From: Oligoflexia bacterium
Lineage (GTDB): Bacteria > Bdellovibrionota > UBA1018
DNA length: 64,000 bases
Direction of reading: 5' to 3'
Assembly (NCBI GenBank): GCA_963758495.1
Contig: CAVWVI010000005.1
Coordinates: forward strand, 100,809 to 164,808
Shown: piece by piece, positions 1 to 64,000 of the stretch
Numbering within the stretch: the stretch's first letter is position 1
How the letters are laid out: each line of letters begins with the position of its first letter
Made by a program: the position numbers and the translations under genes
Notes under the pieces: generated by a model
The model's input: the letters and a program-made list of their open reading frames with translations, nothing else
Told to the model about the DNA's origin: nothing
Database searches by the model: none

Positions 1-225
1 GTATCCTTTCAAATCTGGAGAAAAAGTCGGGATTTGTTCGCCAAACTGTTGAACAAAAGGAGAAAGGTTGTTTACGTGTTTTTGGTGATCGTTTTTAAAC
101 TCGGCCAGACGGGTTTTAACCGTTGGAACGTCGGTTTTTTCGATCGCCTGCTCGTATGCATGGATTGCATCAATATCAAGCTGCACTAAGTTTTTTAGTT
201 TTTTTCCTAATTCAGAATTTTCCAT
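1..225 (-). CDS. Ferritin-like (DUF2383/rubrerythrin-like) protein, N-terminal part; runs off the window edge
   Basis: Not in ORF track. My translation from ATG at 225 (RBS AAGGAG upstream): MENSELGKKLKNLVQLDIDAIHAYEQAIEK...FKNDHQKHV, with ferritin-like LDIDA..AY and DH..H motifs. Confidence 0.7.
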   Translation of the reverse strand, partial: MENSELGKKLKNLVQLDIDAIHAYEQAIEKTDVPTVKTRLAEFKNDHQKHVNNLSPFVQQFGEQIPTFSPDLKGY

Positions 226-282
226 TTGTCTCTCCTTAGAAGGTATGTTTTGTAATTTATATCGCAAATTCTGTGCCTCAAG

Positions 283-1674
283 TTAGCTTGGGGAGATTCT
301 CACTGGCAGTCGACTTGCCGAAGCTAACACCAGCAATTGAATGAAGATTAATACTACGAAGGGTACAAGGAACTGCGTCCCCGAGATGGGCCCGACGATG
401 GGCCCAGGGATGGAGTGAGTAGCCATTGAAAGAGAAACTGTAAGGGCGATTACGGTTGTCGCAAGGGGGCCGCCGAGCCTTTGAACAATATTGACTGCTG
501 TTGTTGCAACACTGAGTTTGGCTTTTGGGATTGAAGAATACGCGGCTGCAATCGAGGGGATGCCGGTCGCACCTTGACCGGCACCGCGAGCGAGTAGGGA
601 AGCCATCACCCAACCGGGCGACATCTGGTTTTGAGCCATGTACACGAAGGGAAGCGTTCCCAAGATGTTGAGAATTACTCCACCCGAGGACACGGCACGA
701 CATCCGAACGTATCTGTTAAAAATCCCATAAGAGGATACACACACATCATCCCGACTCCCATGGGTGCAAACATCCACCCCACTTGTTCTGCCGTCAGCC
801 CACATCCAGTCGTCAAATAAAGGGGAATCAGAAACTGCCCCGCATACATAATTCCATTGGTGAGAAATTGGGTAATCGCTGCCGTGGAGAAAATTCGGTT
901 TCTAAACAGTCCGAGATCAACTAATGCGGCCTCTTCCTTTCGATTCGCGTGCCCTATAAAAATACCGATCAGAATGATTCCTGATAGAAGAAACCTCATT
1001 CCGTTACCCTGAGAGAACTCCTCAATCCCGTAAAGGAGACAAGCAAGCCCCGGAGAAAGCGTAAAGAAGCCTAAAAAATCAAAAGGGCGTCTTTGGAGGG
1101 TGGCTTCGTCGCTGGGTAGAAGGAAAGCAGCCAAAGTCACAGCCAAAATTCCAACCGGCAGATTGATATAAAAGAGCCACGGCCAACTAGCGTATTTTAA
1201 AATTGCGCCCGCTACAAGCGGTCCCACGGTAGGAGCGATTAAAATAGGTACAGATGCGTAGCCAATGGCTCTTGCCATCTGGTTCCCTGCCGCCCTCGCT
1301 AACATCATCTGAGTCAAGGGAGCCAGCAATCCACCCGCCATTCCTTGAAGCACACGAAAACAGATCAGCTCATTCATCGTATGTGCAGCACCACAAAGAA
1401 GGGAGGTGAGTGTGAACGCGGAGAAACAGCCTAGATACAGTCGCTTTGCTCCCAGCCAATCTACGATCCAACTGTTGAGCGGCAACATGAGAGCGAGTGC
1501 TAGCAAATAACCACTCATGATCCACTGCGCTGATGCGATCGAGGAATGAAGATCCTGGCGTATAGCAGAAAGCGAGACATTCACGACTGTCGAGTCCAAC
1601 TGAGTCATGAATGGCCCCAGCAATACAACAGCGATGACTCTCCAAACTTTCGGATCAAGGCCTTTGGATATCAA
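283..1674 (-). CDS. DHA2 (EmrB/QacA-type) MFS efflux permease
   Basis: 463 aa, many TM helices, motifs FMTQLDSTVVNVSL, DWLGAKR, WPWLFYINLPVG. Confidence 0.92.
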   Translation of the reverse strand: MISKGLDPKVWRVIAVVLLGPFMTQLDSTVVNVSLSAIRQDLHSSIASAQWIMSGYLLALALMLPLNSWIVDWLGAKRLYLGCFSAFTLTSLLCGAAHTMNELICFRVLQGMAGGLLAPLTQMMLARAAGNQMARAIGYASVPILIAPTVGPLVAGAILKYASWPWLFYINLPVGILAVTLAAFLLPSDEATLQRRPFDFLGFFTLSPGLACLLYGIEEFSQGNGMRFLLSGIILIGIFIGHANRKEEAALVDLGLFRNRIFSTAAITQFLTNGIMYAGQFLIPLYLTTGCGLTAEQVGWMFAPMGVGMMCVYPLMGFLTDTFGCRAVSSGGVILNILGTLPFVYMAQNQMSPGWVMASLLARGAGQGATGIPSIAAAYSSIPKAKLSVATTAVNIVQRLGGPLATTVIALTVSLSMATHSIPGPIVGPISGTQFLVPFVVLIFIQLLVLASASRLPVRISPS

Positions 1675-1920
1675 TATTTTACTCCGCAGCCGTAAGGGTG
1701 TGTGGACGGATGAGTCACTATTTGATGATCGTCCATACCCATTTGATTAGGAAGCACTTTATTTCGGAAAGGAGGGCGATCTTGCTCGTATCGCAAAGAC
1801 AATCAAATATTTTCCTATTGAAAGGAGAACTACTTTTTGGTACATAACACAACGCGTTAAATACCTGCCTGCTTAGTTATTCTTCCTGTTGATTGACTTT
1901 TAACGCAACAGGAGAATGGT

Positions 1921-2628
1921 ATGAGAAAACAAGCATTAAGTCCCTTTTTATTGATCCTTTCACTTTTCATCAATCTGACGTCGGTTTTGGCTGATGATGG
2001 TCGCGTAGGGGACATTCAATATTCGATTTTATCCGAAAATCAGTTCCAGCAGCTTCACGGCAAAGAATGGGAACTCTTGCGTGGACAGGAGGTTCCTTGG
2101 GACTCGGAACTGAGGAATTTCTGGACAGAAGCTCATCTTCCCGATGCTCGTGGAGTTTTTTTAAGATCTGCCAACCATGAGCGTCCTCGAGACGAGGGAA
2201 ATCCTGACGGGAATTTGCCGATAGGAACTTATCGAGGAGATATCTTTAAGAGGCATGACCACTCCGGATGGACAGGAGAAGATACTCCCGACCACACTCA
2301 CGGTCATTCTCACCCGGGGGTGCACGGCAACGGGGGCTATGATAATGGAAGCAAAGCCGGTGCCCATTGGCATGGCGCTCAGACCCGGGGGGCTTCCAAT
2401 CGGCATAAGCACTCAATCCCTCATGATGGTGGGGAAGAAACTCGCCCTAGAAACATCACCGTCAACGCTTTTATTAAAATAAAGGAAACACCCAAAGCAG
2501 CTCCCGCTCCCCGAGCTGAAGCACAGACTCAGTGGTCCCAAGAACAAATCACTCAACTCCTCAATATGCCTGAGTTTAAAAATGCTTTGGCTGATGCACT
2601 TCAAAACGCTCGAAGGAATAACAAGTAA
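1921..2628 (+). CDS. Secreted protein with phage tail-collar/tail-fibre-tip-like domain
   Basis: Signal peptide (..TSVLA|DD); GDIQYS, LPDARGVFLR, several HxH motifs and ETRPRNITVNAFIKI typical of tail-collar proteins. Confidence 0.7.
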   Translation: MRKQALSPFLLILSLFINLTSVLADDGRVGDIQYSILSENQFQQLHGKEWELLRGQEVPWDSELRNFWTEAHLPDARGVFLRSANHERPRDEGNPDGNLPIGTYRGDIFKRHDHSGWTGEDTPDHTHGHSHPGVHGNGGYDNGSKAGAHWHGAQTRGASNRHKHSIPHDGGEETRPRNITVNAFIKIKETPKAAPAPRAEAQTQWSQEQITQLLNMPEFKNALADALQNARRNNK

Positions 2629-2642
2629 AAAGGGAGACTTCT

Positions 2643-5600
2643 ATGCTCTTCCCTAAAATGCAAAATCGTTGGACTGCCTCATCAAGACTTGCCCGGCTTC
2701 TCGTGATTGCCAACGTTGCCCATTTTGCACTCGTTGTTCAATCCGTGACTGTAAAGGCACAGGATTCTCAAGTCTTAGAGGTAGAAGTGAGTCAGAGGTC
2801 TGGATCGACTCAGAAATGGAATTTCCCCTGTAATAATGACGGAAGTGTATCCCAAACTGGAACTAGGCTCGATCAAAATAGCGAAGTTAAGGCTGTTTGG
2901 GATGAGTCCTGTAGCAAGGTCACTCTCCAGGGTCAGTCAGGTGAAATTGGGAAGAAGCAAAAAAAATCAGCTTCCCAAATTCAAAAATTAACGGTGAGAT
3001 CTGCCCAAAGTGTCGAGCTTAAAGGAACTCTCGCGCTACCTTTAAACATTCAAGCTCCAGAGGTGACTATTGAAACCCATTGGTCAAGCCCAGAGCTGAA
3101 TATCAGGGCTCTACCCAGTGGGGCACCCAACTCCGAGACTGGTAGTAAGAAATCCAAACAACAATCTGCAAGATCTTTCGTTCGTCCAGGAGCCGTCCTG
3201 AAAGTGGATCATTTGAGCTTGATCGATATGGATTTTGAAAACCAGGGCAGGATGGAGTCCTCAGATCAGCTTAGGATCACTCTTGCTCATGGAGCTTTTC
3301 ATAATTCTGGTGAGATCGAAGTGGGTGGAGCCTTGCAGTTTGAGAGGAATGGCTCAGAAAGAGTCTCCCTCTTCCAATCTGGGGTCATCTCCGCTCAGTC
3401 AATCGAAATGGGCGACATTCTTGCTGCCATCAATATGTTTGAAAATACCGCTTCTGGAGTTCTCAAAGCCAATCGAATCTTTGGGGAATTCAAACAATTC
3501 ATCAATGCGGGATGGCTAGAGAGTGCAGAAAAAATGACCCTCCTGGGAGTTGAGCTACAAAATCGAAACGGCACCATCGCTTCTGATCAGGAATTGTATA
3601 TCGATTTTATTGAAATCCAAAACGAAAATGGAAAAATCCATGGCTCAAAACAAACCACGATTCGAGTGGGTGAAAAATTAGAAAACGCTTCAGGCCTAAT
3701 TGGAAGCGATGGACCTACTGAACTTAATTTTTCAGCGCAAGGGACAGCCCCATCTCTGGGTAAGCTTGTAGGAAGTGAGATCTTACTCACCCTACGTCAC
3801 ACCAGCCCCACTGAGCTTAAATCAGGAGAGCTTTTAGGTAAGGACAGTATCTCCATTTTTTCTGATGTAAAAATATCACTTCCTGGTGTTCAATTTCACT
3901 CGCCACTTCTGAATTTAGTAGCTCCCGATTTTGCTTTAGATCCCCTCACTCAATGTAGCACTACCGTCGTTCATTGTGATCCAAAACGAAACCTTTGTCT
4001 GACTTCCGATTTGTCCAGCCAAGGTGAGATTCGTTTCTTGGAGTCCGATTATTGTCGTTATCAAAATTCTGATCAGAATGAAGTAGCCAGTGAATCTCAA
4101 GCTCTTGTATCCATGAATGCCGTTGCTCTGAAACCGCAGCTGATGATCAGTAAGCAGATGAATCACCTTGGGGAAGTCATTCAGGATCTTCAAGTCCACT
4201 TTGAAAAGGATCGAGGCTACCTCAATCAGTATACGGTTTCCATCAATTCCCAGCTCATTTCTACTGGGGGAATTCACTTTTTGGTGCCTCACAGTCGGAT
4301 CTTTGTCGGCTTAGAAGATCAGTCAAGGAATGTTGGAATTTTTGCCGACTCCCTACGAGCATTTACCGATCATTTTCTCATCAAACGCGGCAATGTGAGT
4401 GCTGCGGATACTTATCTTGCAGCTCCAGGAGGGGTCACTGTAGGAGTTTTAGAGAAAGACTCCAATCAAAAGGTCAAAGCAGGAAACAAAGAGGTCCCTC
4501 TTCTTCGTAGAGGAGATGCCTTTTTAGCAACGGCTGGCGACTGCTATCTCAAAGGCCCCTTAAGTTGCTCTGGAACAATGGAGGTGGGAGGCAACCTCAT
4601 TTTGGATTCGGACAAGAAGCAATACGGCTTCTCTTCAGATATCCGAGTTAAAGGCAATCTCATTTTAAAAGGAGAAGGAGATCTGAGTCTGATTCGTCAT
4701 CTTGGAAAGACTCAATATAATCAGAGCATCCCACTTGAATCTGACCACTATTCTGAGGAGGGGATTTTTGTCGTCGACGGACAGGTCATTGGAGCCAATC
4801 CAACTGGCATTCAGCTTTATTCATCGAAATTTTTTGCTGATGAAAGTCATTCCAAGGTCAAGTTCACGCCCGTAGATTCAGTAAATGATAAGCCCATTGT
4901 GTTTCCAGGCGAGGCACAAGCTCAAGATTTTAAATCCGTACTGAGTACGAGAAAATCAGGATTTCTCCGCATAGAGGGACCTAAAACCGAAAGCATCATC
5001 TCCACCGGCGAAGTATTTCTTTTGGAAGATGAGGGTCAGTTCTGTCTTGCTGTAAAGAACCCATTCTATCTCCCCCTTCGAAATCCACTTTACGATCTTG
5101 AGATTCAAGATTTCAGATCACCTAAGTACTATCGAAACACTCAGCTTGAAACCGAACTTTCCGTACAAAATTCGAATCGATTTGGTTTTGAACTGAGAGA
5201 GAGTGCTTTTTTTAACCCGGATCAAAGTGAAGCCTTCATGAAATCGATTGAGAAGGATATCATGATTCACGAAGCTGAAGTGGGACTGACTCCGCTTCCT
5301 CATGGAAAGGCTGCTTTTAGTCTGAGTCCTGAACTTCTTTTATCACAGGTCCAAAAGGCTTGTCAGGACACACTTAAGCGCAGCTCAATTGACCCAAACC
5401 AGCCCATCAACATGGATTATTTAGTCAAGCTCCATCAAAACGCTACTCAATATTTAAGAGACACGGGTGTTTCATTAGGATCAAAAAAGCAGCCTGCTCG
5501 ATCAGATGAGTTTCTAGCCCTGGCCGCGCAATCTCGCGAATCTGCTCCGGCAGCTCCTATGATCTTCTATCAATCTGTCACTCGTGAATCGGGAGTGCGC

Positions 5601-8399
5601 GTATTCAAGCCGATCCTCATTTTACCCACCCAGCTTCAGGAAAAAATCCGCTCTGAACGAGAGGGTAACGTATTCGCCAAGGTTTTAGGACGCTTTGAAG
5701 CAGGCATCACAACGGAGCAGATGTTAGAAAAACTCCATGAGGGGACCGAATTAGGAGATGCATTAAGAAAAACCCTCTTTGGAAAAGGAAATATTGCCAA
5801 AGATATCGATGATGCTGCCACTCGCTATCGTGAGGAACTTGCAAAAAAACCTGCTGACCAACGCTTAAGAGACGATATCCACATCGAGCACACATTCCAA
5901 AGTGAAAACATTGCAATTATCGCTAGAGACGACCTCATGGTGGACGCAAATCAAAAAGGCAAATCCGCCGCGTTTGCCTCGCTAGAGGGTGATGTCAAAC
6001 TTGGATCTAAAAAGAAGCGAACGCAAACAGGATCATCTACCTTTATAGAAGAAATCGATGACCAGCGAGAATTTGACTATGAGGGTAATCTTACCATTAA
6101 AGCAGGTAAGAATATTGAAACCCAAGCTGTTAAACTCAAAGCCGGCTCAGGTAACTTGGAAGCCGGAGGATCGATCGTGGATCAAACGATTGCTCTTGAA
6201 TCGAAGACGGAGTCTCACTCCGAGGGACGATCCGAAACCCGTAAAACGATCAAACATCAAGCGTCGTCGTTTCAGTTCGATAAGAATTTAAAAATCAAAG
6301 GAAACCAGGTTTTTCTTGTAGGAACTGAAGCCCAAGCAGATCAGATCAGCTTAGAGGCCAAGGAGCAAGTTCAGGTCTTAGGAGTCGTTGATGAAGAACA
6401 TGTTTCAGAGACGAAAGAAGAAGAAACTGGAGCATGGTTTTGGAAGGGTAAGAAAACCGAAACCACTCATACCTCTACTGGCACCTTTAAGGGAGCCCAT
6501 CTCAAGTCCGCTCAACCTATCGAAATGAAGGCGAAGGAAGTTACACTCCAGGCTCCAAAGCTCGACTCTACAGAGACTCGAATTGAAGCAGAAACCGTCA
6601 AATTCAAACTTGGCAAGAACGTTAAGCACTCCTCATCGGTCAAATCGAGTGAGAACGCTTTCTGGATCAGCCAGGATGTGGACAAAAGAACTGACGAGTC
6701 TTACAACCAACTTCAAGCCCTAGGACCCCTCAAGATCAAAGCCTCCAAAATCGAACTCGAAGAGGCTCAGGGTCACGCTTTAGAATACATTGATCATTTA
6801 GAGTTTGACCGAAATCAGGTCGCGCAAATCCAAACCATCTTAGATGAGATCCACACCCATGAGCATGATTCTATCTCAGCTCCTGGACCCGCTCTGATAG
6901 CCACTGTGGCGATTCTTTCTTCTGTGGCCACAGGAGGAGTCGGAGGTGCCGCCGTGGCAGGGTTAGGTCTTCAAGCCGCAGCAGGTGGAGCAGTGGCTTC
7001 TGCCACTGCGGCTGCCATTTCATCCCTCAGTGCACAGATCGCGACTCAACTCACTTTGGGTGTCCTGGCTCAACAAAGCCCTGGCGACATTACGGGTAAG
7101 ATTTTTAACACCGACACCCTGAGGAACATGGTGACAGCGACCCTCTCCGCTGGAGCTTTGTACGAATTAAATGGCGCTCAGGACGCAGCTAGCACCTCAG
7201 CCTTCGTAAGTAAGATCGAAGGAGCAGGAACCCAAGCCGGAATAGGCATGGGAGTCAATCTAGCCTTTAGGGAACAAAATCTAGAAGATGCTCTTAAGAG
7301 CGCTGGCGTTCAGTTCGTAGGCCAAGCAGCAGGTCAGGTCATCGCAGGTGAAATTGGAGACCAATTCAAGGATAAAAATGGTGTCTGGGAGCGCGGTCTA
7401 CATAAGCTAGCCCACGGAGCCGCTGCTGGAGGAATTGCAGCAGGAGGAGCAGCGCTTACAGGGCAGGACGTGGGTTCTGCCGCAGCTGGTGCTGCTGCAG
7501 GCGCTATGACGGCTGAAATTGTGGCCGATATTCTAAGCCAGCCCCTCAATGAGGAAGTCTACAAGAACGTTCAGGTGAAACAAGCAGAGCTAGGAAGAGA
7601 GCTGACGCAAGGAGAAAAGCAGGCAATCTTTTCGTCGAAAGTTGGAAACATTGCTCTGATTTCAAAATTATCTGGAGCAGTCTCAGGACTTCTCGCATCA
7701 GGAGAGCAGGGCCTGAATGCAGGGCGAATGTCTGCAGGCAATGCGATTGATAATAATTTTTGGGCGACTGCAGTGCCTGTACTTCTTACAGGCTACATGC
7801 TTTACGAATGGGAGCAGAGTAATGTTCAAACTGAGGATGCGATTGTCTCAGACCCTCTGGGAGAGACGGTGCTTTTGGGAGGCCTCGCGACAGGATCTAA
7901 GGCTATCGCTAAAGGGGCTCAGAAGTTGGCTCCTGTCATCTCCCAAGCCGGGAAAGGCTTAGTTCAAGCTGCTCAGGAATCTGAGATCATCGGCAATGAG
8001 ATTGGTTCAGTTGGGGATATTTCTGGATTTCGGGCAGGCAAACTTGCTGATTCTGCGGCCAATCACGGAATAAAAATTGTTACTGGACCGACAGCTACTA
8101 AGGTCGATAAAGTCATCATCGAAACATTAGAGGGAAAGGGCAATCTTACTAGTAAAATAAAGTTGAGTGCGGATGAAGCATTACAGGCTGGTGAGAAATG
8201 GGTAGGTCCGGGTTATAAGGAGATAGGAAAGTCAGGACAAGGTGTATTTAGAAGTACAGACGGAAAGCGACAGTTTCGAATGGATGATGGATCATTGGCC
8301 GGTGCACATGAACCAAATGTTCCACACGTTCATTTTCAAGAGGTAATGCCAGATGGAAGACAGTTCAAAACCAATAACCATGTACCTTTTGAAAACTAG
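2643..8399 (+). CDS. Large polymorphic toxin (FHA-like beta-helical repeats, DUF637-like helical region, VENN-like AIDNN junction, C-terminal putative nuclease toxin)
   Basis: 1918 aa; N-terminal signal-like segment; NxG.I repeats; Ala/Gly-rich pre-toxin region (LHKLAHGAAAG); NAIDNNF; C-terminal DGKRQFRMD..GAH..PHVH..NNHV; followed by small immunity-like ORFs. Confidence 0.85.
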   Translation: MLFPKMQNRWTASSRLARLLVIANVAHFALVVQSVTVKAQDSQVLEVEVSQRSGSTQKWNFPCNNDGSVSQTGTRLDQNSEVKAVWDESCSKVTLQGQSGEIGKKQKKSASQIQKLTVRSAQSVELKGTLALPLNIQAPEVTIETHWSSPELNIRALPSGAPNSETGSKKSKQQSARSFVRPGAVLKVDHLSLIDMDFENQGRMESSDQLRITLAHGAFHNSGEIEVGGALQFERNGSERVSLFQSGVISAQSIEMGDILAAINMFENTASGVLKANRIFGEFKQFINAGWLESAEKMTLLGVELQNRNGTIASDQELYIDFIEIQNENGKIHGSKQTTIRVGEKLENASGLIGSDGPTELNFSAQGTAPSLGKLVGSEILLTLRHTSPTELKSGELLGKDSISIFSDVKISLPGVQFHSPLLNLVAPDFALDPLTQCSTTVVHCDPKRNLCLTSDLSSQGEIRFLESDYCRYQNSDQNEVASESQALVSMNAVALKPQLMISKQMNHLGEVIQDLQVHFEKDRGYLNQYTVSINSQLISTGGIHFLVPHSRIFVGLEDQSRNVGIFADSLRAFTDHFLIKRGNVSAADTYLAAPGGVTVGVLEKDSNQKVKAGNKEVPLLRRGDAFLATAGDCYLKGPLSCSGTMEVGGNLILDSDKKQYGFSSDIRVKGNLILKGEGDLSLIRHLGKTQYNQSIPLESDHYSEEGIFVVDGQVIGANPTGIQLYSSKFFADESHSKVKFTPVDSVNDKPIVFPGEAQAQDFKSVLSTRKSGFLRIEGPKTESIISTGEVFLLEDEGQFCLAVKNPFYLPLRNPLYDLEIQDFRSPKYYRNTQLETELSVQNSNRFGFELRESAFFNPDQSEAFMKSIEKDIMIHEAEVGLTPLPHGKAAFSLSPELLLSQVQKACQDTLKRSSIDPNQPINMDYLVKLHQNATQYLRDTGVSLGSKKQPARSDEFLALAAQSRESAPAAPMIFYQSVTRESGVRVFKPILILPTQLQEKIRSEREGNVFAKVLGRFEAGITTEQMLEKLHEGTELGDALRKTLFGKGNIAKDIDDAATRYREELAKKPADQRLRDDIHIEHTFQSENIAIIARDDLMVDANQKGKSAAFASLEGDVKLGSKKKRTQTGSSTFIEEIDDQREFDYEGNLTIKAGKNIETQAVKLKAGSGNLEAGGSIVDQTIALESKTESHSEGRSETRKTIKHQASSFQFDKNLKIKGNQVFLVGTEAQADQISLEAKEQVQVLGVVDEEHVSETKEEETGAWFWKGKKTETTHTSTGTFKGAHLKSAQPIEMKAKEVTLQAPKLDSTETRIEAETVKFKLGKNVKHSSSVKSSENAFWISQDVDKRTDESYNQLQALGPLKIKASKIELEEAQGHALEYIDHLEFDRNQVAQIQTILDEIHTHEHDSISAPGPALIATVAILSSVATGGVGGAAVAGLGLQAAAGGAVASATAAAISSLSAQIATQLTLGVLAQQSPGDITGKIFNTDTLRNMVTATLSAGALYELNGAQDAASTSAFVSKIEGAGTQAGIGMGVNLAFREQNLEDALKSAGVQFVGQAAGQVIAGEIGDQFKDKNGVWERGLHKLAHGAAAGGIAAGGAALTGQDVGSAAAGAAAGAMTAEIVADILSQPLNEEVYKNVQVKQAELGRELTQGEKQAIFSSKVGNIALISKLSGAVSGLLASGEQGLNAGRMSAGNAIDNNFWATAVPVLLTGYMLYEWEQSNVQTEDAIVSDPLGETVLLGGLATGSKAIAKGAQKLAPVISQAGKGLVQAAQESEIIGNEIGSVGDISGFRAGKLADSAANHGIKIVTGPTATKVDKVIIETLEGKGNLTSKIKLSADEALQAGEKWVGPGYKEIGKSGQGVFRSTDGKRQFRMDDGSLAGAHEPNVPHVHFQEVMPDGRQFKTNNHVPFEN

Positions 8400-8411
8400 G
8401 AGGAGCATCCC

Positions 8412-8732
8412 ATGGGTGAAATAGAGGTTCAGATTAAGCAGATTATCCAACTGGAAGTCAAAGGTGACTTTACTATTTCCAATCTTCATGGGGTAGATTT
8501 GAAGAAATGCCTGGTTGAACCCTACCTGGAAATTCTTGAGGATTCATTCAATGAAGGTCAAACCATCCAGATGTATGTAGTATTGAAAGAACATCCTGAG
8601 AGTGATGAGGGCTATCAAATTGTATATGATCCTACAGAAAAGATGTTTGGTCTGAGTATCCAAGGCAAAGGGCAATATAGGGTGTTTCTCGGTTACGATG
8701 GAACATTTTTAGAAAGCTTACAAGGAATGTGA
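8412..8732 (+). CDS. Putative cognate immunity protein
   Basis: Small acidic ORF 12 nt after the toxin stop, with RBS GGAGGAG. Confidence 0.7.
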   Translation: MGEIEVQIKQIIQLEVKGDFTISNLHGVDLKKCLVEPYLEILEDSFNEGQTIQMYVVLKEHPESDEGYQIVYDPTEKMFGLSIQGKGQYRVFLGYDGTFLESLQGM

Positions 8733-9388
8733 AAATGGTTAGCCCGAGGAGCAAAAAAAAGATAAATACCCGAGAAAAACTTTTGGAGTTCTTGTTGAAA
8801 GTAGAGCCGAACTACAAAGAACAATACACTAGGTACCTTGAGCTTCGAAAACGACCTCCTACTATGAGCGGGGATATTACTAACTTTTCTGATTTTGTAG
8901 TAGAACAGTTAACATCTGGAATTTATAAGAACGCCGCAGACGTATTTCAATCTGTTGAATCACTACTCCATGATGAGGCTTCAAACGATGAAGTTAAGGA
9001 TGCGGTGTGTACTTGTTTCTTAGAAAATTTAATCAATTATGCTTCTAATGGAAGAATACCCTACGAAAGTTTTGTCCCACTTCTTGGGCCTAAGTCCGTG
9101 GAGTACTGCAAGGGATGGGACGAATTTACTGGGGTAAAAACTCCAGGATTATGGAAAAATGAAGAGCCTGACTTTAGTCGAAGATTCAATGTGATCAGTG
9201 ATGCTGAAGCTATGTCCATTATTAAAGCAATCAAAAATCATGAGTACAGCACTAAAAGTGAGGAAGAAGAGAAAATTAAACTACTTAGTGCAATTTTCCC
9301 TGGTATATTAAATCTCTTATTTTACGATCCACGTAAATTAACTCCGGATCAAATTTTAAAGGAAGTTAAAAAAAATATTCCAAAATAA
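8729..9388 (+). CDS. Putative two-domain immunity protein (helical CFLENL domain + colicin/pyocin Im-like C-terminus)
   Basis: Overlaps the preceding immunity gene; C-terminus GILNLLFYDPRKLTPDQILKEV resembles the colicin E immunity DLIYY..SPE.IV motif. Confidence 0.55.
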   Translation: MKMVSPRSKKKINTREKLLEFLLKVEPNYKEQYTRYLELRKRPPTMSGDITNFSDFVVEQLTSGIYKNAADVFQSVESLLHDEASNDEVKDAVCTCFLENLINYASNGRIPYESFVPLLGPKSVEYCKGWDEFTGVKTPGLWKNEEPDFSRRFNVISDAEAMSIIKAIKNHEYSTKSEEEEKIKLLSAIFPGILNLLFYDPRKLTPDQILKEVKKNIPK

Positions 9389-9435
9389 TTACCTATTTAC
9401 ATTTTGGAATCCTCTGTTGCTAGATAACTTGGAAA

Positions 9436-9528
9436 TTCGATTCACACAGTCTCCTATTCGAGGTACATTCCTTGGAACGTCCTCAGTTTGCAAGCTTCGC
9501 TTGAACCAAAAACTTCACGCCTCATTCT
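9436..9528. repeat. ~92-bp direct repeat, copy 1 (copy 2 at 10314-10406)
   Basis: ttcgattcacacagtctcctattcgaggtac..ccttgga.cgtcctcagttt.caagcttcgcttgaa.caaaaa..tcacgcc present at both sites with few mismatches. Confidence 0.9.
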
Positions 9529-9531
9529 CCT

Positions 9532-9882
9532 ATGAGACCTTTTGTCAAGGGGGGCTCTCAACTTTCTGAAGTAAAAACTGGGGTGGAAAAATTAAAAATA
9601 ATCGATACGCTTACTCCTGAAAAAGCCAGAGAGACCCTGGAGCAGGCAGGATTCAATAGTAAAGGTCCAAGAACTGCCGGTGGCTGGGAAACATTTAAAC
9701 ATCCTGATGGCTCAAAAGTGGATATTGGGCCAGGTGGAAGAGTTGTAAGGACTCAGGCACCTAAATATGGACCCAAAGGTAGTAGAATTAATAAGGGCCA
9801 AAGGGTCGACAGCAGGGGCAGCGAAATTGATCGGGACCTTCCCCACGACCAACATCCAAAAGAAACGCTTTCTAAGTGGTAA
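9532..9882 (+). CDS. Orphan toxin C-terminal domain
   Basis: 116-aa basic ORF (LEQAGF..GGWETFKHPDGSKVDI) in toxin/immunity context, with no delivery domain. Confidence 0.6.
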   Translation: MRPFVKGGSQLSEVKTGVEKLKIIDTLTPEKARETLEQAGFNSKGPRTAGGWETFKHPDGSKVDIGPGGRVVRTQAPKYGPKGSRINKGQRVDSRGSEIDRDLPHDQHPKETLSKW

Positions 9883-9892
9883 GGAGAATTTT

Positions 9893-10195
9893 ATGACTAC
9901 TGAACTAGAAAATTATCTTTTTAACAGTGATGGTACCCACGCCCTAATCTCAGTTGTATTTAAGAAAAATCAACTTGAATTAAAAATAGCTCCTTGGACA
10001 AATCTTTCAAAAGTGAAAACTTTTTTGTTTGAAAATGTTAAAACAGAGTCTGCTGTAGAACCTTCTACTGATGAATTGCCCTTTGATATTATTGGAGTGG
10101 ATAGTACCAAACTTAGTCCCAGTTTATGGAAGATTTGCATCCATTGTTCCGAAAATGAGTATCTGTTCCAAAGTCAGTGGCCAATCCGAATTTAG
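9893..10195 (+). CDS. Putative immunity protein of orphan module 1
   Basis: ATG at 9893 with RBS AAGGAG directly after the orphan toxin stop (MTTELENYLFN...). Confidence 0.6.
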   Translation: MTTELENYLFNSDGTHALISVVFKKNQLELKIAPWTNLSKVKTFLFENVKTESAVEPSTDELPFDIIGVDSTKLSPSLWKICIHCSENEYLFQSQWPIRI

Positions 10196-10216
10196 CCTCA
10201 AAGCCTGTTTTGCTTG

Positions 10217-10237
10217 CTCCTCGGAAAATCCGAGGAG
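10217..10237. other. Perfect 9-bp hairpin
   Basis: ctcctcgga-aaa-tccgaggag downstream of the immunity gene; terminator or mobile-element remnant. Confidence 0.5.
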
Positions 10238-10313
10238 TCGGAGCTGGAGGGGCGATAGTTTCTTAATTTATTATTTTATTTATATGACCCTTTCTTGACA
10301 TTGGGTTCAATAG

Positions 10314-10406
10314 TTCGATTCACACAGTCTCCTATTCGAGGTACGTTCCTTGGAGCGTCCTCAGTTTACAAGCTTCGCTTGAATCAAAAAAATCACGCCC
10401 CATTCT
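10314..10406. repeat. ~92-bp direct repeat, copy 2, in the 3' non-coding region of IS110
   Basis: Matches 9436-9528. Confidence 0.9.
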
Positions 10407-10528
10407 GCAGGCCGTACCCAAATAGTGAGAGTACAGAATCACGCAACGAGGTCGTGACAAGTTCAGCAGTCACATGAATCAATGCCATTGCTAATCGGAA
10501 TTACTTTTCCTATCGCAAACAACGAGCC

Positions 10529-11584
10529 CTAGACTGCCAAACAAACCTCATATTTCTTTTCATTCTTTATCATCGAATAGATTCTACAGATCAGCTTTCT
10601 TGCTACGGCAACGATCGCCTTCTTCTTGCTCCCTGATTGCCTGGAGATCCGTTCAAAAAATAATTTCATTTTTTCGTCTTTGCCGACGAGATACCAGGAA
10701 GCCTGTATCAGGTACATTCTCAAAGTAGGATTCCCCTGACCTGTAATACGCCCTCGGTGTACGCTATCGCCAGAAGAATACTCAGATGGGGTGAGTCCGA
10801 AGAATGCCGCCACTTGCTTCTCATTGCTAAACCTTCCCCAATCGCCAATTTCATAGGTTAAAGACGCTGCAATGAGAGGGCCTATGCCCGGCACTGATTC
10901 GATGATTTGAAAATTCTTACTAAATCTACCTTCCTTGATTTTTAGATATTCGTTCTCCAGTTCTTTAAGCTGCTTATTTATCAATTCAATTTCTTCCAAA
11001 AACAATTTGATTGAGAGTTTCACCATCGAAGGCAGATTCATCTCAAGTATTGTGGCGGCAACCTGTTTACTGATGCCTCTGGTATTCAAATGAACACCGT
11101 TAAGCATGAGAAGCCCTTTTATTTGATTAATTGCCCTGGCTCTTTTAATGATAATTTGCTGCCTTGTGCGAAGTATTTGCCTGAGATTGAGTTGTTCCGG
11201 CGACGGAACGAATATTCCTTTCAATAGCCCTTTACTTAAAAAACTTGCCAATTTAAGACTATCGCGCCGATCTGTTTTTACCTTGTCGCCAGACATAATA
11301 GGCATCTTTGAAGGTGGGGTCACGATATTCTTGACTCCTATTGAATCCAGCTGATAGTGCAGATGAAACCCAGAAAATCCCGCCTCGTAAACCGAAAAAA
11401 TTTTCATATCCGCATATCGATGCAAAATCTTCCTGAGCTGCTCAAAATCTGACTTCAGCGTGAATCTCCCGATTGTTTGATCACAGTGAAGGAGGCAAAC
11501 ACTCCAGCTGGCTTTATGGACATCAATACCCACAAAAATGGGTTGTGCCAAATCTAGAGTTATTTTAGTATTGTGCTTCGCCAT
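10529..11584 (-). mobile_element. IS110-family DEDD transposase/recombinase
   Basis: GIDVHK, YEAG, KTDRRDS (DEDD), SVPGIG, EYSSG (catalytic Ser region), AVARKL. Confidence 0.95.
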
Positions 11585-11724
11585 GGTAGAGCCCTTTCTT
11601 TAAAAAAACGTTAGGGATGGGAATTACCATGGTGATCGATCTACGCTCAATGGGATCGGTCATACGAATTCCTTTTTCTTAGGAGGTAACCTAACAAGAT
11701 CAAATTTTTATCCCCATCACCTGA

Positions 11725-12054
11725 TACTTTGAATCGCTTCAATTCGGCCATAAGGTCTGCATAGTAACTGCGGGGCAGGCACAAGGGAAAGAGTGGGAAA
11801 TAAATAACTCCGATAAGGTTGTCGTACATCCTGATTCTAGGATAGGTAAAATTGAAAGAGACCCACATACCGGACTTTGGTGGTCAAAAGATAAGGCAGG
11901 TCATGGAGGGTCAAAGTGGAAGGTTTTCAAACAAAATGGGAATAAGCTGGAATGGATAAAAGATGCCGACGAATATGGTGACTATTTGGATGGAAAGCAC
12001 AAAGGTGACTTTGGAAAAGTAATTCCTATGAAAGATTTGAAGGTAGTTAAATGA
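11725..12054 (+). pseudogene. Orphan toxin C-terminal domain with no start codon (putative RNase, Ntox21-like motif)
   Basis: Not in ORF track. Open frame ...RDPHTGLWWSKDKAGHGGSKWKVFKQNGNKLEWIKDADEYGDYLDGKHKG...; stop overlaps the next ATG (ATGA at 12051-12054). Confidence 0.7.
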
Positions 12055-12449
12055 TTTTAACAGCTGAAGAGTTCTACAAATTACGAAAGAGTGAACGCCG
12101 CGATGAATATTTAAGGGCTGCCACAGAAGAAGCCCCTCTTAAGGTCTGGTACGAAGTTATTGAAAAATTTCCAGAGATGAAAACCTGGGTAATTCATAAT
12201 AAAACAGTACCAGAAGAAATTCTTCGTTTCCTTTCTATTGATACAGATTCTTCAATTAGAAGTGACGTCGCAGATAAAAGAAAATGTCCTGTGGATATTC
12301 TAGCAAAGCTTGCCAAGGATTCGGATGATGGAGTGAGATTAAGAGTTGCCTACAACCCGAAAGTTAGTAGAGAGATTTTAGAAATACTCACAACAGATAG
12401 TTGGGATGAAATTGTAAGAGTTTCAAAGGATCGGTTAGATAAACTGTGA
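12051..12449 (+). CDS. HEAT/LRV-repeat putative immunity protein of orphan module 2
   Basis: PEEILRFLSID..IRSDVA, LAKDSDDGVRLRVAYNP repeats; translationally coupled to the orphan toxin. Confidence 0.7.
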   Translation: MILTAEEFYKLRKSERRDEYLRAATEEAPLKVWYEVIEKFPEMKTWVIHNKTVPEEILRFLSIDTDSSIRSDVADKRKCPVDILAKLAKDSDDGVRLRVAYNPKVSREILEILTTDSWDEIVRVSKDRLDKL

Positions 12450-12496
12450 AGGTCTACACCCTTTAAATTCCATACGGACTAACTCGCTCCACATAC

Positions 12497-12641
12497 TCAG
12501 CATGTAAAATGATCGTAGAGGTCAACTGTTAGCACTATTTTTACATGCCCGAGTATGGCTTTTAGGGCATACATGTCGCTGCCTCGCTTGAGGAAGTTGA
12601 ACGCGAAGGAGTGGCGAGTGTCATGGTAACTCCATGCGTTT
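12497..12641 (-). pseudogene. Tyrosine recombinase C-terminal fragment
   Basis: My translation: AWSYHDTRHSFAFNFLKRGSDMYALKAILGHVKIVLTVDLYDH (HxxR, LGH, catalytic Y). Confidence 0.8.
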
Positions 12642-12881
12642 CATATTGGGATGCTCCTTTGGAGAATCACGATGTTCCGGCCTCTTTAATAGGACGTGTT
12701 GAATGAAGTGAAGAAGCAATAAGCAGAATCCGGCAGAACCTTGAATACACATATCGAGTTCAGGATTAATGGCGCAAGTATGGCTTAAATTTGTTTACGT
12801 TCGAAAAGATTTTTTGATGAGTACTACCCGGTAAAAATAAAGCTTTTCAATGTTGACGTCATCAAGTAGAAAATAATTCAT

Positions 12882-13550
12882 ATGAATAAATATTTGGCGA
12901 GGCCTTGGCATCTTTATCGAAGAGAAGGTTATTTTCTAAAATATTTGAGTGAGTGCCAAGAGCAAAAGCGCTCTCCTAAGCTTCATGTCGGTTGTGGTAA
13001 TCGTCCTATTCCTGGATGGTGTAATATTGACGTAGCGCATTTGAATTCTGAAGTTCAATATGTTGATGCATTAAAACCTCTTCCTTTTGCGAGTGCGTCA
13101 TTTCAATATGTTTTCTCTGAACATTTCATTGAGCATTTAACATTAGACCAGGGGATTCAGTTTTTTAAAGAAGCTTTTCGAGTGTTAAGGCCTGGTGGAG
13201 TTTTACGAACAGGTACCCCTAATTTGGATTTTATCTGCGACCTAAGAGAGCCGAAGAATTCAGGACATCAGCGATATATAGATTATGTAGCCGAAAGTTT
13301 TCTGCCTCATCAGCCAAAGTCATATGTTTCTTCGATGAATTTAGTCTTTTATGGTTGGGACCATAAATTTATCTATAGCCCCTCATTTTTACAGGAGATT
13401 CTTTCTAAGGTTGGGTTTAACAGCTTCTGTACTTTTAAATCCGGAGACAGCCAAATTGTGGAACTTCAAGGTATAGAGCAACACGGTAAATCTGTTCCTC
13501 CTGAAATTAATGAGTTAGAGACTTTTGTTCTTGAAGCGAGAAAAGAATAA
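12882..13550 (+). CDS. Class I SAM-dependent methyltransferase
   Basis: LHVGCG, FSEHFIEHL, RVLRPGG motifs. Confidence 0.85.
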   Translation: MNKYLARPWHLYRREGYFLKYLSECQEQKRSPKLHVGCGNRPIPGWCNIDVAHLNSEVQYVDALKPLPFASASFQYVFSEHFIEHLTLDQGIQFFKEAFRVLRPGGVLRTGTPNLDFICDLREPKNSGHQRYIDYVAESFLPHQPKSYVSSMNLVFYGWDHKFIYSPSFLQEILSKVGFNSFCTFKSGDSQIVELQGIEQHGKSVPPEINELETFVLEARKE

Positions 13551-13616
13551 GTAACGACGGGCTTTTGACAATCGGCCTCTTTGCTTTCGGCGTAGCTCCT
13601 GCTAATCTCTAAAAAG

Positions 13617-14492
13617 ATGACCGAATATATAAAAATAACTTCAAGCCGTCGTCTGAAATTAGCAGATGTTCCCGTCATTGCTAAACCCAAGTATCGGTCT
13701 AAGTACCGGTCAGAAAGAGAATATGATGAACTGCTTCAGGCAAATCATGCCACAATTGAGGAATATCAGGTTTTGCTCTACGCTGGTCATACACGGTCGA
13801 TGTTGATTATTTTTCAGGGAATGGATACTTCTGGTAAAGACGGTGCGATCAAGCACGTGATGTCGGGGGTTAATCCACAAGGATGTTCGGTGACCAGCTT
13901 CAAAACACCAAACTCAATCGAATTAGATCACGACTTTCTTTGGCGTGCCAACCGAGCTATGCCGGCACGAGGGCAAATTGGGATTTTCAACCGATCCTAT
14001 TATGAGGAGACGCTGATTACTCGCGTTCATCCAGAGCTTCTTGAGCAAGAAAAACTCCCTCACGAAGAAAAATTCGGGAATCGATTTTGGAAGAATCGTT
14101 ATCACGATATCGTAAATCATGAAAAATACCTTCATCGACAGGGGTACGAAATTGTAAAAATCTTTATTCATATCTCAAAAGATGAGCAAAAGAGGCGTCT
14201 TTTAGATCGTTTTCGAGATCCCAAGAAACTTTGGAAGATTTCAGAAGGTGATATTCGAGAGCGTAGTTTTTGGAGCCAGTATCAAACAGCCTACGAGGAA
14301 TGCATCGAACATACGAGTTCAAAGACCAATCCTTGGTATATTGTTCCTGGTGACGACAAGAAAAATGCACGCCTCAGTATTTCTCAAATACTCGTCGAGC
14401 GGTTCGAAAAAATGAACCTTGCATACCCTAAGTTGAAACCTGAGCAAAAAAAGAAACTCAAGAAGTTGAGGTCATTGCTTGCTAGAGACTGA
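13617..14492 (+). CDS. ppk2: Polyphosphate kinase 2 family protein
   Basis: FQGMDTSGKDG, HDFLWR, FNRSYYE, PWYIVPGDDK. Confidence 0.92.
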   Translation: MTEYIKITSSRRLKLADVPVIAKPKYRSKYRSEREYDELLQANHATIEEYQVLLYAGHTRSMLIIFQGMDTSGKDGAIKHVMSGVNPQGCSVTSFKTPNSIELDHDFLWRANRAMPARGQIGIFNRSYYEETLITRVHPELLEQEKLPHEEKFGNRFWKNRYHDIVNHEKYLHRQGYEIVKIFIHISKDEQKRRLLDRFRDPKKLWKISEGDIRERSFWSQYQTAYEECIEHTSSKTNPWYIVPGDDKKNARLSISQILVERFEKMNLAYPKLKPEQKKKLKKLRSLLARD

Positions 14493-14504
14493 TCAGAGTT
14501 CGAA

Positions 14505-16028
14505 CTATAAAGTTCCGAGTGAGTACTCCATTTGATCTCCCTGTAACTGATAATTTATCACAGCTTGTGCCCAAGTCGATTGAGCTTGAACCAAGCTCGT
14601 CTGAGTGGTGATGAGATCAATGAAATTCGCAGAACCCACTTCGTATCTGCCGGTCATCACTTCATAAGCTTTGGTAGCGGCTGCGAGGCCTTTTCGAGAA
14701 GACTCGAGTTGACTAAAAGCGGCTCTGTATTGTCCATAAGCTTGTCTTACCTCCGAGATGACTTGGAGCTTTCGATCTTCGAAATCAATTTCGCTATTAT
14801 TTGAGATCACATTCATTTTTTGAGTTGCCAGTCGAGTCACAAAACGATCGAAAAGACCCCAGGAGAGAGTGAGGCCAATGGTGTAATTGCTTTGAGTTCC
14901 CAATTGACTCCAAGGGCTTCCTTGATACGTGGGGACAGAGGGAACCCCATCTACATCCTGTTGAAAAAGAGTTTTTCCGCTTGAGTAAAGGTTAAAACCC
15001 AAATCGATTCGAGGATAGTATCCGCTCCTGGCTTGCACGACGCCCCATTGAGTAGCTGAAAGAGTGGATTCGGAGGCTTTCAAATCTGTACGTTGATCCA
15101 AGGCTAGGTTCACTAAATGAGCTTCGTTATCATATTTAGAATTGAAGAACTCTTTGAGATTCGGAGGGCGGTCTAGAGTATAATCCAGAGCCGCATCAAG
15201 TCGGAGCTTTTGAATGAGCACTAATTGATCATTTCTGGCTTTAATTTTTGAATTGATGAGGTAAGTTTCGTCCGCACTCGTCTGTGCTTGCTGGCGAAAC
15301 AGATCAGCTAAAGATTTTACCCCTACTTGAGTTTGCTCCTCCAGTAAAACTTGTCTTTGTTGAGAGACAGTCAGATTCTTTTGGGCGATTCCGACCACGT
15401 CCTGGTCCAAGATCACCTGGAAGTAGGATTGAGTGATGTCTAAGGTGATCTGTTGTTTAGCTCGAGCAAGGGAATACATGGACGCTCGCTTTTTTTCGAT
15501 AGAAGACTTCAAACTAGAAAAATCCGATAAGCCGTTAAAAAGGTTGAGAGTGCTTGAAACCTGATAGGTAGCTCCCGAATTGCGGGTCACCACATCGGTA
15601 GGTGTCGCACTTGTGAAATAGATGTTTCCGGCTTGATAGCCATAAGTTCCAGATACACCTAAATTAGGTAAGAATTGAGCATAAGCTTGCAGAAGTTGGT
15701 CCCCTGTGTATTCAAAGTCGTTTCCGGCTTTGAGTGTCAGCGTTGAGTTGTGAATCGCTTGATCAATACTGGATTTGAGTGTGAGATCGATAGGATGTTC
15801 GGGAGTCTCAAGACTGGATTCACTCCTGCCAGGAAGTGGCTTTAAGTTCATAAGATCGCCTGCCGAAGGAATAACGGAAGGTGCAGCGGAAGGAATAGTA
15901 GAAGGAATAGCGGAAGGAGCAGTGATAGGTTCCCCCGCATAGGTAGACGGAGTCACCCTAAAAACTGCCATAAAAACCATCATAAAAACTGCTCTAAAAA
16001 CCGTAATGTAGAGTGGATAAGTCTTCAT
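14505..16028 (-). CDS. TolC-family outer membrane efflux protein
   Basis: Two OEP repeats, YEVGSANFIDL; last gene of the RND operon. Confidence 0.9.
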   Translation of the reverse strand: MKTYPLYITVFRAVFMMVFMAVFRVTPSTYAGEPITAPSAIPSTIPSAAPSVIPSAGDLMNLKPLPGRSESSLETPEHPIDLTLKSSIDQAIHNSTLTLKAGNDFEYTGDQLLQAYAQFLPNLGVSGTYGYQAGNIYFTSATPTDVVTRNSGATYQVSSTLNLFNGLSDFSSLKSSIEKKRASMYSLARAKQQITLDITQSYFQVILDQDVVGIAQKNLTVSQQRQVLLEEQTQVGVKSLADLFRQQAQTSADETYLINSKIKARNDQLVLIQKLRLDAALDYTLDRPPNLKEFFNSKYDNEAHLVNLALDQRTDLKASESTLSATQWGVVQARSGYYPRIDLGFNLYSSGKTLFQQDVDGVPSVPTYQGSPWSQLGTQSNYTIGLTLSWGLFDRFVTRLATQKMNVISNNSEIDFEDRKLQVISEVRQAYGQYRAAFSQLESSRKGLAAATKAYEVMTGRYEVGSANFIDLITTQTSLVQAQSTWAQAVINYQLQGDQMEYSLGTL

Positions 16029-17200
16029 TTTTTAATTTCCTGTAAAATCGGACGGACTTTCCCTCCTTCGGGAACGCTACCGATATTGAGGGCGACTAGC
16101 TCACCTTCGTTGACGCCGGATCGAATATCAATGATTCTCCCATCGTTGTTTGCTACCTCGACCTCCTTAAAATGAATGGTAGAGTCACTGGCAATGACAG
16201 GTACGAGCGATTTTTCATTGCGGAGAACAAAAGCTTCTACCGGTACCTGACGAAATACCGGGCGACTAATATTAAGAAGAACCTGTACATAACTTCCCGG
16301 AACAATCTCTCCTTTTGAGTTATCAACATCAATTTCGGTAAGAAGCATTCGTGTTTTCTCATCAAGGCTACCGGAAAGACGAGTGACAGTGGCTTTCAAT
16401 TTAAAATCATTGCGATCTGTGAGGCTGATCGTCACAGGGTCACCTGGATGAACGAAATGGGCGTCTTTCTGATCTAGATAAACATAGATTCTCAATTGAT
16501 TGATTTGTGAAACGGTGAGTACGGGCTGGGCGCTGGTTTGGGAGTTGGCAGCATTTTGCATGAGGGAGCCCGGATCGGCAAATCTCGCGGTAATTGTGCC
16601 TGGAAACGGGGCTCGAAGGATCTTGTAGCTTTTGGCGACTGCCATAGCTTCAAGTTTGGCTTGAGCAATTTCTGCGTCTGAATCCGACTGCTCAACTTCT
16701 TGCGCTGATACAAGATTCCGTTTTGCGAGCGTTTCCATTCGTTCCGCAATTCGATGTTTATTTTTAGCATCTGCGGCTGCGGCATTGTAGTCTTTGTCAG
16801 TTTCAGGTGAGTCGATGACGGCGAGTTGCTGATTCAAGCGAACCACATCGCCTTTGTCCACCAGGACTGACTTTAAGTAGCCACTGACCTTTGCATACAG
16901 TGTCGCTTCTCGAAAAGGTCGTGCTTCACCGATCACGGTTACCGTGTATTGGGGCTTGGATTCGACTACTTTTGTGGTCGCGACACGCGGTCCAGCTTTG
17001 ATCTCAGTTTCTCGCGCAGAAGCTTCTCGTTTAACGACAATCCACTTCCAGCTACTCATGAGAACAATGATTGTCAAAGCGGCAGCGACAATTCTGAATG
17101 CTCCTTTTCGAAACTGGGGGGGCGCCGTTTTCGCTGATCGAATGGCTAAGCGATAGAATTTCTTGATTCCGTCGTCGGAAATTCTGAATTTAATCTCCAT
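16025..17200 (-). CDS. RND periplasmic adaptor (MFP); start probably 17200
   Basis: LYAKVSGYL..VDKGD, LRAPFPGTITAR. Confidence 0.9.
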   Translation of the reverse strand: MEIKFRISDDGIKKFYRLAIRSAKTAPPQFRKGAFRIVAAALTIIVLMSSWKWIVVKREASARETEIKAGPRVATTKVVESKPQYTVTVIGEARPFREATLYAKVSGYLKSVLVDKGDVVRLNQQLAVIDSPETDKDYNAAAADAKNKHRIAERMETLAKRNLVSAQEVEQSDSDAEIAQAKLEAMAVAKSYKILRAPFPGTITARFADPGSLMQNAANSQTSAQPVLTVSQINQLRIYVYLDQKDAHFVHPGDPVTISLTDRNDFKLKATVTRLSGSLDEKTRMLLTEIDVDNSKGEIVPGSYVQVLLNISRPVFRQVPVEAFVLRNEKSLVPVIASDSTIHFKEVEVANNDGRIIDIRSGVNEGELVALNIGSVPEGGKVRPILQEIKK

Positions 17201-20200
17201 GGTTGATTCCTTCTCCTGCTTCTTTATGAAAGTTTTCATCTAAAAGATGTTTAGTGGGGAGTTCGGTTCGTAGGAGAGAGTAAACAACGGGTACTATAAA
17301 TAAGGTAACCCAAGTAGCCACGATAAGACCTCCGATAACCGCACGACCCAAAGGGGCATTTTGTTCTCCGCCTTCTCCTAGTCCTAACGCTGCGGGAATC
17401 ATTCCTATAGTCATCGCAAGTGCAGTCATGAGGACAGGGCGGAGGCGGGTGATTCCGGCTTCGAATGCAGCTTCAAGTGCATTGAGGTTCTTTTCAATTC
17501 GAACATCGTTTGCAAAGCTCACTAATAAAATTGAATTGGAGGCTGCAATGCCTACCGCCATAATTGCACCCATAAGAGATTCGACGTTAATGGTGGTGCC
17601 GGTGAGAAGGAGCATCCAGAGGATTCCCACCAGAGCCCCAGGAACCGCTATCATGACGATTAGAGGGTCCAGCCAAGATTGAAAGAGAATCACCATCAGC
17701 AGATAGACCAAGAAGATAGCCAAAATGATTCCCAACCCTAAGCTGCGGAAAGAGGTTCTCATAGTTTCCCCTTGCCCTCGTACATTGATTTTCATGCCGC
17801 CAGGGAGTTTTCCTAATGAGGAGATGGCACCTTCGATCGCACTTTGGACGGAGCCTAGATCTCTTCCTTCTACATTGGCAGTGATATTGAGAACTCTTTG
17901 AACATTTGAATGATTGATTTCATTCATAGTCGTAGCGCTATTCAGAGTGACTAAATTGCCTAGTCGTTGAGCTTGAGCATGAGGAAGAGTCAAAGGTGAA
18001 GGGAAACCCGAAGTTTTTGGGAGGGCTTGGGTAGCGGGAGTAATGGTAGTGCCTAGAATATCTCCTACGGTCGCTAGGTCTTCCAAGGGTGTTTTCACAA
18101 CAACTGAATAATTAACACTATTGGCTGGATTTAAGAAAAAAGAAGGTGCTACCAGAGAGCTCGACGAGAGCGAAATTAACATGCTGTTGGAGATATCTCT
18201 TTGAGTGAGACCTAACTGCAAGGCACGAATCCGATCCACGTTGAGTTTGAGGGTAGGGTAGTCAAAAATCTGTTTAATATTCACGTCCGCGGTTCCAGGG
18301 ATGACTTTTATTTTGTCGATTAACTGGAGTGCATATTTATAGGACTCATCAAAATTACGATCTTCCAATTGAACATCAATGGGAGCACTTAAACCGAAAT
18401 TGAGGACCTGATTCACGATATCTGCGGACTGAAAGAAGAGGGTAGTTCCGGGAAATGTAAAATTCAAATCCTCTCGAATTTTCTTCATGTAGTTTGCAGT
18501 AGGGTGATGATTTTCGTGGAGAGCGATCAGGATTTCGCCGTCCATGCCACCGGTATTATCGGTAGGGACAAAGGCTAAGTTATAGAAAAGAGGAATTCCT
18601 ATCATAGAGTTGATAGTCGCCAGTTCTTCTTGAGGAATAATCGCTCTAATGTGTTCTTCCGCTTGGGCAATGTTCCTTTCAGTTTCTTCAATACGGGTTC
18701 CCGGCGGAGATCTAAAGTGGAGCTTCATGAGTCCCGTGTCCGTCATGGGAAAGAAGTCCGTACCAATTAAGAAGGGGAGAGTTGAAGAGAGCAGTAGAAG
18801 CACCACGCCAATCAAGAGAACAAACCGCCTGTGCTCCAGGGAAATTTTAAGAAGTTTACTGTATTTCTTTTTGAAGCTCGAAAACTTTTTTTCAAATTTT
18901 CCAAAGAAACCACTTAGGTGAACTCCTTCTTCATGGTGTTTCTCGCTTGCCATGAGAAGGCGGGAAAGGATTGGAACGAGCGTTCTGGAAAGAATATATG
19001 ACGCAATCATGGCATACACTACCGAGAGGGCCATAGGAGTGAATAGAAACTTTGCTGGACCGGTCAGGAGGACGACGGGGAAAAATACGATGCAGATGGC
19101 TAAGGTAGCCATAATGGCTGGGAGCGCAATTTGTTGAGCTCCAGTAAGAATTGCAACCGTGAGAGGGAGACCCAGGGCACGGTTCCGGTGGATATTTTCT
19201 ACTTCGACAGTAGCGTCATCGACCAGCATACCAATCGCTAGGGAGAGTCCTCCCAGGGTCATAATGTTGATTGTATTTCCTGTGAGTTTGAGTCCAATAA
19301 TAGACGCCAAGATACAAAGAGGAATAGACGTACACACGGTCACTACACTTCTCCAGCTCCCTAAGAAAATGAGGACCATAATCGAAACCAGGATGGATGA
19401 AATCAGAGCCTCGTGAAGGACGCTCTTAATTGCATTTCGGACGAAGACGGATTGATCGAAGTCGATTCGAAATTTGAACCCTTCGGGAGCCATGGCTTTG
19501 ATTTCCGGCAGAAGTTTATACGCTGCACTCACCACATCGAGGGTCGAAGCATCTGATTTTTTTAAAATGTTGAGATAAGTTGCTCTTCTACTATTGACCC
19601 GAACGATGTTGGTTTGATCTACAAAACTGTCTGATACTTTAGCCACATCACCTAAAGTAATGGGAGCACCGTCTACGACTTTAATAGGAATTTTCCCAAA
19701 TTCAGCAACTTTCGAAGGACTGGAGTTCAATGCTATATTGTATTCCATCTTACCAATGCGAGCCGTGCCAGCAGGAACGATAATATCAGAAGAGGTCAGC
19801 GCATTGGTGACGTCGTTCGTAGACACCCCCTTAGCGTTCAAGATCCCTGGATTGACATCGATGTTAATTTGCCGCCCTTTTCCACCATAGGGAGCGGGTA
19901 CAGAGAGGCCAGGGACTGTGAAAAGTTTAAGTCGAACGAAATTTAACGCATAATCAAAAAGTCTTTCTTCGGGTATTGAATCACCGAAGATGGTCAATTG
20001 CGCTACGGGGACATTGGACGCGTTAAATTGGATAATGACGGGAGGCTGCATTCCGGGTGGCATGCTTCGAAGTGAGGTGGAAGAGACCGATGAAATTTGA
20101 GCGATGGCAGCTCCGATCTCGGTCCCAGGCTGAAAGTAGATTCTGAGGAGCCCGATGCCTGGGATAGATTCAGATTCAATTTTCGAGATCCCGTTGACGG

Positions 20201-20420
20201 TGGTGGTAATTCCGCGTTCACTCAGGAAGACGACTCTCTTTTCCATTTCTTCGGCCGAAAGTCCTGGATAGTTCCAGACCACCCCCACAACAGGGATGTC
20301 GATGACCGGGAAAATATCCACGAGCATGCTATTGATTGCCATCACACCGAGCAGAAGTATCAGAATTGCAGCTACTGCGATGGTATAAGGTCGGCGAAGT
20401 GCTAGGCGGACGATCCACAT
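17190..20420 (-). CDS. RND efflux permease
   Basis: 1076 aa; GMLVDDATVEVEN, RLRPVLMTALAM. Confidence 0.95.
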   Translation of the reverse strand: MWIVRLALRRPYTIAVAAILILLLGVMAINSMLVDIFPVIDIPVVGVVWNYPGLSAEEMEKRVVFLSERGITTTVNGISKIESESIPGIGLLRIYFQPGTEIGAAIAQISSVSSTSLRSMPPGMQPPVIIQFNASNVPVAQLTIFGDSIPEERLFDYALNFVRLKLFTVPGLSVPAPYGGKGRQINIDVNPGILNAKGVSTNDVTNALTSSDIIVPAGTARIGKMEYNIALNSSPSKVAEFGKIPIKVVDGAPITLGDVAKVSDSFVDQTNIVRVNSRRATYLNILKKSDASTLDVVSAAYKLLPEIKAMAPEGFKFRIDFDQSVFVRNAIKSVLHEALISSILVSIMVLIFLGSWRSVVTVCTSIPLCILASIIGLKLTGNTINIMTLGGLSLAIGMLVDDATVEVENIHRNRALGLPLTVAILTGAQQIALPAIMATLAICIVFFPVVLLTGPAKFLFTPMALSVVYAMIASYILSRTLVPILSRLLMASEKHHEEGVHLSGFFGKFEKKFSSFKKKYSKLLKISLEHRRFVLLIGVVLLLLSSTLPFLIGTDFFPMTDTGLMKLHFRSPPGTRIEETERNIAQAEEHIRAIIPQEELATINSMIGIPLFYNLAFVPTDNTGGMDGEILIALHENHHPTANYMKKIREDLNFTFPGTTLFFQSADIVNQVLNFGLSAPIDVQLEDRNFDESYKYALQLIDKIKVIPGTADVNIKQIFDYPTLKLNVDRIRALQLGLTQRDISNSMLISLSSSSLVAPSFFLNPANSVNYSVVVKTPLEDLATVGDILGTTITPATQALPKTSGFPSPLTLPHAQAQRLGNLVTLNSATTMNEINHSNVQRVLNITANVEGRDLGSVQSAIEGAISSLGKLPGGMKINVRGQGETMRTSFRSLGLGIILAIFLVYLLMVILFQSWLDPLIVMIAVPGALVGILWMLLLTGTTINVESLMGAIMAVGIAASNSILLVSFANDVRIEKNLNALEAAFEAGITRLRPVLMTALAMTIGMIPAALGLGEGGEQNAPLGRAVIGGLIVATWVTLFIVPVVYSLLRTELPTKHLLDENFHKEAGEGINHGD

Positions 20421-20548
20421 AAAGTTATCCTACTTTTTTGACCCAGTTCAATTCTTAGTCCTCACTATGATAGCTTCCTTTTTATTTTGTGGTCCAATAT
20501 AGAGTAAGTCATTTACCTATATCTAAAAAGTATAGTAAGCATGTAGAT

Positions 20549-21439
20549 ATGGAGTTTCGACACTTGCGCTATTTTATCGCAGTTGCGGAAGAGCTCAGCT
20601 TTAGTAGAGCGGCAAAGAGGCTTCACATGGCCCAACCCCCGCTGAGTCAACAAATTAAGTCATTAGAAGAAGAAGTGGGCTTACAGCTATTCGATCGGAG
20701 TAGTCGTAAAATCAGAATGACCCTTGCGGGGAGAGACTTTCTTATAGACGCACGAAAAGTTTTTGGGAGTCTCGATAGTCTTCAGCAAAAATCGAAGTTG
20801 CGCTCTCAGGGAAGTTTAGGTCGAATTTCAATTGGGGTCATCCCCTCTGTGATTACTGCGAACTTTGCTGCGATGCTTCGATCTTTTCAAAAAGACAATC
20901 CCAATATTGAAATCTCTCTCATGGATCACCCATCCTTGCAGCAGATTGACTCATTGCGCTCAGGGAGTCTTGATGTTGGATTTTTGAGGGTCAGCTCTTT
21001 CATTCCGGATTCTTTGGATTTTCACGTGATCAAACGCGAACCCATGAGACTCGCAGTGCCTCATCGACATTGGATGGCTCAAAAAAAAATTGTAGATTGG
21101 TTAGATCTGGCCAATGAAAATTTGATTTTGGTACGTCCAGAACTTGCCCCCGACTATTATGATGAATTTTATAGCCTCTGTCGCAAGGTGGGGTTTGAGC
21201 CGCGAATTCGGCAGTACGCAAATACTGTTGCGACTCAGTTTTGGTTAATTTCGGTAGGTCTTGGAATTGCGCCTATCTCGATTATGCCGGAAATGGTCAG
21301 TCGAGATGATCTTTCTTTCGTCGCTCTTCCTTCAGATGCTCCTATTTTTAAAACAGGTATGGTTTGGCGGCGAGGTGACCTCACTCCTTCTCTGAATCGA
21401 TTTATGGAATATGTGCGAAAAAGCGGAGTGAATGCCTAG
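20549..21439 (+). CDS. LysR-family regulator, divergent from the RND operon
   Basis: MEFRHLRYFIAVAEELSFSRAAKRLHMAQPPLSQQI HTH. Confidence 0.95.
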   Translation: MEFRHLRYFIAVAEELSFSRAAKRLHMAQPPLSQQIKSLEEEVGLQLFDRSSRKIRMTLAGRDFLIDARKVFGSLDSLQQKSKLRSQGSLGRISIGVIPSVITANFAAMLRSFQKDNPNIEISLMDHPSLQQIDSLRSGSLDVGFLRVSSFIPDSLDFHVIKREPMRLAVPHRHWMAQKKIVDWLDLANENLILVRPELAPDYYDEFYSLCRKVGFEPRIRQYANTVATQFWLISVGLGIAPISIMPEMVSRDDLSFVALPSDAPIFKTGMVWRRGDLTPSLNRFMEYVRKSGVNA

Positions 21440-22088
21440 AGAATTTATGTAGCGCTCCATTGATAGCGTCATTGACTCCATCTGCCATCAGTGCGGTTTC
21501 AGGAATTTCGATGGGTTGGTCAGTTTTTGGAAGTCTTCGCATGACATTCAACTGGGATTGGACTTCCTTTTTCAAGTCATCAAGTTTACGAAGTCTTTCC
21601 GCGTCCCCGAACTGAGAATACTCTTGATGAATCGACAACAGTTTTTGTAAACTCTTTCCTCCTTGATAGAGGCACCATCTTTCCCGACACTCCTCCATGA
21701 ATGAAAGGATCTCATCCAAAGCCGCATTCATAGCCTTTTTATCAGCTTTCACAGACTTAGTTTGAATTTTTTTGTGGTGTCGTTCAAGTTCAGCCCGAGC
21801 TTTAGCCCGAGGTTCAGCTAGCAGCTTTTCTTCACGTTTGTTTTGATCTGCTTCAATCGCCTGTCTGAAGATCTCTGCCGCTCTAGGATCTAGGTGATCG
21901 AGTTCTTCAACTGCTTCTTGCCTCTCACTTGCTACCGTGCTCGTCAATTCATAAGGAGGTGCCACCGAGTCCCTATCGGCGTCCATGGCATAAGCGCTCA
22001 TGGGTATCAGTCCACTGCCACAAATCACAAAGATAAATGCCGTAGTTATTCGATAAAATCTATTAAAATTCATAATCCAGTCCCTCAA
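21402..22088 (-). CDS. Hypothetical secreted helical protein
   Basis: Signal-like N-terminus ending SAYA|MD; coiled-coil character. Confidence 0.6.
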   Translation of the reverse strand: MRDWIMNFNRFYRITTAFIFVICGSGLIPMSAYAMDADRDSVAPPYELTSTVASERQEAVEELDHLDPRAAEIFRQAIEADQNKREEKLLAEPRAKARAELERHHKKIQTKSVKADKKAMNAALDEILSFMEECRERWCLYQGGKSLQKLLSIHQEYSQFGDAERLRKLDDLKKEVQSQLNVMRRLPKTDQPIEIPETALMADGVNDAINGALHKFSRHSLRFFAHIP

Positions 22089-22168
22089 TCAATCGAGCAC
22101 CGGTTAGAGGGGTGTTTTCTAGTTTTTTTTATCTTGTCGTCAACCTTAATTGAAAAGGTATCCCAAGT

Positions 22169-23377
22169 TTGTCACCTCCTTTACGAACGCCTATTTGGAT
22201 GCTAGGAGTCAGAATGAAATTTTGGGGTGGGGGCAAAAAAGGAGAAGATCTTGTGCATCAAATCTTAAAGAAGAATTCGTGGACCTGTGCTCTCGTCCTA
22301 TTTCAAATTTTTGCGGCGGTAATTACCTGCCGAGCGTGGGCACATGGCGGCGGAGGCGGAGGCGGACGCGGGTTCGGAGGTGGCGGTGGATTCCACGGCG
22401 GTGGTGCTGGATTCCACGGAGGTGGCGGTGGATTCCACGGAGGTGGCGGTGGGTTTCACGGAGGTGGCGGTGGGTTTCACGGAGGTGGCGGTGGATTTCA
22501 CGGAGGTGGCGGTGGATTCCACGGAGGCATGGGATCTCACGGATTCTGGCGACCCGGCTTTGGATATTGGAACGCAGGCTGGGGCGGTCGGGGCTGGTAT
22601 GGTCGCAGCGTTTACCCCTGGTTCTATCCTGGGTGGTATTATGGATGGTATGGAAGAAATTTATTGTTTGCAGGGTATCCATTTTACTTTGGTAGTGCCT
22701 ACTATCGACCCTTTTATCTTCCAGCTAACTTTGTAGTCAACTCTCCAGTTGACCCGAATATGGGTGGCAACACGGATGCACCTCCTCCTTATAATTCTAC
22801 GAATGGACAAGAGCCCGTCTTGCCTGCTCCTTCCCAAGAAGCAGTCAAAACCATTATCGAAAAAGGCTTCGAGTTTGCAAGCTCCCACGCCAGCACTTTC
22901 TGGAAATATTGTCGGGATTATCCTCAAGGCTATCCAGAAATTGATGCTTACTTTGACAAGTTTGCAATCCAAAAAAATCAAGATCTTTCCTTATTTCCAG
23001 ATTCTGAATTAGAAGACACCCTCACTTGTGGCGACCAGTGTGTTTCGTTTTTTTGTTGTGGTGATGACGCGAGAGAGACCAAGAAGGCAACCCGGACTTC
23101 TAATATTAAAGAGGCCTATCGAAATAAAATGACTGAGGAATTATCCTCTACAGTCGGTTTTAATTTTAATGTGGCAAATTTAGAAATTGCTTGTAACGCC
23201 CTCTATGGAAGTATTTCAAAAACGTACAGCGATCGTCATCCCAATGATCCAACCGCTTTTGATTTCGCTCAGCTGGAAGTATTTTTCAGTCAGTTAGAGA
23301 GAACCCTAGACAGTAAACGACTCACTCGACTTCCCACAGCTAAATCCTCCGAGGTACCTCGGTTCATTTTACAGTAA
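22169..23377 (+). CDS. Secreted Gly-rich (GGGGGFH)n protein with an unknown Cys-containing C-terminal domain
   Basis: Signal-like segment ending AWA|H; Gly/aromatic-rich region; globular C-terminus. Confidence 0.7.
   Translation: MSPPLRTPIWMLGVRMKFWGGGKKGEDLVHQILKKNSWTCALVLFQIFAAVITCRAWAHGGGGGGGRGFGGGGGFHGGGAGFHGGGGGFHGGGGGFHGGGGGFHGGGGGFHGGGGGFHGGMGSHGFWRPGFGYWNAGWGGRGWYGRSVYPWFYPGWYYGWYGRNLLFAGYPFYFGSAYYRPFYLPANFVVNSPVDPNMGGNTDAPPPYNSTNGQEPVLPAPSQEAVKTIIEKGFEFASSHASTFWKYCRDYPQGYPEIDAYFDKFAIQKNQDLSLFPDSELEDTLTCGDQCVSFFCCGDDARETKKATRTSNIKEAYRNKMTEELSSTVGFNFNVANLEIACNALYGSISKTYSDRHPNDPTAFDFAQLEVFFSQLERTLDSKRLTRLPTAKSSEVPRFILQ
22376..22522 (+). repeat. 7 x 21-nt coding tandem repeat
   Basis: ggaggtggcggtggattccac units encoding GGGGGFH. 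Confidence 0.92.
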
Positions 23378-23392
23378 ACAGTATAATATGAG

Positions 23393-23433
23393 ATCGCTTC
23401 CGGTTTCGGCCCTGGGTTGATGCCGGAAGCGAT
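23393..23433. terminator. Stem-loop between the Gly-rich gene and kup
   Basis: atcgcttccgg ... ccggaagcgat 11-bp inverted repeat. Confidence 0.45.
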
Positions 23434-23524
23434 ACTGCTACAAAATACCAGGGCTTTTTAAGATCGTGCTGAATTTAGGTTTACCGCTGGTAAAACCAAT
23501 CCATTTTGCTAGCGTGGGTGATCT

Positions 23525-25477
23525 ATGAAAACACTCAGCGAACAGCATGAAATCTCCACACCATTGACGACAGTAAACGACCTCGCTGCAGCGAGCCACG
23601 GTCACAAGGCAACCTTTGCGGCACTCACTCTGGGAGCGCTCGGGGTAGTTTTCGGTGATATTGGAACAAGTCCACTCTATACGCTCAAAGAATGCCTGGC
23701 TGCTGCCGGCGGCATCCATGCGGGTATAGAAGATCTTTACGGAATACTTTCATTGATGTTCTGGTCTTTGATCATGGTGGTTACGGTAAAGTATCTGACT
23801 TTTGTCATGCGAGCTGACAATGGTGGTGAGGGTGGGATCTTTGCATTGCTGGCCATTGTGCCAGAACGGTTTCGGGTCACCTCAGCTCGCAAAGGGGCAG
23901 TCACCGGAATGGCTCTACTGGCAGTGATTGGCGCGGCTCTCCTTTACGGCGACGGTGTGATCACACCTGCGATTTCAGTTCTTAGCGCGGTAGAGGGTCT
24001 CGCGATTGCCAGCCCTCGACTTTCACCGCTTGTCTTGCCTTTAACCTGTGCCATTCTCTTAGGACTTTTTTCAATTCAACGGCGAGGCACAGGTGACGTC
24101 GGCAAACTCTTCGGGCCGGTTATGGTCATTTGGTTCAGCACCTTGGCGGGTCTCGGGATTTTTCACATCAGTCAGCATCCCGAAATTCTCGCAGCCCTGC
24201 AGCCTCAGCATGGGGTGGCATTTTTTCTCCGCCATGGACTCCGCGGCGCCCTCATCCTTGGCTCCGTCGTATTAGTCGTGACTGGAGGAGAAGCCCTCTA
24301 TGCAGACATGGGACACTTCGGAATTCGTCCGATTCGATGGGCATGGACAAGTCTTGTTTTGCCCTCCCTTTTGCTCTGCTATCTGGGACAGGGTGCTCTC
24401 CTTCTTGGCAACCCTAGTGCGGCGGAGAATCCCTTTTTCGCCATGGTACCTACGGGCCTACCGACTTACTTCCTGGTTCTACTCTCCAGTGCAGCTACCG
24501 TGATTGCTTCGCAGGCACTCATCTCTGGGGCATTCTCCTTAACACGTCAAGCGATGCTATTAGGTTATCTTCCGCGAGTGACTGTCAAGCACACGGCGTT
24601 TCACACCGAGGGGCAGATTTACATTCCTGAGGTGAATTGGTTGCTTGCCTTGGGATGCATCTTACTTGTGCTGACCTTCCGTGAGTCAGTCAAGTTGGCT
24701 GCCGCCTATGGAATTGCTGTTACCGGAACGATGGCCATTACGTCAGTGCTCTATTATATTGTTGCACGTCACACCTGGCGCTGGAGCGCATGGAAGGCCG
24801 GAGCTACGCTCGCACTTTTCTTGAGTTTTGATATCCCCTTTCTGGCTGCGAATCTTTTTAAGTTCTTTGATGGTGGGTACGTTCCGATGTTGATCGGTGC
24901 AACACTCATTGCAGGAATGCTGATTTGGAGCCATGGCCGTACCGCTCTGATGAAGCAATACGCACTCCGTTACTCGACCTTCGAGAATGCTAAGCCTCAG
25001 ATTTCTCGTTCTGTCTCCTCGCGAGTCCCGGGAAGTGCCGTGTTCTTAGCTCACGATGCTGACCATGTGCCTCCCGTTCTTATGCATCACGTTGAGCGCA
25101 GTCATGCTTTGCATGAAACTGTTGTCTTACTTAACGTAAAAGAGGAGATTCGACCCGTGGTGCCAGATGAATCGCGGTTCACGGTGACCGCTTTAGAAGA
25201 GGGTTTCTACAAACTCTCCGTATCGTTTGGCTACATGGAGACACCCCTCCTGCTACCGGTACTTCGAAAGGTGGCTCAAACGGGTCAGATCCCGTTCGAG
25301 TTTGAGAATGCGACTTATTATATTGGTCACGAAACAATCGTTGCCAAAAATGGTGGAGTGCAGCGAGTACCTGAAGCGATTTTCTCTTACCTCAATCGTA
25401 ATGCGGTTCACGAAGAAAGACGCTACGGAATGCCAACACAGCAAATCGTTGAAATTGGTACACAGATTGATTTATAA
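23525..25477 (+). CDS. kup: KUP/HAK/KT potassium transporter
   Basis: GVVFGDIGTSPLY, RADNGGEGG, YGDGVITPAISVLSA, EALYADMGHFG. Confidence 0.96.
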   Translation: MKTLSEQHEISTPLTTVNDLAAASHGHKATFAALTLGALGVVFGDIGTSPLYTLKECLAAAGGIHAGIEDLYGILSLMFWSLIMVVTVKYLTFVMRADNGGEGGIFALLAIVPERFRVTSARKGAVTGMALLAVIGAALLYGDGVITPAISVLSAVEGLAIASPRLSPLVLPLTCAILLGLFSIQRRGTGDVGKLFGPVMVIWFSTLAGLGIFHISQHPEILAALQPQHGVAFFLRHGLRGALILGSVVLVVTGGEALYADMGHFGIRPIRWAWTSLVLPSLLLCYLGQGALLLGNPSAAENPFFAMVPTGLPTYFLVLLSSAATVIASQALISGAFSLTRQAMLLGYLPRVTVKHTAFHTEGQIYIPEVNWLLALGCILLVLTFRESVKLAAAYGIAVTGTMAITSVLYYIVARHTWRWSAWKAGATLALFLSFDIPFLAANLFKFFDGGYVPMLIGATLIAGMLIWSHGRTALMKQYALRYSTFENAKPQISRSVSSRVPGSAVFLAHDADHVPPVLMHHVERSHALHETVVLLNVKEEIRPVVPDESRFTVTALEEGFYKLSVSFGYMETPLLLPVLRKVAQTGQIPFEFENATYYIGHETIVAKNGGVQRVPEAIFSYLNRNAVHEERRYGMPTQQIVEIGTQIDL

Positions 25478-25478
25478 A

Positions 25479-25610
25479 AGGGCAGAGCGTTTCACCTGCC
25501 ATGCGGATGCAATTTACCTGGACTACTCGAAAAACAGAATTACCGATGAGACCTTGCGGTTGCTTGTTCAACTCGCTGGCGAGAGTGGACTACGTGAACG
25601 CACGATCAAT
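25479..25610 (+). pseudogene. pgi: Glucose-6-phosphate isomerase N-terminal fragment
   Basis: RAERFTCHADAIYLDYSKNRITDETLRLLVQLAGESGLRER (DYSKN motif of Pgi). Confidence 0.75.
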
Positions 25611-26265
25611 GGGGTGTTGAGCTCGGCTTAAATACCGTTCTTTCGATTGAACCGTTCCGTGCGATCCATGCTTCCGTTACAAGCGCCGGCGGGAATAGTC
25701 CGTGAGAAACCAAACCCGGAGTTGCTTCTAGCCAGGTCGCCAATTCAGCCGGATCAGCAAATTTTCCTAGGTAGTCAGCTATGATTCCACCATCTGGGCT
25801 CCGAGGGATGTCGCGAAGTTGGATGGGTTGAAGTCGGCGAAGAGTTGCCGAAAGTCCAAACGAGAGTAACTCGACAGGGACCGGGGCATGGAGCGCAGGG
25901 ACTGGTTTTCTCGAGTCTGCGATGACGATGAACTGCGTTCCTGATGCTGCAACGATTTTTTCACGTGTATGGGCGGCACCAGCCCCCTTCACCAACCATC
26001 CATCTGGGGCGATCTGATCAGCGCCGTCGATCACGAGGTCGAGCTGATCGAGTTGATCAAAAGGCACAACGTTGAGACCGAGTTCGCGAGCGAGGTGCTC
26101 TGTGCGCGGTGAAGATGCGACACAGCGAATGGAGAGATGGCGTCGCGCCAAGGGAGGCAAAAGAAAGTCAACGGTTGAGCCGGTACCTAGACCGACAACC
26201 ATTCCAGACTTTACAAAAGCTGCCGCCGCTTCAGCTACTAGCCGTTTTTCTTTTTCGATGCTCAC
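25606..26265 (-). CDS. rpiA: Ribose-5-phosphate isomerase A
   Basis: GLGTGST, DGADQ, KGAGAAHTREKIVA. Confidence 0.95.
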   Translation of the reverse strand: MSIEKEKRLVAEAAAAFVKSGMVVGLGTGSTVDFLLPPLARRHLSIRCVASSPRTEHLARELGLNVVPFDQLDQLDLVIDGADQIAPDGWLVKGAGAAHTREKIVAASGTQFIVIADSRKPVPALHAPVPVELLSFGLSATLRRLQPIQLRDIPRSPDGGIIADYLGKFADPAELATWLEATPGLVSHGLFPPALVTEAWIARNGSIERTVFKPSSTPH

Positions 26266-26270
26266 TCTTT

Positions 26271-27092
26271 TTAAGCCCTCTTGATTTTGGAGAGGACGTG
26301 TTCCACCGCTTTGGCGAACCCCTCTTCGGTGTTGGATTCCGTGACCATGTCTGCGGTGTGCTTGACCTCCTCTGAAGCATTTCCCATAGCAATGCTGAAA
26401 CCACTCTTCTTGAACATGAGCACGTCACTGGGCATGTCCCCGATGGTAATTGTCTGCGAAGGTGCAATTTTTAAATATACGCAGAGATCTTCAAGGACCG
26501 TCCCCTTGTTTGCTTGCGGGCTTGTTACGTCGACATAGTAAGGTTGAGATCGCGTGGCTGAGGCGAGTCCAGAAAGACTGTGCTGAAGATCCGTCTCGCA
26601 GCGAGCCACCTGGGAGTAATCTTCGCTCAGTCCGACTACTTTCAATACGTTCGTGAAACTATTTTCGTGGCTTTGTGTAACTAGGGGTGCGAACTGAACG
26701 GTAGATTGTTCGGTGCGGACTCGAGGGAGTTCTGGTCGGTGAATATACCAATTATTCTCTGTGTAGATCCACGCATCGTCGAGCCCATTTTGGAGGATGA
26801 GATCCACGGCTTTTTTCACAACGTCGGGAGAAAGCGGGCGTGTTTTTAAAATTTCAAAATCAGGCCTGATGATGGCACCGCCATTAAAAGCAGCGTAAGG
26901 GAACTGAATACGTATGAATACCGCCAGATGCTTCATCCCCAGTGGCGGACGACCACTGACAAAAGAGAACGCAATCCCATTTTTATGGAGGGCTTGAATG
27001 GCTTGAATTGTGCGCTCGGTTAGGAGTTTTTCAGGCGTCACTAGAGTGCCGTCTACATCTGCAAGCAATAGAGCGGGTTGTTGGAGTGTCAT
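26271..27092 (-). CDS. Cof-type HAD-IIB hydrolase (start probably 27092)
   Basis: DVDGTL, SGRP, NKG, GDMPSDVLMF. Confidence 0.92.
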   Translation of the reverse strand: MTLQQPALLLADVDGTLVTPEKLLTERTIQAIQALHKNGIAFSFVSGRPPLGMKHLAVFIRIQFPYAAFNGGAIIRPDFEILKTRPLSPDVVKKAVDLILQNGLDDAWIYTENNWYIHRPELPRVRTEQSTVQFAPLVTQSHENSFTNVLKVVGLSEDYSQVARCETDLQHSLSGLASATRSQPYYVDVTSPQANKGTVLEDLCVYLKIAPSQTITIGDMPSDVLMFKKSGFSIAMGNASEEVKHTADMVTESNTEEGFAKAVEHVLSKIKRA

Positions 27093-27168
27093 GGATTCCA
27101 ATGTGCGAGAAAAGGGCCAAGTCGTGAGCTCTAGGTACGGTGTTTGCTGTTTTGATTTTAGGGTATTC

Positions 27169-29046
27169 ATGGCTTATCAGGCAATTGAAAATTATGGAAT
27201 GATCGGTAATATGCGGACCGTTGCATTGGTCGGAATTCATGGCTCGATCGACTGGTACTGCTATCCATATTTTGATTCTCCGAGCCTATTTGGTGCTCTT
27301 CTCGATGATCGAAAAGGGGGTAAGTTTTCAATTCTACCCAGGTGTTGTGAGCGACTACGGAACAAGCAATTCTACTGGCCAAATACCAATATTTTAGTGA
27401 CCCGTTTCCTTTGCAGCGACGGCATTGCGGAAATCGAAGACTTTATGCCTGTTGGGCTCGATCCTCATTCTCCTTGGTATCACCATTTGTTTCGGAGAGT
27501 GAAATGTGTTCGTGGTTCGCTAGCTTTTTCACTCGAATGCACTCCTGCATTCGACTACGGACGAAAAGCTCACATTGCCAAAAAAGCTGGAGATGGTGTC
27601 ACGTTCGTATCCGATGGATTAACCATGGGACTTTCCACAGACCTGCCCATTCGCATCATTGGAAGAGAAGGTGGAAGAGAAGGAGAAAATGAAGGAAAAA
27701 ACGGAGGGGCTTACGCAGAGTTTGTCCTGAATGAAGGGGCGAGTCGGGTATTCATTTTCAAGGAGCTGAATGCTCATACTTGCGAATTACCGCCTTCAGA
27801 CGATGAAGCTCAAGAGTTATTTGAAATCACTGTTTGCTTTTGGAGGAAGTGGCTTTCTGCGTGCACTTATCGTGGACGGTGGCGAGAGCAAGTCTATCGT
27901 TCGGCACTCGCATTGAAGCTGCTCACATTCGAACCCACCGGTGCAATCATTGCTTCCCCGACGACGAGTATTCCAGAAGTGATTGGAGGGACGCGAAACT
28001 GGGATTATCGTTATACGTGGATGAGGGATGCCGCTTTCACAGTTTATGCTTTTCTTCGTATTGGATTTAAAGAAGAAGCTACGAGATTTATGAGCTGGGT
28101 TCAAAACTATGCTTCGAGTTCTGGTAGTCCCACGAAACCCATGCCAGTAATGCTTTCCATCCGAGGTGAGAGGACGTTAGAAGAAAAGGTCCTTGCTCAT
28201 TGGGAAGGTTATCGAGCCTCTTCGCCGGTGAGAATTGGCAACGGTGCTTATCAGCAAATTCAGAACGATATCTATGGCGAACTGGCGGATGCAGTTTACC
28301 TTTTCAATAAATACGTTTCCCCCATATCTTTTGATTTTTGGAATAAAATAAGAGCTCGAATGAACTGGATCTGCGAGAATTGGATGCAGCCTGATGAGGG
28401 AATCTGGGAAGTGCGGAAAATGCCGGAACACTTTGTCTACTCGAAGGTAATGAACTGGGTAGCTCTGGACCGTGCTATTCGCCTTGCTGAAAAGAGATCA
28501 TTTCCTGCCGATATGGAAAAGTGGCATCGTGTCCGCGACCAGATTTACGAAGAGGTCATGTCCCGTGGGTGGCAAGCTGATGTGGGTTCATTCACACAGG
28601 CTTACGGCCGTTCGGAGCTAGACGCTTCTCTTCTGATTATGCCATTGGTGTTTTTTATGGCGCCCAATGACCCGCGGATGATTAAAACAATCGATGCTAT
28701 CAGGAGGCCTCCGGCGAAAGGCGGGCTTTTCACGGATGGGCTCGTCTATCGATATCCACCTGGCCCAAAGTTCGATGGCCTACCCGGCGAAGAAGGGACA
28801 TTCAATATGTGTTCATTTTGGCTCGTTGAGGCGTTGACCCGCGCTGGAGCCACAGATCCTGAGAGACTCGATGATGCTCGACTCCTCTTCGAGAGAATAC
28901 TTGGTTTTGCAAATCATCTCGGTCTGTACTCTGAACAGACGGGTTCGCAGGGGGAGGCCTTGGGTAATTTTCCGCAAGCATTTACTCATTTGGCCCTCAT
29001 TAGCGCAGCCTTTAATTTAGATCGAGTATTGGGAAGTCGCCCGTAA
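27169..29046 (+). CDS. Glycoside hydrolase family 15 (trehalase/glucoamylase-like); start probably 27169
   Basis: IENYGMIGN, RNWDYRYTWMRD, DEGIWEVR, GNFPQAFTH. Confidence 0.95.
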   Translation: MAYQAIENYGMIGNMRTVALVGIHGSIDWYCYPYFDSPSLFGALLDDRKGGKFSILPRCCERLRNKQFYWPNTNILVTRFLCSDGIAEIEDFMPVGLDPHSPWYHHLFRRVKCVRGSLAFSLECTPAFDYGRKAHIAKKAGDGVTFVSDGLTMGLSTDLPIRIIGREGGREGENEGKNGGAYAEFVLNEGASRVFIFKELNAHTCELPPSDDEAQELFEITVCFWRKWLSACTYRGRWREQVYRSALALKLLTFEPTGAIIASPTTSIPEVIGGTRNWDYRYTWMRDAAFTVYAFLRIGFKEEATRFMSWVQNYASSSGSPTKPMPVMLSIRGERTLEEKVLAHWEGYRASSPVRIGNGAYQQIQNDIYGELADAVYLFNKYVSPISFDFWNKIRARMNWICENWMQPDEGIWEVRKMPEHFVYSKVMNWVALDRAIRLAEKRSFPADMEKWHRVRDQIYEEVMSRGWQADVGSFTQAYGRSELDASLLIMPLVFFMAPNDPRMIKTIDAIRRPPAKGGLFTDGLVYRYPPGPKFDGLPGEEGTFNMCSFWLVEALTRAGATDPERLDDARLLFERILGFANHLGLYSEQTGSQGEALGNFPQAFTHLALISAAFNLDRVLGSRP

Positions 29047-30097
29047 ATTTTTCAGACACTTTGGATGGACTTAAGTTGTCAATCCATTGACCGATCAAGG
29101 CAATCCCTTCCTGATCTAGCTCATTGCTCCCCAGGGGGGGCATCCGATAAGCCGTCATCGTATTGAGGCGAACCCAGAGAATACTCGCTTCTTTTTTTCC
29201 AGGTCTTACCAGAACCCCATTGGGGATTCCCATCTCCCCGGAAACGGGCACCTGATCGATGAGGTTCATGGAGGCCACTGGGGTTTTAAAGCGAAAATCA
29301 ATCTGAGGCCTGAATGGACTCCCGGGTTGATGACATTGAGAGCAATTGGTAGCGAAGTAGGACTTCACCCTGTTCTCTAGCGACTGATTCGTGGAGGATA
29401 AACTGAAATACTTCTTATAATTGGAGCCACTCTCTATTTTTGAAGAAAAGAAAGAACTCTGATTCCATTGATCGAGCTGATTGGCTGTACTTCCTGGTTT
29501 ATTTAGATTGAGTTGTTCAGTTCTGACACCCAACACATAGCCCGTCCAGGAGTTGTGACACAAGACACACATCTGTCGACTTGGGAAAGTCCAAGTTTGT
29601 TTTACAGTGCCTCCGGGACTGCCAGGGCTGTAAACTTGATACGTTTTGGATGCAAAATTCGGTAATAAAACAGCATCTTTTTGATCATCCTGCCACTGAT
29701 AGCTGTACCCGTCCCATTGGTCGTCCGCCGAATTGATCAGGAGCCGGGTTTCAACCCGAATCTGCTGAGTCGCGCTTGCCGGAAGATCAAATTCCTTCAC
29801 CAGAACAGTGCCTATCGGAAACTTCCACGGATCTTCGGGTTGAAAGTCTATTTTTCCGGGAACAATAATCCATCTGCCCTTGCCGGCTCCGTCTGACCAG
29901 AGAGGAGAGTTTACAGTGTATTCAGTGACGGATTGACAGGGCGTGAGGTGAGTCAGGTCTTCAAAGATCCCGGCATCAGAAAGCTTCTGAGGCGGATGAT
30001 CCGGCTGAAGCTGCAATGCACTAGAGCATTTCGCGTATGAAACAGAACTTACTACCGACAACTGCACTAGGAGCAAAATGGCGTAAGTTATTCTCAT
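29012..30097 (-). CDS. SO2930-like secreted diheme c-type cytochrome
   Basis: Signal peptide; PLWSDGA.K.RW, ETRLL, CVLCH and CSQCH, RMPPLG. Confidence 0.85.
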   Translation of the reverse strand: MRITYAILLLVQLSVVSSVSYAKCSSALQLQPDHPPQKLSDAGIFEDLTHLTPCQSVTEYTVNSPLWSDGAGKGRWIIVPGKIDFQPEDPWKFPIGTVLVKEFDLPASATQQIRVETRLLINSADDQWDGYSYQWQDDQKDAVLLPNFASKTYQVYSPGSPGGTVKQTWTFPSRQMCVLCHNSWTGYVLGVRTEQLNLNKPGSTANQLDQWNQSSFFSSKIESGSNYKKYFSLSSTNQSLENRVKSYFATNCSQCHQPGSPFRPQIDFRFKTPVASMNLIDQVPVSGEMGIPNGVLVRPGKKEASILWVRLNTMTAYRMPPLGSNELDQEGIALIGQWIDNLSPSKVSEKFTGDFPILDLN

Positions 30098-30187
30098 TGT
30101 GGTAAGATATATTCTATAAAATATTTCGATTGAGTCAATAGACCGTTCGGGTTTTATTACGAACTGTCATGCGACTTTTTAACGTTT

Positions 30188-31375
30188 CTAGTGGGGGCCT
30201 CTATAGGTCAACTTAGAAACATTATTGAACCAAATACTCGTAAAATAAAGACTGCCATCCGGGCCGGGGGTAATTGCCACGGGATTGGAAGTGACATTTT
30301 TTCCGAAGGAAGTCTCGTTTCCTGTGGCGGGATCTAGGAGATGAATCCAGTTATTGCAATAATCCATGAAAAAATATTTCCCGACATACTCACTGGGAAA
30401 CTGCGGAATCACAGGATTATAAAAAGTTCCTCCCGTAATAGCACAACCGACTCTGTCATTGGTCTGAACGCCATGTGTGTAAGTGAAAATCGGGTTTGTA
30501 AATGCAGGATTCGAACTCATCCCTTCCGTCAGTGGCCAACCATAGTTTGCTCCCGGAGTCAGTTCATCGATCTCCTCCCACATTGCTTCTCCGACATCAT
30601 TGACGAAAATTTTTCCGGTTCCTGGCTGCACGGAAAAGTTAAAAGGATTTCGAAAACCTAGGGCCCAAATCGACTGATTGATTCCCGTGGTTTGCGATAC
30701 GTATGGATTGTCCGCCGGGATACTTCCGTCCCGATTGATCCGGAGCATTTTACCTAGTGTGGAAGTCAGTCTTTGAGCGTTGTCGATCATGGGCCAACCT
30801 GCGTTTTCACCCGAAGCGATATAGAGTTTTCCATCGAGTCCAAAATGAATTCCACCGGCGACGTGATAAATGGAGGTACCTCGATCATCCAGGTCGATCA
30901 TCACAGTCTCGCTTCCCGGAGTCGCTACATCCCCATTGGCAGTGAACCGGCTCACTCGTCCATGCAGAGTAGGGCTTTTCGCGACATAGAAAACGTAGAT
31001 ATAAGAGTTCTTCACGAAATCAGGATCGAAAGCAATTCCGATCAGACCGTGCTCACCTTGGGAGTCCGTATCCACCGTGAGAAAGGGTTGGGTTAGCAAA
31101 GACCCGTCCTTGATCACTCTGAGTTGACCGGTTTTTTGGCTAACAAACAACCTCCCGTCTGGGGAAAATTCCAGCGCGGTCGGCTCGGTCACACCATCGG
31201 CTACGAGGGAAATCGCAAAGCCCGGAGGAAGCGTAGGATCTGCTAATGAATTAGGAATATTTATGAAAGAACACATCAAGAGCAGTAAAGCACTCAGTCT
31301 GAGCCCCATCCCTCGAACAGCTACGCCATTCCATTCCGCCATAAATAGGATCTCCCCCGTTGATTTTAGAGCCAT
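30188..31375 (-). CDS. PQQ-dependent sugar (glucose/sorbosone) dehydrogenase
   Basis: GEHGLIGIAFDPDF, GKMLRINRDGSIPADNP, GFRNPF, NYGWP. Confidence 0.92.
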   Translation of the reverse strand: MALKSTGEILFMAEWNGVAVRGMGLRLSALLLLMCSFINIPNSLADPTLPPGFAISLVADGVTEPTALEFSPDGRLFVSQKTGQLRVIKDGSLLTQPFLTVDTDSQGEHGLIGIAFDPDFVKNSYIYVFYVAKSPTLHGRVSRFTANGDVATPGSETVMIDLDDRGTSIYHVAGGIHFGLDGKLYIASGENAGWPMIDNAQRLTSTLGKMLRINRDGSIPADNPYVSQTTGINQSIWALGFRNPFNFSVQPGTGKIFVNDVGEAMWEEIDELTPGANYGWPLTEGMSSNPAFTNPIFTYTHGVQTNDRVGCAITGGTFYNPVIPQFPSEYVGKYFFMDYCNNWIHLLDPATGNETSFGKNVTSNPVAITPGPDGSLYFTSIWFNNVSKLTYRGPH

Positions 31376-31532
31376 TCAAGCACGAGAGCCGATTTCTTCC
31401 AAACAAATACTTTTGCTTTCAATCATTGAAAAGAGATTTGCGAGTCGAGTTTTGGAGCTCTATTTTGGAGCTAGATAAGTGCTGTGCTTCAGCACTTGCA
31501 AAAATTTAGGAAAAGCGTCTTTAATAATACTT

Positions 31533-32042
31533 ATGAAACGCTCACCCAGCACTGGTCGGCAACTGTCGTTTGAAACGAAGCTCGAGAGCTGGGCTGAAGG
31601 AATGGATTATTGCGCTGTTCCAGTTCCGGCGAAAATCACTCAGGCCCTGGGGACTAAGGGCCCCGTCCTGGTCATGGCCAGGGTGAATCAATCAGAGCCC
31701 TTCAAAGTAAGCCTGTTTCCCGTCGGCGGAGGGCAGCACTATATCCGCATCAAATCCAAGGTTCGCAAAGAAACCAAAACCAAAACCGGCGATCGAGTGC
31801 GCGTGCGAATCACAGTCCTCGATCGGGCGGACGTCACTTATCCTAAAGACCTGCTCAGCGCCTTGCGGGCGGAAAGAATGACTGAGGACTTCAAATCCCT
31901 CCCTCCGGGTGAGCAGAATTTTATTCTCCGGCGCATCGACGACGCGGCCAAACCCGAAACTCGCGAAAAGAGGATCCAAGAAGCTGTCGCAGCGGCTCAC
32001 CGCAGAAGAGAAAAGCGCGCGAATCGTACTAAAGTGCTTTAG
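31533..32042 (+). CDS. DUF1905/YdeI-OmpD-associated family protein
   Basis: C-terminal DAAKPETREKRI OmdA-type motif; N-terminal beta domain. Confidence 0.75.
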   Translation: MKRSPSTGRQLSFETKLESWAEGMDYCAVPVPAKITQALGTKGPVLVMARVNQSEPFKVSLFPVGGGQHYIRIKSKVRKETKTKTGDRVRVRITVLDRADVTYPKDLLSALRAERMTEDFKSLPPGEQNFILRRIDDAAKPETREKRIQEAVAAAHRRREKRANRTKVL

Positions 32043-32182
32043 GCGGCGACATCTGATCTGGCTGCGAATTAAAAAAAAGATTCTGGCATGTTTGAAACGC
32101 GAAGATTCAAATGCTTTCAATGATAGAATTCCTATAGAATTTGAAGTCATCCATTTCAGATTATCAAAGAGGAGAGAAAGCC

Positions 32183-33016
32183 ATGTGTAACGAGAACAAA
32201 ACGAGGGTGTGGACCGGAAGAGTACTCACGACGTTGGCGGCTTTGCCTTTCGTCTTCAGCTTCATTATGAAGTTCAGCGGCAGTCCTCAGGTGCTTCAGG
32301 GAGTCGCCCACATGGGCTGGCCCGAGACGAGGATACCCATGCTCGCCATCCTCGAGGGGATCTCGGTTCTCCTCTACTTGATTCCTCAGACGTCGATCCT
32401 AGGTGGCATCGTTCTCACTGGCTACCTCGGTGGTGCCATCGCCACCCATCTGAGAATCGGCGAGCCGGTTGGGTTGCACGTGGTGATCGGGCTTTTGATC
32501 TGGCTTGGCCTTTTTCTCCGCGAATCCAGGCTCCACGTCCTGCTGCCGATCCGTTCCAAGGATTTCACTTACGTGCGGGAGATCACGATCAACCGCACAC
32601 AGGATCAGGTCTTCGCCTACCTCAAGCCGCTTAAGAACTTTCAAAGTTGGAATCCGTTTCTCAAGGCCGATCCCCAGGCGCGCTTGGAATATCAGGGCAC
32701 GGATGGCCAGCCAGGCTTTGTCGCCTCCTGGGACGGTAATGCACAAATGGGTTCTGGCGAACAAGAGATCACGCATATCCTCGATGGCAAGAGGATCGAC
32801 TTCGAGCTCCGCTTCAAGAAGCCTTTCCGGGCGACTCACCAGGCCTATTGGGCTGTCGAAGGCGTGGGAGCAAATCAGACGCGCGTCAAATGGGCAATGA
32901 GTGGAAAGACGCCGTTTCCAATGAGTCTCATCGGGCTTTTCATGAACTGCGACAAGATGATCGGCAAGGAATTCGACGGGGGCCTGAACAAGCTCAAGTC
33001 GATTCTAGAAGGGTAG
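32183..33016 (+). CDS. DoxX-like membrane domain fused to an SRPBCC/polyketide-cyclase domain
   Basis: GGIVLTGYLGGAIATHLR (DoxX) followed by REITIN..WNPF..GSGEQEI..IGKEFDGGL (SRPBCC). Confidence 0.8.
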   Translation: MCNENKTRVWTGRVLTTLAALPFVFSFIMKFSGSPQVLQGVAHMGWPETRIPMLAILEGISVLLYLIPQTSILGGIVLTGYLGGAIATHLRIGEPVGLHVVIGLLIWLGLFLRESRLHVLLPIRSKDFTYVREITINRTQDQVFAYLKPLKNFQSWNPFLKADPQARLEYQGTDGQPGFVASWDGNAQMGSGEQEITHILDGKRIDFELRFKKPFRATHQAYWAVEGVGANQTRVKWAMSGKTPFPMSLIGLFMNCDKMIGKEFDGGLNKLKSILEG

Positions 33017-33037
33017 CGCAAAAAGCCAGTCAAAGGC

Positions 33038-33883
33038 TCATGCTGCCTTCGACTGTTTCTGAACGCTCCTTATAAAATCAAGTAAGTCAGCGTTTACTCG
33101 CTCTTGATGTGTTGCAGTCAGTCCATGGGGTGCGCCAGGATAGTAGATGGCCTTTGCTCCTTTGATCAGCCTGGCGGATTTTTTCCCCGAATCCTTGACT
33201 GGGACAATCTGGTCGTCCTCACCCTGTAGGATCAGCGTTGGAATATTGAACTTCTTGAGGTCCTCGGTGAAATCGGTTTCTGAAAAAGCTTTGATGCATT
33301 CGTAGGAATTTTTGAGACCCGTTTGCATGCTCCAAAGCCAGAGTTGATCGAGCGTGCCTTGCGAGACATCGGAGCCCTGCCTGTTCGCTCCATAAAACGG
33401 CCGAGCCAGATCCTGATAAAATTTTGATGGATTTTTCAGGAGATCAGATCGCATCTTATCGAAAACTTCGATCGGCAATCCCTCTGGATTCGTCTCTGAT
33501 TTGAGCATGATTGGAGGTACAGCTGAAAGGAGGACGGCTCCTGAAACGCGTTTGGACCCATGACGTCCAATATATCGGGCGACTTCACCACCTCCTGTGG
33601 AGTGACCCACTAAAACGACGTCGTTCAGGTCGAGTGCCTCAATCACTGCTCCGAGATCGTCAGCATAATTGTTCATGTCGTTCCCAAGCGAACTTTGACT
33701 CGAGCGCCCGTGGCCTCGTCGGTCGTGAGCCACTACACGAAAGCCATTTTGTGCAAGGAAAAACATTTGTCCGTCCCAGGCATCGGAATTGAGTGGCCAG
33801 CCGTGGGAGAAGGTGACGACCGGTCCAGTTCCCCAGTCCTTATAGTAGATTATTGTACCGTCTTTTGTGGTGATATTGCTCAT
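33038..33883 (-). CDS. Non-heme chloroperoxidase-type alpha/beta hydrolase
   Basis: [31 protein letters not shown]. Confidence 0.92.
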
Positions 33884-34016
33884 AAATAGCCTCCTGATCA
33901 AGCTGCATACATAGTTTTTATAGATTCGTGTAATTTTTCAGACAACTATCTTCCCAGGCTTGGATCAATTAAAGCCAATCCTGTTTCTGGATCTAAACGC
34001 TTCAACAGAGTATTCG

Positions 34017-34114
34017 GACCCACTGAGGGCTCCCATCGCCGTGAAGTGGGCGCTCGTCACTTGATATTTTTCGGCAAACTCACTCAACCCGGAAAATGCC
34101 TCGTCTCCTTGTAA
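34017..34114 (-). pseudogene. PPC/DUF296-domain gene fragment
   Basis: My translation: LQGDEAFSGLSEFAEKYQVTSAHFTAMGALSG. Confidence 0.55.
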
Positions 34115-34486
34115 TGAGGGCTCCTGCTATGAGTAATTGGGTTTTAATCCTCACTCATTTGTAGGATTCAATCATTGTGCCATAACGGTTCTGAGCCGGC
34201 CTAAGAAGTGGACGGGGGGGGAACTGTACACCTGCGGCGTAGATCGCTTTGCCCTTTGACTATTTGTAGACCTGCTCGGGCGTACACTCAGCATGTTCGG
34301 TAGGGTTTGACAGCGCAAGGGTCACAGGGCGTTCATTAGTCCTAGCAAGAACGAAGCCCCGATGAGCTGAATGGGTCGCCATACCGCAAATTTGCAAGGA
34401 CTTATTCCTGTTTTAAGATCCGGGCTGGGCTAGCTTAGGATCAGGCAGCAGTTTAACTCTCTCTCATGAAAGGAACCTAAGGCGTC

Positions 34487-35473
34487 ATGAAAGCAATTCA
34501 GATTCATCATTTCAACTCTGTTTCAGACTTAAATCCCAGGGAAGTAGAAAAACCGCAACCTAAAGAAGGCGAGGTCTTGATTAAAGTCGCCTTTGCTGCG
34601 GTCAATCCTAGTGATATAAAAAACTTCCAAGGCTCCATGACGAACACACGTCTACCTAGGATTATCGGTCGCGATTTCGCAGGAGAGATTGTTGAAGGCT
34701 CCATGCATCGAATCGGAGAGAAGGTCTGGGGTACTGGAGGCGACCTGGGTTTCGAGCGCGATGGAGCCTATGCTGAGTATGTGGTAGTTCCTGCTGACGC
34801 GGCGGTCCCACTCCCTAAGGATCTGGATCTAGCACAAGCCTCCACTCTAGGTGTGCCCTTTGTGACGGCTATGAGCGCGGTCGAAAAGTTCGGTTATAAC
34901 CTCACTGGAAAAACTATTCTTCTTGTCGGAGGAACAGGCGCTGTAGGGTCAGCTGCCACCCAGATTGCAAGTCACCGCGGTGCTAAAGTGATTCGCACGA
35001 CCCGCGGCGAAGTAGAGGTTCGGTCTCTCCCTAAGTTGCTTCAAAATGGAAGATTTATCGATGTCACTAAAACCCTTGATATTAAAAAAGAGATTATGAA
35101 TATCACGGAGGGCGGAGGAGTTGATTTCGCCCTCAATATGGTAGGTGGCTCAACCTTTGAGCCGACATTAGAATCCCTCGCTGAATTTGGAAGTCTCGTT
35201 ACAATCGCTTCAATCTCGGATCACCGAGTTTCGTTCAATCTTCTACAATTCTATCGTAAGCAACTCACCCATTATGGATTGAATACTCTTTATCTTACGT
35301 CTTCACAGTCTGGAGCGTTGCTCAAGAAGGTCGTAGCCGAAGTGGGGAGCAAGATGGTTCCGCTAGGGGGAGCAGAGATTTATTCCTTCCGTGATGCGCA
35401 GAGAGTCTTTGGTCAAATGATCGAAGGAAAGATCAAGAAACCTATTCTCGCTATGATAAGCACCGATGATTGA
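34487..35473 (+). CDS. MDR-superfamily NADPH:quinone oxidoreductase-like protein
   Basis: VNPSD, GRDFAG, GGTGAVG. Confidence 0.9.
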   Translation: MKAIQIHHFNSVSDLNPREVEKPQPKEGEVLIKVAFAAVNPSDIKNFQGSMTNTRLPRIIGRDFAGEIVEGSMHRIGEKVWGTGGDLGFERDGAYAEYVVVPADAAVPLPKDLDLAQASTLGVPFVTAMSAVEKFGYNLTGKTILLVGGTGAVGSAATQIASHRGAKVIRTTRGEVEVRSLPKLLQNGRFIDVTKTLDIKKEIMNITEGGGVDFALNMVGGSTFEPTLESLAEFGSLVTIASISDHRVSFNLLQFYRKQLTHYGLNTLYLTSSQSGALLKKVVAEVGSKMVPLGGAEIYSFRDAQRVFGQMIEGKIKKPILAMISTDD

Positions 35474-36539
35474 CGAATTCGGAATGCCCGCTCGCCTCCT
35501 TCTTTTAGCAGCGATATTATTTGCTGCATTTGTAGCTCGGGACGTAATTTTGCTTGGGTTTTTCTCAATCGTCTTAGCTGTGCTCATCAGTTTTCCTGTC
35601 AATTTCATGAATCGATTTGTTTCTCGCGGCATTTCAGTTCTTCTAACTTTATTGGCGATGCTGGGAATCATTCTGGCTCTTGTGGTTCTTGCATCGTCTG
35701 TCGTTTCCCAACAAGTGGAACTTCTGAAAGATCAGGTTCCCACGGCTGCAAAAAAAGTGCGGCAATGGGTCGCTGGAGCTGAAGAGTCAGCCGGTGTGTT
35801 GAGCTCGGTTAAAAAAGCGACTTCCTCGCATGAAAAGTCCGAAAAGTCCCAAAAGTCTGAAGAACCTTCAAGCTCACACAGTGAGGTGATGAGTTCTGCA
35901 GCAAAGATTTCTACAAAGGCGTTCTCGATAGTGATCAATTTTGCAGAAGCAGTTTCAGCGATCATTCTTGTTACGATCCTTGCCCTGTTTCTTGTCTATG
36001 ATCCTGAGGGATATCGTAAGGGTGTTCGTCTTTTCGTTCCGAAGCCTTATGAGAAAAATTTCGATGAAGTTTGGCGACGTATTTCGATTGGTCTAAAACA
36101 TTGGGTTGGCGGGATTTTTATTGAAATGTTGATTATGGGAACATTTGCTGGCGTTGGACTTTGGATCGCTGGAATTGATGGTGCACTCGTATTGGGATTG
36201 TTGACGTTCCTGGCTACATTTATCCCGTATCTTGGAGCGGTTGTAAGTTCGGTTCCTGGTCTACTCATGGGACTTGCTAAATCTCCCCATCACTTGCTCT
36301 ATGCAGCAGTTGTCTATTTGTGCGTGCACATCCTAGAGGGTTATATTGTGAGTCCATATGTCATGAAGCATGCTATTCAACTCAGGCCAGCGCTTCTGCT
36401 ATTTTGGCAAGCCTTGATGGGAACTCTGTTTGGAATCATCGGAATCATTGTAGCAACTCCACTTCTCGCGTGTCTAAAAGCCTTGGTGGGTTATAGTTAC
36501 GTGGAATGCAAGCTAGGAAAAGAGGCTCCCAGAGTTTGA
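35466..36539 (+). CDS. AI-2E family transporter
   Basis: FIPYLG, EGYIVSPYVM, GIIVATP. Confidence 0.9.
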   Translation: MIDEFGMPARLLLLAAILFAAFVARDVILLGFFSIVLAVLISFPVNFMNRFVSRGISVLLTLLAMLGIILALVVLASSVVSQQVELLKDQVPTAAKKVRQWVAGAEESAGVLSSVKKATSSHEKSEKSQKSEEPSSSHSEVMSSAAKISTKAFSIVINFAEAVSAIILVTILALFLVYDPEGYRKGVRLFVPKPYEKNFDEVWRRISIGLKHWVGGIFIEMLIMGTFAGVGLWIAGIDGALVLGLLTFLATFIPYLGAVVSSVPGLLMGLAKSPHHLLYAAVVYLCVHILEGYIVSPYVMKHAIQLRPALLLFWQALMGTLFGIIGIIVATPLLACLKALVGYSYVECKLGKEAPRV

Positions 36540-36762
36540 TCCATGACGGATTCTCCCATCCCCTTATTTTTAATGATAGGTGAAAAATAGACTCTGATTT
36601 TTTAAAATCTAAGCGAAGTCATCCATGAAGTTTCACTAGCTGCTTCTCTAGAAGGGGTTATATTAAGAAGAGCGGGTCCTAGAATTGAAAATATATCGCG
36701 GCTTCATAGGAAAACAGGACATTCGTTTAATGCCTAATTACTCTCAAGGGAAGGGGTTTTAC

Positions 36763-38013
36763 ATGAAAGATCGTTACTGGGTTTTGATTTTTGGAATATT
36801 AGCCTTGTCTGTTCTCCTAGGAGCAAAATCCAAGGTTCTTGCGGAAGTCACGACCCCTTCCCCTGAAAGCAAGTTAGACAGCACAAAAGAGAGTAAGATC
36901 GTCAAAAACACTGCCCAATGGCGAGAAAAGATGCTGGAACTTTATAAGACACTGGTCGAAATCACGACTGACACCAGTAGCGATCAAAGGTTCAATGCGC
37001 CGGAGAATAAAAGCCGGATCGAAAAGAATACTAAAAAACTAGCGGACCGAGCACATGACTTGTCAAAAAAAGGACTCTCCCCTGATGCCGATCCCACGGT
37101 CAAAATGATCTCGGAACAATTTCAAGATGAGACCAAGCGAGCCTATTGGGCTCTTAAATCCGGAAATCGCTCGTATGCAAGGGGAATTCTCAATCACGTT
37201 TCGAGCTACTGTATTGCCTGCCATACTCGAAATAATTCGGGTCCAAGTTTTTCTTCCCTTCCTCTAGAACCGACAGCAAAGAATCTTTATCCGATTGAAC
37301 AGGGTCGATTCTATGCTGCTACGCGGCAGTACGATAGAGCCCTCGATCTTTTTCAAAAAATTGTTGATGACACTACTGCTCCGATCGAACGACCTTTGGA
37401 ATGGGAACAAGCAGTCCGATACGGTCTTGCAATTTCAGTTAGGGTTAAGAAAGATCCTGATCAGGCCCGTGCCTTAGTCGAACGCGTGGTGGGTTCAAAG
37501 AAGGCACCCTTTTTCCTGAAGCAGGACGCTGTGAAGTGGAAAGACTCGATTGTGAAATGGAAAGAGGAGCTTCCCAGAAGAGCTCTGACAGAAGAAGGAC
37601 TACATGCGGAAGCAATACAGCTCGTTGCTCAGGCCAGAGAGCTTCAGAAGTATCCGATGGATCATTCAGCCGATGTCCTCTATTTAAGGGCTACTGCGGT
37701 TATTCACGAGCTCCTTCAGAAGTTTCCTGATGGCAGGTACGGTCAGGATGCTTTGTTCATGGCTGGTATGTCTTATGACGTTCTAAGGCCTCTCAGTCTC
37801 GAAGATATCCACGAAGTCTATTATGAAGCTTGTATTAAAAAAGCTCCTCATACTCCAACTTCAGAGATTTGCTATCGAAGATATGAGCAAAGCATTTATG
37901 AAGGCTTTACTGGAAGTGTTGGGACATTCCTACCAGAGGATGTGAAACAGAAACTTCAACGATTGGAGAACCTGGCCCATCCCGAAAGTTCGTCGGAAAT
38001 TAAGTTGGATTAG
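36763..38013 (+). CDS. Exported protein with a single CxxCH heme motif and TPR-like helices
   Basis: Signal peptide from ATG 36763; CIACH. Confidence 0.7.
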   Translation: MKDRYWVLIFGILALSVLLGAKSKVLAEVTTPSPESKLDSTKESKIVKNTAQWREKMLELYKTLVEITTDTSSDQRFNAPENKSRIEKNTKKLADRAHDLSKKGLSPDADPTVKMISEQFQDETKRAYWALKSGNRSYARGILNHVSSYCIACHTRNNSGPSFSSLPLEPTAKNLYPIEQGRFYAATRQYDRALDLFQKIVDDTTAPIERPLEWEQAVRYGLAISVRVKKDPDQARALVERVVGSKKAPFFLKQDAVKWKDSIVKWKEELPRRALTEEGLHAEAIQLVAQARELQKYPMDHSADVLYLRATAVIHELLQKFPDGRYGQDALFMAGMSYDVLRPLSLEDIHEVYYEACIKKAPHTPTSEICYRRYEQSIYEGFTGSVGTFLPEDVKQKLQRLENLAHPESSSEIKLD

Positions 38014-38020
38014 TTGTCCT

Positions 38021-38522
38021 TTATTTAGATACTTTAACTTCATTGACCAACGGACGTTTTTCCTCAAAATCCTTGACGTTCTGAAGAGTGGTTTCGGCAA
38101 TGTTGGTTAAAGCTTCTTGAGTGAGGAAAGCCTGATGTGAAGTGATCAGGACGTTGGGAAAGGTTAACAGTCTAGCCAGAATATCATCTTGAAGAACCTG
38201 TTCTGACAAATCCTGAAAGAATACATTTTGGGACACGTACAACCTTGATCCCGAAATGTTCAGCCGCAGCTAGGTCTACTTGGTTAAATCCAGCTGTCCT
38301 CAAAGCTATAAGTTGCGTATTTCCAGATTTGAGGATCTTCAAGGTGGCTTCATTCAATTGGTCATTGGCGAAAGCACAAACAACCGGAAAGTCGGTTGCT
38401 AGTTTTGCTGTTTCTTGAGTGAGTCTGGGCTCAAAATAGATGAGCTCATGACCAAATTTTTCATTGATTCCATCAAAGACTTTCCTTTCAAAACGATGGG
38501 TATCAAATATGGCTACTTTCAT
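38021..38522 (-). pseudogene. ldhA: D-lactate dehydrogenase with a large internal deletion
   Basis: N-terminus (..IALRTAGFNQVDL..KVVRVP) joined out of frame near 38228 to the C-terminus (FFQDLS..RLLTFPNVLITSHQAFLT); the NAD-binding middle is absent. Confidence 0.85.
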
Positions 38523-38593
38523 TTTCGGGTCTTCCTTTTCAGTTCTTGTGTAAGACTTTCAATTTTCCTAATCTTTTTATAGAATTTATTCAG

Positions 38594-38647
38594 CACTTAT
38601 ACATAAGTATAACTATACTTGACTACACTTATACATAAGTATAAATT
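38594..38647 (+). promoter_or_regulatory. Tandem palindromic TetR operator overlapping a sigma70-like promoter
   Basis: cacttatacataagtataa at 38594-38612 and 38626-38644 (ACTTAT-AC-ATAAGT); TTGACT at 38619 and TAAATT 17 bp downstream. Confidence 0.75.
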
Positions 38648-38653
38648 AGGTCA

Positions 38654-39274
38654 ATGACGAGATCAATAGGTGATGCTGATAAACGCATGCTCACCGCTGG
38701 CCGAGAAATCGCAATTACCAAGGGACTTGGTGCGATTCGGGTTCGTGATGTTGTAAACAAAGCCAAAGTCAATATCGGCATGTTTCCTTATCACTTTAAG
38801 AACAGAAAGCGCTTTCTGGCTTTATTGCTGGAAGAAGTCTACGGCGAGTTCATGGAAAAAATTGGGAATGTTACCACCAGCGAGGGGGACAGTTTAGGCA
38901 AGCTCCGAGAAGTTTTGGTCGTGTTGGGCCTAGCTCTCTATGAAAACCGCTCCATCATGCTTTCCTTCCTACAGGATATTTTGAACGACGAGCGCACCGT
39001 GATTCGTTACGGCAGCAAGAATGTACCTCCTCACGCTCAAATTATAATGCGACTTCTTGAGGAGTGTCGCTCCAACGGATCTCTGGATTTTGAGGATGTC
39101 AGGCACGTGATTCCTCTTCTCATTGGTGCTTATGGTCTACCTGCCGTGGTGGTGGGAGTGTTGGATCGTGTGGGAACGCAATCTGAGATATTTGACGTAG
39201 GCACGGTCATGACAAGACCCAGCATTGAAGCGCGGATTGATATCGTTTTGCGAGGAATAGGAGCGAAGTTATGA
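38654..39274 (+). CDS. TetR/AcrR-family regulator
   Basis: VRDVVNKAKVNIGMFPYHFKNR HTH; first gene of the ABC exporter operon. Confidence 0.9.
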   Translation: MTRSIGDADKRMLTAGREIAITKGLGAIRVRDVVNKAKVNIGMFPYHFKNRKRFLALLLEEVYGEFMEKIGNVTTSEGDSLGKLREVLVVLGLALYENRSIMLSFLQDILNDERTVIRYGSKNVPPHAQIIMRLLEECRSNGSLDFEDVRHVIPLLIGAYGLPAVVVGVLDRVGTQSEIFDVGTVMTRPSIEARIDIVLRGIGAKL

Positions 39275-40620
39275 GAGTACTTTTACTGCTGAGTTTTAGT
39301 CTATGGATCGCGACTTTTCCGGCAAGCGCGAGAGCTGACGAAATCGCACTGACTTTTCAGGAAGCGGAGTCGCTTGCGGTTCAAAACTCGAATACTCTCA
39401 AGGCGGTACATTCGGATTGGCAAGCGGCTGACTATCAGACGGCTGCTCAATTTCAGAGCCTTCTTCCTAGACTGAGCATCGTCGGAAACTACCAGTACGC
39501 CAATTATATTCCTCAAGTCTCTATTGGACCAGGACCGGCTATCCCCTTTGGCACGAACTCCACCTACAGTGTGGGCCCCGCTGTCTCATACACCGTTTGG
39601 GATGGACTCTCCTCTCGGCGCTTGTATCATTCGGCGTCACTTCTTGCCGAAGCTCGTGACCAAGACGTAAAGAGTGCTAAACGGCAAGTTCTTTTGTCTG
39701 TAAGGTCAGCCTATATTCAAGTTCAACTCGGAGTCGAGGAGTTACGACTTATTCAAGGGTCACTCGATCTAGCACGCGCACAAAATCGCGACGTTGATAT
39801 TCGCTTCAAAGCTGGCTCGGCTACTCGACTGGATGTCGTGACATCTCAAAGGGCGGTTTTGAGCTTTGAAATTCAATTTAAGCAAAGACAGGCCAATTTG
39901 TCGCTTTCTTTACGGGATTTAATGACTCTCTTAGGTCGGCATGAATCCAAGATCTCTCTCGGCCTGGGCCACCGGGGACGCCTAATGTGGATTATGTGGT
40001 TCGCCTCGATCCTCTTTCAAAGTTGCTCGAAAGAGAAGGCCAGGAAAGATTTTCTGAAGCCGATTCTCTTTACCCGACCGTCCGCTCTCAAGAGCTTCAG
40101 GCAAAGGCTTATGAGCTTGCAGCAAAGAGTCAGTCGGGAAAGGAGGGGCCCACCATCCAAGTTTCGGGGGCGGTCAATTACAATCTACCGAGCCTTCCGA
40201 ATCCTCCGAAATACTGGCAAGAGGCTGTGGGCGTTTCTTTGAGCTATGCCTTTGTTCTTTGGCGATCCAAGCCGCGCTCTCTCAGCTCAGCAGAGAAGTC
40301 AGGCTGAGGCAGCGGACTACCGCGCCAAAGGGGCCAAAGAAGATTTGGACCGTGACTTTAGCAAATCCCAGGAATTGCTCACGAGCCTCCAGGATCAGAG
40401 ACAGCTTGCGTACAAAGATGTCGAGGAATCCGAAGAAGAAGCAAAACTCAACTATGTTTCTTATAAAGCAGGAAAGCTCAACTACGTGGACGTCCAGAAT
40501 GCAAATAATCTAGCGCTTCAATCGAAAGTAGCAGCCACGCGTATTGACGCTCAGATTCTCAACCAAATCGAAACCCTCAAGTCCCTTTCAGGAGATAACC
40601 ATGACAACTCAAAAAACTAA
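39271..40620 (+). pseudogene. TolC-family protein split by two frameshifts (real or sequencing error)
   Basis: OEP sequence continues across ORFs 39271-40242, 39987-40307 and 40246-40620 (RFKAGSATRLDV; YKAGKLNYVDV). Confidence 0.8.
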
Positions 40621-41362
40621 CTCAAAGCCTCCGAGAACCCTGATTGCGATTGTCGTGGTCATTGTCATAGCAGGCGTTTTCGCGAAATTTACAGTGTTTG
40701 CGAAAACTTTTAGATATGCAGGCACAGTCGAGGCGACAAAGGTTGATCTCTCGTCGCAGGTTTCCTCGACCTTATCAAAAATCTATGTTCACGAGGGTGA
40801 TCACATTAAAGAGAATCAACCTCTCGTGGAATTATCCTGTTCTGATATGAAAGTTGCTTCTGAACTGGCTCAAGTTAATTATGACCGGAACTTGAGGCTT
40901 TTGAAAGCAGGGACAGCCTCACAGGAAACTTTCGATCAGGTAAAAAATAAAAAGGAAGACGCTGACGTCAGACTTCAGTGGTGCAATCTTCAGTCTCCGA
41001 TTTCAGGGAGTGTACTAAGCCGATATCATGAGCCGGGCGAGCTAGTCGTGTTTGGCACGAAGCTCCTGACGCTTGCGAACATCAAGGATGTTTGGGCCTA
41101 TATCTACGTGCCTCAGCCCGATGTGTTTCATGTCAAGGCGGGATTGAAGGTGACGGCTCGCTTGCCAGAAATGCCGGGTCGAACTTTTATTGGGACAGTT
41201 GTGAAGGTCAATGATGAAGCCGAGTTCACCCCCAAGAATGTGCAAACTCGCTCCGAGAGAGAACGTCTGGTCTATGGCGTGAAAGTAAGCTTTCTGGGAT
41301 CAAATGATGATGAAGTATTAAAGCCGGGGATGACCGTCGAGGTCGAGCTTCCCAAGGAATAA
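40601..41362 (+). CDS. HlyD/YbhG-type membrane fusion protein
   Basis: GTVEA, EAEFTPKNVQT, LKPGM. Confidence 0.9.
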   Translation: MTTQKTNSKPPRTLIAIVVVIVIAGVFAKFTVFAKTFRYAGTVEATKVDLSSQVSSTLSKIYVHEGDHIKENQPLVELSCSDMKVASELAQVNYDRNLRLLKAGTASQETFDQVKNKKEDADVRLQWCNLQSPISGSVLSRYHEPGELVVFGTKLLTLANIKDVWAYIYVPQPDVFHVKAGLKVTARLPEMPGRTFIGTVVKVNDEAEFTPKNVQTRSERERLVYGVKVSFLGSNDDEVLKPGMTVEVELPKE

Positions 41363-41367
41363 CGAGT

Positions 41368-42111
41368 ATGACAAGCGAAGCGGCGATCTCTATTCAAGTG
41401 CAGGGAGTTTCAAAGGCGTTTGGAAAGACCCAAGCTCTTTCCAACCTGACGCTCGACTTTGCAGCTTCAACCATGCATGGGGTGATCGGACCTGAAGGGG
41501 CGGGAAAGACTACGCTCATGAGAATAATTCTCAGTCTTCTCAAGCCGCAAACAGGTTCGGTCACGTTTCGTGCCGGAATAGAAATCAAGCATTTCGAAGA
41601 GGTGCGCCCAGCGATCGCATACATGCCCCAACAGCAAAGCCTTTACGCCGATCTTTCGATCGGCGAGCACTTAGAGTTCTTTCGAGCGCTCTATGGTATC
41701 AGAGGCGAGCTCTACAATGAACGTCGCGAGGAGCTTCTCAAGATCACTCGCCTAAGCGACTTCATTGATCGTCCCGCTGGAAAGCTCTCAGGAGGGATGT
41801 ACAAGAAGCTTGGCCTGATTTGTGCGCTTCTCCGCTCCCCTCGTGTCATCATCCTGGATGAGCCGACCAATGGCGTTGACCCGATCAGTAGGCGAGAGTT
41901 CTGGGATCTTCTTTACCGACTTGGCGACCAAGGGATTTTGATTATCGTGACCACGGCCTACATGGATGAGGCCGAGCGATGCGCCGAGGTGCATTTGATC
42001 GAACAAGGTCAGTTTGTCGGAGAAGGAAAGCCAAGAGAGCTTCTTGCCCGAGAAGGAGCCCGCAGTTTTGATGAACTCTTTCTCAAAAGAGCCGGAGGAA
42101 GCGGCTTATGA
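41368..42111 (+). CDS. ABC transporter ATP-binding protein
   Basis: GPEGAGKT, LSGGM, LDEPT. Confidence 0.93.
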   Translation: MTSEAAISIQVQGVSKAFGKTQALSNLTLDFAASTMHGVIGPEGAGKTTLMRIILSLLKPQTGSVTFRAGIEIKHFEEVRPAIAYMPQQQSLYADLSIGEHLEFFRALYGIRGELYNERREELLKITRLSDFIDRPAGKLSGGMYKKLGLICALLRSPRVIILDEPTNGVDPISRREFWDLLYRLGDQGILIIVTTAYMDEAERCAEVHLIEQGQFVGEGKPRELLAREGARSFDELFLKRAGGSGL

Positions 42112-43055
42112 AACGAGACACAGTGGTCGAGGTCAAGAACCTGACCGTGAAGTTCGGCGAATTCTCTGCGGTAGATGATGTCTCATTTTCGGTGGAAGTT
42201 GGAGAGATTTTTGGATTTTTGGGAGCAAACGGTGCCGGAAAAACTACGACGATCCGAGTGCTTTGCGGCCTACTCAAGCCCACCTCCGGCTACGTGCGAG
42301 TCGCGGGCGTCGGATTTGAGAGCGGGGAGAATCAGATCAAGTCGAAGGTCGGTTATATGTCTCAAAAATTCACCCTCTATAACGATATGACCGTTGAAGA
42401 GAACTTGAACTTCACGGCTGATTTGCGAAAGCTCGACAAGACCACCTATCTCGCTCGAAGGAAAGAGCTACTTGACATGGTGTCGTTTAGCTATCCCTTA
42501 AGCTCTAAGGTGGCAGATCTCTCCGGCGGTGTGAAGCAACAGGTGTCGTTAGCTGCGTCTCTCTTGCACAACCCGGACATCGTCTTCCTCGATGAGCCCA
42601 CGGCTGGGGTCACTCCTGCGGCTCGTGCAAGGTTCTGGAATCTGATCCGAAAAGTTGCCGGAATCGGAAAAACCGTGTTCGTCACCACTCACTATATGGA
42701 CGAAGCAGAGCAATGCGGGCGCATTGCCTTAATGCGGACAGGAAAGCTGATCGCGCTCGATACTTCGGCTAATTTGAAAAAAAGTGTTTTTCCTGAACCC
42801 ATGCTGGAGCTAGAGCCCAAGGGAATCGTTAAATTCGAAGAAATCTCGAAGCTTCAGCACGACCCCATTTTTTCATACTTCGAAGCTTATGGACTTCGTT
42901 TTCACGCGTCGATTAGTGACCCGAAGGGCTGGGAGCAGAGCAAAAGAAAATACGAAAAAGATTTTATCATCACAGAAATCGCCCCCACCTTGGAGGATGT
43001 ATTCATTCGATGCGTCGAAGGCAAGACGAACGCGGGCCAAAGGAGTACTTCGTGA
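42108..43055 (+). CDS. ABC transporter ATP-binding protein
   Basis: GANGAGKT, LSGG, LDEPT, TTHYMDEA. Confidence 0.93.
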   Translation: MKRDTVVEVKNLTVKFGEFSAVDDVSFSVEVGEIFGFLGANGAGKTTTIRVLCGLLKPTSGYVRVAGVGFESGENQIKSKVGYMSQKFTLYNDMTVEENLNFTADLRKLDKTTYLARRKELLDMVSFSYPLSSKVADLSGGVKQQVSLAASLLHNPDIVFLDEPTAGVTPAARARFWNLIRKVAGIGKTVFVTTHYMDEAEQCGRIALMRTGKLIALDTSANLKKSVFPEPMLELEPKGIVKFEEISKLQHDPIFSYFEAYGLRFHASISDPKGWEQSKRKYEKDFIITEIAPTLEDVFIRCVEGKTNAGQRSTS

Positions 43056-44173
43056 GTGAGAAATTTGTTTTTGAGCGAGCACTGGCGATTGCAAAGAAAG
43101 AGGTATTTCACATCCTCCGTGATCCTTTCACGCTCATCCTAGCACTCGTTTTCCCTGTATTCACCATTCTCGTTTATGGATATTCAATTGACTTCAACTT
43201 AACCGATATTGGACTCGCAGTGAGCGACGCGGATCAGAGTCAGACCTCAAGGACGTTACTCAGTACATTCGGAAGCTCTGAGTACTTTATCTTAAATAAC
43301 AGCGGCTCGCCCGCAGACGCGCTTCAAGAAGTGCAAGGCGAGCGCTCGAAAGCAACGATTATTATCCCTCCGCAATTTGAAAAAGAGGTGTTCGCGGGTC
43401 GAACGGGTCGTGTCCAGATACTTGTGGATGGGGCCGATAGCACAGCAGTCAGCTCGGTGCTTGGATATGTCGCTGCCATTCAGAGCACGGCCAATCGAGA
43501 AATCGCCGACTCATCAGCGGCCTCTCCCTACGAGCTGCGTACACGCTATATGTATAATCCTGAACTCAGCAGTAAGTGGTTCATTATTCCTGGTCTGATC
43601 GCGCTCGTGATGGCGATTCTTTCAATCATGCTCACGGCGCTCACGGTTGCGAGAGAATGGGAAAACGGTTCGATGGAGCTCCTACTCTCTACACCTGTTC
43701 TACCCATTGAAATTATTTTAGGAAAGCTCGCACCCTACGGAATCCTGGGCGTCATCGCGATCATCATGTCTTATGCCCTAGCCCGGACAGTGTTCGGTGT
43801 CCCCTTTATGGGAAGTATTCCAGTATTTGCACTGGGCTGTTGCATTTTTTTGGTCGCTTACCTTGCCCAAGGGCTACTGATTTCGGTGGTAACGCGAAAT
43901 CAACAGGTCGCTACTCAAATGGCAATGGTCACGGGACTGCTTCCCTCTAACATGCTTTCGGGTTTTGTTTTCCCCATTGCAAGCATGCCACTCTTTTTTC
44001 GTTTGCTGACGATGATTTTCCCCGCTCGTTGGTTTATGCAGATCGCTCGCGAAAGTTTTCTGAGTGGCCCACCGGCAAGGGAACTTCTGATTCCACTCTT
44101 GGCGCTCTGTCTCATCGCAGCTGTCATGATTCGATTGGCGACTAAGCGTTTTAAGCGAGACCTGGAGCCTTGA
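43052..44173 (+). CDS. ABC-2 type permease (YbhS-like)
   Basis: AIAKKEVFHILRD, AREWENGSMELL. Confidence 0.9.
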   Translation: MSEKFVFERALAIAKKEVFHILRDPFTLILALVFPVFTILVYGYSIDFNLTDIGLAVSDADQSQTSRTLLSTFGSSEYFILNNSGSPADALQEVQGERSKATIIIPPQFEKEVFAGRTGRVQILVDGADSTAVSSVLGYVAAIQSTANREIADSSAASPYELRTRYMYNPELSSKWFIIPGLIALVMAILSIMLTALTVAREWENGSMELLLSTPVLPIEIILGKLAPYGILGVIAIIMSYALARTVFGVPFMGSIPVFALGCCIFLVAYLAQGLLISVVTRNQQVATQMAMVTGLLPSNMLSGFVFPIASMPLFFRLLTMIFPARWFMQIARESFLSGPPARELLIPLLALCLIAAVMIRLATKRFKRDLEP

Positions 44174-44183
44174 GGAAAGAAAT

Positions 44184-45287
44184 ATGATCAATCAGACACT
44201 CAAAGGATTTATCCGAAAAGAACTAACGCAGAGTCTGCGCGACCCCAAGATGAGATTTTTTCTTTTCGTGGTGCCGGTCATTCAATTAACCCTATTTGGG
44301 TACGCTCTCTCCACTGAGGTCAAGAATATCCGGTTAGCCGCCCATTTTGATACAAAGGATTCCGTTCTTCGCGACATCTACGAGCGAAGTATTCAGAGCA
44401 AGTGGTTCATTCCAGCCAAGACTTCCCTGACTGATCCGGCTGAAATCATTCGAAGAGGGCAAGCCGACGCAGTCCTGGTGCCACCGCCTGGAGGCTTTAC
44501 GAGCACACTCGGGCACGGCGATGCCCATCTTCAGCTTTTGATCAATGCCACCAATGCGACGCAAGCGGCAGCGGTAGAAAGCTACCTCACGGCGATCACG
44601 TCTCAGGTTGTCAAAGACGATCTCGGCAGCACGCAAGCAAAGCTCCCCATCCAATTCAACATTCGTGTCTTGTACAATCCGTCCTTGGATACGTCGATAT
44701 TCATGGTGCCCGGAGTCTTATGCACGCTCATGGTGATGGCTTCTCTTACGCTTTGCATGGGTGCCATGACTCGCGAAAAAGAGACTGGCACTTTCGAGAT
44801 GCTGATATCAGCTCCAGTGAGCACTTCTGAAATTATTTTTGGAAAGACAATCCCCTACGTCCTCTTGGGAATGTGCAATTTTCCTTTTACTCTCGCGGTT
44901 GCTGTCTTTGTATTCGGAGTCCCGCTCCGTGGGTCTTTAATTTTATTGATGACTGCCGCATTATTCTTCGTCTGTACCGCAGTGGCGATTGGCGCGCTCC
45001 TTTCATCTCTCTGTAAGAATCAGCAGCAGGCGAACTTAGCCAGCTTCTTATTTATGTTTCCGGCCATCATGTTTTCTGGGCTCATGTTTCCTACCGAAAA
45101 CATACCGAAAGCTCTCAAGTTCTTGGCCTACATCGATCCATTGTCCCATTACCTGTCCATTCTAAGAAATATCATGCTGAAAGGCGGTGATCTCCAGTTT
45201 GTCTGGACGCACATCGCGTTTCTCACGGTGATCGGTGTGATAGCAGCATTTTTCAGCTTCAGGAGATTCGCAACAACATTGCAATAG
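44184..45287 (+). CDS. ABC-2 type permease (YbhR-like)
   Basis: FIRKELTQSLRD, REKETGTFEML. Confidence 0.9.
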   Translation: MINQTLKGFIRKELTQSLRDPKMRFFLFVVPVIQLTLFGYALSTEVKNIRLAAHFDTKDSVLRDIYERSIQSKWFIPAKTSLTDPAEIIRRGQADAVLVPPPGGFTSTLGHGDAHLQLLINATNATQAAAVESYLTAITSQVVKDDLGSTQAKLPIQFNIRVLYNPSLDTSIFMVPGVLCTLMVMASLTLCMGAMTREKETGTFEMLISAPVSTSEIIFGKTIPYVLLGMCNFPFTLAVAVFVFGVPLRGSLILLMTAALFFVCTAVAIGALLSSLCKNQQQANLASFLFMFPAIMFSGLMFPTENIPKALKFLAYIDPLSHYLSILRNIMLKGGDLQFVWTHIAFLTVIGVIAAFFSFRRFATTLQ

Positions 45288-45522
45288 GAGAGCAGATGAT
45301 TCAAGTCACCAAGCTAGTAAACTAGCTCAAGAAATTGGGGAGGGTCGGAGGCCATCCTAATTCTAAGAAAACCAGCCACAAAGATTGTTCCATAATTTCT
45401 GAAATGTTATTTGGATAATTGTAGAAGCTGGTCTACTATTTTGCCAATACAGATCTGATCGAAAGCTTGATTGGCTATTTCCAAAGATCTTAATTGAATC
45501 TACCCATTATCTCGCAGATTTT

Positions 45523-46475
45523 GTGGGGGGTGCTTATAAAATTACCCGTGAAGAAGTTCTTTCAGGGGAAATTCTAAACGCCGATGAAACCCCTCATAAA
45601 ATGCTGGAGGGAGATCCGAAGAAGAACTGGGGGCTCTGGGGATTTTTAAGTATGGATCGAGGAGTCTACTTTGAAATCAGAGATACTCGTGCTGGAGAAG
45701 TTGCTTCTGCCGTATTAGTTGATTCTATCTGCAAGTATCTCATGAGTGATGCCTATAGCGGCTATGGGAAAGCTCTCAGAGAGGCAAACGAAATCCGTAA
45801 AAAGAAGGGTCTGCTACCCATCCAGTGTCTTTATTGCAATGCCCATTCGATTCGTAAATTTAAGGAGGCGAGAGAAGTTTTAAAACAACAAGACCTAGAG
45901 GACCCTGAATGTGAGTGGTTTGTAGCTCAGTACAAAATAATTTATGATCTTAATGAAGAGTCCAAAAATCTCCATCCTGAGGGGGTGATGGACCTCCGCA
46001 GGAAAATGCTCCCGATCTTTGAGGAGATGAAAAAGCGAGCAGGACAAATTCAAAATAGCTACTCTTCAAAGAGTAAGATGGGAGGGGCAATCTCATACCT
46101 TCTAGATTATTATGATGAATTAACTTTATTCACCACTCAATGGGATCTCCCCATAGACAACAATATTCTTGAGCGTCAATTAAGAAATCCAGTTGTTGGA
46201 AGAAAAACGTGGCTGGGCACACACTCTAAGCGTGGCGCACAAACTGCGGCAGTACTATTCACTCTTGTCGAAAGCTGTAAAATGATCGGAGTAAATCCCA
46301 GAGAATATTTTAAGGTCCTCGTTGAAGATCTCCACCAGGGTAAAGGTCCCTTCTCCCCTTACCAATTCAAGACGCGTCAATCTCAAGCTAAAGCAGCTTA
46401 AATCAGCCCCTTTTTAAAATTTCTATTATAAAAAATCCATTTTTTACTTCCATGTGTGCGCTGCCGACGATCTAC
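45523..46475 (+). mobile_element. IS66-family TnpC, 5'-truncated, with probable right end near 46475
   Basis: ADETP, SDAYSGY, CNAH..RKF, IDNN..ER..R, ESCK..GVNP..Y; N-terminal part and tnpA/B missing. Confidence 0.85.
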
Positions 46476-46880
46476 GAAAGAAAGCACGGGACGACCTGCC
46501 AAAAGCCACTCATTGTTTTTTTAGAAAACGAGGTCAGCACTCTCAAGCCTTTGCCAGCCTTATGCTACGGACGCGAGGAGGTGGCCTATCCAACAGTTAG
46601 GAAGGATGGATTTGTTCGCTTCGCCAACAAATATTACGCAGTGGCCGATGAGCACATAGGGAAAGACGTCGTGGTGATTGCCTCACCCACTCAGGTCTCC
46701 ATTTATGATCGCGGGAGACTATTGGAACTCTACACTCGAATGACAGGGAAAGAATCTACCCATGCAATCAAAGACCACCTCAAAAATGCGCAATTTCAGA
46801 GATGGGAGCACCCCGATTTCAAGTTAGGGATCACCTGAATTTCATCGTAGGGATCACCCCTCGGAGCGAAGCGACGATTG

Positions 46881-47645
46881 TTACTGCGTCTCTTTAAGTT
46901 GATCAAGTTTTTTTGCTTTTATTCGTCTATAACTCTCGCCAGTAATTTTTATCTGAACAGCCATCCCCTCAATTCGGTCAATGATTGCTTCTGAGAGAAC
47001 TGGATCTGGAAGAACCTCAGCCCAGTGTTCCAGGGGTAACTGAGTAGTGACAAGAGTGGATTTCCCATAGGATCTCTCTTCTAAGATCTCTCTCAAGTCT
47101 TCAGCCTCCAATGGATTAAATTTTCTAAGTCCAAAATCGTCAATAATGAGCAAGTCGGGCTTTGTGAGCTTTTCTTTGAATTTGAGATAGCTATGGGTAC
47201 TTCTCGCAAGGATTTGTTGCTCTAGGAATGTGCTTGCCGACAGGAAGATCACCGTTTTTCCCAACTGACATGCTCTGAGTCCAATCGCTTGGGATAGATA
47301 TGTTTTACCCACGCCAGTTTGCCCGATGAGGAGCAGTGGTCGGCCATCTTCGAGCCATTTCATAGAATGTAGTTCTTTTACCTGCGTTTTCGTAATACTT
47401 CTTTTGGCTGTGAAGTCAAAGTCTTCGAAGGATGCGGATCGCTTCAACTTGGAATTCTTGATTCGGCTCTCTATTTTCTTTTTGTTCCGATGGTCTGACT
47501 CTGCTTGAAGTAAGACATCTAAAAACTCTAAGTAACTCCACCCATCCTGAGTGCCATCTGTTAGGGTTTTCTCGAGTGTGTCTGCAATTCCATTTAACCT
47601 GAGCTCAGACAATAGTTGTCTGATTTGAGTTGGACTCATAATCAT
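46881..47645 (-). CDS. istB: IS21 helper ATPase (element B)
   Basis: GQTGVGKT, LLIIDDFG, AIIDRI, GESYR. Confidence 0.93.
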   Translation of the reverse strand: MIMSPTQIRQLLSELRLNGIADTLEKTLTDGTQDGWSYLEFLDVLLQAESDHRNKKKIESRIKNSKLKRSASFEDFDFTAKRSITKTQVKELHSMKWLEDGRPLLLIGQTGVGKTYLSQAIGLRACQLGKTVIFLSASTFLEQQILARSTHSYLKFKEKLTKPDLLIIDDFGLRKFNPLEAEDLREILEERSYGKSTLVTTQLPLEHWAEVLPDPVLSEAIIDRIEGMAVQIKITGESYRRIKAKKLDQLKETQ

Positions 47646-47676
47646 TATTCTCCTTATTTTATTGATTGCGGCAATA

Positions 47677-49188
47677 TTAGGTTGCTACCTCAGACTTCGC
47701 ATTTGCCTGGCGAAGCATGGGGTTTCCAGGCATTCTCTGGATATTAAAATCCTGAGCCTGAGAAAATTGGTGTTTCTTAAGACCATTGAGACATTCTCGG
47801 AAGTAGGTCACTCGGATTTTTTCAAAGCGTCTCATCTGCTGAATGGCATTTATAATTCGAGGTTCTGCCAATGCCCTTCCGGAGCTTTTGATCTCCTCCT
47901 GAGCAACCCTCAGAAGTCCCTGCACTCTTCTAATATTCCCAAGTGCATTTTCATTAAATAAGTCATCCACTAAAGACCTTAGATCTGAGTGAATAAATCT
48001 TGCTTGTGATAATAGATTCTGTGGCGTAGCTTCACGATATGCTTGTGAATTAGGAGGTAAATGATCATTTTGAATCACTCTTGAGGCATGTCTTCGGTGT
48101 CTGGCGTGGATGGCTAGTCTTTGATTTTCATAAAAAATCTCAACCTGATTCTGAGTTAACTTAACTCGTACCTCTTTTCCCCGATAAAGGTATGGCACTG
48201 AGTAAAATACTTGATCCACAGAAATGGTGGAATCAGGGTGGACTCTTGCTTTTGTCCATTCAATGGATTCAAATGGAGAATCAGGGAGAGCCTTCAGAGC
48301 CTTCTTTTCAAGAAGCTGCCAGCGCTCCAATCGAGAAGTTTTAAATCGTGTATGACTTCTTTCATTGATCTGCTTCACCACTTCAGAAAGTGCTCTGTTA
48401 ATTTCATCAAGAGAGAAGAACGTGTGTCGTCTATAGTTCCACCTGAATAGTCTCATGATCAATTTCACAGCTCCTTCGACGATAGGCTTGTCCTTTGGGC
48501 GTCGGGGCCTTGCTGGAACAATTGCTGTTCCGTAATGAGTTGCCAATTCAGTATAAGCTGGATTCAGATCTGGATCATATCGGTGGGCTTTAATTACACC
48601 GTTCTTAAGGCAATCACAGACTGTAACGGCTGGGACACCCTGGAAGTGAGTGTACATTTTTTGATGGGCCAATAGCCAGTTTCGACTCTTTTCATCTTCA
48701 GAGGCCCAGGCAAACAAATACTGACTGAAAGCCAGTGCCCCGATAAAAATATGCGCATAATGAATCTCACCTTGAGAATTGATCCATTCAATCTTATCTC
48801 CGGCATAGTCCACCTCACATTGACTTCCGGGAGCGAAGTCCCTTAAGGTCACTGTTGCTTTGAGTAGGTGGGGAAACTTACGCTGCAGAGTCTTCCAGAA
48901 ATTCGAATAACTCGTGACTGGGCTTGCCTTCTCCTCCCATATTCTTAGGAGTTCAAATCCTAGGGAAATTTCTTTAGCTATCTCTATCCAGTCTACAAGT
49001 TCAATCCAAAGTGGGCTTTTAGCTGGACTCGCTAATTCTTCATTAGGTTGATCCATTTGGGTTCTAAGATCTGCAACTAGTGTCCTCCGACACTTCAGAG
49101 CTCGCGCTATAAACTTGTTTGATTGTCCCTCTCTAATGAGTCTTTTAATATCCTCTACACGCGCCACAGTTAATCCTTTCCGGGCCAT
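47677..49188 (-). CDS. istA: IS21 transposase (element B)
   Basis: EVDYAG, VCDCLK, PKDKPIVEGAV, FYSVP. Confidence 0.93.
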   Translation of the reverse strand: MARKGLTVARVEDIKRLIREGQSNKFIARALKCRRTLVADLRTQMDQPNEELASPAKSPLWIELVDWIEIAKEISLGFELLRIWEEKASPVTSYSNFWKTLQRKFPHLLKATVTLRDFAPGSQCEVDYAGDKIEWINSQGEIHYAHIFIGALAFSQYLFAWASEDEKSRNWLLAHQKMYTHFQGVPAVTVCDCLKNGVIKAHRYDPDLNPAYTELATHYGTAIVPARPRRPKDKPIVEGAVKLIMRLFRWNYRRHTFFSLDEINRALSEVVKQINERSHTRFKTSRLERWQLLEKKALKALPDSPFESIEWTKARVHPDSTISVDQVFYSVPYLYRGKEVRVKLTQNQVEIFYENQRLAIHARHRRHASRVIQNDHLPPNSQAYREATPQNLLSQARFIHSDLRSLVDDLFNENALGNIRRVQGLLRVAQEEIKSSGRALAEPRIINAIQQMRRFEKIRVTYFRECLNGLKKHQFSQAQDFNIQRMPGNPMLRQANAKSEVAT

Positions 49189-49753
49189 CAGTTCTCTCCT
49201 TTTTAATTGAAGAGGACTATACACCCGCCTGTTTTGGCGCTCCGAGGGGTGATCCCAATAGTGAAATCAGGGTGATCCCTACGATGAAATTGAGGTGATC
49301 CCTAACTTGAAATCGGGGTGATCCCTATAATGAAATTTTGCAAAAAGTCATGGCAAAAGCTTGAAGAGCAGAATAGAGGGCTGCTCTCACTAGCCAAAAA
49401 AATAGGGCAAAATACCGAAAAATTTGTTCGCGCAGCTCTCAGTCGTGGTGAGGGATTTGTCGATACTCGGGTCGTCTGGGGACTTCTATCGCTTGATAAA
49501 ACTTATACGAAAGAAGCAATTGATCAGGCCGCAGGTATAGCCCTTGAAATGAACACCTTATCTTCGCGCCTAGTAGAGCGTCTGATTAAACTGACACTGC
49601 AGAAATCAAAAATTAAGGAAAGCCAAAACCCACCGCAACATCGGAGGGAAGTAGCTACCGCAAAGTTCATTCGCCCTATGAGTGTTTATACTGAACAACT
49701 CAAGAGCGGCATGAAATCAACCAGCACCTAAACTCAAGAAAGGGTAAATAAAA

Positions 49754-50515
49754 ATGGATATCGAAACTATACGTTCACAACTTAAGAGTCTCAAGCTAGG
49801 CATCGCCGCAACAGAAATTGACACCGTACTGGCCAACCAAAAGAAGGCCGTGTCGTTGGGATGGCTGGGAGAACTCCTAGAGAGAGAGCTGGATGCTAGA
49901 AAAGAAAATGCTCTCAATTCCAGGATAAAAGCAGCAAAATTCCCAGAAGCTACAACTATTGATGGATTCGATTTTGCTTTTAATCCCGAGATTGATGAGA
50001 CAGCGATCCGCCGTCTTGCAACTCTAGGGTTCATCCAGCAAAACCGAATCGCTCTTTTCTTGGGAAACGCTGGAACCGGGAAAACCCATCTAGCTATCGC
50101 TATCGGGATACTCGCGGCACGGACAGGGCATCGGGTTTACTGTAGCTCAGCTAAGCGACTCCAGGCCCAGATCATCGAGGCAAAAATGAAAAATTCCCTA
50201 GGCGATCTATTCAAAAAAATTCTCTCCTCAAAACTCTGGATCATCGATGATTGGGGCGTGGTCCATCATCCGAGAGAAGTTGCTGAGGAGATCTTTGATT
50301 TAATGGATCGCCGTAAGCACACCTCGGCCATGATTCTCACAAGTAATCGCGACGTTGAAGAGTGGCCTCAGGTCTTTGACGACCCTGTCGTCTCGAATAT
50401 CACGATCGATCGAATCTTCGATCGAGCTGAAACAGTGATCTTCAAGGGGGAAAGCTACAGGCTGAAAGGAAAAATACAAATCAAGGATGTTGACCTCGAA
50501 CCTACGAGGCATTAA
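49754..50515 (+). CDS. istB: IS21 helper ATPase (element A)
   Basis: GNAGTGKT, WIIDDWG, TIDRI, GESYR. Confidence 0.93.
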   Translation: MDIETIRSQLKSLKLGIAATEIDTVLANQKKAVSLGWLGELLERELDARKENALNSRIKAAKFPEATTIDGFDFAFNPEIDETAIRRLATLGFIQQNRIALFLGNAGTGKTHLAIAIGILAARTGHRVYCSSAKRLQAQIIEAKMKNSLGDLFKKILSSKLWIIDDWGVVHHPREVAEEIFDLMDRRKHTSAMILTSNRDVEEWPQVFDDPVVSNITIDRIFDRAETVIFKGESYRLKGKIQIKDVDLEPTRH

Positions 50516-50872
50516 AAGAAATGCTGAACCGGGGGGTCCAGATTGCTGGGACGAAGAGGGGTTCAATTACCTGGGACGGGACAGTTAGAGTAAAAGCCGC
50601 CTAAGATGCTTGACTTAAACCTAAAAAAAGACTGAGATAAATCGCGAATTTTGATATTTTTAAATTTTCCACAATAACTATTTCCTTAAAAAGCTAGGCT
50701 CGCAATTTTAGCAAGCGATGTAAATTATGCAGTAATTATTTAAAAAATCAATGTAAAAAGTCATCTGAATTAAGTTTAATGAAAATCCTTCGTACTGATG
50801 GCAATAAATTCCCAAAAATGCCTTACTACATTAGTTCTCGGAGAGCCACAGCAGGTCTACTCACGACCAATA

Positions 50873-51208
50873 TTAGCTGGCTTTCTTGTGCTGCTCTTGC
50901 TTAGACGTGAGGAGTCTACTTGCGGCTTTTCGCACGCGTATTGCCTGCTTTTCATACTGGCTCTTGCCATTTGGAAACAACAAAGACTCCGGTGAAATGC
51001 CCAGTGCAGCTCCAATGAGCGTTGCGCGCTTTACTCCGATTTCAAGCTTGTTATTTTCTATGGCACTTAAATTAGACTCTGGGATTCCAGTTAGCCGTGA
51101 TAACTCTTTCAGAGTTATACTAAAGTTATTGCGAAACGCCTTAATCGTACTTCCTGTAGTGCTATCTGTTGGGAGAAAATCCATTAAATCTTTTAACTTT
51201 TTCTCCAT
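50873..51208 (-). CDS. XRE-HTH antitoxin (HigA-like)
   Basis: TLKELSRLTGIPESNLSAIENNK HTH, downstream of a RelE-like toxin. Confidence 0.8.
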   Translation of the reverse strand: MEKKLKDLMDFLPTDSTTGSTIKAFRNNFSITLKELSRLTGIPESNLSAIENNKLEIGVKRATLIGAALGISPESLLFPNGKSQYEKQAIRVRKAASRLLTSKQEQHKKAS

Positions 51209-51211
51209 ATG

Positions 51212-51526
51212 TTACTCCTTTTTCTTATAATTATGGTCTTTAGTAATTCGTACTATAATAACAGTCACAACTTGATCCTCAATTCGATAGATAATCCGAC
51301 CTTTGTAACTAAAGCTGGATGATCTATAGCCTTCCCATTCTCCATATAAAGGATGATCGGCCCAAATGTCCGGTCTTTTTAATAAAGCTTCCGGTCCACC
51401 TTCTATAACAATTCTTCGCCACTCCTTGATTACTTCAAGGTCATCGCGGGTCAGGATTTTTCTCTGAAAGACCTCCGCAGCCTTATCTTCAACTTTTACT
51501 TGCCAGAGGCCTGAACCAAGTTTCAT
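51212..51526 (-). CDS. RelE/YafQ/HigB-family type II toxin
   Basis: DHPLYGEWEGYRS, RIIYRI; toxin-first order. Confidence 0.82.
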   Translation of the reverse strand: MKLGSGLWQVKVEDKAAEVFQRKILTRDDLEVIKEWRRIVIEGGPEALLKRPDIWADHPLYGEWEGYRSSSFSYKGRIIYRIEDQVVTVIIVRITKDHNYKKKE

Positions 51527-51580
51527 CTTACTAAAAAGAGTAACTTATTATTATTAGTAAGTCAAGGTTTATAGGGTATT

Positions 51581-51751
51581 ATGAGACTTCGGTATCAGTT
51601 ACTAAATCCATTTGATTTATCAAAAGGTTTAGAAAAGAAGCTGGAAGAGTTCTTTTATTTAGTTAAGAGAAAGAAGCTCTGGCAAGTTGCCTAAGGATTA
51701 TAAGTCATTATTCCGGTGAGCTTTTCCCATAAGTCAATACGCACGCGAACA
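51581..51751 (+). mobile_element. 3' remnant of a transposase related to 51841-53031, plus right end
   Basis: MRLRYQLLNPFDLSKGLEKKLEEFF.. matches SLNPFKLAEGMELKLSQFY; followed by cggtgagcttttcccataagtcaatacg..aca. Confidence 0.6.
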
Positions 51752-51840
51752 AAAACATTCAATAATATTAGTTATATACCTTCGTATCAGACAATAAATA
51801 GCTGTCACCAAGGAGCGAAGCGTTAAATAGAGTAAGTTTA

Positions 51841-53031
51841 TCATGCTACCTCCTTGGCTGTTTTAATCTGTCTAATCCGTTCATAGAATTGGGAGAGTTT
51901 GAGCTCCATACCTTCAGCTAACTTAAATGGATTAAGTGATTCCTTTTCTGCTTTTAGAAGGCTCTTTTGTTCGTCTGAGAGGTATTTGCAAGTCATAAGT
52001 CTATCATAGGGGGTCTGAGGTGCTTCGAACTTTTTCATGATTTTAGATCCTATTCGGATTTTTTCTTTTAGTTTTTGAGAAGGAAGAAAAAAATTATGAA
52101 GAGGGTTCCAATACTCGGTATAAATTTCATTCATAAGCCCAACTAAGGTCACATCTTCCAATCGATCATAACCAAAGAGCTGACGAACATGAGTGTAATT
52201 TTTCTGCTCTACGTATGCGTTGTCATTCTTTCTATAGGGCCGAGAACGGGTAAAGGTAATTGACTTTCGTCCATAATCCGAGCTCATATAGTTTACAATT
52301 GGATTATTTAGGAATTCACTCCCAGAGTCCGTATTTACTGCTAATAATTCAAAGGGAAGCCTCTTCCTAATATCAATAAATGCATCGCGGACATCTAAGC
52401 CTTTTTTTGAAGGAAGTGCGCGAGTTTCTGTCCAAGTGGAAGCTATGTCTGTCAGTGTTAAAGTACTCAGAAATGGCCCAGCTGCTGACGATCCGCAGTG
52501 TGAAACTGTATCAGCTTGGGTAAATCCTGGGCGATCTACTTTGTAATCTAGGGTATTGATTGGAACGCTGTTTCTAATTGCTCGAATTCCAGAAGTGGTA
52601 GTGGAAAGGCCACGATTAACTTTATCCTTGAGGCGTAGAATAGCGATCATACGCTCTAAGGTCCCTTTGCTCATGAGTTCAAGCTTCATTCTTAACTCTA
52701 TTGTAAAATCAGGATGCTCGTAACTTGGGAGCCAGTCCTTAAGTGCTGCTTTCATCCGTTCAGCAGAAATGCGCTCCATTCGAATCCATAGGGTCTTAAT
52801 ATGGGGTAGGAATATCTGGGGGTCATACTCTAGCGGCCTGCCTCGTCCATCGGAACCCAGTTTTGCCTCTCTTTCTAAGGATTTACGATTTAAGTAGCGA
52901 ATAATTGTTTTGCGGTCTTTTCCAGTAATGAGGATCGCGTCGCTCAGTAGCTGAGTTTTTCTACCTTTGCCTGCATCCCAGTATGTTGTTTTTAAAGCGA
53001 TGATGTATTCTAAGTAAGCCTGGTGACTCAT
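51841..53031 (-). mobile_element. DDE (integrase-core) transposase, ISNCY/IS481-like
   Basis: QADTVSHCG, NTDSGSEF, RSRPYRKNDNAYVEQKN; RBS before ATG 53031; repeated end motifs at 53088-53180. Confidence 0.88.
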
Positions 53032-53249
53032 TTGAATCGTCCTCCTTGACGATAGAAATTTAAGTAGTTCAGATGACTTAGATTCTATCACGGTGACGAT
53101 TTTTGAAGTTGCCAGGCACTTCCGCCAAATCCCTACTTCAACCTTCAGTGACGGTATTTTTGCGGCGATTCGGATAACCATAAGATACTAAAAAAACGTC
53201 GAAGCGAGTTTGCTAATTAATTAACAATAGTGCATTAATGTGATCCACT

Positions 53250-55688
53250 ATGAACCGTAATGAATTTATTCTATTTTCAGCTCTATTTCTTGCAGGATCT
53301 CCTTCCCTGGGTCTGGCTCAAGATCATTTAAGTGACCTACAAAAGGCCTTAAAATCTCAAGATAGAGAGCTTGTACAGGCTTTCCTACAATCATTAAGCC
53401 TTGAAGATCCAGAAACCCAGGCAATGCTCTCCAGAGCAGATGAAGACGGAAGATCTCCTCTCATTTCGGCTATTCGAGAAGGGCTGGGTTTTCCAATAAT
53501 CCGCCGCCTTTTGAGCTTGGGTGCAGACGTGAATCAAGCTGATCGAGAAGGTAAAACCGCTTTAATTTATGCGGCAGAGAAAGGACATATGGGACTCGTG
53601 CAGGAGCTTCTCAATAAAGGCGCTAAGGTCGATCATGTAGATAGCTTTGGGTGGACGGCTTTAGGACAGGCACTAGTAGCAACAGCCAATGAACAAGATC
53701 AGTTTAAAGTGCTACAGCTTTTTCTAAAATCAGGTGCCAGTCTGAATAATTCTTTTCCTTCTGATTCTCAGGCGTATTCGAATACTTCGATTCATAACCA
53801 GCTTCAGGGGCGAACGATCCTAACATGGGCAATTGAATCTAAATCAATGCGATTGACAAGTTTAATTCTTCGTTCTCTAAAGAAGCAACAAGCCTGGGTG
53901 AACCAAAGGGATGGTCGCGGCAGAACACCCTTAATCCAGGCGGTGGAATCAGGCCAGTTTCAACTTGTAGAAGATCTTGTAAGTGACGGAGCCGATGCAA
54001 CGATTCAAGACAATCTCGGTTGGACAGCGTTGAGCAAGCTTTTGGCGCAAGCCCGGAACCCTAAAGCATCTCAGCAGAGCTTTGGGCAAGAACAGATGAA
54101 ATGGATGAAGGTATTTTTAGACCAAGGTAAGAAAGCCGATCAAATCTTTCCAGGAACAGAAGCAGCCTACTTAAATAAAAAGGAATTCCAGAAATTTCAA
54201 GGCCGTTCAATACTTGCATGGGCCGTAGAGAATGATCGCGCAGATGTGATTGCACTTTTGCTTGAGCAGGGTACAGACCTAGGCCCCTTGGAGCCACTCC
54301 TGATGTCCTCGATTGAACGGGGTAATCTAGAAATGTTGGCACTCGTGGTGGGCCAGGGTGTTGATCTTTGTCCGAAGCAGCCGTTAAATTTCAGCGGTCA
54401 CACACCTTTGACCTTGGCAGCAGAAAAGGGAAAAGTTGAGGTTGTGAAGTTCATATTGAATTCTCTCTCGCACGCAGAAGATGCTTCGATATCTCTGAAC
54501 GAGTGCGATCTAAATGGGATTGGTAAAGATGGAAGGACTGCATTGGGTTGGGCCGGAGCGAAGGCAAATTTAAATGTGGCTCAATTGATTATTCAAAAGG
54601 GAGAAGAGCAATTTTTTGGAGTATCGGAGTTAAGAAATATGCTGACAGCCGCGGGGACACCACAACTCAAAGGTAAATGGATCGAGTACTTCTCTGTTAT
54701 CCAGTTATCAACTCGCTTAACAGATCTCTTGAATATAAAATCAGAGAGCGTTATCGCGTTTGAAGGTGAACAATTAGAAAATCAAAACCCTGGATTTCTT
54801 CCCAGCGTAGGTGCTCTCAAATCCTTGATGAATCAAAAAGCCAAGGAGCTTTACTACCAGGAACAAGAGCAAGAAATTCATAACCAGTCTCAAAGTGCGA
54901 TGAAGATAGTTGAACCGAGAACAGATGAAGTGGGTGCCTCTAGTTCAAGCAATCTAAGCAAAATCTCACCTCATTCAGAAATAGCTTCGTGTATGGTTTG
55001 TTTGGATACGATCATGGTTGGAGATGAGCAGCCCTTTGGACCAGCCGGATGTTCGTGTAATATGATTTGTTCGAATTCTGAATGTACTGAATATTTCTGT
55101 AGCACGATAGTCAATCGTGATGGCGAAGACGTGAGTCGTTGTCCAGGCTGTAAAAGTCCTGTTTATTCAAAGTATTTAGTAGAGCATGGTGTAAGTGAAG
55201 AAGATGCAAAAAAGGTCCGCAATCGATGCGTCGATATTCTAAATTCACAGCAATTAGGTTGGAGATTTTGTCCGACAACGGGTTGTGCTGGAGGACGGGT
55301 AGTCCAACCTCACGAAAAATCTGCGTATTACTCTTGTATTCTGTGTGGCCATGAAGGTTGCATTAAGTGTGGAAGTGAGCACAAGGGTGATTGTGCGAAT
55401 TATGAAAAAGAAATGAAAGAATTTGAAAACCTCTTACGTTTAGGAGCAATGGCTCCCCCGAAGAATAGACCTGCCGACCCAAATCACCCAGATTATATGA
55501 AGGGCCGTTTTCGCCCTTGTTATCACTGTGGAGTGATTACAGAGCGAGATGGAGGATGCTCACATATAACCTGTAAGAGATGCCGTGCTGAATGGGAATG
55601 GAACTGGGGGCCTTATGAAAGAGGTAAATTTACTATGACAGACCAGCTTCCAATGAAGTTTAAGCCGCTTAAGGCGCCACACTGGTAG
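53250..55688 (+). CDS. Secreted ankyrin-repeat + RBR (RING1-IBR-RING2) E3 ubiquitin ligase-like protein
   Basis: Signal peptide; multiple ankyrin repeats (GRSPL, GKTAL, GRTPL, GHTPL); RING1 CMVC..CSC..C..C..CPGC; IBR WRFCPTTGC..CILC..CIKC..H..C; RING2 CYHC..RDGGCSHITCKRC. Confidence 0.85.
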   Translation: MNRNEFILFSALFLAGSPSLGLAQDHLSDLQKALKSQDRELVQAFLQSLSLEDPETQAMLSRADEDGRSPLISAIREGLGFPIIRRLLSLGADVNQADREGKTALIYAAEKGHMGLVQELLNKGAKVDHVDSFGWTALGQALVATANEQDQFKVLQLFLKSGASLNNSFPSDSQAYSNTSIHNQLQGRTILTWAIESKSMRLTSLILRSLKKQQAWVNQRDGRGRTPLIQAVESGQFQLVEDLVSDGADATIQDNLGWTALSKLLAQARNPKASQQSFGQEQMKWMKVFLDQGKKADQIFPGTEAAYLNKKEFQKFQGRSILAWAVENDRADVIALLLEQGTDLGPLEPLLMSSIERGNLEMLALVVGQGVDLCPKQPLNFSGHTPLTLAAEKGKVEVVKFILNSLSHAEDASISLNECDLNGIGKDGRTALGWAGAKANLNVAQLIIQKGEEQFFGVSELRNMLTAAGTPQLKGKWIEYFSVIQLSTRLTDLLNIKSESVIAFEGEQLENQNPGFLPSVGALKSLMNQKAKELYYQEQEQEIHNQSQSAMKIVEPRTDEVGASSSSNLSKISPHSEIASCMVCLDTIMVGDEQPFGPAGCSCNMICSNSECTEYFCSTIVNRDGEDVSRCPGCKSPVYSKYLVEHGVSEEDAKKVRNRCVDILNSQQLGWRFCPTTGCAGGRVVQPHEKSAYYSCILCGHEGCIKCGSEHKGDCANYEKEMKEFENLLRLGAMAPPKNRPADPNHPDYMKGRFRPCYHCGVITERDGGCSHITCKRCRAEWEWNWGPYERGKFTMTDQLPMKFKPLKAPHW

Positions 55689-55724
55689 AAGTTAAAATTT
55701 AATAAACGAAGTATTAGAGGATTT

Positions 55725-56966
55725 ATGAAATTAATTAGGAATAAAAAAGTGAATAAAATTCGATTGTTTTTAGTGATTATAGCAGGTTTGGCTCTTCAAT
55801 CCCTACCGGCAATAGCGGTAGAAAAGGTGTATTTCAAAACCCTAGATGGGGAAGCATTTGCCTGCGACAAGGCTAATTTAGAATTCCATATTGATCCAGA
55901 GGGAAGGCTGTCTGAAATTTGTAATTTTTCGTCAGAAATGGAATCTGGAGATGGGGAATCAGAGAGTACGGCGCTTGAATTAGACGTGAATGGAAAGCTA
56001 TTTAAAAAGTATATTTTAGATATCATAAGACACGGAAAAGTTTCTTTTAAAAATAACGCCGATGCAGAAAATACTTTGACCATTTGCGAAAATCTCGGTT
56101 TAACATTAGCGGAAGAGCACGTTTGTAAATTTCTCAAGAGAAGGCCGCGCAAAAAGAACCAAGAATCTGACGTTCAAATGGCAGGCAGCAATCGTCATTC
56201 TACTCTGGCTAGCCTGGAATGCCCAGAAGGTTACGTAATGGTTCCTGGTAATGAATCTTATAATACTCCGGGTCAGGGTGAAGACTTCTGCGTGATGAAG
56301 TACGCAGCCTCTAACGGTGAAAACGGCAAAGCTGTTTCACGGCAAGGCGCAGCCCCGTGGGTAAATATTAATCAGGCTAATGCAGCGGCAGCCTGTTCAG
56401 CGAATGGAGAAGGCTACCATCTAATCACAAATGCTGAATGGATGACAATTGCCCGAGACATTGAAGCAAATGAAGTAAACTGGAATAATGGAGCAGGACC
56501 TGTTGGAACTGGAACATTGTCTAGAGGAAATAGCAATTCTAATGCAGCACTAATCCCAGGTACAGATGAGAGTTCAGTAGCTACTGATTGGACCCATAGA
56601 AGAACTCATATCTTGAGTACGGGAGAGATGATTTGGGATATGGCCGGAAATGTATGGCAATGGGTAGCAGATAATTTAACAACAAGAAGAGATAATTGGA
56701 AAGAATTTACTGATGTAGGTACGTTTCCATTACAGAGCGACATTAGGTCACTGTATGGACCTAGTGGTTTGTACGACTCAAATCACGGAACGGGAAAGAT
56801 TTACATGTACGACGCAGGAGCCGTGCTTCGCGGGGGCGCCTGGAGCCACGGTACTGGCGCCGGCGTCTTTGCTGCGACTCTGGACAACTCCGCTACGAGC
56901 ACGTACCCGGAACCTCGGATTTCGTTGCGCCGTGTCGGCTTCGGGTGCTCGCTAGCCATGGGTTAA
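55725..56966 (+). CDS. Secreted BTB/POZ + C-type lectin (FGE-sulfatase fold) protein, DGR-type target 1 (+1 indel in variable region)
   Basis: Signal peptide; LDVNGKLFKKYILDIIRHG..CENLGL (KCTD-type BTB); FCVMKY, LITNAEW, DMAGNVWQW, RGGAW; GFRC shifted to another frame. Confidence 0.8.
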   Translation: MKLIRNKKVNKIRLFLVIIAGLALQSLPAIAVEKVYFKTLDGEAFACDKANLEFHIDPEGRLSEICNFSSEMESGDGESESTALELDVNGKLFKKYILDIIRHGKVSFKNNADAENTLTICENLGLTLAEEHVCKFLKRRPRKKNQESDVQMAGSNRHSTLASLECPEGYVMVPGNESYNTPGQGEDFCVMKYAASNGENGKAVSRQGAAPWVNINQANAAAACSANGEGYHLITNAEWMTIARDIEANEVNWNNGAGPVGTGTLSRGNSNSNAALIPGTDESSVATDWTHRRTHILSTGEMIWDMAGNVWQWVADNLTTRRDNWKEFTDVGTFPLQSDIRSLYGPSGLYDSNHGTGKIYMYDAGAVLRGGAWSHGTGAGVFAATLDNSATSTYPEPRISLRRVGFGCSLAMG

Positions 56967-56999
56967 TTAGCCCTTGGTCATTGTCTTGTAGTTGTTTTT
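56814..56999 (+). repeat. DGR-like variable region 1 with conserved 3' flank
   Basis: Near-identical to 58241-58429 except at codon positions 1-2 of NNC/NNT codons. Confidence 0.85.
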
Positions 57000-57005
57000 A
57001 GTGTT

Positions 57006-57022
57006 CCTGCCCGGAGGGCAGG
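57006..57022 (+). other. GC-rich hairpin with GGA loop, 3' of VR1
   Basis: cctgccc-gga-gggcagg. Confidence 0.75.
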
Positions 57023-57163
57023 CGGACAAAAAAAATTACAAAATAGCTGGAAATTTCTGGAAATAGCTGGAAATGGGCTCGTAAAACGAATGTGTCAGAT
57101 TTCGAAATTTTAGCGATACGAATTGAAATTAAAAATGAAAGAAATTGGAAAAGTAGGTTTGTT

Positions 57164-58384
57164 ATGAAGTCTTTGAGAACTAGAGCAGTTAAGTTAATCA
57201 TGTTGAGTGGGTTTATTGTAAGCGGATTGTCTGCTTTTTCTTCGTCACTGCTGGCAGTGGAAAAAGTTTATTTTAGTACTTCGGACGGCGAGAAGTTTTG
57301 GTGTGATCGAGATAATTTAGAATTCCACATGGACCCAAATGGGAAATTATCCGAACTATGCAATTTCATGCTTGAGGATGGAGAACATGCTGGCCAGTCT
57401 GAAGCGACATCCCATGAATTAGATTTCAACGGCAGGTTATTCAAAGAATATATTTTAGATCTATTAAGAAGGGGTGAAGTATCATTCAAAGATAAGGCGG
57501 ATGCCGAGAACACTTTGAGGATCTGTGAAAACCTAGGTCTTCCGGCGGCGGAGGAATATATTTGTAAGGTTCTAAAGAGAAAACCTCGCAGAGAATTGAA
57601 ATCCCCTGATTCCAAAGACACCCGTGTCGCAAACGCACGATTACAAAATATCGATTGTCCAGAGGGCTATGTGATGGTTCCAGGCAATGAATCCTATAAC
57701 ACCCCGGGGCAAGGTGAAGACTTCTGCGTGATGAAGTACGCGGCCTCAAATTCAGGAAACAGAACGGCTGTATCAATACAAGGTGCAGCCCCATGGGTAA
57801 ATATTAATCGGGCTGATGCCGCGACTGCATGTTTAGCGAATGGCGAAGGCTACCATTTAATCACAAATGCTGAGTGGATGACGATTGCCCGAGACATTGA
57901 AGCAAATGAAGTAAACTGGAATAATGGAGCAGGACCTGTTGGAACTGGAACATTGTCTAGAGGAAATAGCAATTCTAATGCGGCACTAGCGCCAGGTACA
58001 GATGAGAGTTCAGTAGCTACTAATTGGATTAATAGAAGAACTCATACCTTGAGTACGGGAGAGATGATTTGGGACATGGCCGGAAATGTATGGCAATGGG
58101 TATCTGATTCTCCCACTCTAGGTGGACAGTCTCAATGGCAAGAAATGTCAATTTTAGCCGATGCGAACCATCGATTACAGTTTGGACCTAGTGGAGGTTT
58201 TACTTCAGCTCAGGGTGTTGGCAAAATCGTCCCCGGTTCCGCAGGAGCCGTGCTTCGCGGGGGCGCCTGGAGCAGCGGTTCTGCTGGCGCCGGCGTCTTT
58301 GCTGCGTATCTGAGCCACTCCGCTACGTACACGAGCCGGTACTTCGGATTTCGTTGCGCCGTGTCGGCTTCGGGTGCTCGCTAG
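57164..58384 (+). CDS. Secreted BTB/POZ + C-type lectin protein, DGR-type target 2 (start probably 57164)
   Basis: Paralog of 55725; LDFNGRLFKEYILDLLRRG..CENLGL; ends RGGAW..FGFRCAV. Confidence 0.85.
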   Translation: MKSLRTRAVKLIMLSGFIVSGLSAFSSSLLAVEKVYFSTSDGEKFWCDRDNLEFHMDPNGKLSELCNFMLEDGEHAGQSEATSHELDFNGRLFKEYILDLLRRGEVSFKDKADAENTLRICENLGLPAAEEYICKVLKRKPRRELKSPDSKDTRVANARLQNIDCPEGYVMVPGNESYNTPGQGEDFCVMKYAASNSGNRTAVSIQGAAPWVNINRADAATACLANGEGYHLITNAEWMTIARDIEANEVNWNNGAGPVGTGTLSRGNSNSNAALAPGTDESSVATNWINRRTHTLSTGEMIWDMAGNVWQWVSDSPTLGGQSQWQEMSILADANHRLQFGPSGGFTSAQGVGKIVPGSAGAVLRGGAWSSGSAGAGVFAAYLSHSATYTSRYFGFRCAVSASGAR

Positions 58385-58429
58385 CCCTGGGTTAATTAGC
58401 CCTTGGTCATTGTCTTGTAGTTGTTTTTA
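58241..58429 (+). repeat. DGR-like variable region 2 with conserved 3' flank
   Basis: Aligns to 56814-56999. Confidence 0.85.
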
Positions 58430-58436
58430 AGGATTC

Positions 58437-58451
58437 CTGCCCGAAGGGCAG
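58437..58451 (+). other. GC-rich hairpin with GAA loop, 3' of VR2
   Basis: ctgccc-gaa-gggcag. Confidence 0.72.
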
Positions 58452-58869
58452 TCGGTTAAAAAAATTTACAAGATTGTTAGAAATTCCTGGAAGTAGCTAG
58501 AAATAGCTGGAAGTTGAAATAAACGTCAAAAACCGTCTGTATTATTTCTAATTTAAACGCTCACTGAATTAAAAACTCCGTAGGAGTGATTTTAAACCGT
58601 ACTTGAGCGCAGGTTAAAAACTAGATTCGGACCCCCTAGAGAAAGTTTCCTTCCTCTAGGGTCAGCCCTAGCCTATTGCCCGAAGTGCCTTGGGGAAAAA
58701 ATTTAAATATAGGCTTCGGATATCCTCAGACGACTGACTTGAAGCCCTTGGAGGCGGATTTGGCCGGACGGGGGCGGGATAGGGCAGGATTGGAGACTGG
58801 GAAATCCCACTTTCTTTTTCCTATAGGCTATGCATCTGCAATCAATTGGAAGCGCAGTGATTGAAAAAA

Positions 58870-58936
58870 ACTGTGTAAACGTACGCACCGTTACTTTGGT
58901 CAGCTTTGCGAACTCCTTAATAAGCCATTGAGCCAT
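58870..58936 (-). pseudogene. MerR-family regulator, N-terminal remnant
   Basis: MAQWLIKEFAKLTKVTVRT, after which similarity is lost; RBS AAGGAG. Confidence 0.65.
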
Positions 58937-58957
58937 CGGATCTACTCCTTGAGTTTG

Positions 58958-58988
58958 AGTCTAGGGGATGATGTTGCGTTATGGTCAA
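58958..58988 (-). promoter_or_regulatory. MerR-type promoter with 19-bp spacer
   Basis: TTGACC-N19-TAGACT directly upstream of the MerR remnant. Confidence 0.65.
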
Positions 58989-59333
58989 TCACTATTGTGC
59001 AAGCGTCTGATAATGACGGGACAGCTGTCACTCGAATGAGGACTATGCTCCAAAGCTAAGCTACGTCTCCGAGTTGTTATCAAAGAAACGATTCGAGAGG
59101 AAATTGCTTCTCTTTCTAAGAAACTCAGTAAGCGAGTTAATGTGACCGAAGATCTGGAAGACTACAAGCGGGTTGAAGTTCACTTTGTTGTCGGCTATGG
59201 TTTGGCCAATGGTGAAATTCGAGCCTATTTAGTCTCCTTCAACGATACGGTGGTAACGCTCATCGACGAGATAGTAGACTATGCCGAGATATACCGGAAG
59301 AAGCACAAAATAAGGGTGGCGGTGTAGATACCA

Positions 59334-60243
59334 CTATTTCGAAATCCCACATGGGCTGTACACATCAGAATCACAAAACAAGCCCACCAAAGCTCCAAAA
59401 TACTGATTTGCGCTAACGCTTGCGACTGAGCTATTATTGTCCATCACGCCAGATTTCAGATGGACCCCGGCAATCCCGCCAACGCCACGAATTCCCCTGA
59501 TCATCCCTGACGATTTCGAATTCCGAATAATCCCCTCGTTTAACCCGGCGATACCACCAACGTTATAGACCCCGGATACTTCTCCATCGAAAGAGGAGTC
59601 TTCAATGACCCACGAATTTCTCCCCACCAGGCCCCCAGCGTTCCAACTAGTCTGTCCAGCATCCGGGAATTCAATTTGAACCACGCCGGTGACATGAACA
59701 TTCGATATGATTCCACCCCAGTTGGCTGAGGCAATCACTCCACCGCTGTCCTCAGTGCCATCTCCAATAATCTTAATGTGCTCGATGATCAGGTTCTTGA
59801 TTTCGTCTCGATTTCCATTGAGGTCTTTGACGAGTTGACCAAAAAGTCCGTTGTCCTTGTATCCGTAGCCATGCTTGATCGTAATATTGGTCAGCTTGTG
59901 ATTCGCTCCGTCAATGGAAGCAAAAGGGGCGATAGCGATAATTCGTAGATTTACCTCGTTGGAAAAATCGATGTCCGAAGTCAGTCTGAAAAATCGTTTG
60001 GCCCCCATGTCACCCTGAATTGTTTTGAATTGATCGACGGTGCAAATGAGGTATGGATTTTCTTTGGTTCCGTTGCCTCCGCCATATCCGTCAGAAGTTT
60101 TCAGATTGACCGCCTGGACATAGAGTTTTTTCAGAGCTTCCGTTGTTCAAAACGCCATTGTTTGAGCCCGTGTCTTGAGGTGATACACAGCTAGTTAAAG
60201 CGAGGCTCCAAAAAATTATTAATGCCCTTAGTTTAGTTTTCAT
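59334..60243 (-). pseudogene. GLUG-motif lipoprotein with one frameshift near 60100
   Basis: ATG 60243 MKTKLRALIIFWSLALTSC (lipobox); after a 1-nt shift GYGGGNGTKENPYLIC joins ORF 59334-60008 with GGLVG/GGIAG repeats. Confidence 0.7.
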
Positions 60244-60327
60244 TGTTTCCCCCTGGTTGAATTTGAGCGGTTGTAGAGTTTGAAAAAATCTGAAACTGTC
60301 TCCGATTCTATATTTTTCAGAATCCGT

Positions 60328-61044
60328 TTATTTTTTCAGACGGTTCGAAGCTTCATCCTGTAGCGCCTCCCCAGTTCCTTGAGACAGAGCAGGTTGGTCG
60401 CCATGATGAGAATTCGCAGGACTACCAGGCGAGAGCAAGGTGTTCCAGATCACGGTTGCCTGGGGAACTCGGAGCAATGCCTCCCGGCTCTTTTCGAGCT
60501 TCGATTTAAGCTCAATCAGGGTTTGGTCAATCCTGAGACCTAGAGTCAGACGCCGCGATCCAAAGAGCGAGTCTCGGAGGGCCGTTTTGGTCATGATTTC
60601 GCTTTCCAATTCGGCCACTGATTTCGAGTGAAAGGCGATCTGTGACCGCTGGGAGAAGGCGGTTTGGACGACCGAACTCGAAATAGCCCAGGCGCTGTAC
60701 GAGTAGATCAGTAGGATCATGAGCTTGTAGAGGGCTCCCGTCCCTGTCGTTCGAGCTTTCATCAGGGCGAAGGCAAAGACGGCCCCCTCCAAGATGATTG
60801 CCTTGATATAGGCAGCTGCTTGGGTGCCATCTACAGCGGCGTAGAACCGGGCTGTCTCCGTTACCAAGTATCCCGTCATGGTGGCGACGAAAATCTGAAG
60901 TAGGAGAGTCCCCCAGGGGATTTGAAAAAGCTTCGACTCTCGATGATCCGAATTTTCAGGCTCTTTTCTCTTCGTTTTGAAAATCGGAATGACGTTCAGA
61001 ATCGAATTCCGTTTAGGTTTGTACTTGGCTTTAACTTTCTTCAA
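60328..61044 (-). CDS. Hypothetical membrane protein (three TM helices + coiled coil), possibly frameshifted near its C-terminus
   Basis: Hydrophobic segments; downstream of the rep-like gene. Confidence 0.55.
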   Translation of the reverse strand: MKKVKAKYKPKRNSILNVIPIFKTKRKEPENSDHRESKLFQIPWGTLLLQIFVATMTGYLVTETARFYAAVDGTQAAAYIKAIILEGAVFAFALMKARTTGTGALYKLMILLIYSYSAWAISSSVVQTAFSQRSQIAFHSKSVAELESEIMTKTALRDSLFGSRRLTLGLRIDQTLIELKSKLEKSREALLRVPQATVIWNTLLSPGSPANSHHGDQPALSQGTGEALQDEASNRLKK

Positions 61045-61104
61045 AATTATCGGCCCGGTTTTTCTGATAATGCTCTTTGTTATAATTTCGTTTTTCTTGG
61101 TGGG

Positions 61105-62715
61105 TCATGCTTTCCTCGTGTTTTTGGAAGTGATCTTGCGAAAAGCATGAGAGCGCAACACGTTGCCTCCAGAGTCAAAAGAGCGTTGCTTTAAAGCCCT
61201 CCCTGCTCCATTTTCCAGAAAATGGGAAATCACGAAGCTTTTGACGACTGGACTGTCCCATCCCATTTTCTTCCAGGAACTTCGGGTAAAGGGCAACCAG
61301 ACTTTGGATGACCTTTTCAGCAAAGCCACTCAACTCCGTTTGGACATGGGTAGATACTTAAGAGCGCCGAGTGGCGGATTCCATTTTGGTGGCCCATTCG
61401 TCCTGTTCCTGCTTTTCTCTCTCCTGCGCTTCTCTTTGTTTTTTCTCGTACTCTTGCTTGGCGGCCTCCTTTTCGGCTCTTTGGGCTTGGGCCTCTTTCA
61501 GGGCTTGTTCTCTTGAGCCAATTCTGGTACCGATTGAGATTCATCTCCCAATGGCCGTTGATCCAGACCATGGGGCTGTGGATTTTTCCTTCCTCGCCAG
61601 CCTTCCCGTTTCCATGGGCTTCGAGAAAGCTAACGACTGTTCCGCAAAGGTCGAAGAAGGGCTTTCCATGAGTGATAAAGAGTTCCTGAAAAATCTCTCT
61701 CTCTTTTTTGAGTTTCCAAATTTTCCGGATTTTTCGAAAGTCTCCCAGCGTGCACTCATGTCGTCAGGAAAGTCGGTTGCGTAAGAGAGAGATTCTTTCT
61801 TAGATTCTTGAATAAGATTCTTAGGCGGCTCGATTTCTGAATGATTTCCGACGCTTGATGCGCTGCTTGATGGGTTCGTTTGCCCCAGGTCAACCTGGGG
61901 TGATTTACCCTTTTTGTCACAGGGCGCATTACCCTGGGGTATGATTACCCTGGGTTTGTTTAACGTGGGTTCGATTACCCTTTCCGTGACTTCAAAATAG
62001 CTGTGATTCAGCGCCCAGAAATTCACTGTTTTGTGCGAGATTTTTTGAAGAACTGCTTTATTCAGGAGCTTCCTGAGAGCTGCGCGAAGATTGGAGCCGT
62101 CCATTCCTGTTTCGAGTTCAAACTCCTCGATGGTGATGGGGGCGAACATTTTTGGACTGACCTGAGCAATGGTCCGATCGTAGACGGTAAGGACGAGGGC
62201 GATGTCTACGAGCTTCAATCTGTGCTTGGTAGGGGCTCGTAAGACTCTCGACAGGCCATGCGCGAAGCGGCCCCAGCCTTCGGCGAGGTGTTGGGTTACC
62301 AGATTCGTTTGGGCATCGTGAGTCAGTAGACCCCCTTGGGTCACAGCTCCCTCGATCATCTTCTCTCTGCGCCGCTTGTGACGGCCAGCTAAGTGATCGT
62401 TCAAGTCGAAGCCTTGAGATTTTTCTGGGCCATTGGTCGGCTCTGCATGGGTAGAATCACTCTGAGTGGCATTACTCTGAGTATGTTTACCCTGGGTTAG
62501 ATCTACGTGGGGAACTTCAACCTGGGTACAATTACCCTGAGTTAAGTTACCCTGAGTTTGTTTACTCCAGAGCCCGCTGCTTTCGATCGGTGCCGAAGTC
62601 CCTGCCGGATCTTGGGGTGGGAGGGAGGAATGAAGGTCTGAGTCTTCGGAAGGATCAGGGGTTTGCCGGGTTGAATATTGCCAATCGCATTTCGTAGAAT
62701 AGATTTTCCGCTCAT
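61105..62715 (-). CDS. Putative replication initiator (HTH), apparently broken by several frameshifts
   Basis: ATG 62715 coupled to the parA stop with RBS AAGGAGG; central YDRT..ITIEEFELETGMDGSNLRAALRKL HTH; frames shift at a GA microsatellite near 61700 and elsewhere. Confidence 0.5.
62457..62557. repeat. 15-bp-period repeats (TTACCCTGRGT consensus), iteron-like; further copies at 61885-61981
   Basis: Units starting at 62457, 62472, 62487, 62517, 62532, 62547. Confidence 0.7.
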
Positions 62716-63593
62716 GATTGACCTCCTTGATTCGAATTGAGTCGCGTTGTGATTTCTCCAGCCAGCTTGAGATAATCTTCTGCACCCGAACTCATTGGAG
62801 CGTGATGGAAGATTGTGCGACCGAGGGCAGGGGCTTCCCGGAGTTTGACGGAGCGCCTGATCTTTGTCTGAAAGACTTGGTCACCGAAGCTTTCCTGGAG
62901 ACTGTCGAACACATCGGAAGTGATCAGGGTGTTATCGCAGAGGGTGAGGAGAAAGCCGAGAACTGCCACAGTTAGATTTGTTCCCGCTTGAATTTCCCCG
63001 ATCTCAGCGAGAAGAGATTTGATTCCCTGCAAAGCAAAAACGCCAGAATCTACAGGCACGATGACCCAGTCAGCTGCATTCAAAACGGAATTCATCAAAG
63101 GGCCGAAAGTAGGCGGTGAATCCAGCAAAACATAGGCATAGCGATCCCTGAGTTTTCTCAGACGTTGCGCCAGTCTCAACTCGCTGTTGGTCATGCCGAC
63201 CATTTCGCGTTCGAGTTGGGACAGTAGAGGAGTGGCAGGAATCAAGTCGACTGATTGACCTTTGTAAATGGCTCCGTCATCTGCGAGAGAGCGGTCCTTG
63301 ATCAGATCAGAAATGGAGACGTGTACCGTTTCCAGCTTGATCCCTGACGCCTGGGTGGCGTTGCCTTGTGGGTCGAAGTCGACGATGAGGATTCGATTTT
63401 CTGTTTGAGTGTGTTTTGGATTTTGTAAGGTGAGAGCGTGGGCCAGATTAACCGTGGTTGTGGTTTTTCCGACACCGCCTTTTTGATTTGCGATTGCAAT
63501 GATTGGGTGGGTGCTGCTTTGCGGTTTCATTTTTTTCCCTATGGCCTTTGCTTGTTCGGTAACGCCATTTGTTGCTCTATTTGTGTTTGACAA
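62712..63593 (-). CDS. parA: ParA/Soj-family ATPase
   Basis: NQKGGVGKTTT, DFDPQGNAT, LDSPP, IRRSVKLREAP. Confidence 0.93.
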   Translation of the reverse strand: MSNTNRATNGVTEQAKAIGKKMKPQSSTHPIIAIANQKGGVGKTTTTVNLAHALTLQNPKHTQTENRILIVDFDPQGNATQASGIKLETVHVSISDLIKDRSLADDGAIYKGQSVDLIPATPLLSQLEREMVGMTNSELRLAQRLRKLRDRYAYVLLDSPPTFGPLMNSVLNAADWVIVPVDSGVFALQGIKSLLAEIGEIQAGTNLTVAVLGFLLTLCDNTLITSDVFDSLQESFGDQVFQTKIRRSVKLREAPALGRTIFHHAPMSSGAEDYLKLAGEITTRLNSNQGGQS

Positions 63594-63720
63594 TTGGTCC
63601 GTATTCCGCGAGCATAAGGGAGTACGGACCAGGGGATTTCGGCCAAGAAAGCCCCGGTGGTTGGCGGATATCAGTCGTAAAGTTTGCAGCTCACAGACTG
63701 ATTGCCGCGAAAGATTCTGA

Positions 63721-63749
63721 AAAAGCTCACCCTCAAAAAGTGAGCTTTT
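63721..63749. other. 10-bp inverted repeat upstream of parA
   Basis: aaaagctcac-cctcaaaaa-gtgagctttt; terminator or protein-binding site. Confidence 0.5.
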
Positions 63750-64000
63750 TCTATTTATGGGGGTTTGAAGTTGCTGGACATAGCTCGGCCCTCCTTTCCG
63801 AATCGTGTCTCAATGTGTGAGGAACACGATTTTAGAAGAGCCGCATCGTAGGAAAAAAATAGGAAGAAAATAGGAAATTCCCGAAATCTCGCGACTGATT
63901 GGGAAATGTCGAAGCTACGAAACTCTCGTAACTGCTTGAAACCTAACCCCCAGAAACGACAAAAGCTTTTTCGATTTCTCGAAAAAGCTTTGTAAATTTT

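Follow-up and report, generated by a model that had tools for sequence, protein, structure and literature searches.

Linked genes resembling exported eukaryotic ubiquitin-tagging machinery, with one part joined to a hypervariable binding domain, in a soil Bdellovibrionota genome

Results

Three co-oriented genes at the locus

The bacterium under study lives in soil and belongs to the predatory Bdellovibrio group (Bdellovibrionota), and the window, i.e., the whole 64,000-nt stretch of DNA that we analyzed, contains a locus of three + strand open reading frames at 53250-55688 (812 aa), 55725-56966 (413 aa) and 57092-58384, here called g1, g2 and g3. The frame of g3 is open from a GTG at 57092, and homology indicates the ATG at 57164 as the most likely start, which gives a protein of 406 aa. 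The following genes and flanking features were identified:

53250 to 55688, + strand: g1, secreted-type ankyrin-RBR ligase-like protein, 812 aa (ORF; Pfam Ank and IBR; RBR profile and fold)
55689 to 55724, + strand: 36-nt spacer with AGAGGA, a ribosome-binding-like site (translation and sequence reading)
55725 to 56966, + strand: g2, secreted-type BTB-CLec protein, 413 aa (ORF; Pfam; paralog alignment)
57007 to 57021, + strand: GC-rich hairpin CTGCCC-GGA-GGGCAG, conserved g2 3′ flank (sequence reading)
57031 to 57082, + strand: 10-nt repeat (CTGGAAAT-like), three to four copies 3′ of g2 (repeat family D3)
57164 to 58384, + strand: g3, secreted-type BTB-CLec protein, 406 aa from the ATG at 57164 (ORF; Pfam; paralog alignment)
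58437 to 58451, + strand: GC-rich hairpin CTGCCC-GAA-GGGCAG, conserved g3 3′ flank (sequence reading)
58471 to 58522, + strand: 10-nt repeats 3′ of g3, copies of the repeats 3′ of g2 (repeat search)

An earlier note on this DNA had described three co-oriented genes with signal-peptide-like N-termini and a gap of 36 nt between the first two, and our ORF coordinates and translations agree on both points. The AGAGGA motif lies 5 nt 5′ of the g2 ATG, and each of the three N-termini, as read by eye, has a basic stretch followed by a hydrophobic stretch and an A-x-A-like end.

g1 encodes an ankyrin protein with a predicted RBR module

Our analysis of g1 identified four features:

53250 to 53318, + strand: signal-peptide-like N-terminus, residues 1-23, ...GLAQ|D (read by eye)
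53430 to 54630, + strand: ankyrin-repeat region, about residues 60-460 (Pfam Ank_2, Ank and Ank_4 in several stretches; kept in paralogs)
54972 to 55685, + strand: RING1-IBR-RING2 module, residues 575-812 (alignments; PDB profile; fold)
55557 to 55559, + strand: codon of Cys770, the predicted catalytic cysteine (alignment to parkin; invariant in 13/13)

The ankyrin families were matched in Pfam with E values of 1e-42 to 1e-17, while scores for the IBR family were at or under the cut-off (26.9 vs 27 bits for IBR_2, 22.5 vs 27, and 20.4 vs 24.3 for IBR). A profile built from 13 sequences of the g1 family and searched against the PDB matched eukaryotic RBR ligases with E values of 7e-11 to 4e-6, covering RING1 through RING2 of parkin (7e-11), ARIH2 (1e-10) and HOIL-1 (3.5e-10), and the 46 matches listed by Foldseek at E <= 0.001 for the AF2 model (pLDDT 80) were RBR ligases. 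RING1, which extends from C581 to C634, has eight cross-brace ligands in the pattern C581-x2-C584 ... C601-x-C603 ... C631-x2-C634, and these are invariant or nearly so in the 13 sequences and align with RING1 of parkin and ARIH2. The IBR (C6HC; C674 to C715) has C674, C679, C696, C699, C707, H711 and C715 conserved, with profile and fold in agreement. In RING2, the predicted catalytic residue Cys770 aligns with the Cys of parkin 'NGGC' (which we take to be C431).

RING1, the IBR and this cysteine are invariant over the 13 sequences, down to 23% identity to the RBR module of g1. The second zinc site of RING2 is absent in 13/13, with only C757, C760, C775 and C778 present and no later Cys: both Cys of parkin 'EWCWNCG' are replaced in all 13 family sequences, g1 having the E and W there, and after the RING2 ligands the family alignment contains only one His, within a conserved P-H-[FWY] end. 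Ligase activity is therefore uncertain. Together, these findings support g1 as an ankyrin protein with a C-terminal RING1-IBR-RING2 module and a predicted ligase, which bears out the ankyrin-RBR identity proposed earlier from the sequence.

That note also invoked RBR ligases of the Ariadne type, and g1 is not one of these. The Ariadne subfamily is marked by an autoinhibitory Ariadne domain at the C-terminus, which works together with neddylated cullins, and g1 is without one: it ends ~34 residues past C778, the alignments to ARIH1 and ARIH2 in the PDB search do not extend beyond the RBR part, and parkin, ARIH2 and HOIL-1 are matched about equally.

g2 and g3 encode paralogs with a BTB-fold N-domain

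The g2 and g3 proteins are paralogs (64% identity), each with an N-terminal domain that we located as follows:

55818 to 56144, + strand: g2 BTB-fold domain, residues 32-140 (63% identical to the modelled g3 domain; fold)
57257 to 57583, + strand: g3 BTB-fold domain, residues 32-140 (AF2 model; Foldseek; VIA)

This domain gave no match to Pfam BTB or BTB_2 at E <= 0.1, and PDB searches with a single sequence and with a profile returned no BTB chain. By structure, the AF2 model of the g3 domain (pLDDT about 80-88) had KCTD5/16/9/17 in the top Foldseek rows (E about 1e-4 to 2e-3); those KCTD chains that consist of the BTB alone had TMt 0.66-0.73 and rmsd 3.5-4.6. VIA returned 35 chains at Z >= 8 (10.5 to 8), the rows listed being BTB-fold domains (BTB/POZ, KCTD, Skp1), with gigaxonin (10.5), KCTD10 (10.5) and KCTD17 (10.4) as best matches and with two BTB-Cul3 complexes, KCTD7-Cul3 8i79 (Z 9.7) and vaccinia A55-Cul3 6i2m (Z 9.6), among them. 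As a lead only, the nearest cluster in the ESM Atlas was BTB/POZ (score 0.91, 128 shared features). These structural matches to a predicted model show the BTB fold that had been suspected, nearest to the KCTD type, which Pfam does not see and sequence models do not support.

The C-terminal lectin domain carries an adenine-mutagenesis footprint

The second half of each protein contains a domain of C-type-lectin (CLec) fold, and near its end a variable region (VR):

56202 to 56963, + strand: g2 FGE-sulfatase / C-type-lectin-fold domain (Pfam PF03781; top PDB profile match TvpA 2y3c)
56838 to 56916, + strand: g2 variable region, 79 nt (VR alignment; CCC run at 56906-56908)
57656 to 58381, + strand: g3 FGE-sulfatase / C-type-lectin-fold domain (Pfam; PDB profile)
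58265 to 58345, + strand: g3 variable region, 81 nt, with adenine-mutagenesis footprint (VR alignment)

Pfam FGE-sulfatase PF03781 was matched over the cut-off (E 6.5e-7 and 1e-9 in g2 and g3), and the best PDB profile match was the Treponema variable protein TvpA (2y3c, 3.5e-13), in line with the CLec domain described previously; AF2 modelled this half poorly (pLDDT under 45). Across three copies of the VR (g2, g3 and metagenome contig L036), 16 sites differ; 10 of these fall on the first and 6 on the second position of a codon, with none on the third, and every one of the 16 has A in at least one copy. In an upstream control, 23 of 37 variable sites were at codon position 3. This A-linked variation at codon positions 1 and 2 is the footprint of adenine mutagenesis.

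Searches for a template repeat (TR) with blastn (word size 7, both 3′ ends) found only the paralog VRs, and a self-blast of the whole genome for A-biased pairs turned up nothing but hexamer repeats; with the same A-biased-pair method, 10 of 77 metagenome loci yielded TR/VR pairs. The genome has five RVT_1 loci, group II intron-like RTs by motif reading, and nine DGR RTs from control loci used as queries matched only those five, with no DGR RT found. No Avd partner for the g2 and g3 VRs was present in the assembly, which is 92% complete. It follows that the variants are either frozen or the product of an unassembled element. Of the earlier description 'DGR-diversified', the past mutagenesis alone stands, the assembly having no TR, DGR RT or Avd that would serve these VRs. 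The related genome G250 contains a DGR with RT, bAvd and TR, but with another target.

RBR and BTB-CLec genes are linked in paralogous and distant loci

We identified six cases of an RBR gene followed by a BTB-CLec gene: four in this genome (on C5, C2 and, in two cases of which one is broken, C3; RBR identity 51-57%), one in another genus (G250, a Bdellovibrionales MAG; 9-nt gap, 44% identity) and one on metagenome contig L036. The RBR + BTB-CLec pair, for which a synteny search had been suggested, is thus linked in four paralogous loci, a second genus and a metagenome contig. A search of 401 genomes of the phylum detected RBR in four; the BTB domain was detected in just two of these and in no other genome. 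On the reading that we prefer, the locus represents a single instance of a two-gene module that became multicopy in this Bdellovibrionota genome, its second gene being present as one or two BTB-CLec copies. On the same theme, C1 encodes a secreted-type Ank-RING-Lcl_C protein.

The two genes might instead encode separate eukaryote-directed effectors that travel together, with Ank-RBR selecting substrates by its ankyrin part and BTB-CLec hijacking host cullin-3, and with adjacency reflecting co-regulation and co-duplication of an effector islet (cf. chlamydial BTB-LRR and poxviral BTB-kelch proteins). The RBR genes that lack an adjoining BTB-CLec (on C1 of this genome, G000, in L035, and six examined in G025), the RBR-bearing genome G295, in which no BTB domain was found, and metagenome proteins that join the N-domain BTB to other partners (ankyrin repeats or a second FGE type) are all consistent with such independence, as are the BTB-Cul3 structures among the fold matches and the BTB-LRR families that are proposed effectors in Chlamydiae according to the available text of PMC4209131. 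However, six loci keep the two genes adjacent (gaps of 9-98 nt) after divergence to 44-57% identity, and BTB never occurred without RBR across the 401 genomes searched, so that we regard separate effectors as possible but unlikely.

Some copies are decaying. The last ~20 codons of g2 have shifted out of the frame that its relatives use, a broken RBR with a truncated BTB-CLec is present on C3 and a fragment on C4, and a chimeric remnant lies at C3:865189-865632. These, together with the IS21, DDE transposase and toxin-antitoxin-like pair that flank the locus, would fit decaying cargo, in which eukaryote-like genes gained recently on IS-rich DNA have lost their function. We consider this very improbable, since three of the RBR + BTB-CLec pairs are full-length, with their frames open and their zinc ligands conserved, and the pair is retained in another genus. 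The g2 frameshift itself may be an assembly error, as the CCC run at 56906-56908 has one base extra relative to g3, L036 and a contig of run X5, and one X5 contig is without one base at 56904.

Discussion

Proposed mechanism, export and host

The gene pairs look like exported eukaryotic ubiquitin-tagging machinery, one part of which is joined to a hypervariable binding domain. The reading that we tentatively prefer, with a confidence that falls a little short of even, is that the module is an exported, eukaryote-directed predicted ubiquitin ligase with a variable receptor. Both proteins would be exported by the Sec route, as their N-termini suggest, and would act in the cytosol of a eukaryote, probably a soil protist feeding on the bacterium or serving as its host. 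By homology to parkin, ARIH and HOIL-1, RING1 of g1 would take E2~ubiquitin of the host, with ubiquitin passing to Cys770 in RING2 and then to the substrate. BTB-CLec would oligomerize via its KCTD-like BTB, dock on the ankyrin part of g1 or on host cullin-3, and hold targets in its variable lectin pocket; it would therefore be the substrate-choosing subunit. That pocket was shaped by DGR-type adenine mutagenesis, the footprint of which is visible in the VR. No ubiquitin, E2 or cullin was found in this genome, in a search in which control genomes also gave no match, and host factors would therefore be needed.

Counting against this are the Pfam IBR scores at or under the cut-off, a BTB domain that lies beyond sequence methods, the RING2 zinc site missing in 13/13, the type IV and type VI markers that were looked for and not found, the lack of a diversifier for these VRs in the assembly, the decaying copies and the RBR genes that have no adjoining BTB-CLec. 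Sec signals alone do not transport a protein into host cytosol, cysteine-rich zinc domains are poorly suited to the periplasm, and the DGR variable proteins that have been studied are known as surface or extracellular binders. A role without ubiquitin would make BTB-CLec a surface or extracellular lectin-like binder with the BTB as an oligomerization stalk, and the RBR-like protein an envelope zinc-finger/ankyrin scaffold or a prey-acting protein. It would suit the Sec-type signals on all three proteins, the other secreted CLec paralogs of this genome that have no BTB domain, and TvpA, a lipoprotein, as the closest solved relative of the CLec half; KCTD and T1 BTB domains are obligate oligomers, the type IV marker VirB4 and the type VI marker VipB were not found in the genome, and RING2 is without one zinc site. 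Nevertheless, the invariance of RING1, the IBR and the catalytic cysteine in 13 sequences, at identities to the RBR module of g1 that go down to 23%, is hard to account for without catalysis, and two folds that both come from the eukaryotic ubiquitin system, RBR and BTB, are linked here, which makes this role, in our judgment, quite improbable.

Of the exported ubiquitin effector set put forward in the earlier note, the domain identities, export-type N-termini and gene linkage hold, and the Ariadne type and current DGR diversification do not. If the preferred reading of an exported ligase with a variable receptor is true, the module points to a means, not described before, of directing the tagging of host proteins to targets that change.

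Comparison with known systems

DGR variable proteins such as TvpA (2y3c) have in common with g2 and g3 the CLec/FGE fold family, a C-terminal VR with the end G-F-R-C-A, and VR variation only at template-adenine-consistent sites; Mtd of Bordetella phage is also a CLec-fold DGR variable protein. They differ in that the genome of g2 and g3 is without a cognate TR, RT and Avd, and an N-terminal BTB domain with DGRs was not found in the literature searched. In the X-FGS fusion effectors of NTP-dependent conflict systems, the available text describes an extra domain that is always N-terminal to FGS (CLec) and a TR that may be elsewhere in the genome (Kaur, Burroughs, Iyer, Aravind 2020, PMC7159879). 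This domain syntax is like that of g2 and g3, whereas the X-FGS fusions, as described there, are components of the vWA-MoxR or STAND ternary systems found in multicellular bacteria, and the terms BTB, IBR and RBR are absent from the available text of PMC7159879.

KCTD/cullin-3 adaptors (KCTD5 3drx, KCTD10 5fta, KCTD7-Cul3 8i79, A55-Cul3 6i2m) have the ~105-residue short-form BTB core and the secondary-structure order seen in g2 and g3, with VIA matches to the N-domain of Z 10.5-9.6 and rmsd 2.4-3.5 over 93-101 residues. In contrast to these adaptors, g2 and g3 have a BTB with 8-24% identity and no Pfam BTB/BTB_2 match, placed behind a signal peptide. Amoeba-associated Chlamydiae have BTB-LRR (PEX1) and F-box families that expand by birth-and-death duplication and are proposed to channel proteins of the host into the ubiquitin system, as set out in the available text of Domman et al. 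2014 (PMC4209131). From that text, the chlamydial BTB-LRR proteins and g2/g3 are alike in being bacterial and duplication-expanded, with an N-terminal BTB and a C-terminal binding domain. The chlamydial BTB is Pfam-recognizable, with an LRR partner, type III delivery and no linked ligase gene as far as the text available describes, whereas g2 and g3 have a BTB recognized by fold only, a DGR-type lectin fold, a Sec-type signal and an RBR gene upstream.

Eukaryotic RBR ligases (parkin, ARIH1/ARIH2, HOIL-1, HOIP, RNF216) have the same RING1-IBR-RING2 order as g1, a catalytic cysteine placed alike and followed by an E-W-x-W-N-x-G motif, and a matching fold, and no bacterial RBR ligase was found in the literature searched. 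The g1 protein differs from them in its bacterial origin, its Sec-type signal and its N-terminal ankyrin repeats, in the loss of the second zinc site of RING2, in a RING1 with Cys at the position where the canonical RBR pattern has His, and in being without the Ariadne, UBL/RING0 and LDD accessory domains. Legionella AnkB (PDB 5k35) and the Orientia Anks, like g1, combine ankyrin repeats with a ubiquitin-ligase element in a eukaryote-aimed bacterial protein. AnkB and the Orientia Anks are F-box adaptors to the host SCF complex only, whereas g1 has its own predicted thioester-forming catalytic module.

Gene organization and genomic setting

Examination of the locus confirmed the three co-oriented genes with signal-peptide-like starts, the first two 36 nt apart, that the earlier note had described, and since all three are long open reading frames with significant domain matches, we consider the observation to be real rather than a chance pattern:

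53250-55688, + strand: g1, ankyrin-RBR protein, open reading frame of 812 aa
55725-56966, + strand: g2, BTB-CLec protein, open reading frame of 413 aa
57092-58384, + strand: g3, BTB-CLec paralog of g2, open reading frame with the start put at the ATG at 57164 by alignment with g2 and relatives, giving 406 aa

The spacer between g1 and g2 contains AGAGGA 5 nt upstream of the g2 ATG. Read by eye, the N-termini of g1, g2 and g3 consist of a short basic stretch followed by a hydrophobic stretch and an A-x-A-like end (GLAQ/D, AIA/VEK and LLA/VEK, respectively), and are predicted to be Sec signal peptides.

The locus is surrounded by an IS21 element, another DDE transposase and a toxin-antitoxin-like pair. 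Mobile elements are dense at window positions 45523-53181 and 10529-11584 (an IS66 fragment, two IS21 istA/istB sets, a DDE transposase and IS110), and the small HTH and toxin-like pair lies at 50873-51526. The window also holds a 1918-aa open reading frame (2643-8399) with no Pfam match at E <= 1e-5, and a ParA gene (62712-63593) that suggested a plasmid reading of the contig, which we dropped. Eukaryotic contamination was set aside as an explanation, as the genes sit on large contigs with bacterial genes and insertion sequences around them. We found no ubiquitin, E2 or cullin family members in this genome (G000), a result of little weight because control genomes were also silent for these families; VirB4 and VipB were likewise not found in it. 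The nine public sequencing runs listed as matching the locus include no RNA run and each share at most 0.15 of words; their matching contigs are short, with five pieces at least 99% alike in runs X1 and X2.

The ankyrin-RBR protein

The identity of g1 as an ankyrin-RBR protein was borne out by Pfam, by a family profile and by the predicted fold. Ankyrin matches are strong (E 1e-42 to 1e-17), and IBR-type Pfam matches lie at or just below their cut-offs (IBR_2, 26.9 vs 27 bits; IBR_1, 22.5 vs 27; IBR, 20.4 vs 24.3). In a PDB sequence search, the last 262 residues of g1 matched parkin at E 1e-5, and a profile of 13 family members matched whole RBR modules of parkin (6.8e-11), ARIH2 (1e-10), HOIL-1 (3.5e-10) and ARIH1 (4e-6), with matches spanning positions ~18-232 of 255, i.e., RING1 through RING2. 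The AF2 model built on the 13-sequence alignment has a mean pLDDT of 80, and among the Foldseek matches listed for it, all 46 at E <= 0.001 are RBR ligases (HOIL-1, ARIH2, parkin, HHARI, HOIP and RNF216), with the high rmsd expected for a flexible three-domain module. The nearest ESM Atlas neighbors of g1 are IBR/RBR clusters from eukaryotes, with a score of 0.95 and 201 features in common.

Cys770 of g1, within R-P-C-Y-H-C-G-V-I-T-E-R-D-G-G-C, is aligned with the cysteine of the parkin ‘NGGC’ motif, which we take to be the catalytic C431, and is invariant in all 13 family sequences; zinc ligands are conserved as well. One defining RBR feature nevertheless fails. Where parkin has E-W-C-W-N-C-G, g1 has E-W-E-W-N-W-G, replacing both cysteines, and all 13 sequences lack any later cysteine, carrying a conserved P-H-[FWY] end instead, so that RING2 appears from these sequences to hold one zinc rather than two. 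The suggestion that g1 is an Ariadne-type ligase did not hold: the protein ends 34 residues past C778, without an Ariadne domain.

The BTB-CLec proteins

The g2 and g3 proteins are 64% identical. Their C-terminal halves match Pfam FGE-sulfatase above cut-off, and their family profile finds its best PDB match in TvpA, a DGR variable protein from Treponema denticola (2y3c, 3.5e-13), with true formylglycine-generating enzymes ranking lower. The N-terminal 110 residues gave no Pfam match at E <= 0.1, and neither Pfam, phmmer against PDB nor the family profile against PDB identified a BTB domain by sequence alone; phmmer, run exhaustively against 1.84 billion representatives, returned only 20 relatives at E <= 0.001. 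All relatives found have a hydrophobic N-terminus, and their partner domains are the same CLec type, a second FGE type or ankyrin repeats.

With the sequence methods silent, the BTB fold proposed for this domain was supported by structure. The AF2 model of g3 (19-row alignment) is confident in the N-terminal domain only, with pLDDT of ~80-88 there and below 45 in the CLec half. The best Foldseek rows for the modeled domain are KCTD5, KCTD16, KCTD9 and KCTD17 (E ~1e-4 to 2e-3), with BTB-only KCTD chains aligning over 102-109 columns (TMt 0.66-0.73, rmsd 3.5-4.6). VIA, which is independent of Foldseek, found 35 of 48,161 chains at Z >= 8, those listed being BTB-fold domains; the highest-scoring, gigaxonin (10.5), KCTD10 (10.5), KBTBD2 (10.4), KCTD17 (10.4) and KCTD9 (10.3), lie within one Z unit and thus count as ties, so that they single out no BTB subtype. 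In its short core, which lacks an N-terminal extension, the domain resembles the KCTD/T1 form of BTB. That these proteins serve as surface lectins in a role apart from ubiquitin is improbable in our view; the match to TvpA and the export-type N-termini have to be weighed together with a BTB fold encoded beside an RBR gene.

The variable region and the search for its diversifier

At the DNA level, g2 and g3 form a mosaic in which a CLec core of 95% identity is followed by a loop region that diverges strongly, a stretch of scattered differences and a near-identical 3′ flank that continues well beyond the stop codon. Comparison of g2, g3 and the metagenome contig L036 placed an 81-nt variable region (VR) from GCCTGGAGC to just before GGATTTCG:

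58265-58345: VR of g3
56838-56916: VR of g2

The 16 variable sites among these three copies fall at codon position 1 (10 sites) or 2 (6 sites) and never at position 3, and at each of the 16 at least one copy has an A, which is the pattern expected of AAC-type template codons under adenine-only mutation. For comparison, 23 of the 37 sites that differ between g3 and L036 in the upstream CLec core are at codon position 3. The run contigs in X4 and X5 derive from relatives, and their differences fall partly on VR sites.

Searches for the template repeat (TR) and reverse transcriptase (RT) of a diversity-generating retroelement (DGR) in G000, whose assembly is 92% complete in five contigs, were empty. 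Using blastn at word size 7 with both 3′ ends, we recovered only the paralog VRs and a remnant, and a whole-genome self-comparison for A-biased repeat pairs returned only hexamer tandem repeats. The five RVT_1 matches of the genome are proteins of 437-579 aa (one stop-interrupted) that we read from their motifs as group II intron-like RTs, with no DGR RT seen among them. As a positive control, the A-biased pair method found TR/VR pairs in 10 of 77 metagenome loci encoding CLec relatives, 9 of these 10 with a neighboring RT bearing Y-x-D-D and [ILV]-G-x3-S-Q, and these nine RTs matched only the same five RVT_1 loci in G000. An A-free 21-mer of the VR had no matches in viral contigs. The claim that the CLec domains are diversified by a DGR therefore stands in part: the footprint is that of adenine mutagenesis, but with neither TR nor DGR RT found in this assembly, it does not extend to current diversification.

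In g2, one extra base in the CCC run at 56906-56908 removes the G-F-R-C-A end; the run is one base shorter in g3 and L036, and one X5 contig of a relative lacks one base at 56904. Either a genuine frameshift or an error of assembly could lie behind this. Long hexamer tandem-repeat tracts are common to C3:655633-656342, C3:667594-668030 and C4:99609-99814 and surfaced as spurious TR/VR candidates. Behind g2 and g3 alike, a 10-nt repeat (CTGGAAAT-like) occurs three to four times (57031-57082 and 58471-58522), preceded by a GC-rich hairpin, which is conserved, and a run of A; the repeats are found in L036 too. We dropped the hairpins as DGR target-recognition elements, given their position ~90 nt beyond the VR.

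A related genome, the Bdellovibrionales MAG G250, contains a complete DGR with an Lcl_C-type target, a bAvd gene, a 410-aa RT (motifs I-G-N-L-S-S-Q and Y-M-D-D) and a TR/VR pair in which 14 of 18 mismatches are at adenines; its TR is unrelated to the VRs of g2 and g3:

G250 contig C26, locus L143, 1109-1245: TR
G250 contig C26, locus L143, 273-409: VR

In G000 itself, C1:219363-223366 encodes three secreted CLec/FGE paralogs without BTB, each with a VR-like G-F-R-C-A end, the middle one of which appears interrupted. Two further genes on this contig overlap by 4 nt:

C1:224057-225418 (L145:555-1916), - strand: secreted-type Ank-RING-Lcl_C protein, 453 aa, identified by Pfam
C1:225415-226965 (L145:1913-3460), - strand: open reading frame of 515 aa

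The first matches zf-rbx1 (38.8 bits), zf-C3HC4 (34.9 bits) and zf-RING_2, all above cut-off, and Lcl_C/DUF1566 at 28 bits, below the 34.9 cut-off. Since Lcl_C is the target type of the G250 DGR, a ligase element is paired with a DGR-target-type binding domain twice in G000, in different forms. The 515-aa protein has a weak match to Anthrax_toxA (PF03497; 26.8 bits vs a cut-off of 25) and is possibly a further eukaryote-directed factor.

Linkage and distribution

Using tblastn of the parts against G000 and inspection of the loci, we counted five RBR genes (g1 on C5, one on C2, one intact and one broken without ankyrin repeats on C3, and a distant one on C1) and six BTB-CLec genes or remnants (g2, g3, one on C2, one intact and one truncated at 240 aa on C3, and an IS-flanked fragment on C4). 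A BTB-CLec gene lies directly 3′ of four of the five RBR genes, at gaps of 36, 53, 98 and 71 nt, and the RBR parts of these linked genes are only 51-57% identical. The co-occurrence predicted for relatives was found in two places: in G250, of the same family but another genus (9-nt gap, RBR 44% identical), and on L036, where the RBR end is that of P0008, 93% identical to g1, and the BTB-CLec C-terminus is intact. Gene order is thus conserved.

Decay of mobile-element cargo would account for the broken, truncated and IS-flanked copies, and is highly improbable as an explanation of the whole, which also includes intact pairs with conserved zinc ligands. Copies of the module show signs of having recombined: in a chimeric remnant at C3:865189-865632, a g1-linker-like piece (LNLKSE..FEGE..ENENS) is directly continued by a VR-like end (..GVFAASLSNSASDSSADVGFRCAFSPQN).

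RBR genes occur in G000 and G025 only among 61 relatives, and in 4 of 401 genomes from the phylum, all of family f1, which contains G000 (G000 itself plus 3 of the 57 further f1 genomes; none was found in the 343 genomes of other families). Counting only matches that cover positions 3-154 of the 322-position profile, which contains FGE columns, the BTB domain is present, among the matches listed, in two of the four RBR genomes, G000 and G250; 88 other genomes match the FGE columns only. G295 has an RBR gene and, among the matches listed, no BTB domain. RBR genes also stand without a BTB-CLec neighbor on C1 of G000, at locus L035 and in six examples examined in G025, whose N-terminal regions differ. 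This genome, of the same family, encodes at least six RBR-ending proteins on contigs C176, C219 and C153 (L030-L032), three of them as a tandem array on a single contig. Proline-rich or helical sequence, without clear ankyrin repeats, makes up their N-terminal regions, and they have no BTB-CLec gene as a neighbor; within the same bacterial RBR family they form an expansion of their own.

The unpaired RBR genes would fit two effectors that act independently, and the repeated RBR to BTB-CLec order would fit a joint function; we regard independence as possible but rather unlikely. The predicted complex of g1 residues 24-812 with g2 BTB residues 31-150 (score 0.00, mark 0.32) speaks neither for nor against binding.

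Proposed function and comparison with known systems

Our tentative reading, plausible though short of probable, is a coupled module of an exported, eukaryote-directed RBR ligase and a BTB-CLec variable receptor. Both proteins would be exported and act inside a eukaryotic cell, where ubiquitin would pass from a host E2 to Cys770 of g1 and onward, and the BTB-CLec protein would oligomerize and present targets held in its variable pocket, docking on either the ankyrin arm of g1 or host cullin-3. This reading is weakened by the one-zinc RING2, the missing diversifier and the lack of a known host or delivery route. The exported ubiquitin-ligase module first envisaged is partly supported: the domain folds, export-type N-termini and gene linkage have held, and an Ariadne domain, a DGR RT and a TR were not found.

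If g1 is active, bacteria would have the third of the eukaryotic ligase classes as well, here pared down to a one-zinc RING2, a form that would be useful for dissecting RBR catalysis. With a BTB adaptor joined to a DGR-type hypervariable lectin fold beside a ligase, targeted hypermutation would for the first time be connected with the targeting of ubiquitin. One family of the Bdellovibrionota, a phylum known for preying on bacteria, would then also appear to have a eukaryote-directed lifestyle that had not been suspected.

Bacterial E3 mimics are known of the RING/U-box, HECT-like, NEL, F-box and BTB types. The module belongs among such eukaryote-like ubiquitin-ligase effectors, and for two of its elements we found no description: a bacterial RBR ligase, and the fusion of a BTB adaptor with a variable domain of the DGR type. 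The literature searched gave no bacterial RBR ligase, including a phrase search that yielded just one paper, on rubrerythrin, the RBR passages on bacterial ubiquitin effectors in PMC13728172 and PMC8003559, and the RBR/IBR/BTB passages of the evolutionary surveys PMC11354881 and PMC4327156. A search for DGR with BTB returned only papers with unrelated titles, and the domain tables of large DGR and effector surveys could list such architectures undiscussed. N-terminal domains fused to DGR-linked FGS domains have been described for conflict systems (PMC7159879), in a text that mentions neither BTB, IBR nor RBR. The closest precedent in bacteria is offered by the BTB-LRR and F-box families of Chlamydiae associated with amoebae; according to PMC4209131, BTB domains then seemed, among bacteria, confined to Chlamydiae. 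In a further, doubtful extension of the coupled-module reading, the DGR-rewritten BTB-CLec protein would dock on the ankyrin arm of the secreted RBR ligase and aim host ubiquitination at ever-changing eukaryotic proteins; self-contained and with an aim that can be rewritten, such a ligase would correspond to a CRL3-ARIH assembly that does without cullin, and may be likened to a natural library of degraders.

Follow-up and report, generated by a model that had tools for sequence, protein, structure and literature searches.

An ankyrin-repeat RBR ligase homologue with a replaced second RING2 zinc site in a Bdellovibrionota bacterium

The ankyrin-RBR gene described here (P0001) probably encodes an exported, host-directed E3 ligase of the RBR type, made by a member of the Bdellovibrionota that inhabits a eukaryotic microbe, sits on its surface or exploits it. 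We give this reading a probability of about 0.62. The protein is an RBR homologue by sequence, language-model features and predicted fold; its activity, export route and host are proposed. Tagging of proteins inside a eukaryotic host cell is suggested by export signals together with hypervariable genes for putative ligase adaptors.

Results

The window, i.e., the whole analysed stretch of 64,000 nucleotides, stops at the end of contig C5 of the source genome (Bdellovibrionota, 92% complete, 2.1% contamination), and the gene lies there in an IS-rich island. It is a single uninterrupted frame of 812 residues, as expected from the preliminary description of this DNA, which had called the gene intronless, and it encodes in order a signal peptide, ankyrins, RING1, IBR and RING2 (Table 1). 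The next gene starts 36 bases 3' on the same strand, which agrees with the operon-like array noted earlier. Promoter and terminator scans remained at chance level (13 versus 11.8 expected, and 6 versus 6.1, respectively).

Table 1. Positions of the features in the window
Feature	Positions	Strand	Basis
Integrase-core transposase, adjoining upstream (context only)	51841..53181	-	rve E 0.003
ANK-RBR gene (P0001), 812 aa	53250..55688	+	ORF call, Pfam
Probable Sec signal peptide (aa 1-23; basic start, hydrophobic core, G-L-A cleavage site)	53250..53318	+	Sequence and hydrophobicity heuristic
Ankyrin-repeat region (about aa 67-460)	53448..54629	+	Pfam Ank_2 E 1.5e-42
RING1 (C581-C634), eight-Cys variant	54990..55151	+	Conserved Cys columns; model aligns with HOIL-1 and Parkin RING1-IBR
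IBR domain (C674-C715, C6HC)	55269..55394	+	PF01485; pattern control
RING2/Rcat, first zinc site C757/C760/C775/C778	55518..55610	+	Parkin alignment; family counts
Family-specific tail in place of RING2 second zinc finger, ends P-H-W (putative role)	55611..55685	+	Family counts
Adaptor-like gene 1: signal peptide, predicted KCTD-type BTB fold (55809-56159), FGE-sulfatase/C-type-lectin domain	55725..56966	+	Pfam FGE; model; Foldseek
DGR-type variable region, gene 1	56810..56950	+	68% GC vs 41% in gene body
GC-rich hairpin 3' of gene 1	57006..57022	+	z -2.7; repeated behind gene 2
Adaptor-like gene 2, tandem paralog (predicted BTB 57251-57601, FGE domain)	57092..58384	+	Pfam
DGR-type variable region, gene 2	58240..58375	+	67% GC vs 44% in gene body
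GC-rich hairpin 3' of gene 2	58437..58451	+	z -2.5

The complete RING1-IBR-RING2 Cys/His pattern noticed earlier was confirmed. RING1, the presumed E2-binding domain, holds eight Cys with a C-x-C in place of the RING-HC C-x-H; no Pfam RING model matched it at E<=0.1, and its assignment follows from the Cys pattern and the predicted fold. All eight C6HC ligands are present in the IBR, which PF01485 matched at residues 665-713 (E 5.4e-4, 20.4 bits, below the cut-off of 24.3) and, in a second search, with 26.2 bits, above that cut-off. IBR_2 matched residues 755-786 with E 5.3e-6 and 26.9 bits, just short of its cut-off of 27. The IBR-type Cys/His pattern occurs in 6 of 5025 ORFs of the genome, every one an RBR paralog, and had 0 matches in five shuffled copies used as a control. 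Furthermore, the PDB search gave 32 matches at E<=1, each of them an RBR ligase, with Parkin the best (E 6.9e-6), and language-model features call the protein RBR-like with a score of 0.95. The ankyrin region is a probable substrate-binding module.

The predicted structure (pLDDT 94) aligns with RING1-IBR of HOIL-1 and Parkin, and every match listed by Foldseek is an RBR ligase; a giant-virus RBR is matched with E 4.4e-9. Whole-model TM-scores are low (0.18-0.37; best VIA Z 6.8), which counts against our preferred reading.

RING2 reads ERDGG-C-S-H-ITCKRC-RAEWEWNWG around Cys770 (codon TGC, 55557-55559). In the alignment, Cys770, His772 and Glu781 are in register with the catalytic triad of Parkin, and RAEWEWNWG is placed opposite Parkin RLEWCWNCG, with E783 and W786 replacing two zinc-binding Cys; WEWNW had indeed been proposed to replace the final RING2 zinc ligands. 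The catalytic Cys is kept in 65/65 core members of the family, and no zinc is bound there in the Parkin register. In contrast, the triad His is retained in only 7/65 and the Glu corresponding to Glu781 in 10/65; the paralog at C2:78015-80531 is one of those without the His. The GG-C-x-H motif and its Cys codon are thus present in this gene as previously read, but the motif is atypical of the family. Since Cys is missing at both 783 and 786 in 65/65 core members, the suggestion of a divergent variant holds for the replaced second zinc site but not in the sense of a one-off decay; it is a family-wide trait. Judging from the sequences, a zinc site might have been rebuilt from His or Asp at 783 and an H-D further on. 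The tail ends in a His-aromatic pair in 41/62 untruncated core members. His811 (55680-55682) might act as a base or ligand by analogy with His510 of HOIL-1, for which the available text of PMC9834252 gives a precedent of a very C-terminal His. According to the same text, active RBRs differ in the C-terminal half of RING2 and do not all have the triad His.

The gene belongs to a metagenomic RBR family. Its bacterium is uncultured, and the public contigs that match this stretch come solely from soil metagenomes. Ankyrins are present in 44/75 family members, and a signal-less, Ala/Arg-rich subgroup (alignment A4) has 10 members. Pfam IBR was found in 11/75 family genomes versus 1/343 sampled genomes of other families; a search with alignment A3 hit 55/75 genomes, which is not taken as an RBR count because this model includes ankyrins. 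An organism is named for three of the 30 family hits examined (two Bdellovibrionia, one Entamoeba). The source genome holds four intact RBR paralogs and one split one, distributed over contigs C1, C2, C3 and C5. These paralogs are saturated at synonymous sites, and across IBR-RING2 pN was 0.19-0.39 versus a pS of 0.62-0.89 in 10/10 pairs. The multiple RBR copies are under purifying selection. In the tree, genome-anchored ANK-RBRs fall on one side of a branch and the canonical RBRs, represented by 14 rows only, on the other, with weak support of 76-88. The quick trees, whose deep support is weak, also place ANK-RBR apart from P0152, the 'ankyrin repeat and ibr domain' protein of Entamoeba.

The bacterial signal peptide named earlier is probable, judging from inspection and a hydrophobicity heuristic; this heuristic was passed by 37/54 core members of >=400 aa, by 0/14 canonical RBRs and by 636/1574 genome ORFs. 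Four secretins are encoded in the source genome, one of them inside a gsp-like cluster, whose gene names we presume from the sequences. No match to a T6SS sheath, VirB4, an injection tail or a nucleotide translocase was obtained in the source assembly; therefore, it shows no classic mark of intracellular life and no injection machine. Sec export would also pass a zinc protein with 24 Cys through the oxidising periplasm, which counts against the preferred reading.

The source genome further contains at least 6 RING proteins, one F-box-FGE protein, 6 BTB copies, 29 ankyrin-matching ORFs and two additional RBR-like architectures. The RING, F-box and full-length BTB proteins have a hydrophobic stretch at their start. 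No E2 or ubiquitin match was found in 5/5 genomes including the source (92% complete), in searches that were equally silent in 14/14 controls. The available text of PMC4209131 describes F-box and BTB in bacteria as nearly confined to amoeba-associated lineages.

RBR genes are tightly linked to BTB-lectin genes. An RBR-to-BTB junction is also present in L070, G218 and G415, which are other contigs or genomes, while ANK-RBR genes stand without a BTB neighbour on C1 and in G209, G272, G401 and L007, which counts against the preferred reading. The neighbouring domain is BTB by predicted fold alone: in the model of gene 1 (pLDDT 70.6) it matches KCTD9 in Foldseek (E 1.5e-5, TM 0.68/0.79) and KCTD17 with Z 11.6 and an rmsd of 3.1 over 99 residues. 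Sequence searches did not name it, as Pfam BTB_2 matched in 0/5 genomes and the BTB alignment, used as a profile against the PDB, failed to identify it; an Atlas match of 0.76-0.78 serves as a lead only. The BTB fold is common also to BTBs that do not bind cullin-3.

Both adaptor-like genes carry a DGR signature near their 3' end, where the frame of gene 1 shifts within its variable region. Compared with L070, this region of gene 1 differs at codon positions 1-2 in 8 places and at position 3 in 0, against 77 and 89 in the gene body (Fisher p 0.003); for gene 2, the numbers are 14 and 1 against 103 and 111 (p 0.0007). These tests comprise three pairwise, non-independent comparisons with p 0.0007-0.003. 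The GC-rich hairpins behind both genes are either DGR target hairpins or terminators. Neither a template repeat nor a DGR-type RT was found in the source genome, which is 92% complete and whose island is cut by the contig end; its five RTs are group II intron-like and match the RT of G218 at only 24%. G218 contains a complete DGR cassette (target, bAvd, TR and RT) with 14/17 TR/VR mismatches at adenines, but it serves a target of the Lcl_C type and not of the FGE type.

Discussion

In the mechanism that we propose, the signal peptide would route the ANK-RBR protein through Sec, and a type II secretion system would then release it. In the host cytosol, RING1 would bind host E2-ubiquitin, and Cys770 would take the ubiquitin as a thioester before handing it to a substrate bound by the ankyrins. 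An aromatic core and the conserved tail would replace the second zinc finger of RING2, and the His of the tail may supply the base missing at +2 in most members, whereas this copy keeps the canonical Cys-His-Glu. As adaptors, the BTB-lectin proteins would bring substrates to host cullin-3, binding them at a hypervariable site. In a bolder form, which we offer tentatively, a Bdellovibrionota lineage would have turned to eukaryotic hosts or prey, secreting an RBR with a rebuilt active site together with a BTB adaptor. The adaptor, its binding site hypermutated by a DGR, would recruit host cullin-3, and the two proteins would form an E3-E3 assembly in the manner of ARIH1 whose range of substrates evolves in an antibody-like way.

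The protein might instead be host-directed without being an ordinary protein ligase, acting as an E2-ubiquitin decoy or hydrolase, or transferring ubiquitin to hydroxyl groups (Ser/Thr, sugar, lipid) as HOIL-1 and RNF216 can. This is unlikely; in its favour, 58/65 core members lack the canonical His and the C-terminal half of RING2 is rebuilt; HOIL-1, rebuilt likewise and with a C-terminal His, ubiquitinates maltose according to PMC9834252. HOIL-1 is also the top fold match in both Foldseek and VIA, although its first rank in VIA stems from RING1-IBR and not from the tail. The intact Cys-His-Glu of this copy and the ankyrins, which are protein-binding modules, speak for the protein ligase.

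A role confined to bacteria (periplasm, surface or bacterial prey), with an undetected ubiquitin-like system or as a Cys-rich scaffold, appears rather improbable. It would fit the Sec signal, the lack of a match to an injection system or translocase in the source assembly, and a phylum known for preying on bacteria. However, E2 and ubiquitin gave no match in the five genomes, Cys770 is unpaired and invariant, and RBR, RING, F-box and BTB co-occur, of which F-box and BTB depend on Skp1 or cullins from the host. In addition, Pfam IBR is restricted to 11/75 family genomes and 1/343 sampled others, so it does not belong to the core equipment for predation.

It is very unlikely that an ANKIB1/Ariadne-type gene was recently acquired from a eukaryote. 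The parallel with ANKIB1 drawn earlier holds for the domain order only, and an Entamoeba ANK-IBR protein is among the distant hits. On the other hand, the protein stops 25 residues past RING2 (G787) and therefore has no room for an Ariadne domain, ankyrins are not general in the family, the quick trees with their weak deep support set ANK-RBR apart from Entamoeba P0152, codon usage is native, and the paralogs are synonymously saturated. Direct descent from ANKIB1 was rejected on this architecture, with the separation from the 14 canonical RBRs being weakly supportive.

That the locus is an assembly chimera, or eukaryotic or viral DNA that was binned with the genome, is the least credible explanation. 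It could draw on the IS-rich island at a contig end and on public contigs that leave most of the stretch uncovered, none spanning the whole, but it is largely refuted by paralogs amid bacterial housekeeping genes on four contigs of a 92%-complete genome with 2.1% contamination, by native codon usage, by a second, independent contig that carries the full ANK+RBR ORF at 93% (P0002) and by the repeated RBR-to-BTB junction, all in keeping with the bacterial residence first proposed. Narrow DNA-pattern scans yielded two loci each in genome_contigs and metagenome_contigs and no relative (0) in viral_contigs, and bound nothing because they miss most of the family.

Comparison with known systems

In section 10 of a review from October 2026 (PMC13720258), bacterial counterparts of HECT, RBR, RCR and RZ ligases are described as not yet identified, and our literature search, with most subscription papers outside its scope, found nothing on a bacterial RBR or a host of this lineage. 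The family is a directly testable first bacterial RBR case, for which the 236-residue domain and standard thioester assays are enough. Its RBR, a natural one, lacks the second zinc finger in its canonical form and in most members the catalytic His as well, and so probes the minimal RBR mechanism; the family also points to an association with eukaryotes in a phylum known for eating bacteria.

Parkin (PDB 4i1f and others) is the best sequence match, with IBR, RING2, the triad and the first RING2 zinc site in register. ANK-RBR differs from it by lacking Ubl and RING0, by its signal peptide and ankyrins, by the replaced second RING2 zinc site and by the eight Cys of RING1. HOIL-1 (PDB 8eaz, 7yui) is alike in its rebuilt RING2 C-terminal half, replaceable canonical His and very C-terminal His (PMC9834252, in the text available); in contrast, its tail is a Zn2/Cys6 cluster, while that of ANK-RBR has no Cys, and the two share 16% identity.

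ANKIB1 has ankyrins ahead of its RBR, the same order as in ANK-RBR. In ANK-RBR, however, the Ariadne domain is absent, no acidic or UBA-like N-terminus was recognised, and the weakly supported tree separates it from the canonical set. According to PMC3817463, ARIH1/2 cooperate with neddylated cullin ligases, a pairing that the RBR and BTB gene pair parallels. Giant-virus RBRs (Fadolivirus, Klosneuvirus) are likewise intronless RBRs outside eukaryotes, but share <=24% identity with ANK-RBR, which has a signal peptide and a bacterial context.

Among bacterial E3 effectors, SopA/NleL, NEL, SidC, LubX and SnRING come from bacteria without their own ubiquitin (PMC13720258), and chlamydial F-box/BTB expansions are presented in PMC4209131 as cullin adaptors in such bacteria. 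The catalytic-Cys classes among them are unrelated to RBRs, and they are injected by type III/IV systems, whereas the ANK-RBR family carries probable Sec signals and belongs to a different phylum.

The adaptors linked to the RBR genes suggest that substrate receptors of ubiquitin ligases are hypermutated by a retroelement, a process of which our literature search found no description. TvpA-type DGR targets vary at the C-terminus, within an FGE or Lcl_C domain, according to PMC7159879; here, by contrast, the domain that varies is joined to BTB, F-box, RING or RBR modules.

Identification of an ankyrin-RBR protein encoded in a bacterial genome

The window corresponds to C5:100809–164808 of genome G000. 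Its ANK-RBR gene encodes a protein, P0001, whose ankyrins gave a strong Pfam match. The preliminary description had proposed a complete RBR module, and the Pfam check returned IBR (residues 665–713) and IBR_2 (755–786), both slightly below cut-off, while no Pfam RING model matched RING1. All 32 PDB sequences matched by residues 575–812 at E ≤ 1 are RBR ligases. In the sequence alignment, C770, H772 and E781 occupy the positions of the Parkin Cys-His-Glu triad, so that the codon earlier put forward as catalytic (55557–55559) indeed encodes the residue aligned with the triad Cys. The suggested replacement of the final RING2 zinc ligands also held, since E783 and W786 sit on two zinc Cys of Parkin. 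The AlphaFold2 model (76 input sequences) has a pLDDT of 94.1, and a Foldseek search against the PDB gave 48 matches at E ≤ 0.001, all matches listed being RBR ligases or their complexes. Their TM-scores of 0.18–0.37 and the best VIA Z of 6.8 are low, which we infer to reflect the variable arrangement of RBR domains. The nearest Atlas clusters are eukaryotic (score 0.92–0.95), with IBR carried by 8 of 9 among the matches listed.

A chimeric contig carrying eukaryotic DNA, a concern raised earlier, is contradicted by paralogs, native GC3 and independent contigs. The source genome G000 (3.66 Mb, 5 contigs, 92.1% complete, 2.1% contamination, two bacterial 16S genes) holds three further intact ANK-RBR paralogs, and its RBR paralogs are adjoined by bacterial housekeeping genes, which we take from sequence recognition to be trmFO, xerC, prfC, mnmA and era, among others. 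The window gene has a GC3 of 0.378; the mean for the genome is 0.366 ± 0.050. The whole ANK+RBR protein is also present on an independent contig (RBR part 93% identical), the independent contig L070 repeats the RBR end together with the gene behind it, and a soil-metagenome contig spans window 55350–55748 with 9 differences, of which those listed (7) all lie outside codons 770–786. Relatives were found in Bdellovibrionales and Bdellovibrionia records, and the protein of the former also occurs in G218, from the same family as G000. We put the probability that the gene is real, bacterial and homologous to RBR ligases at about 0.95.

Locations of features. C1–C5 are contigs of G000; other G and L numbers are compared genomes and loci
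Feature	Location	Description
ANK-RBR gene	window 53250–55688	one open frame, 812 aa
Intact ANK-RBR paralogs	C2:78015–80531; C3:745315–747771; C1:117049–118632	
Split ANK-RBR duplicate	C3:741769–742863	ankyrin-less, in-frame stop; then truncated BTB-FGE gene
Relic	C3:865249–865700	ANK-RBR linker abuts variable-region end of FGE gene
Second RBR build	C4:226948–228537; C4:41195–42997; G320 (L057:2716–4278)	signal peptide, coiled coil, RING1, IBR, RING2, Lcl_C lectin
IBR-less genes	C3:187825–189321; C2:117112–118410	RING1, RING2-like, catalytic-type Cys, second zinc site intact
IBR-less type elsewhere	G218 (L025, L026, L083); G087 (L063)	RING1-RING2
F-box-FGE gene	C4:466055–467107	signal peptide, F-box, FGE domain
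Ankyrin fusions	C5:41446–44103; C2:53921–55846; C3:1226345–1228054; C1:22871–24526	AAA/Clp ATPase; PI3/4-kinase-like; papain-like domain; phosphoesterase
DGR cassette	G218:C26 (L082:1–3235)	target, bAvd, TR, RT on opposite strand
Tandem RBR genes	L022 (G209:C176)	three; different non-ankyrin N-terminal region, no BTB neighbour
IBR + canonical RING2 fragment	L062 (G054:C11)	another family of the phylum; 1,977-base piece, possibly contamination
Mobile island	window 45500–53200 and 60300–64000	cut by contig end; presumably nested IS21/IS66-like transposases, toxin-antitoxin-like pair (50873–51526), ParA, Rep-like ORF
1918-aa secreted protein, then small ORF	window 2643–8399; 8729–9388	toxin-like C-terminus; no Pfam match; presumably resembling a polymorphic toxin-immunity pair
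Repeat ORF	window 22169–23377	GGGGFH tandem repeat after signal-like stretch; no Pfam match

Conservation and distribution of the family

Searching with a profile built from five RBR domains yielded 548 cluster representatives with E ≤ 0.001, of which 88 reached E ≤ 1e-10. For the core set we kept the hits as far as P0069 and added P0001, P0003 and P0004 (68 proteins; P0002 was excluded as a near-copy), and removal of three fragments without RING2 left 65 for residue counts. C757, C760, C770 and C775 are present in all 65 and C778 in 64. Of these members, 7 have His772 and 10 have Glu781. At position 783, 46 carry H, 13 D, 5 N and 1 E, and none has Cys at 783 or 786. The C-terminal end is His plus an aromatic residue in 41 of the 62 untruncated members, and a tail H-[DEG] is found in 40. 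A hydrophobic N-terminus is present in 37/54 long core members, compared to 0/14 canonical RBR hits and 636/1574 genome ORFs, and ankyrins in 44 of 75 members scanned. Between paralogs, synonymous sites are saturated, with an IBR-RING2 pN of only 0.19–0.39.

Pfam IBR occurs in 11/75 genomes of the family of G000 (7/48 genera; 0/14 controls), a count including some hits of the IBR-less type, and outside the family in 1/343 sampled genomes, on a 1,977-base piece. An organism name was attached to 3 of 30 family members looked up. In a quick tree (64 of 144 aligned rows, second-site columns left out), 15 Bdellovibrionota-linked ANK-type members lie on one side, apart from 14 canonical RBRs (support of only 76–88), and no donor emerged from these rows. 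The signal-less, Ala/Arg-rich subgroup of alignment A4 (P0080, P0083, P0084, P0089, P0097, P0099, P0101, P0106, P0107 and P0125) has likewise lost the second-site Cys, and its position differs between trees.

BTB-FGE neighbours and their variable ends

The first adaptor-like gene starts 36 bases downstream of the ANK-RBR gene and is followed by a tandem copy. Each encodes a signal peptide, then a domain of 115 residues, then an FGE/C-type-lectin domain. Sequence searches failed to name the 115-residue domain; its model (pLDDT 70.6) matches KCTD9/5/17 BTB domains (E 1.5e-5; Z 11.6 and rmsd 3.1 over 99 residues for KCTD-type BTB). This KCTD-like BTB was found in 3/75 family genomes (10 copies), with eight copies directly behind ANK-RBR genes, in runs (G000 five, G218 one, G415 two), and one an orphan beside an IS; several RBR genes have no BTB neighbour.

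The 3′ ends of the window genes have 67–68% GC, the gene bodies 41–44%, and a GC hairpin lies 3′ of each gene. Changes at codon positions 1–2 versus 3 in these ends number 10:0 between the genes and 8:0 and 14:1 against L070, while in the bodies position-3 changes are about as frequent as those at positions 1–2 combined (p 0.0007–0.003 versus the variable ends). The 3′ ends bear the signature of adenine-directed retroelement mutagenesis. No template repeat or DGR-type RT was found in the 92.1% complete G000 assembly. G218 has a full cassette, whose target, a RING2-lectin gene, is frameshifted in its assembly; 14/17 mismatches for its template are at adenines. The template also resembles the end of a G000 RBR-lectin gene (16/24 mismatches at adenines).

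Ubiquitin-related repertoire

The inventory of G000 covered 20 and 5 chosen ORFs, a selection, and includes at least six RING proteins. The second RBR build forms a separate long branch in the quick tree and was probably acquired separately from ANK-RBR. Most IBR-less genes end in a lectin domain, and the group represents a putative RBR-like ligase type lacking IBR. The F-box-FGE protein carries the lectin module of the ANK-RBR neighbours on a different predicted cullin adaptor. Searches for E2 or ubiquitin gave no match in five genomes, and the controls were blank too. G000 has four secretins, one inside a type II secretion-like cluster; translocase, T6SS sheath, VirB4 and injection tail were not found in it.

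Proposed function and comparison with known RBR ligases

We lean towards an active, host-directed ligase. On the simplest reading, the exported E3 would borrow the E1, E2 and ubiquitin of a eukaryote; RING1 would bind E2-ubiquitin, Cys770 would form the ubiquitin thioester, and the ankyrins would hold the substrate. A weak point is the Sec route across the periplasm for a 24-Cys protein.

As far as we found, a bacterial IBR/RBR domain has not been described so far. Parts of the literature call bacterial counterparts of RBR ligases "not yet identified" (section of PMC13720258), limit the bacterial list to F-box, U-box and DUBs (section of PMC4327156), or contain no mention of IBR and name Chlamydiae as the sole BTB-bearing bacteria (section of PMC4209131). 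Excerpts of PMC12591485, PMC11354881, PMC7159879 and PMC13728172 make no mention of a bacterial RBR, and our literature search, covering texts outside supplements, found none. A relative of the second RBR build is auto-annotated 'IBR domain-containing protein [Bdellovibrionia bacterium]', so the IBR domain is visible in databases.

According to an excerpt of PMC9834252, the C-terminal half of RING2 varies among active RBRs, and HOIL-1, without the usual His, uses its very C-terminal His510 instead, a precedent that gives the terminal His of the family a testable role; P0001 retains His772 besides. Ariadne RBRs work with neddylated cullin ligases (excerpt of PMC3817463). P0001 differs from them in lacking the Ariadne-specific parts; by analogy with their partnership, the RBR and BTB pair may, speculatively, cooperate with a neddylated cullin ligase.
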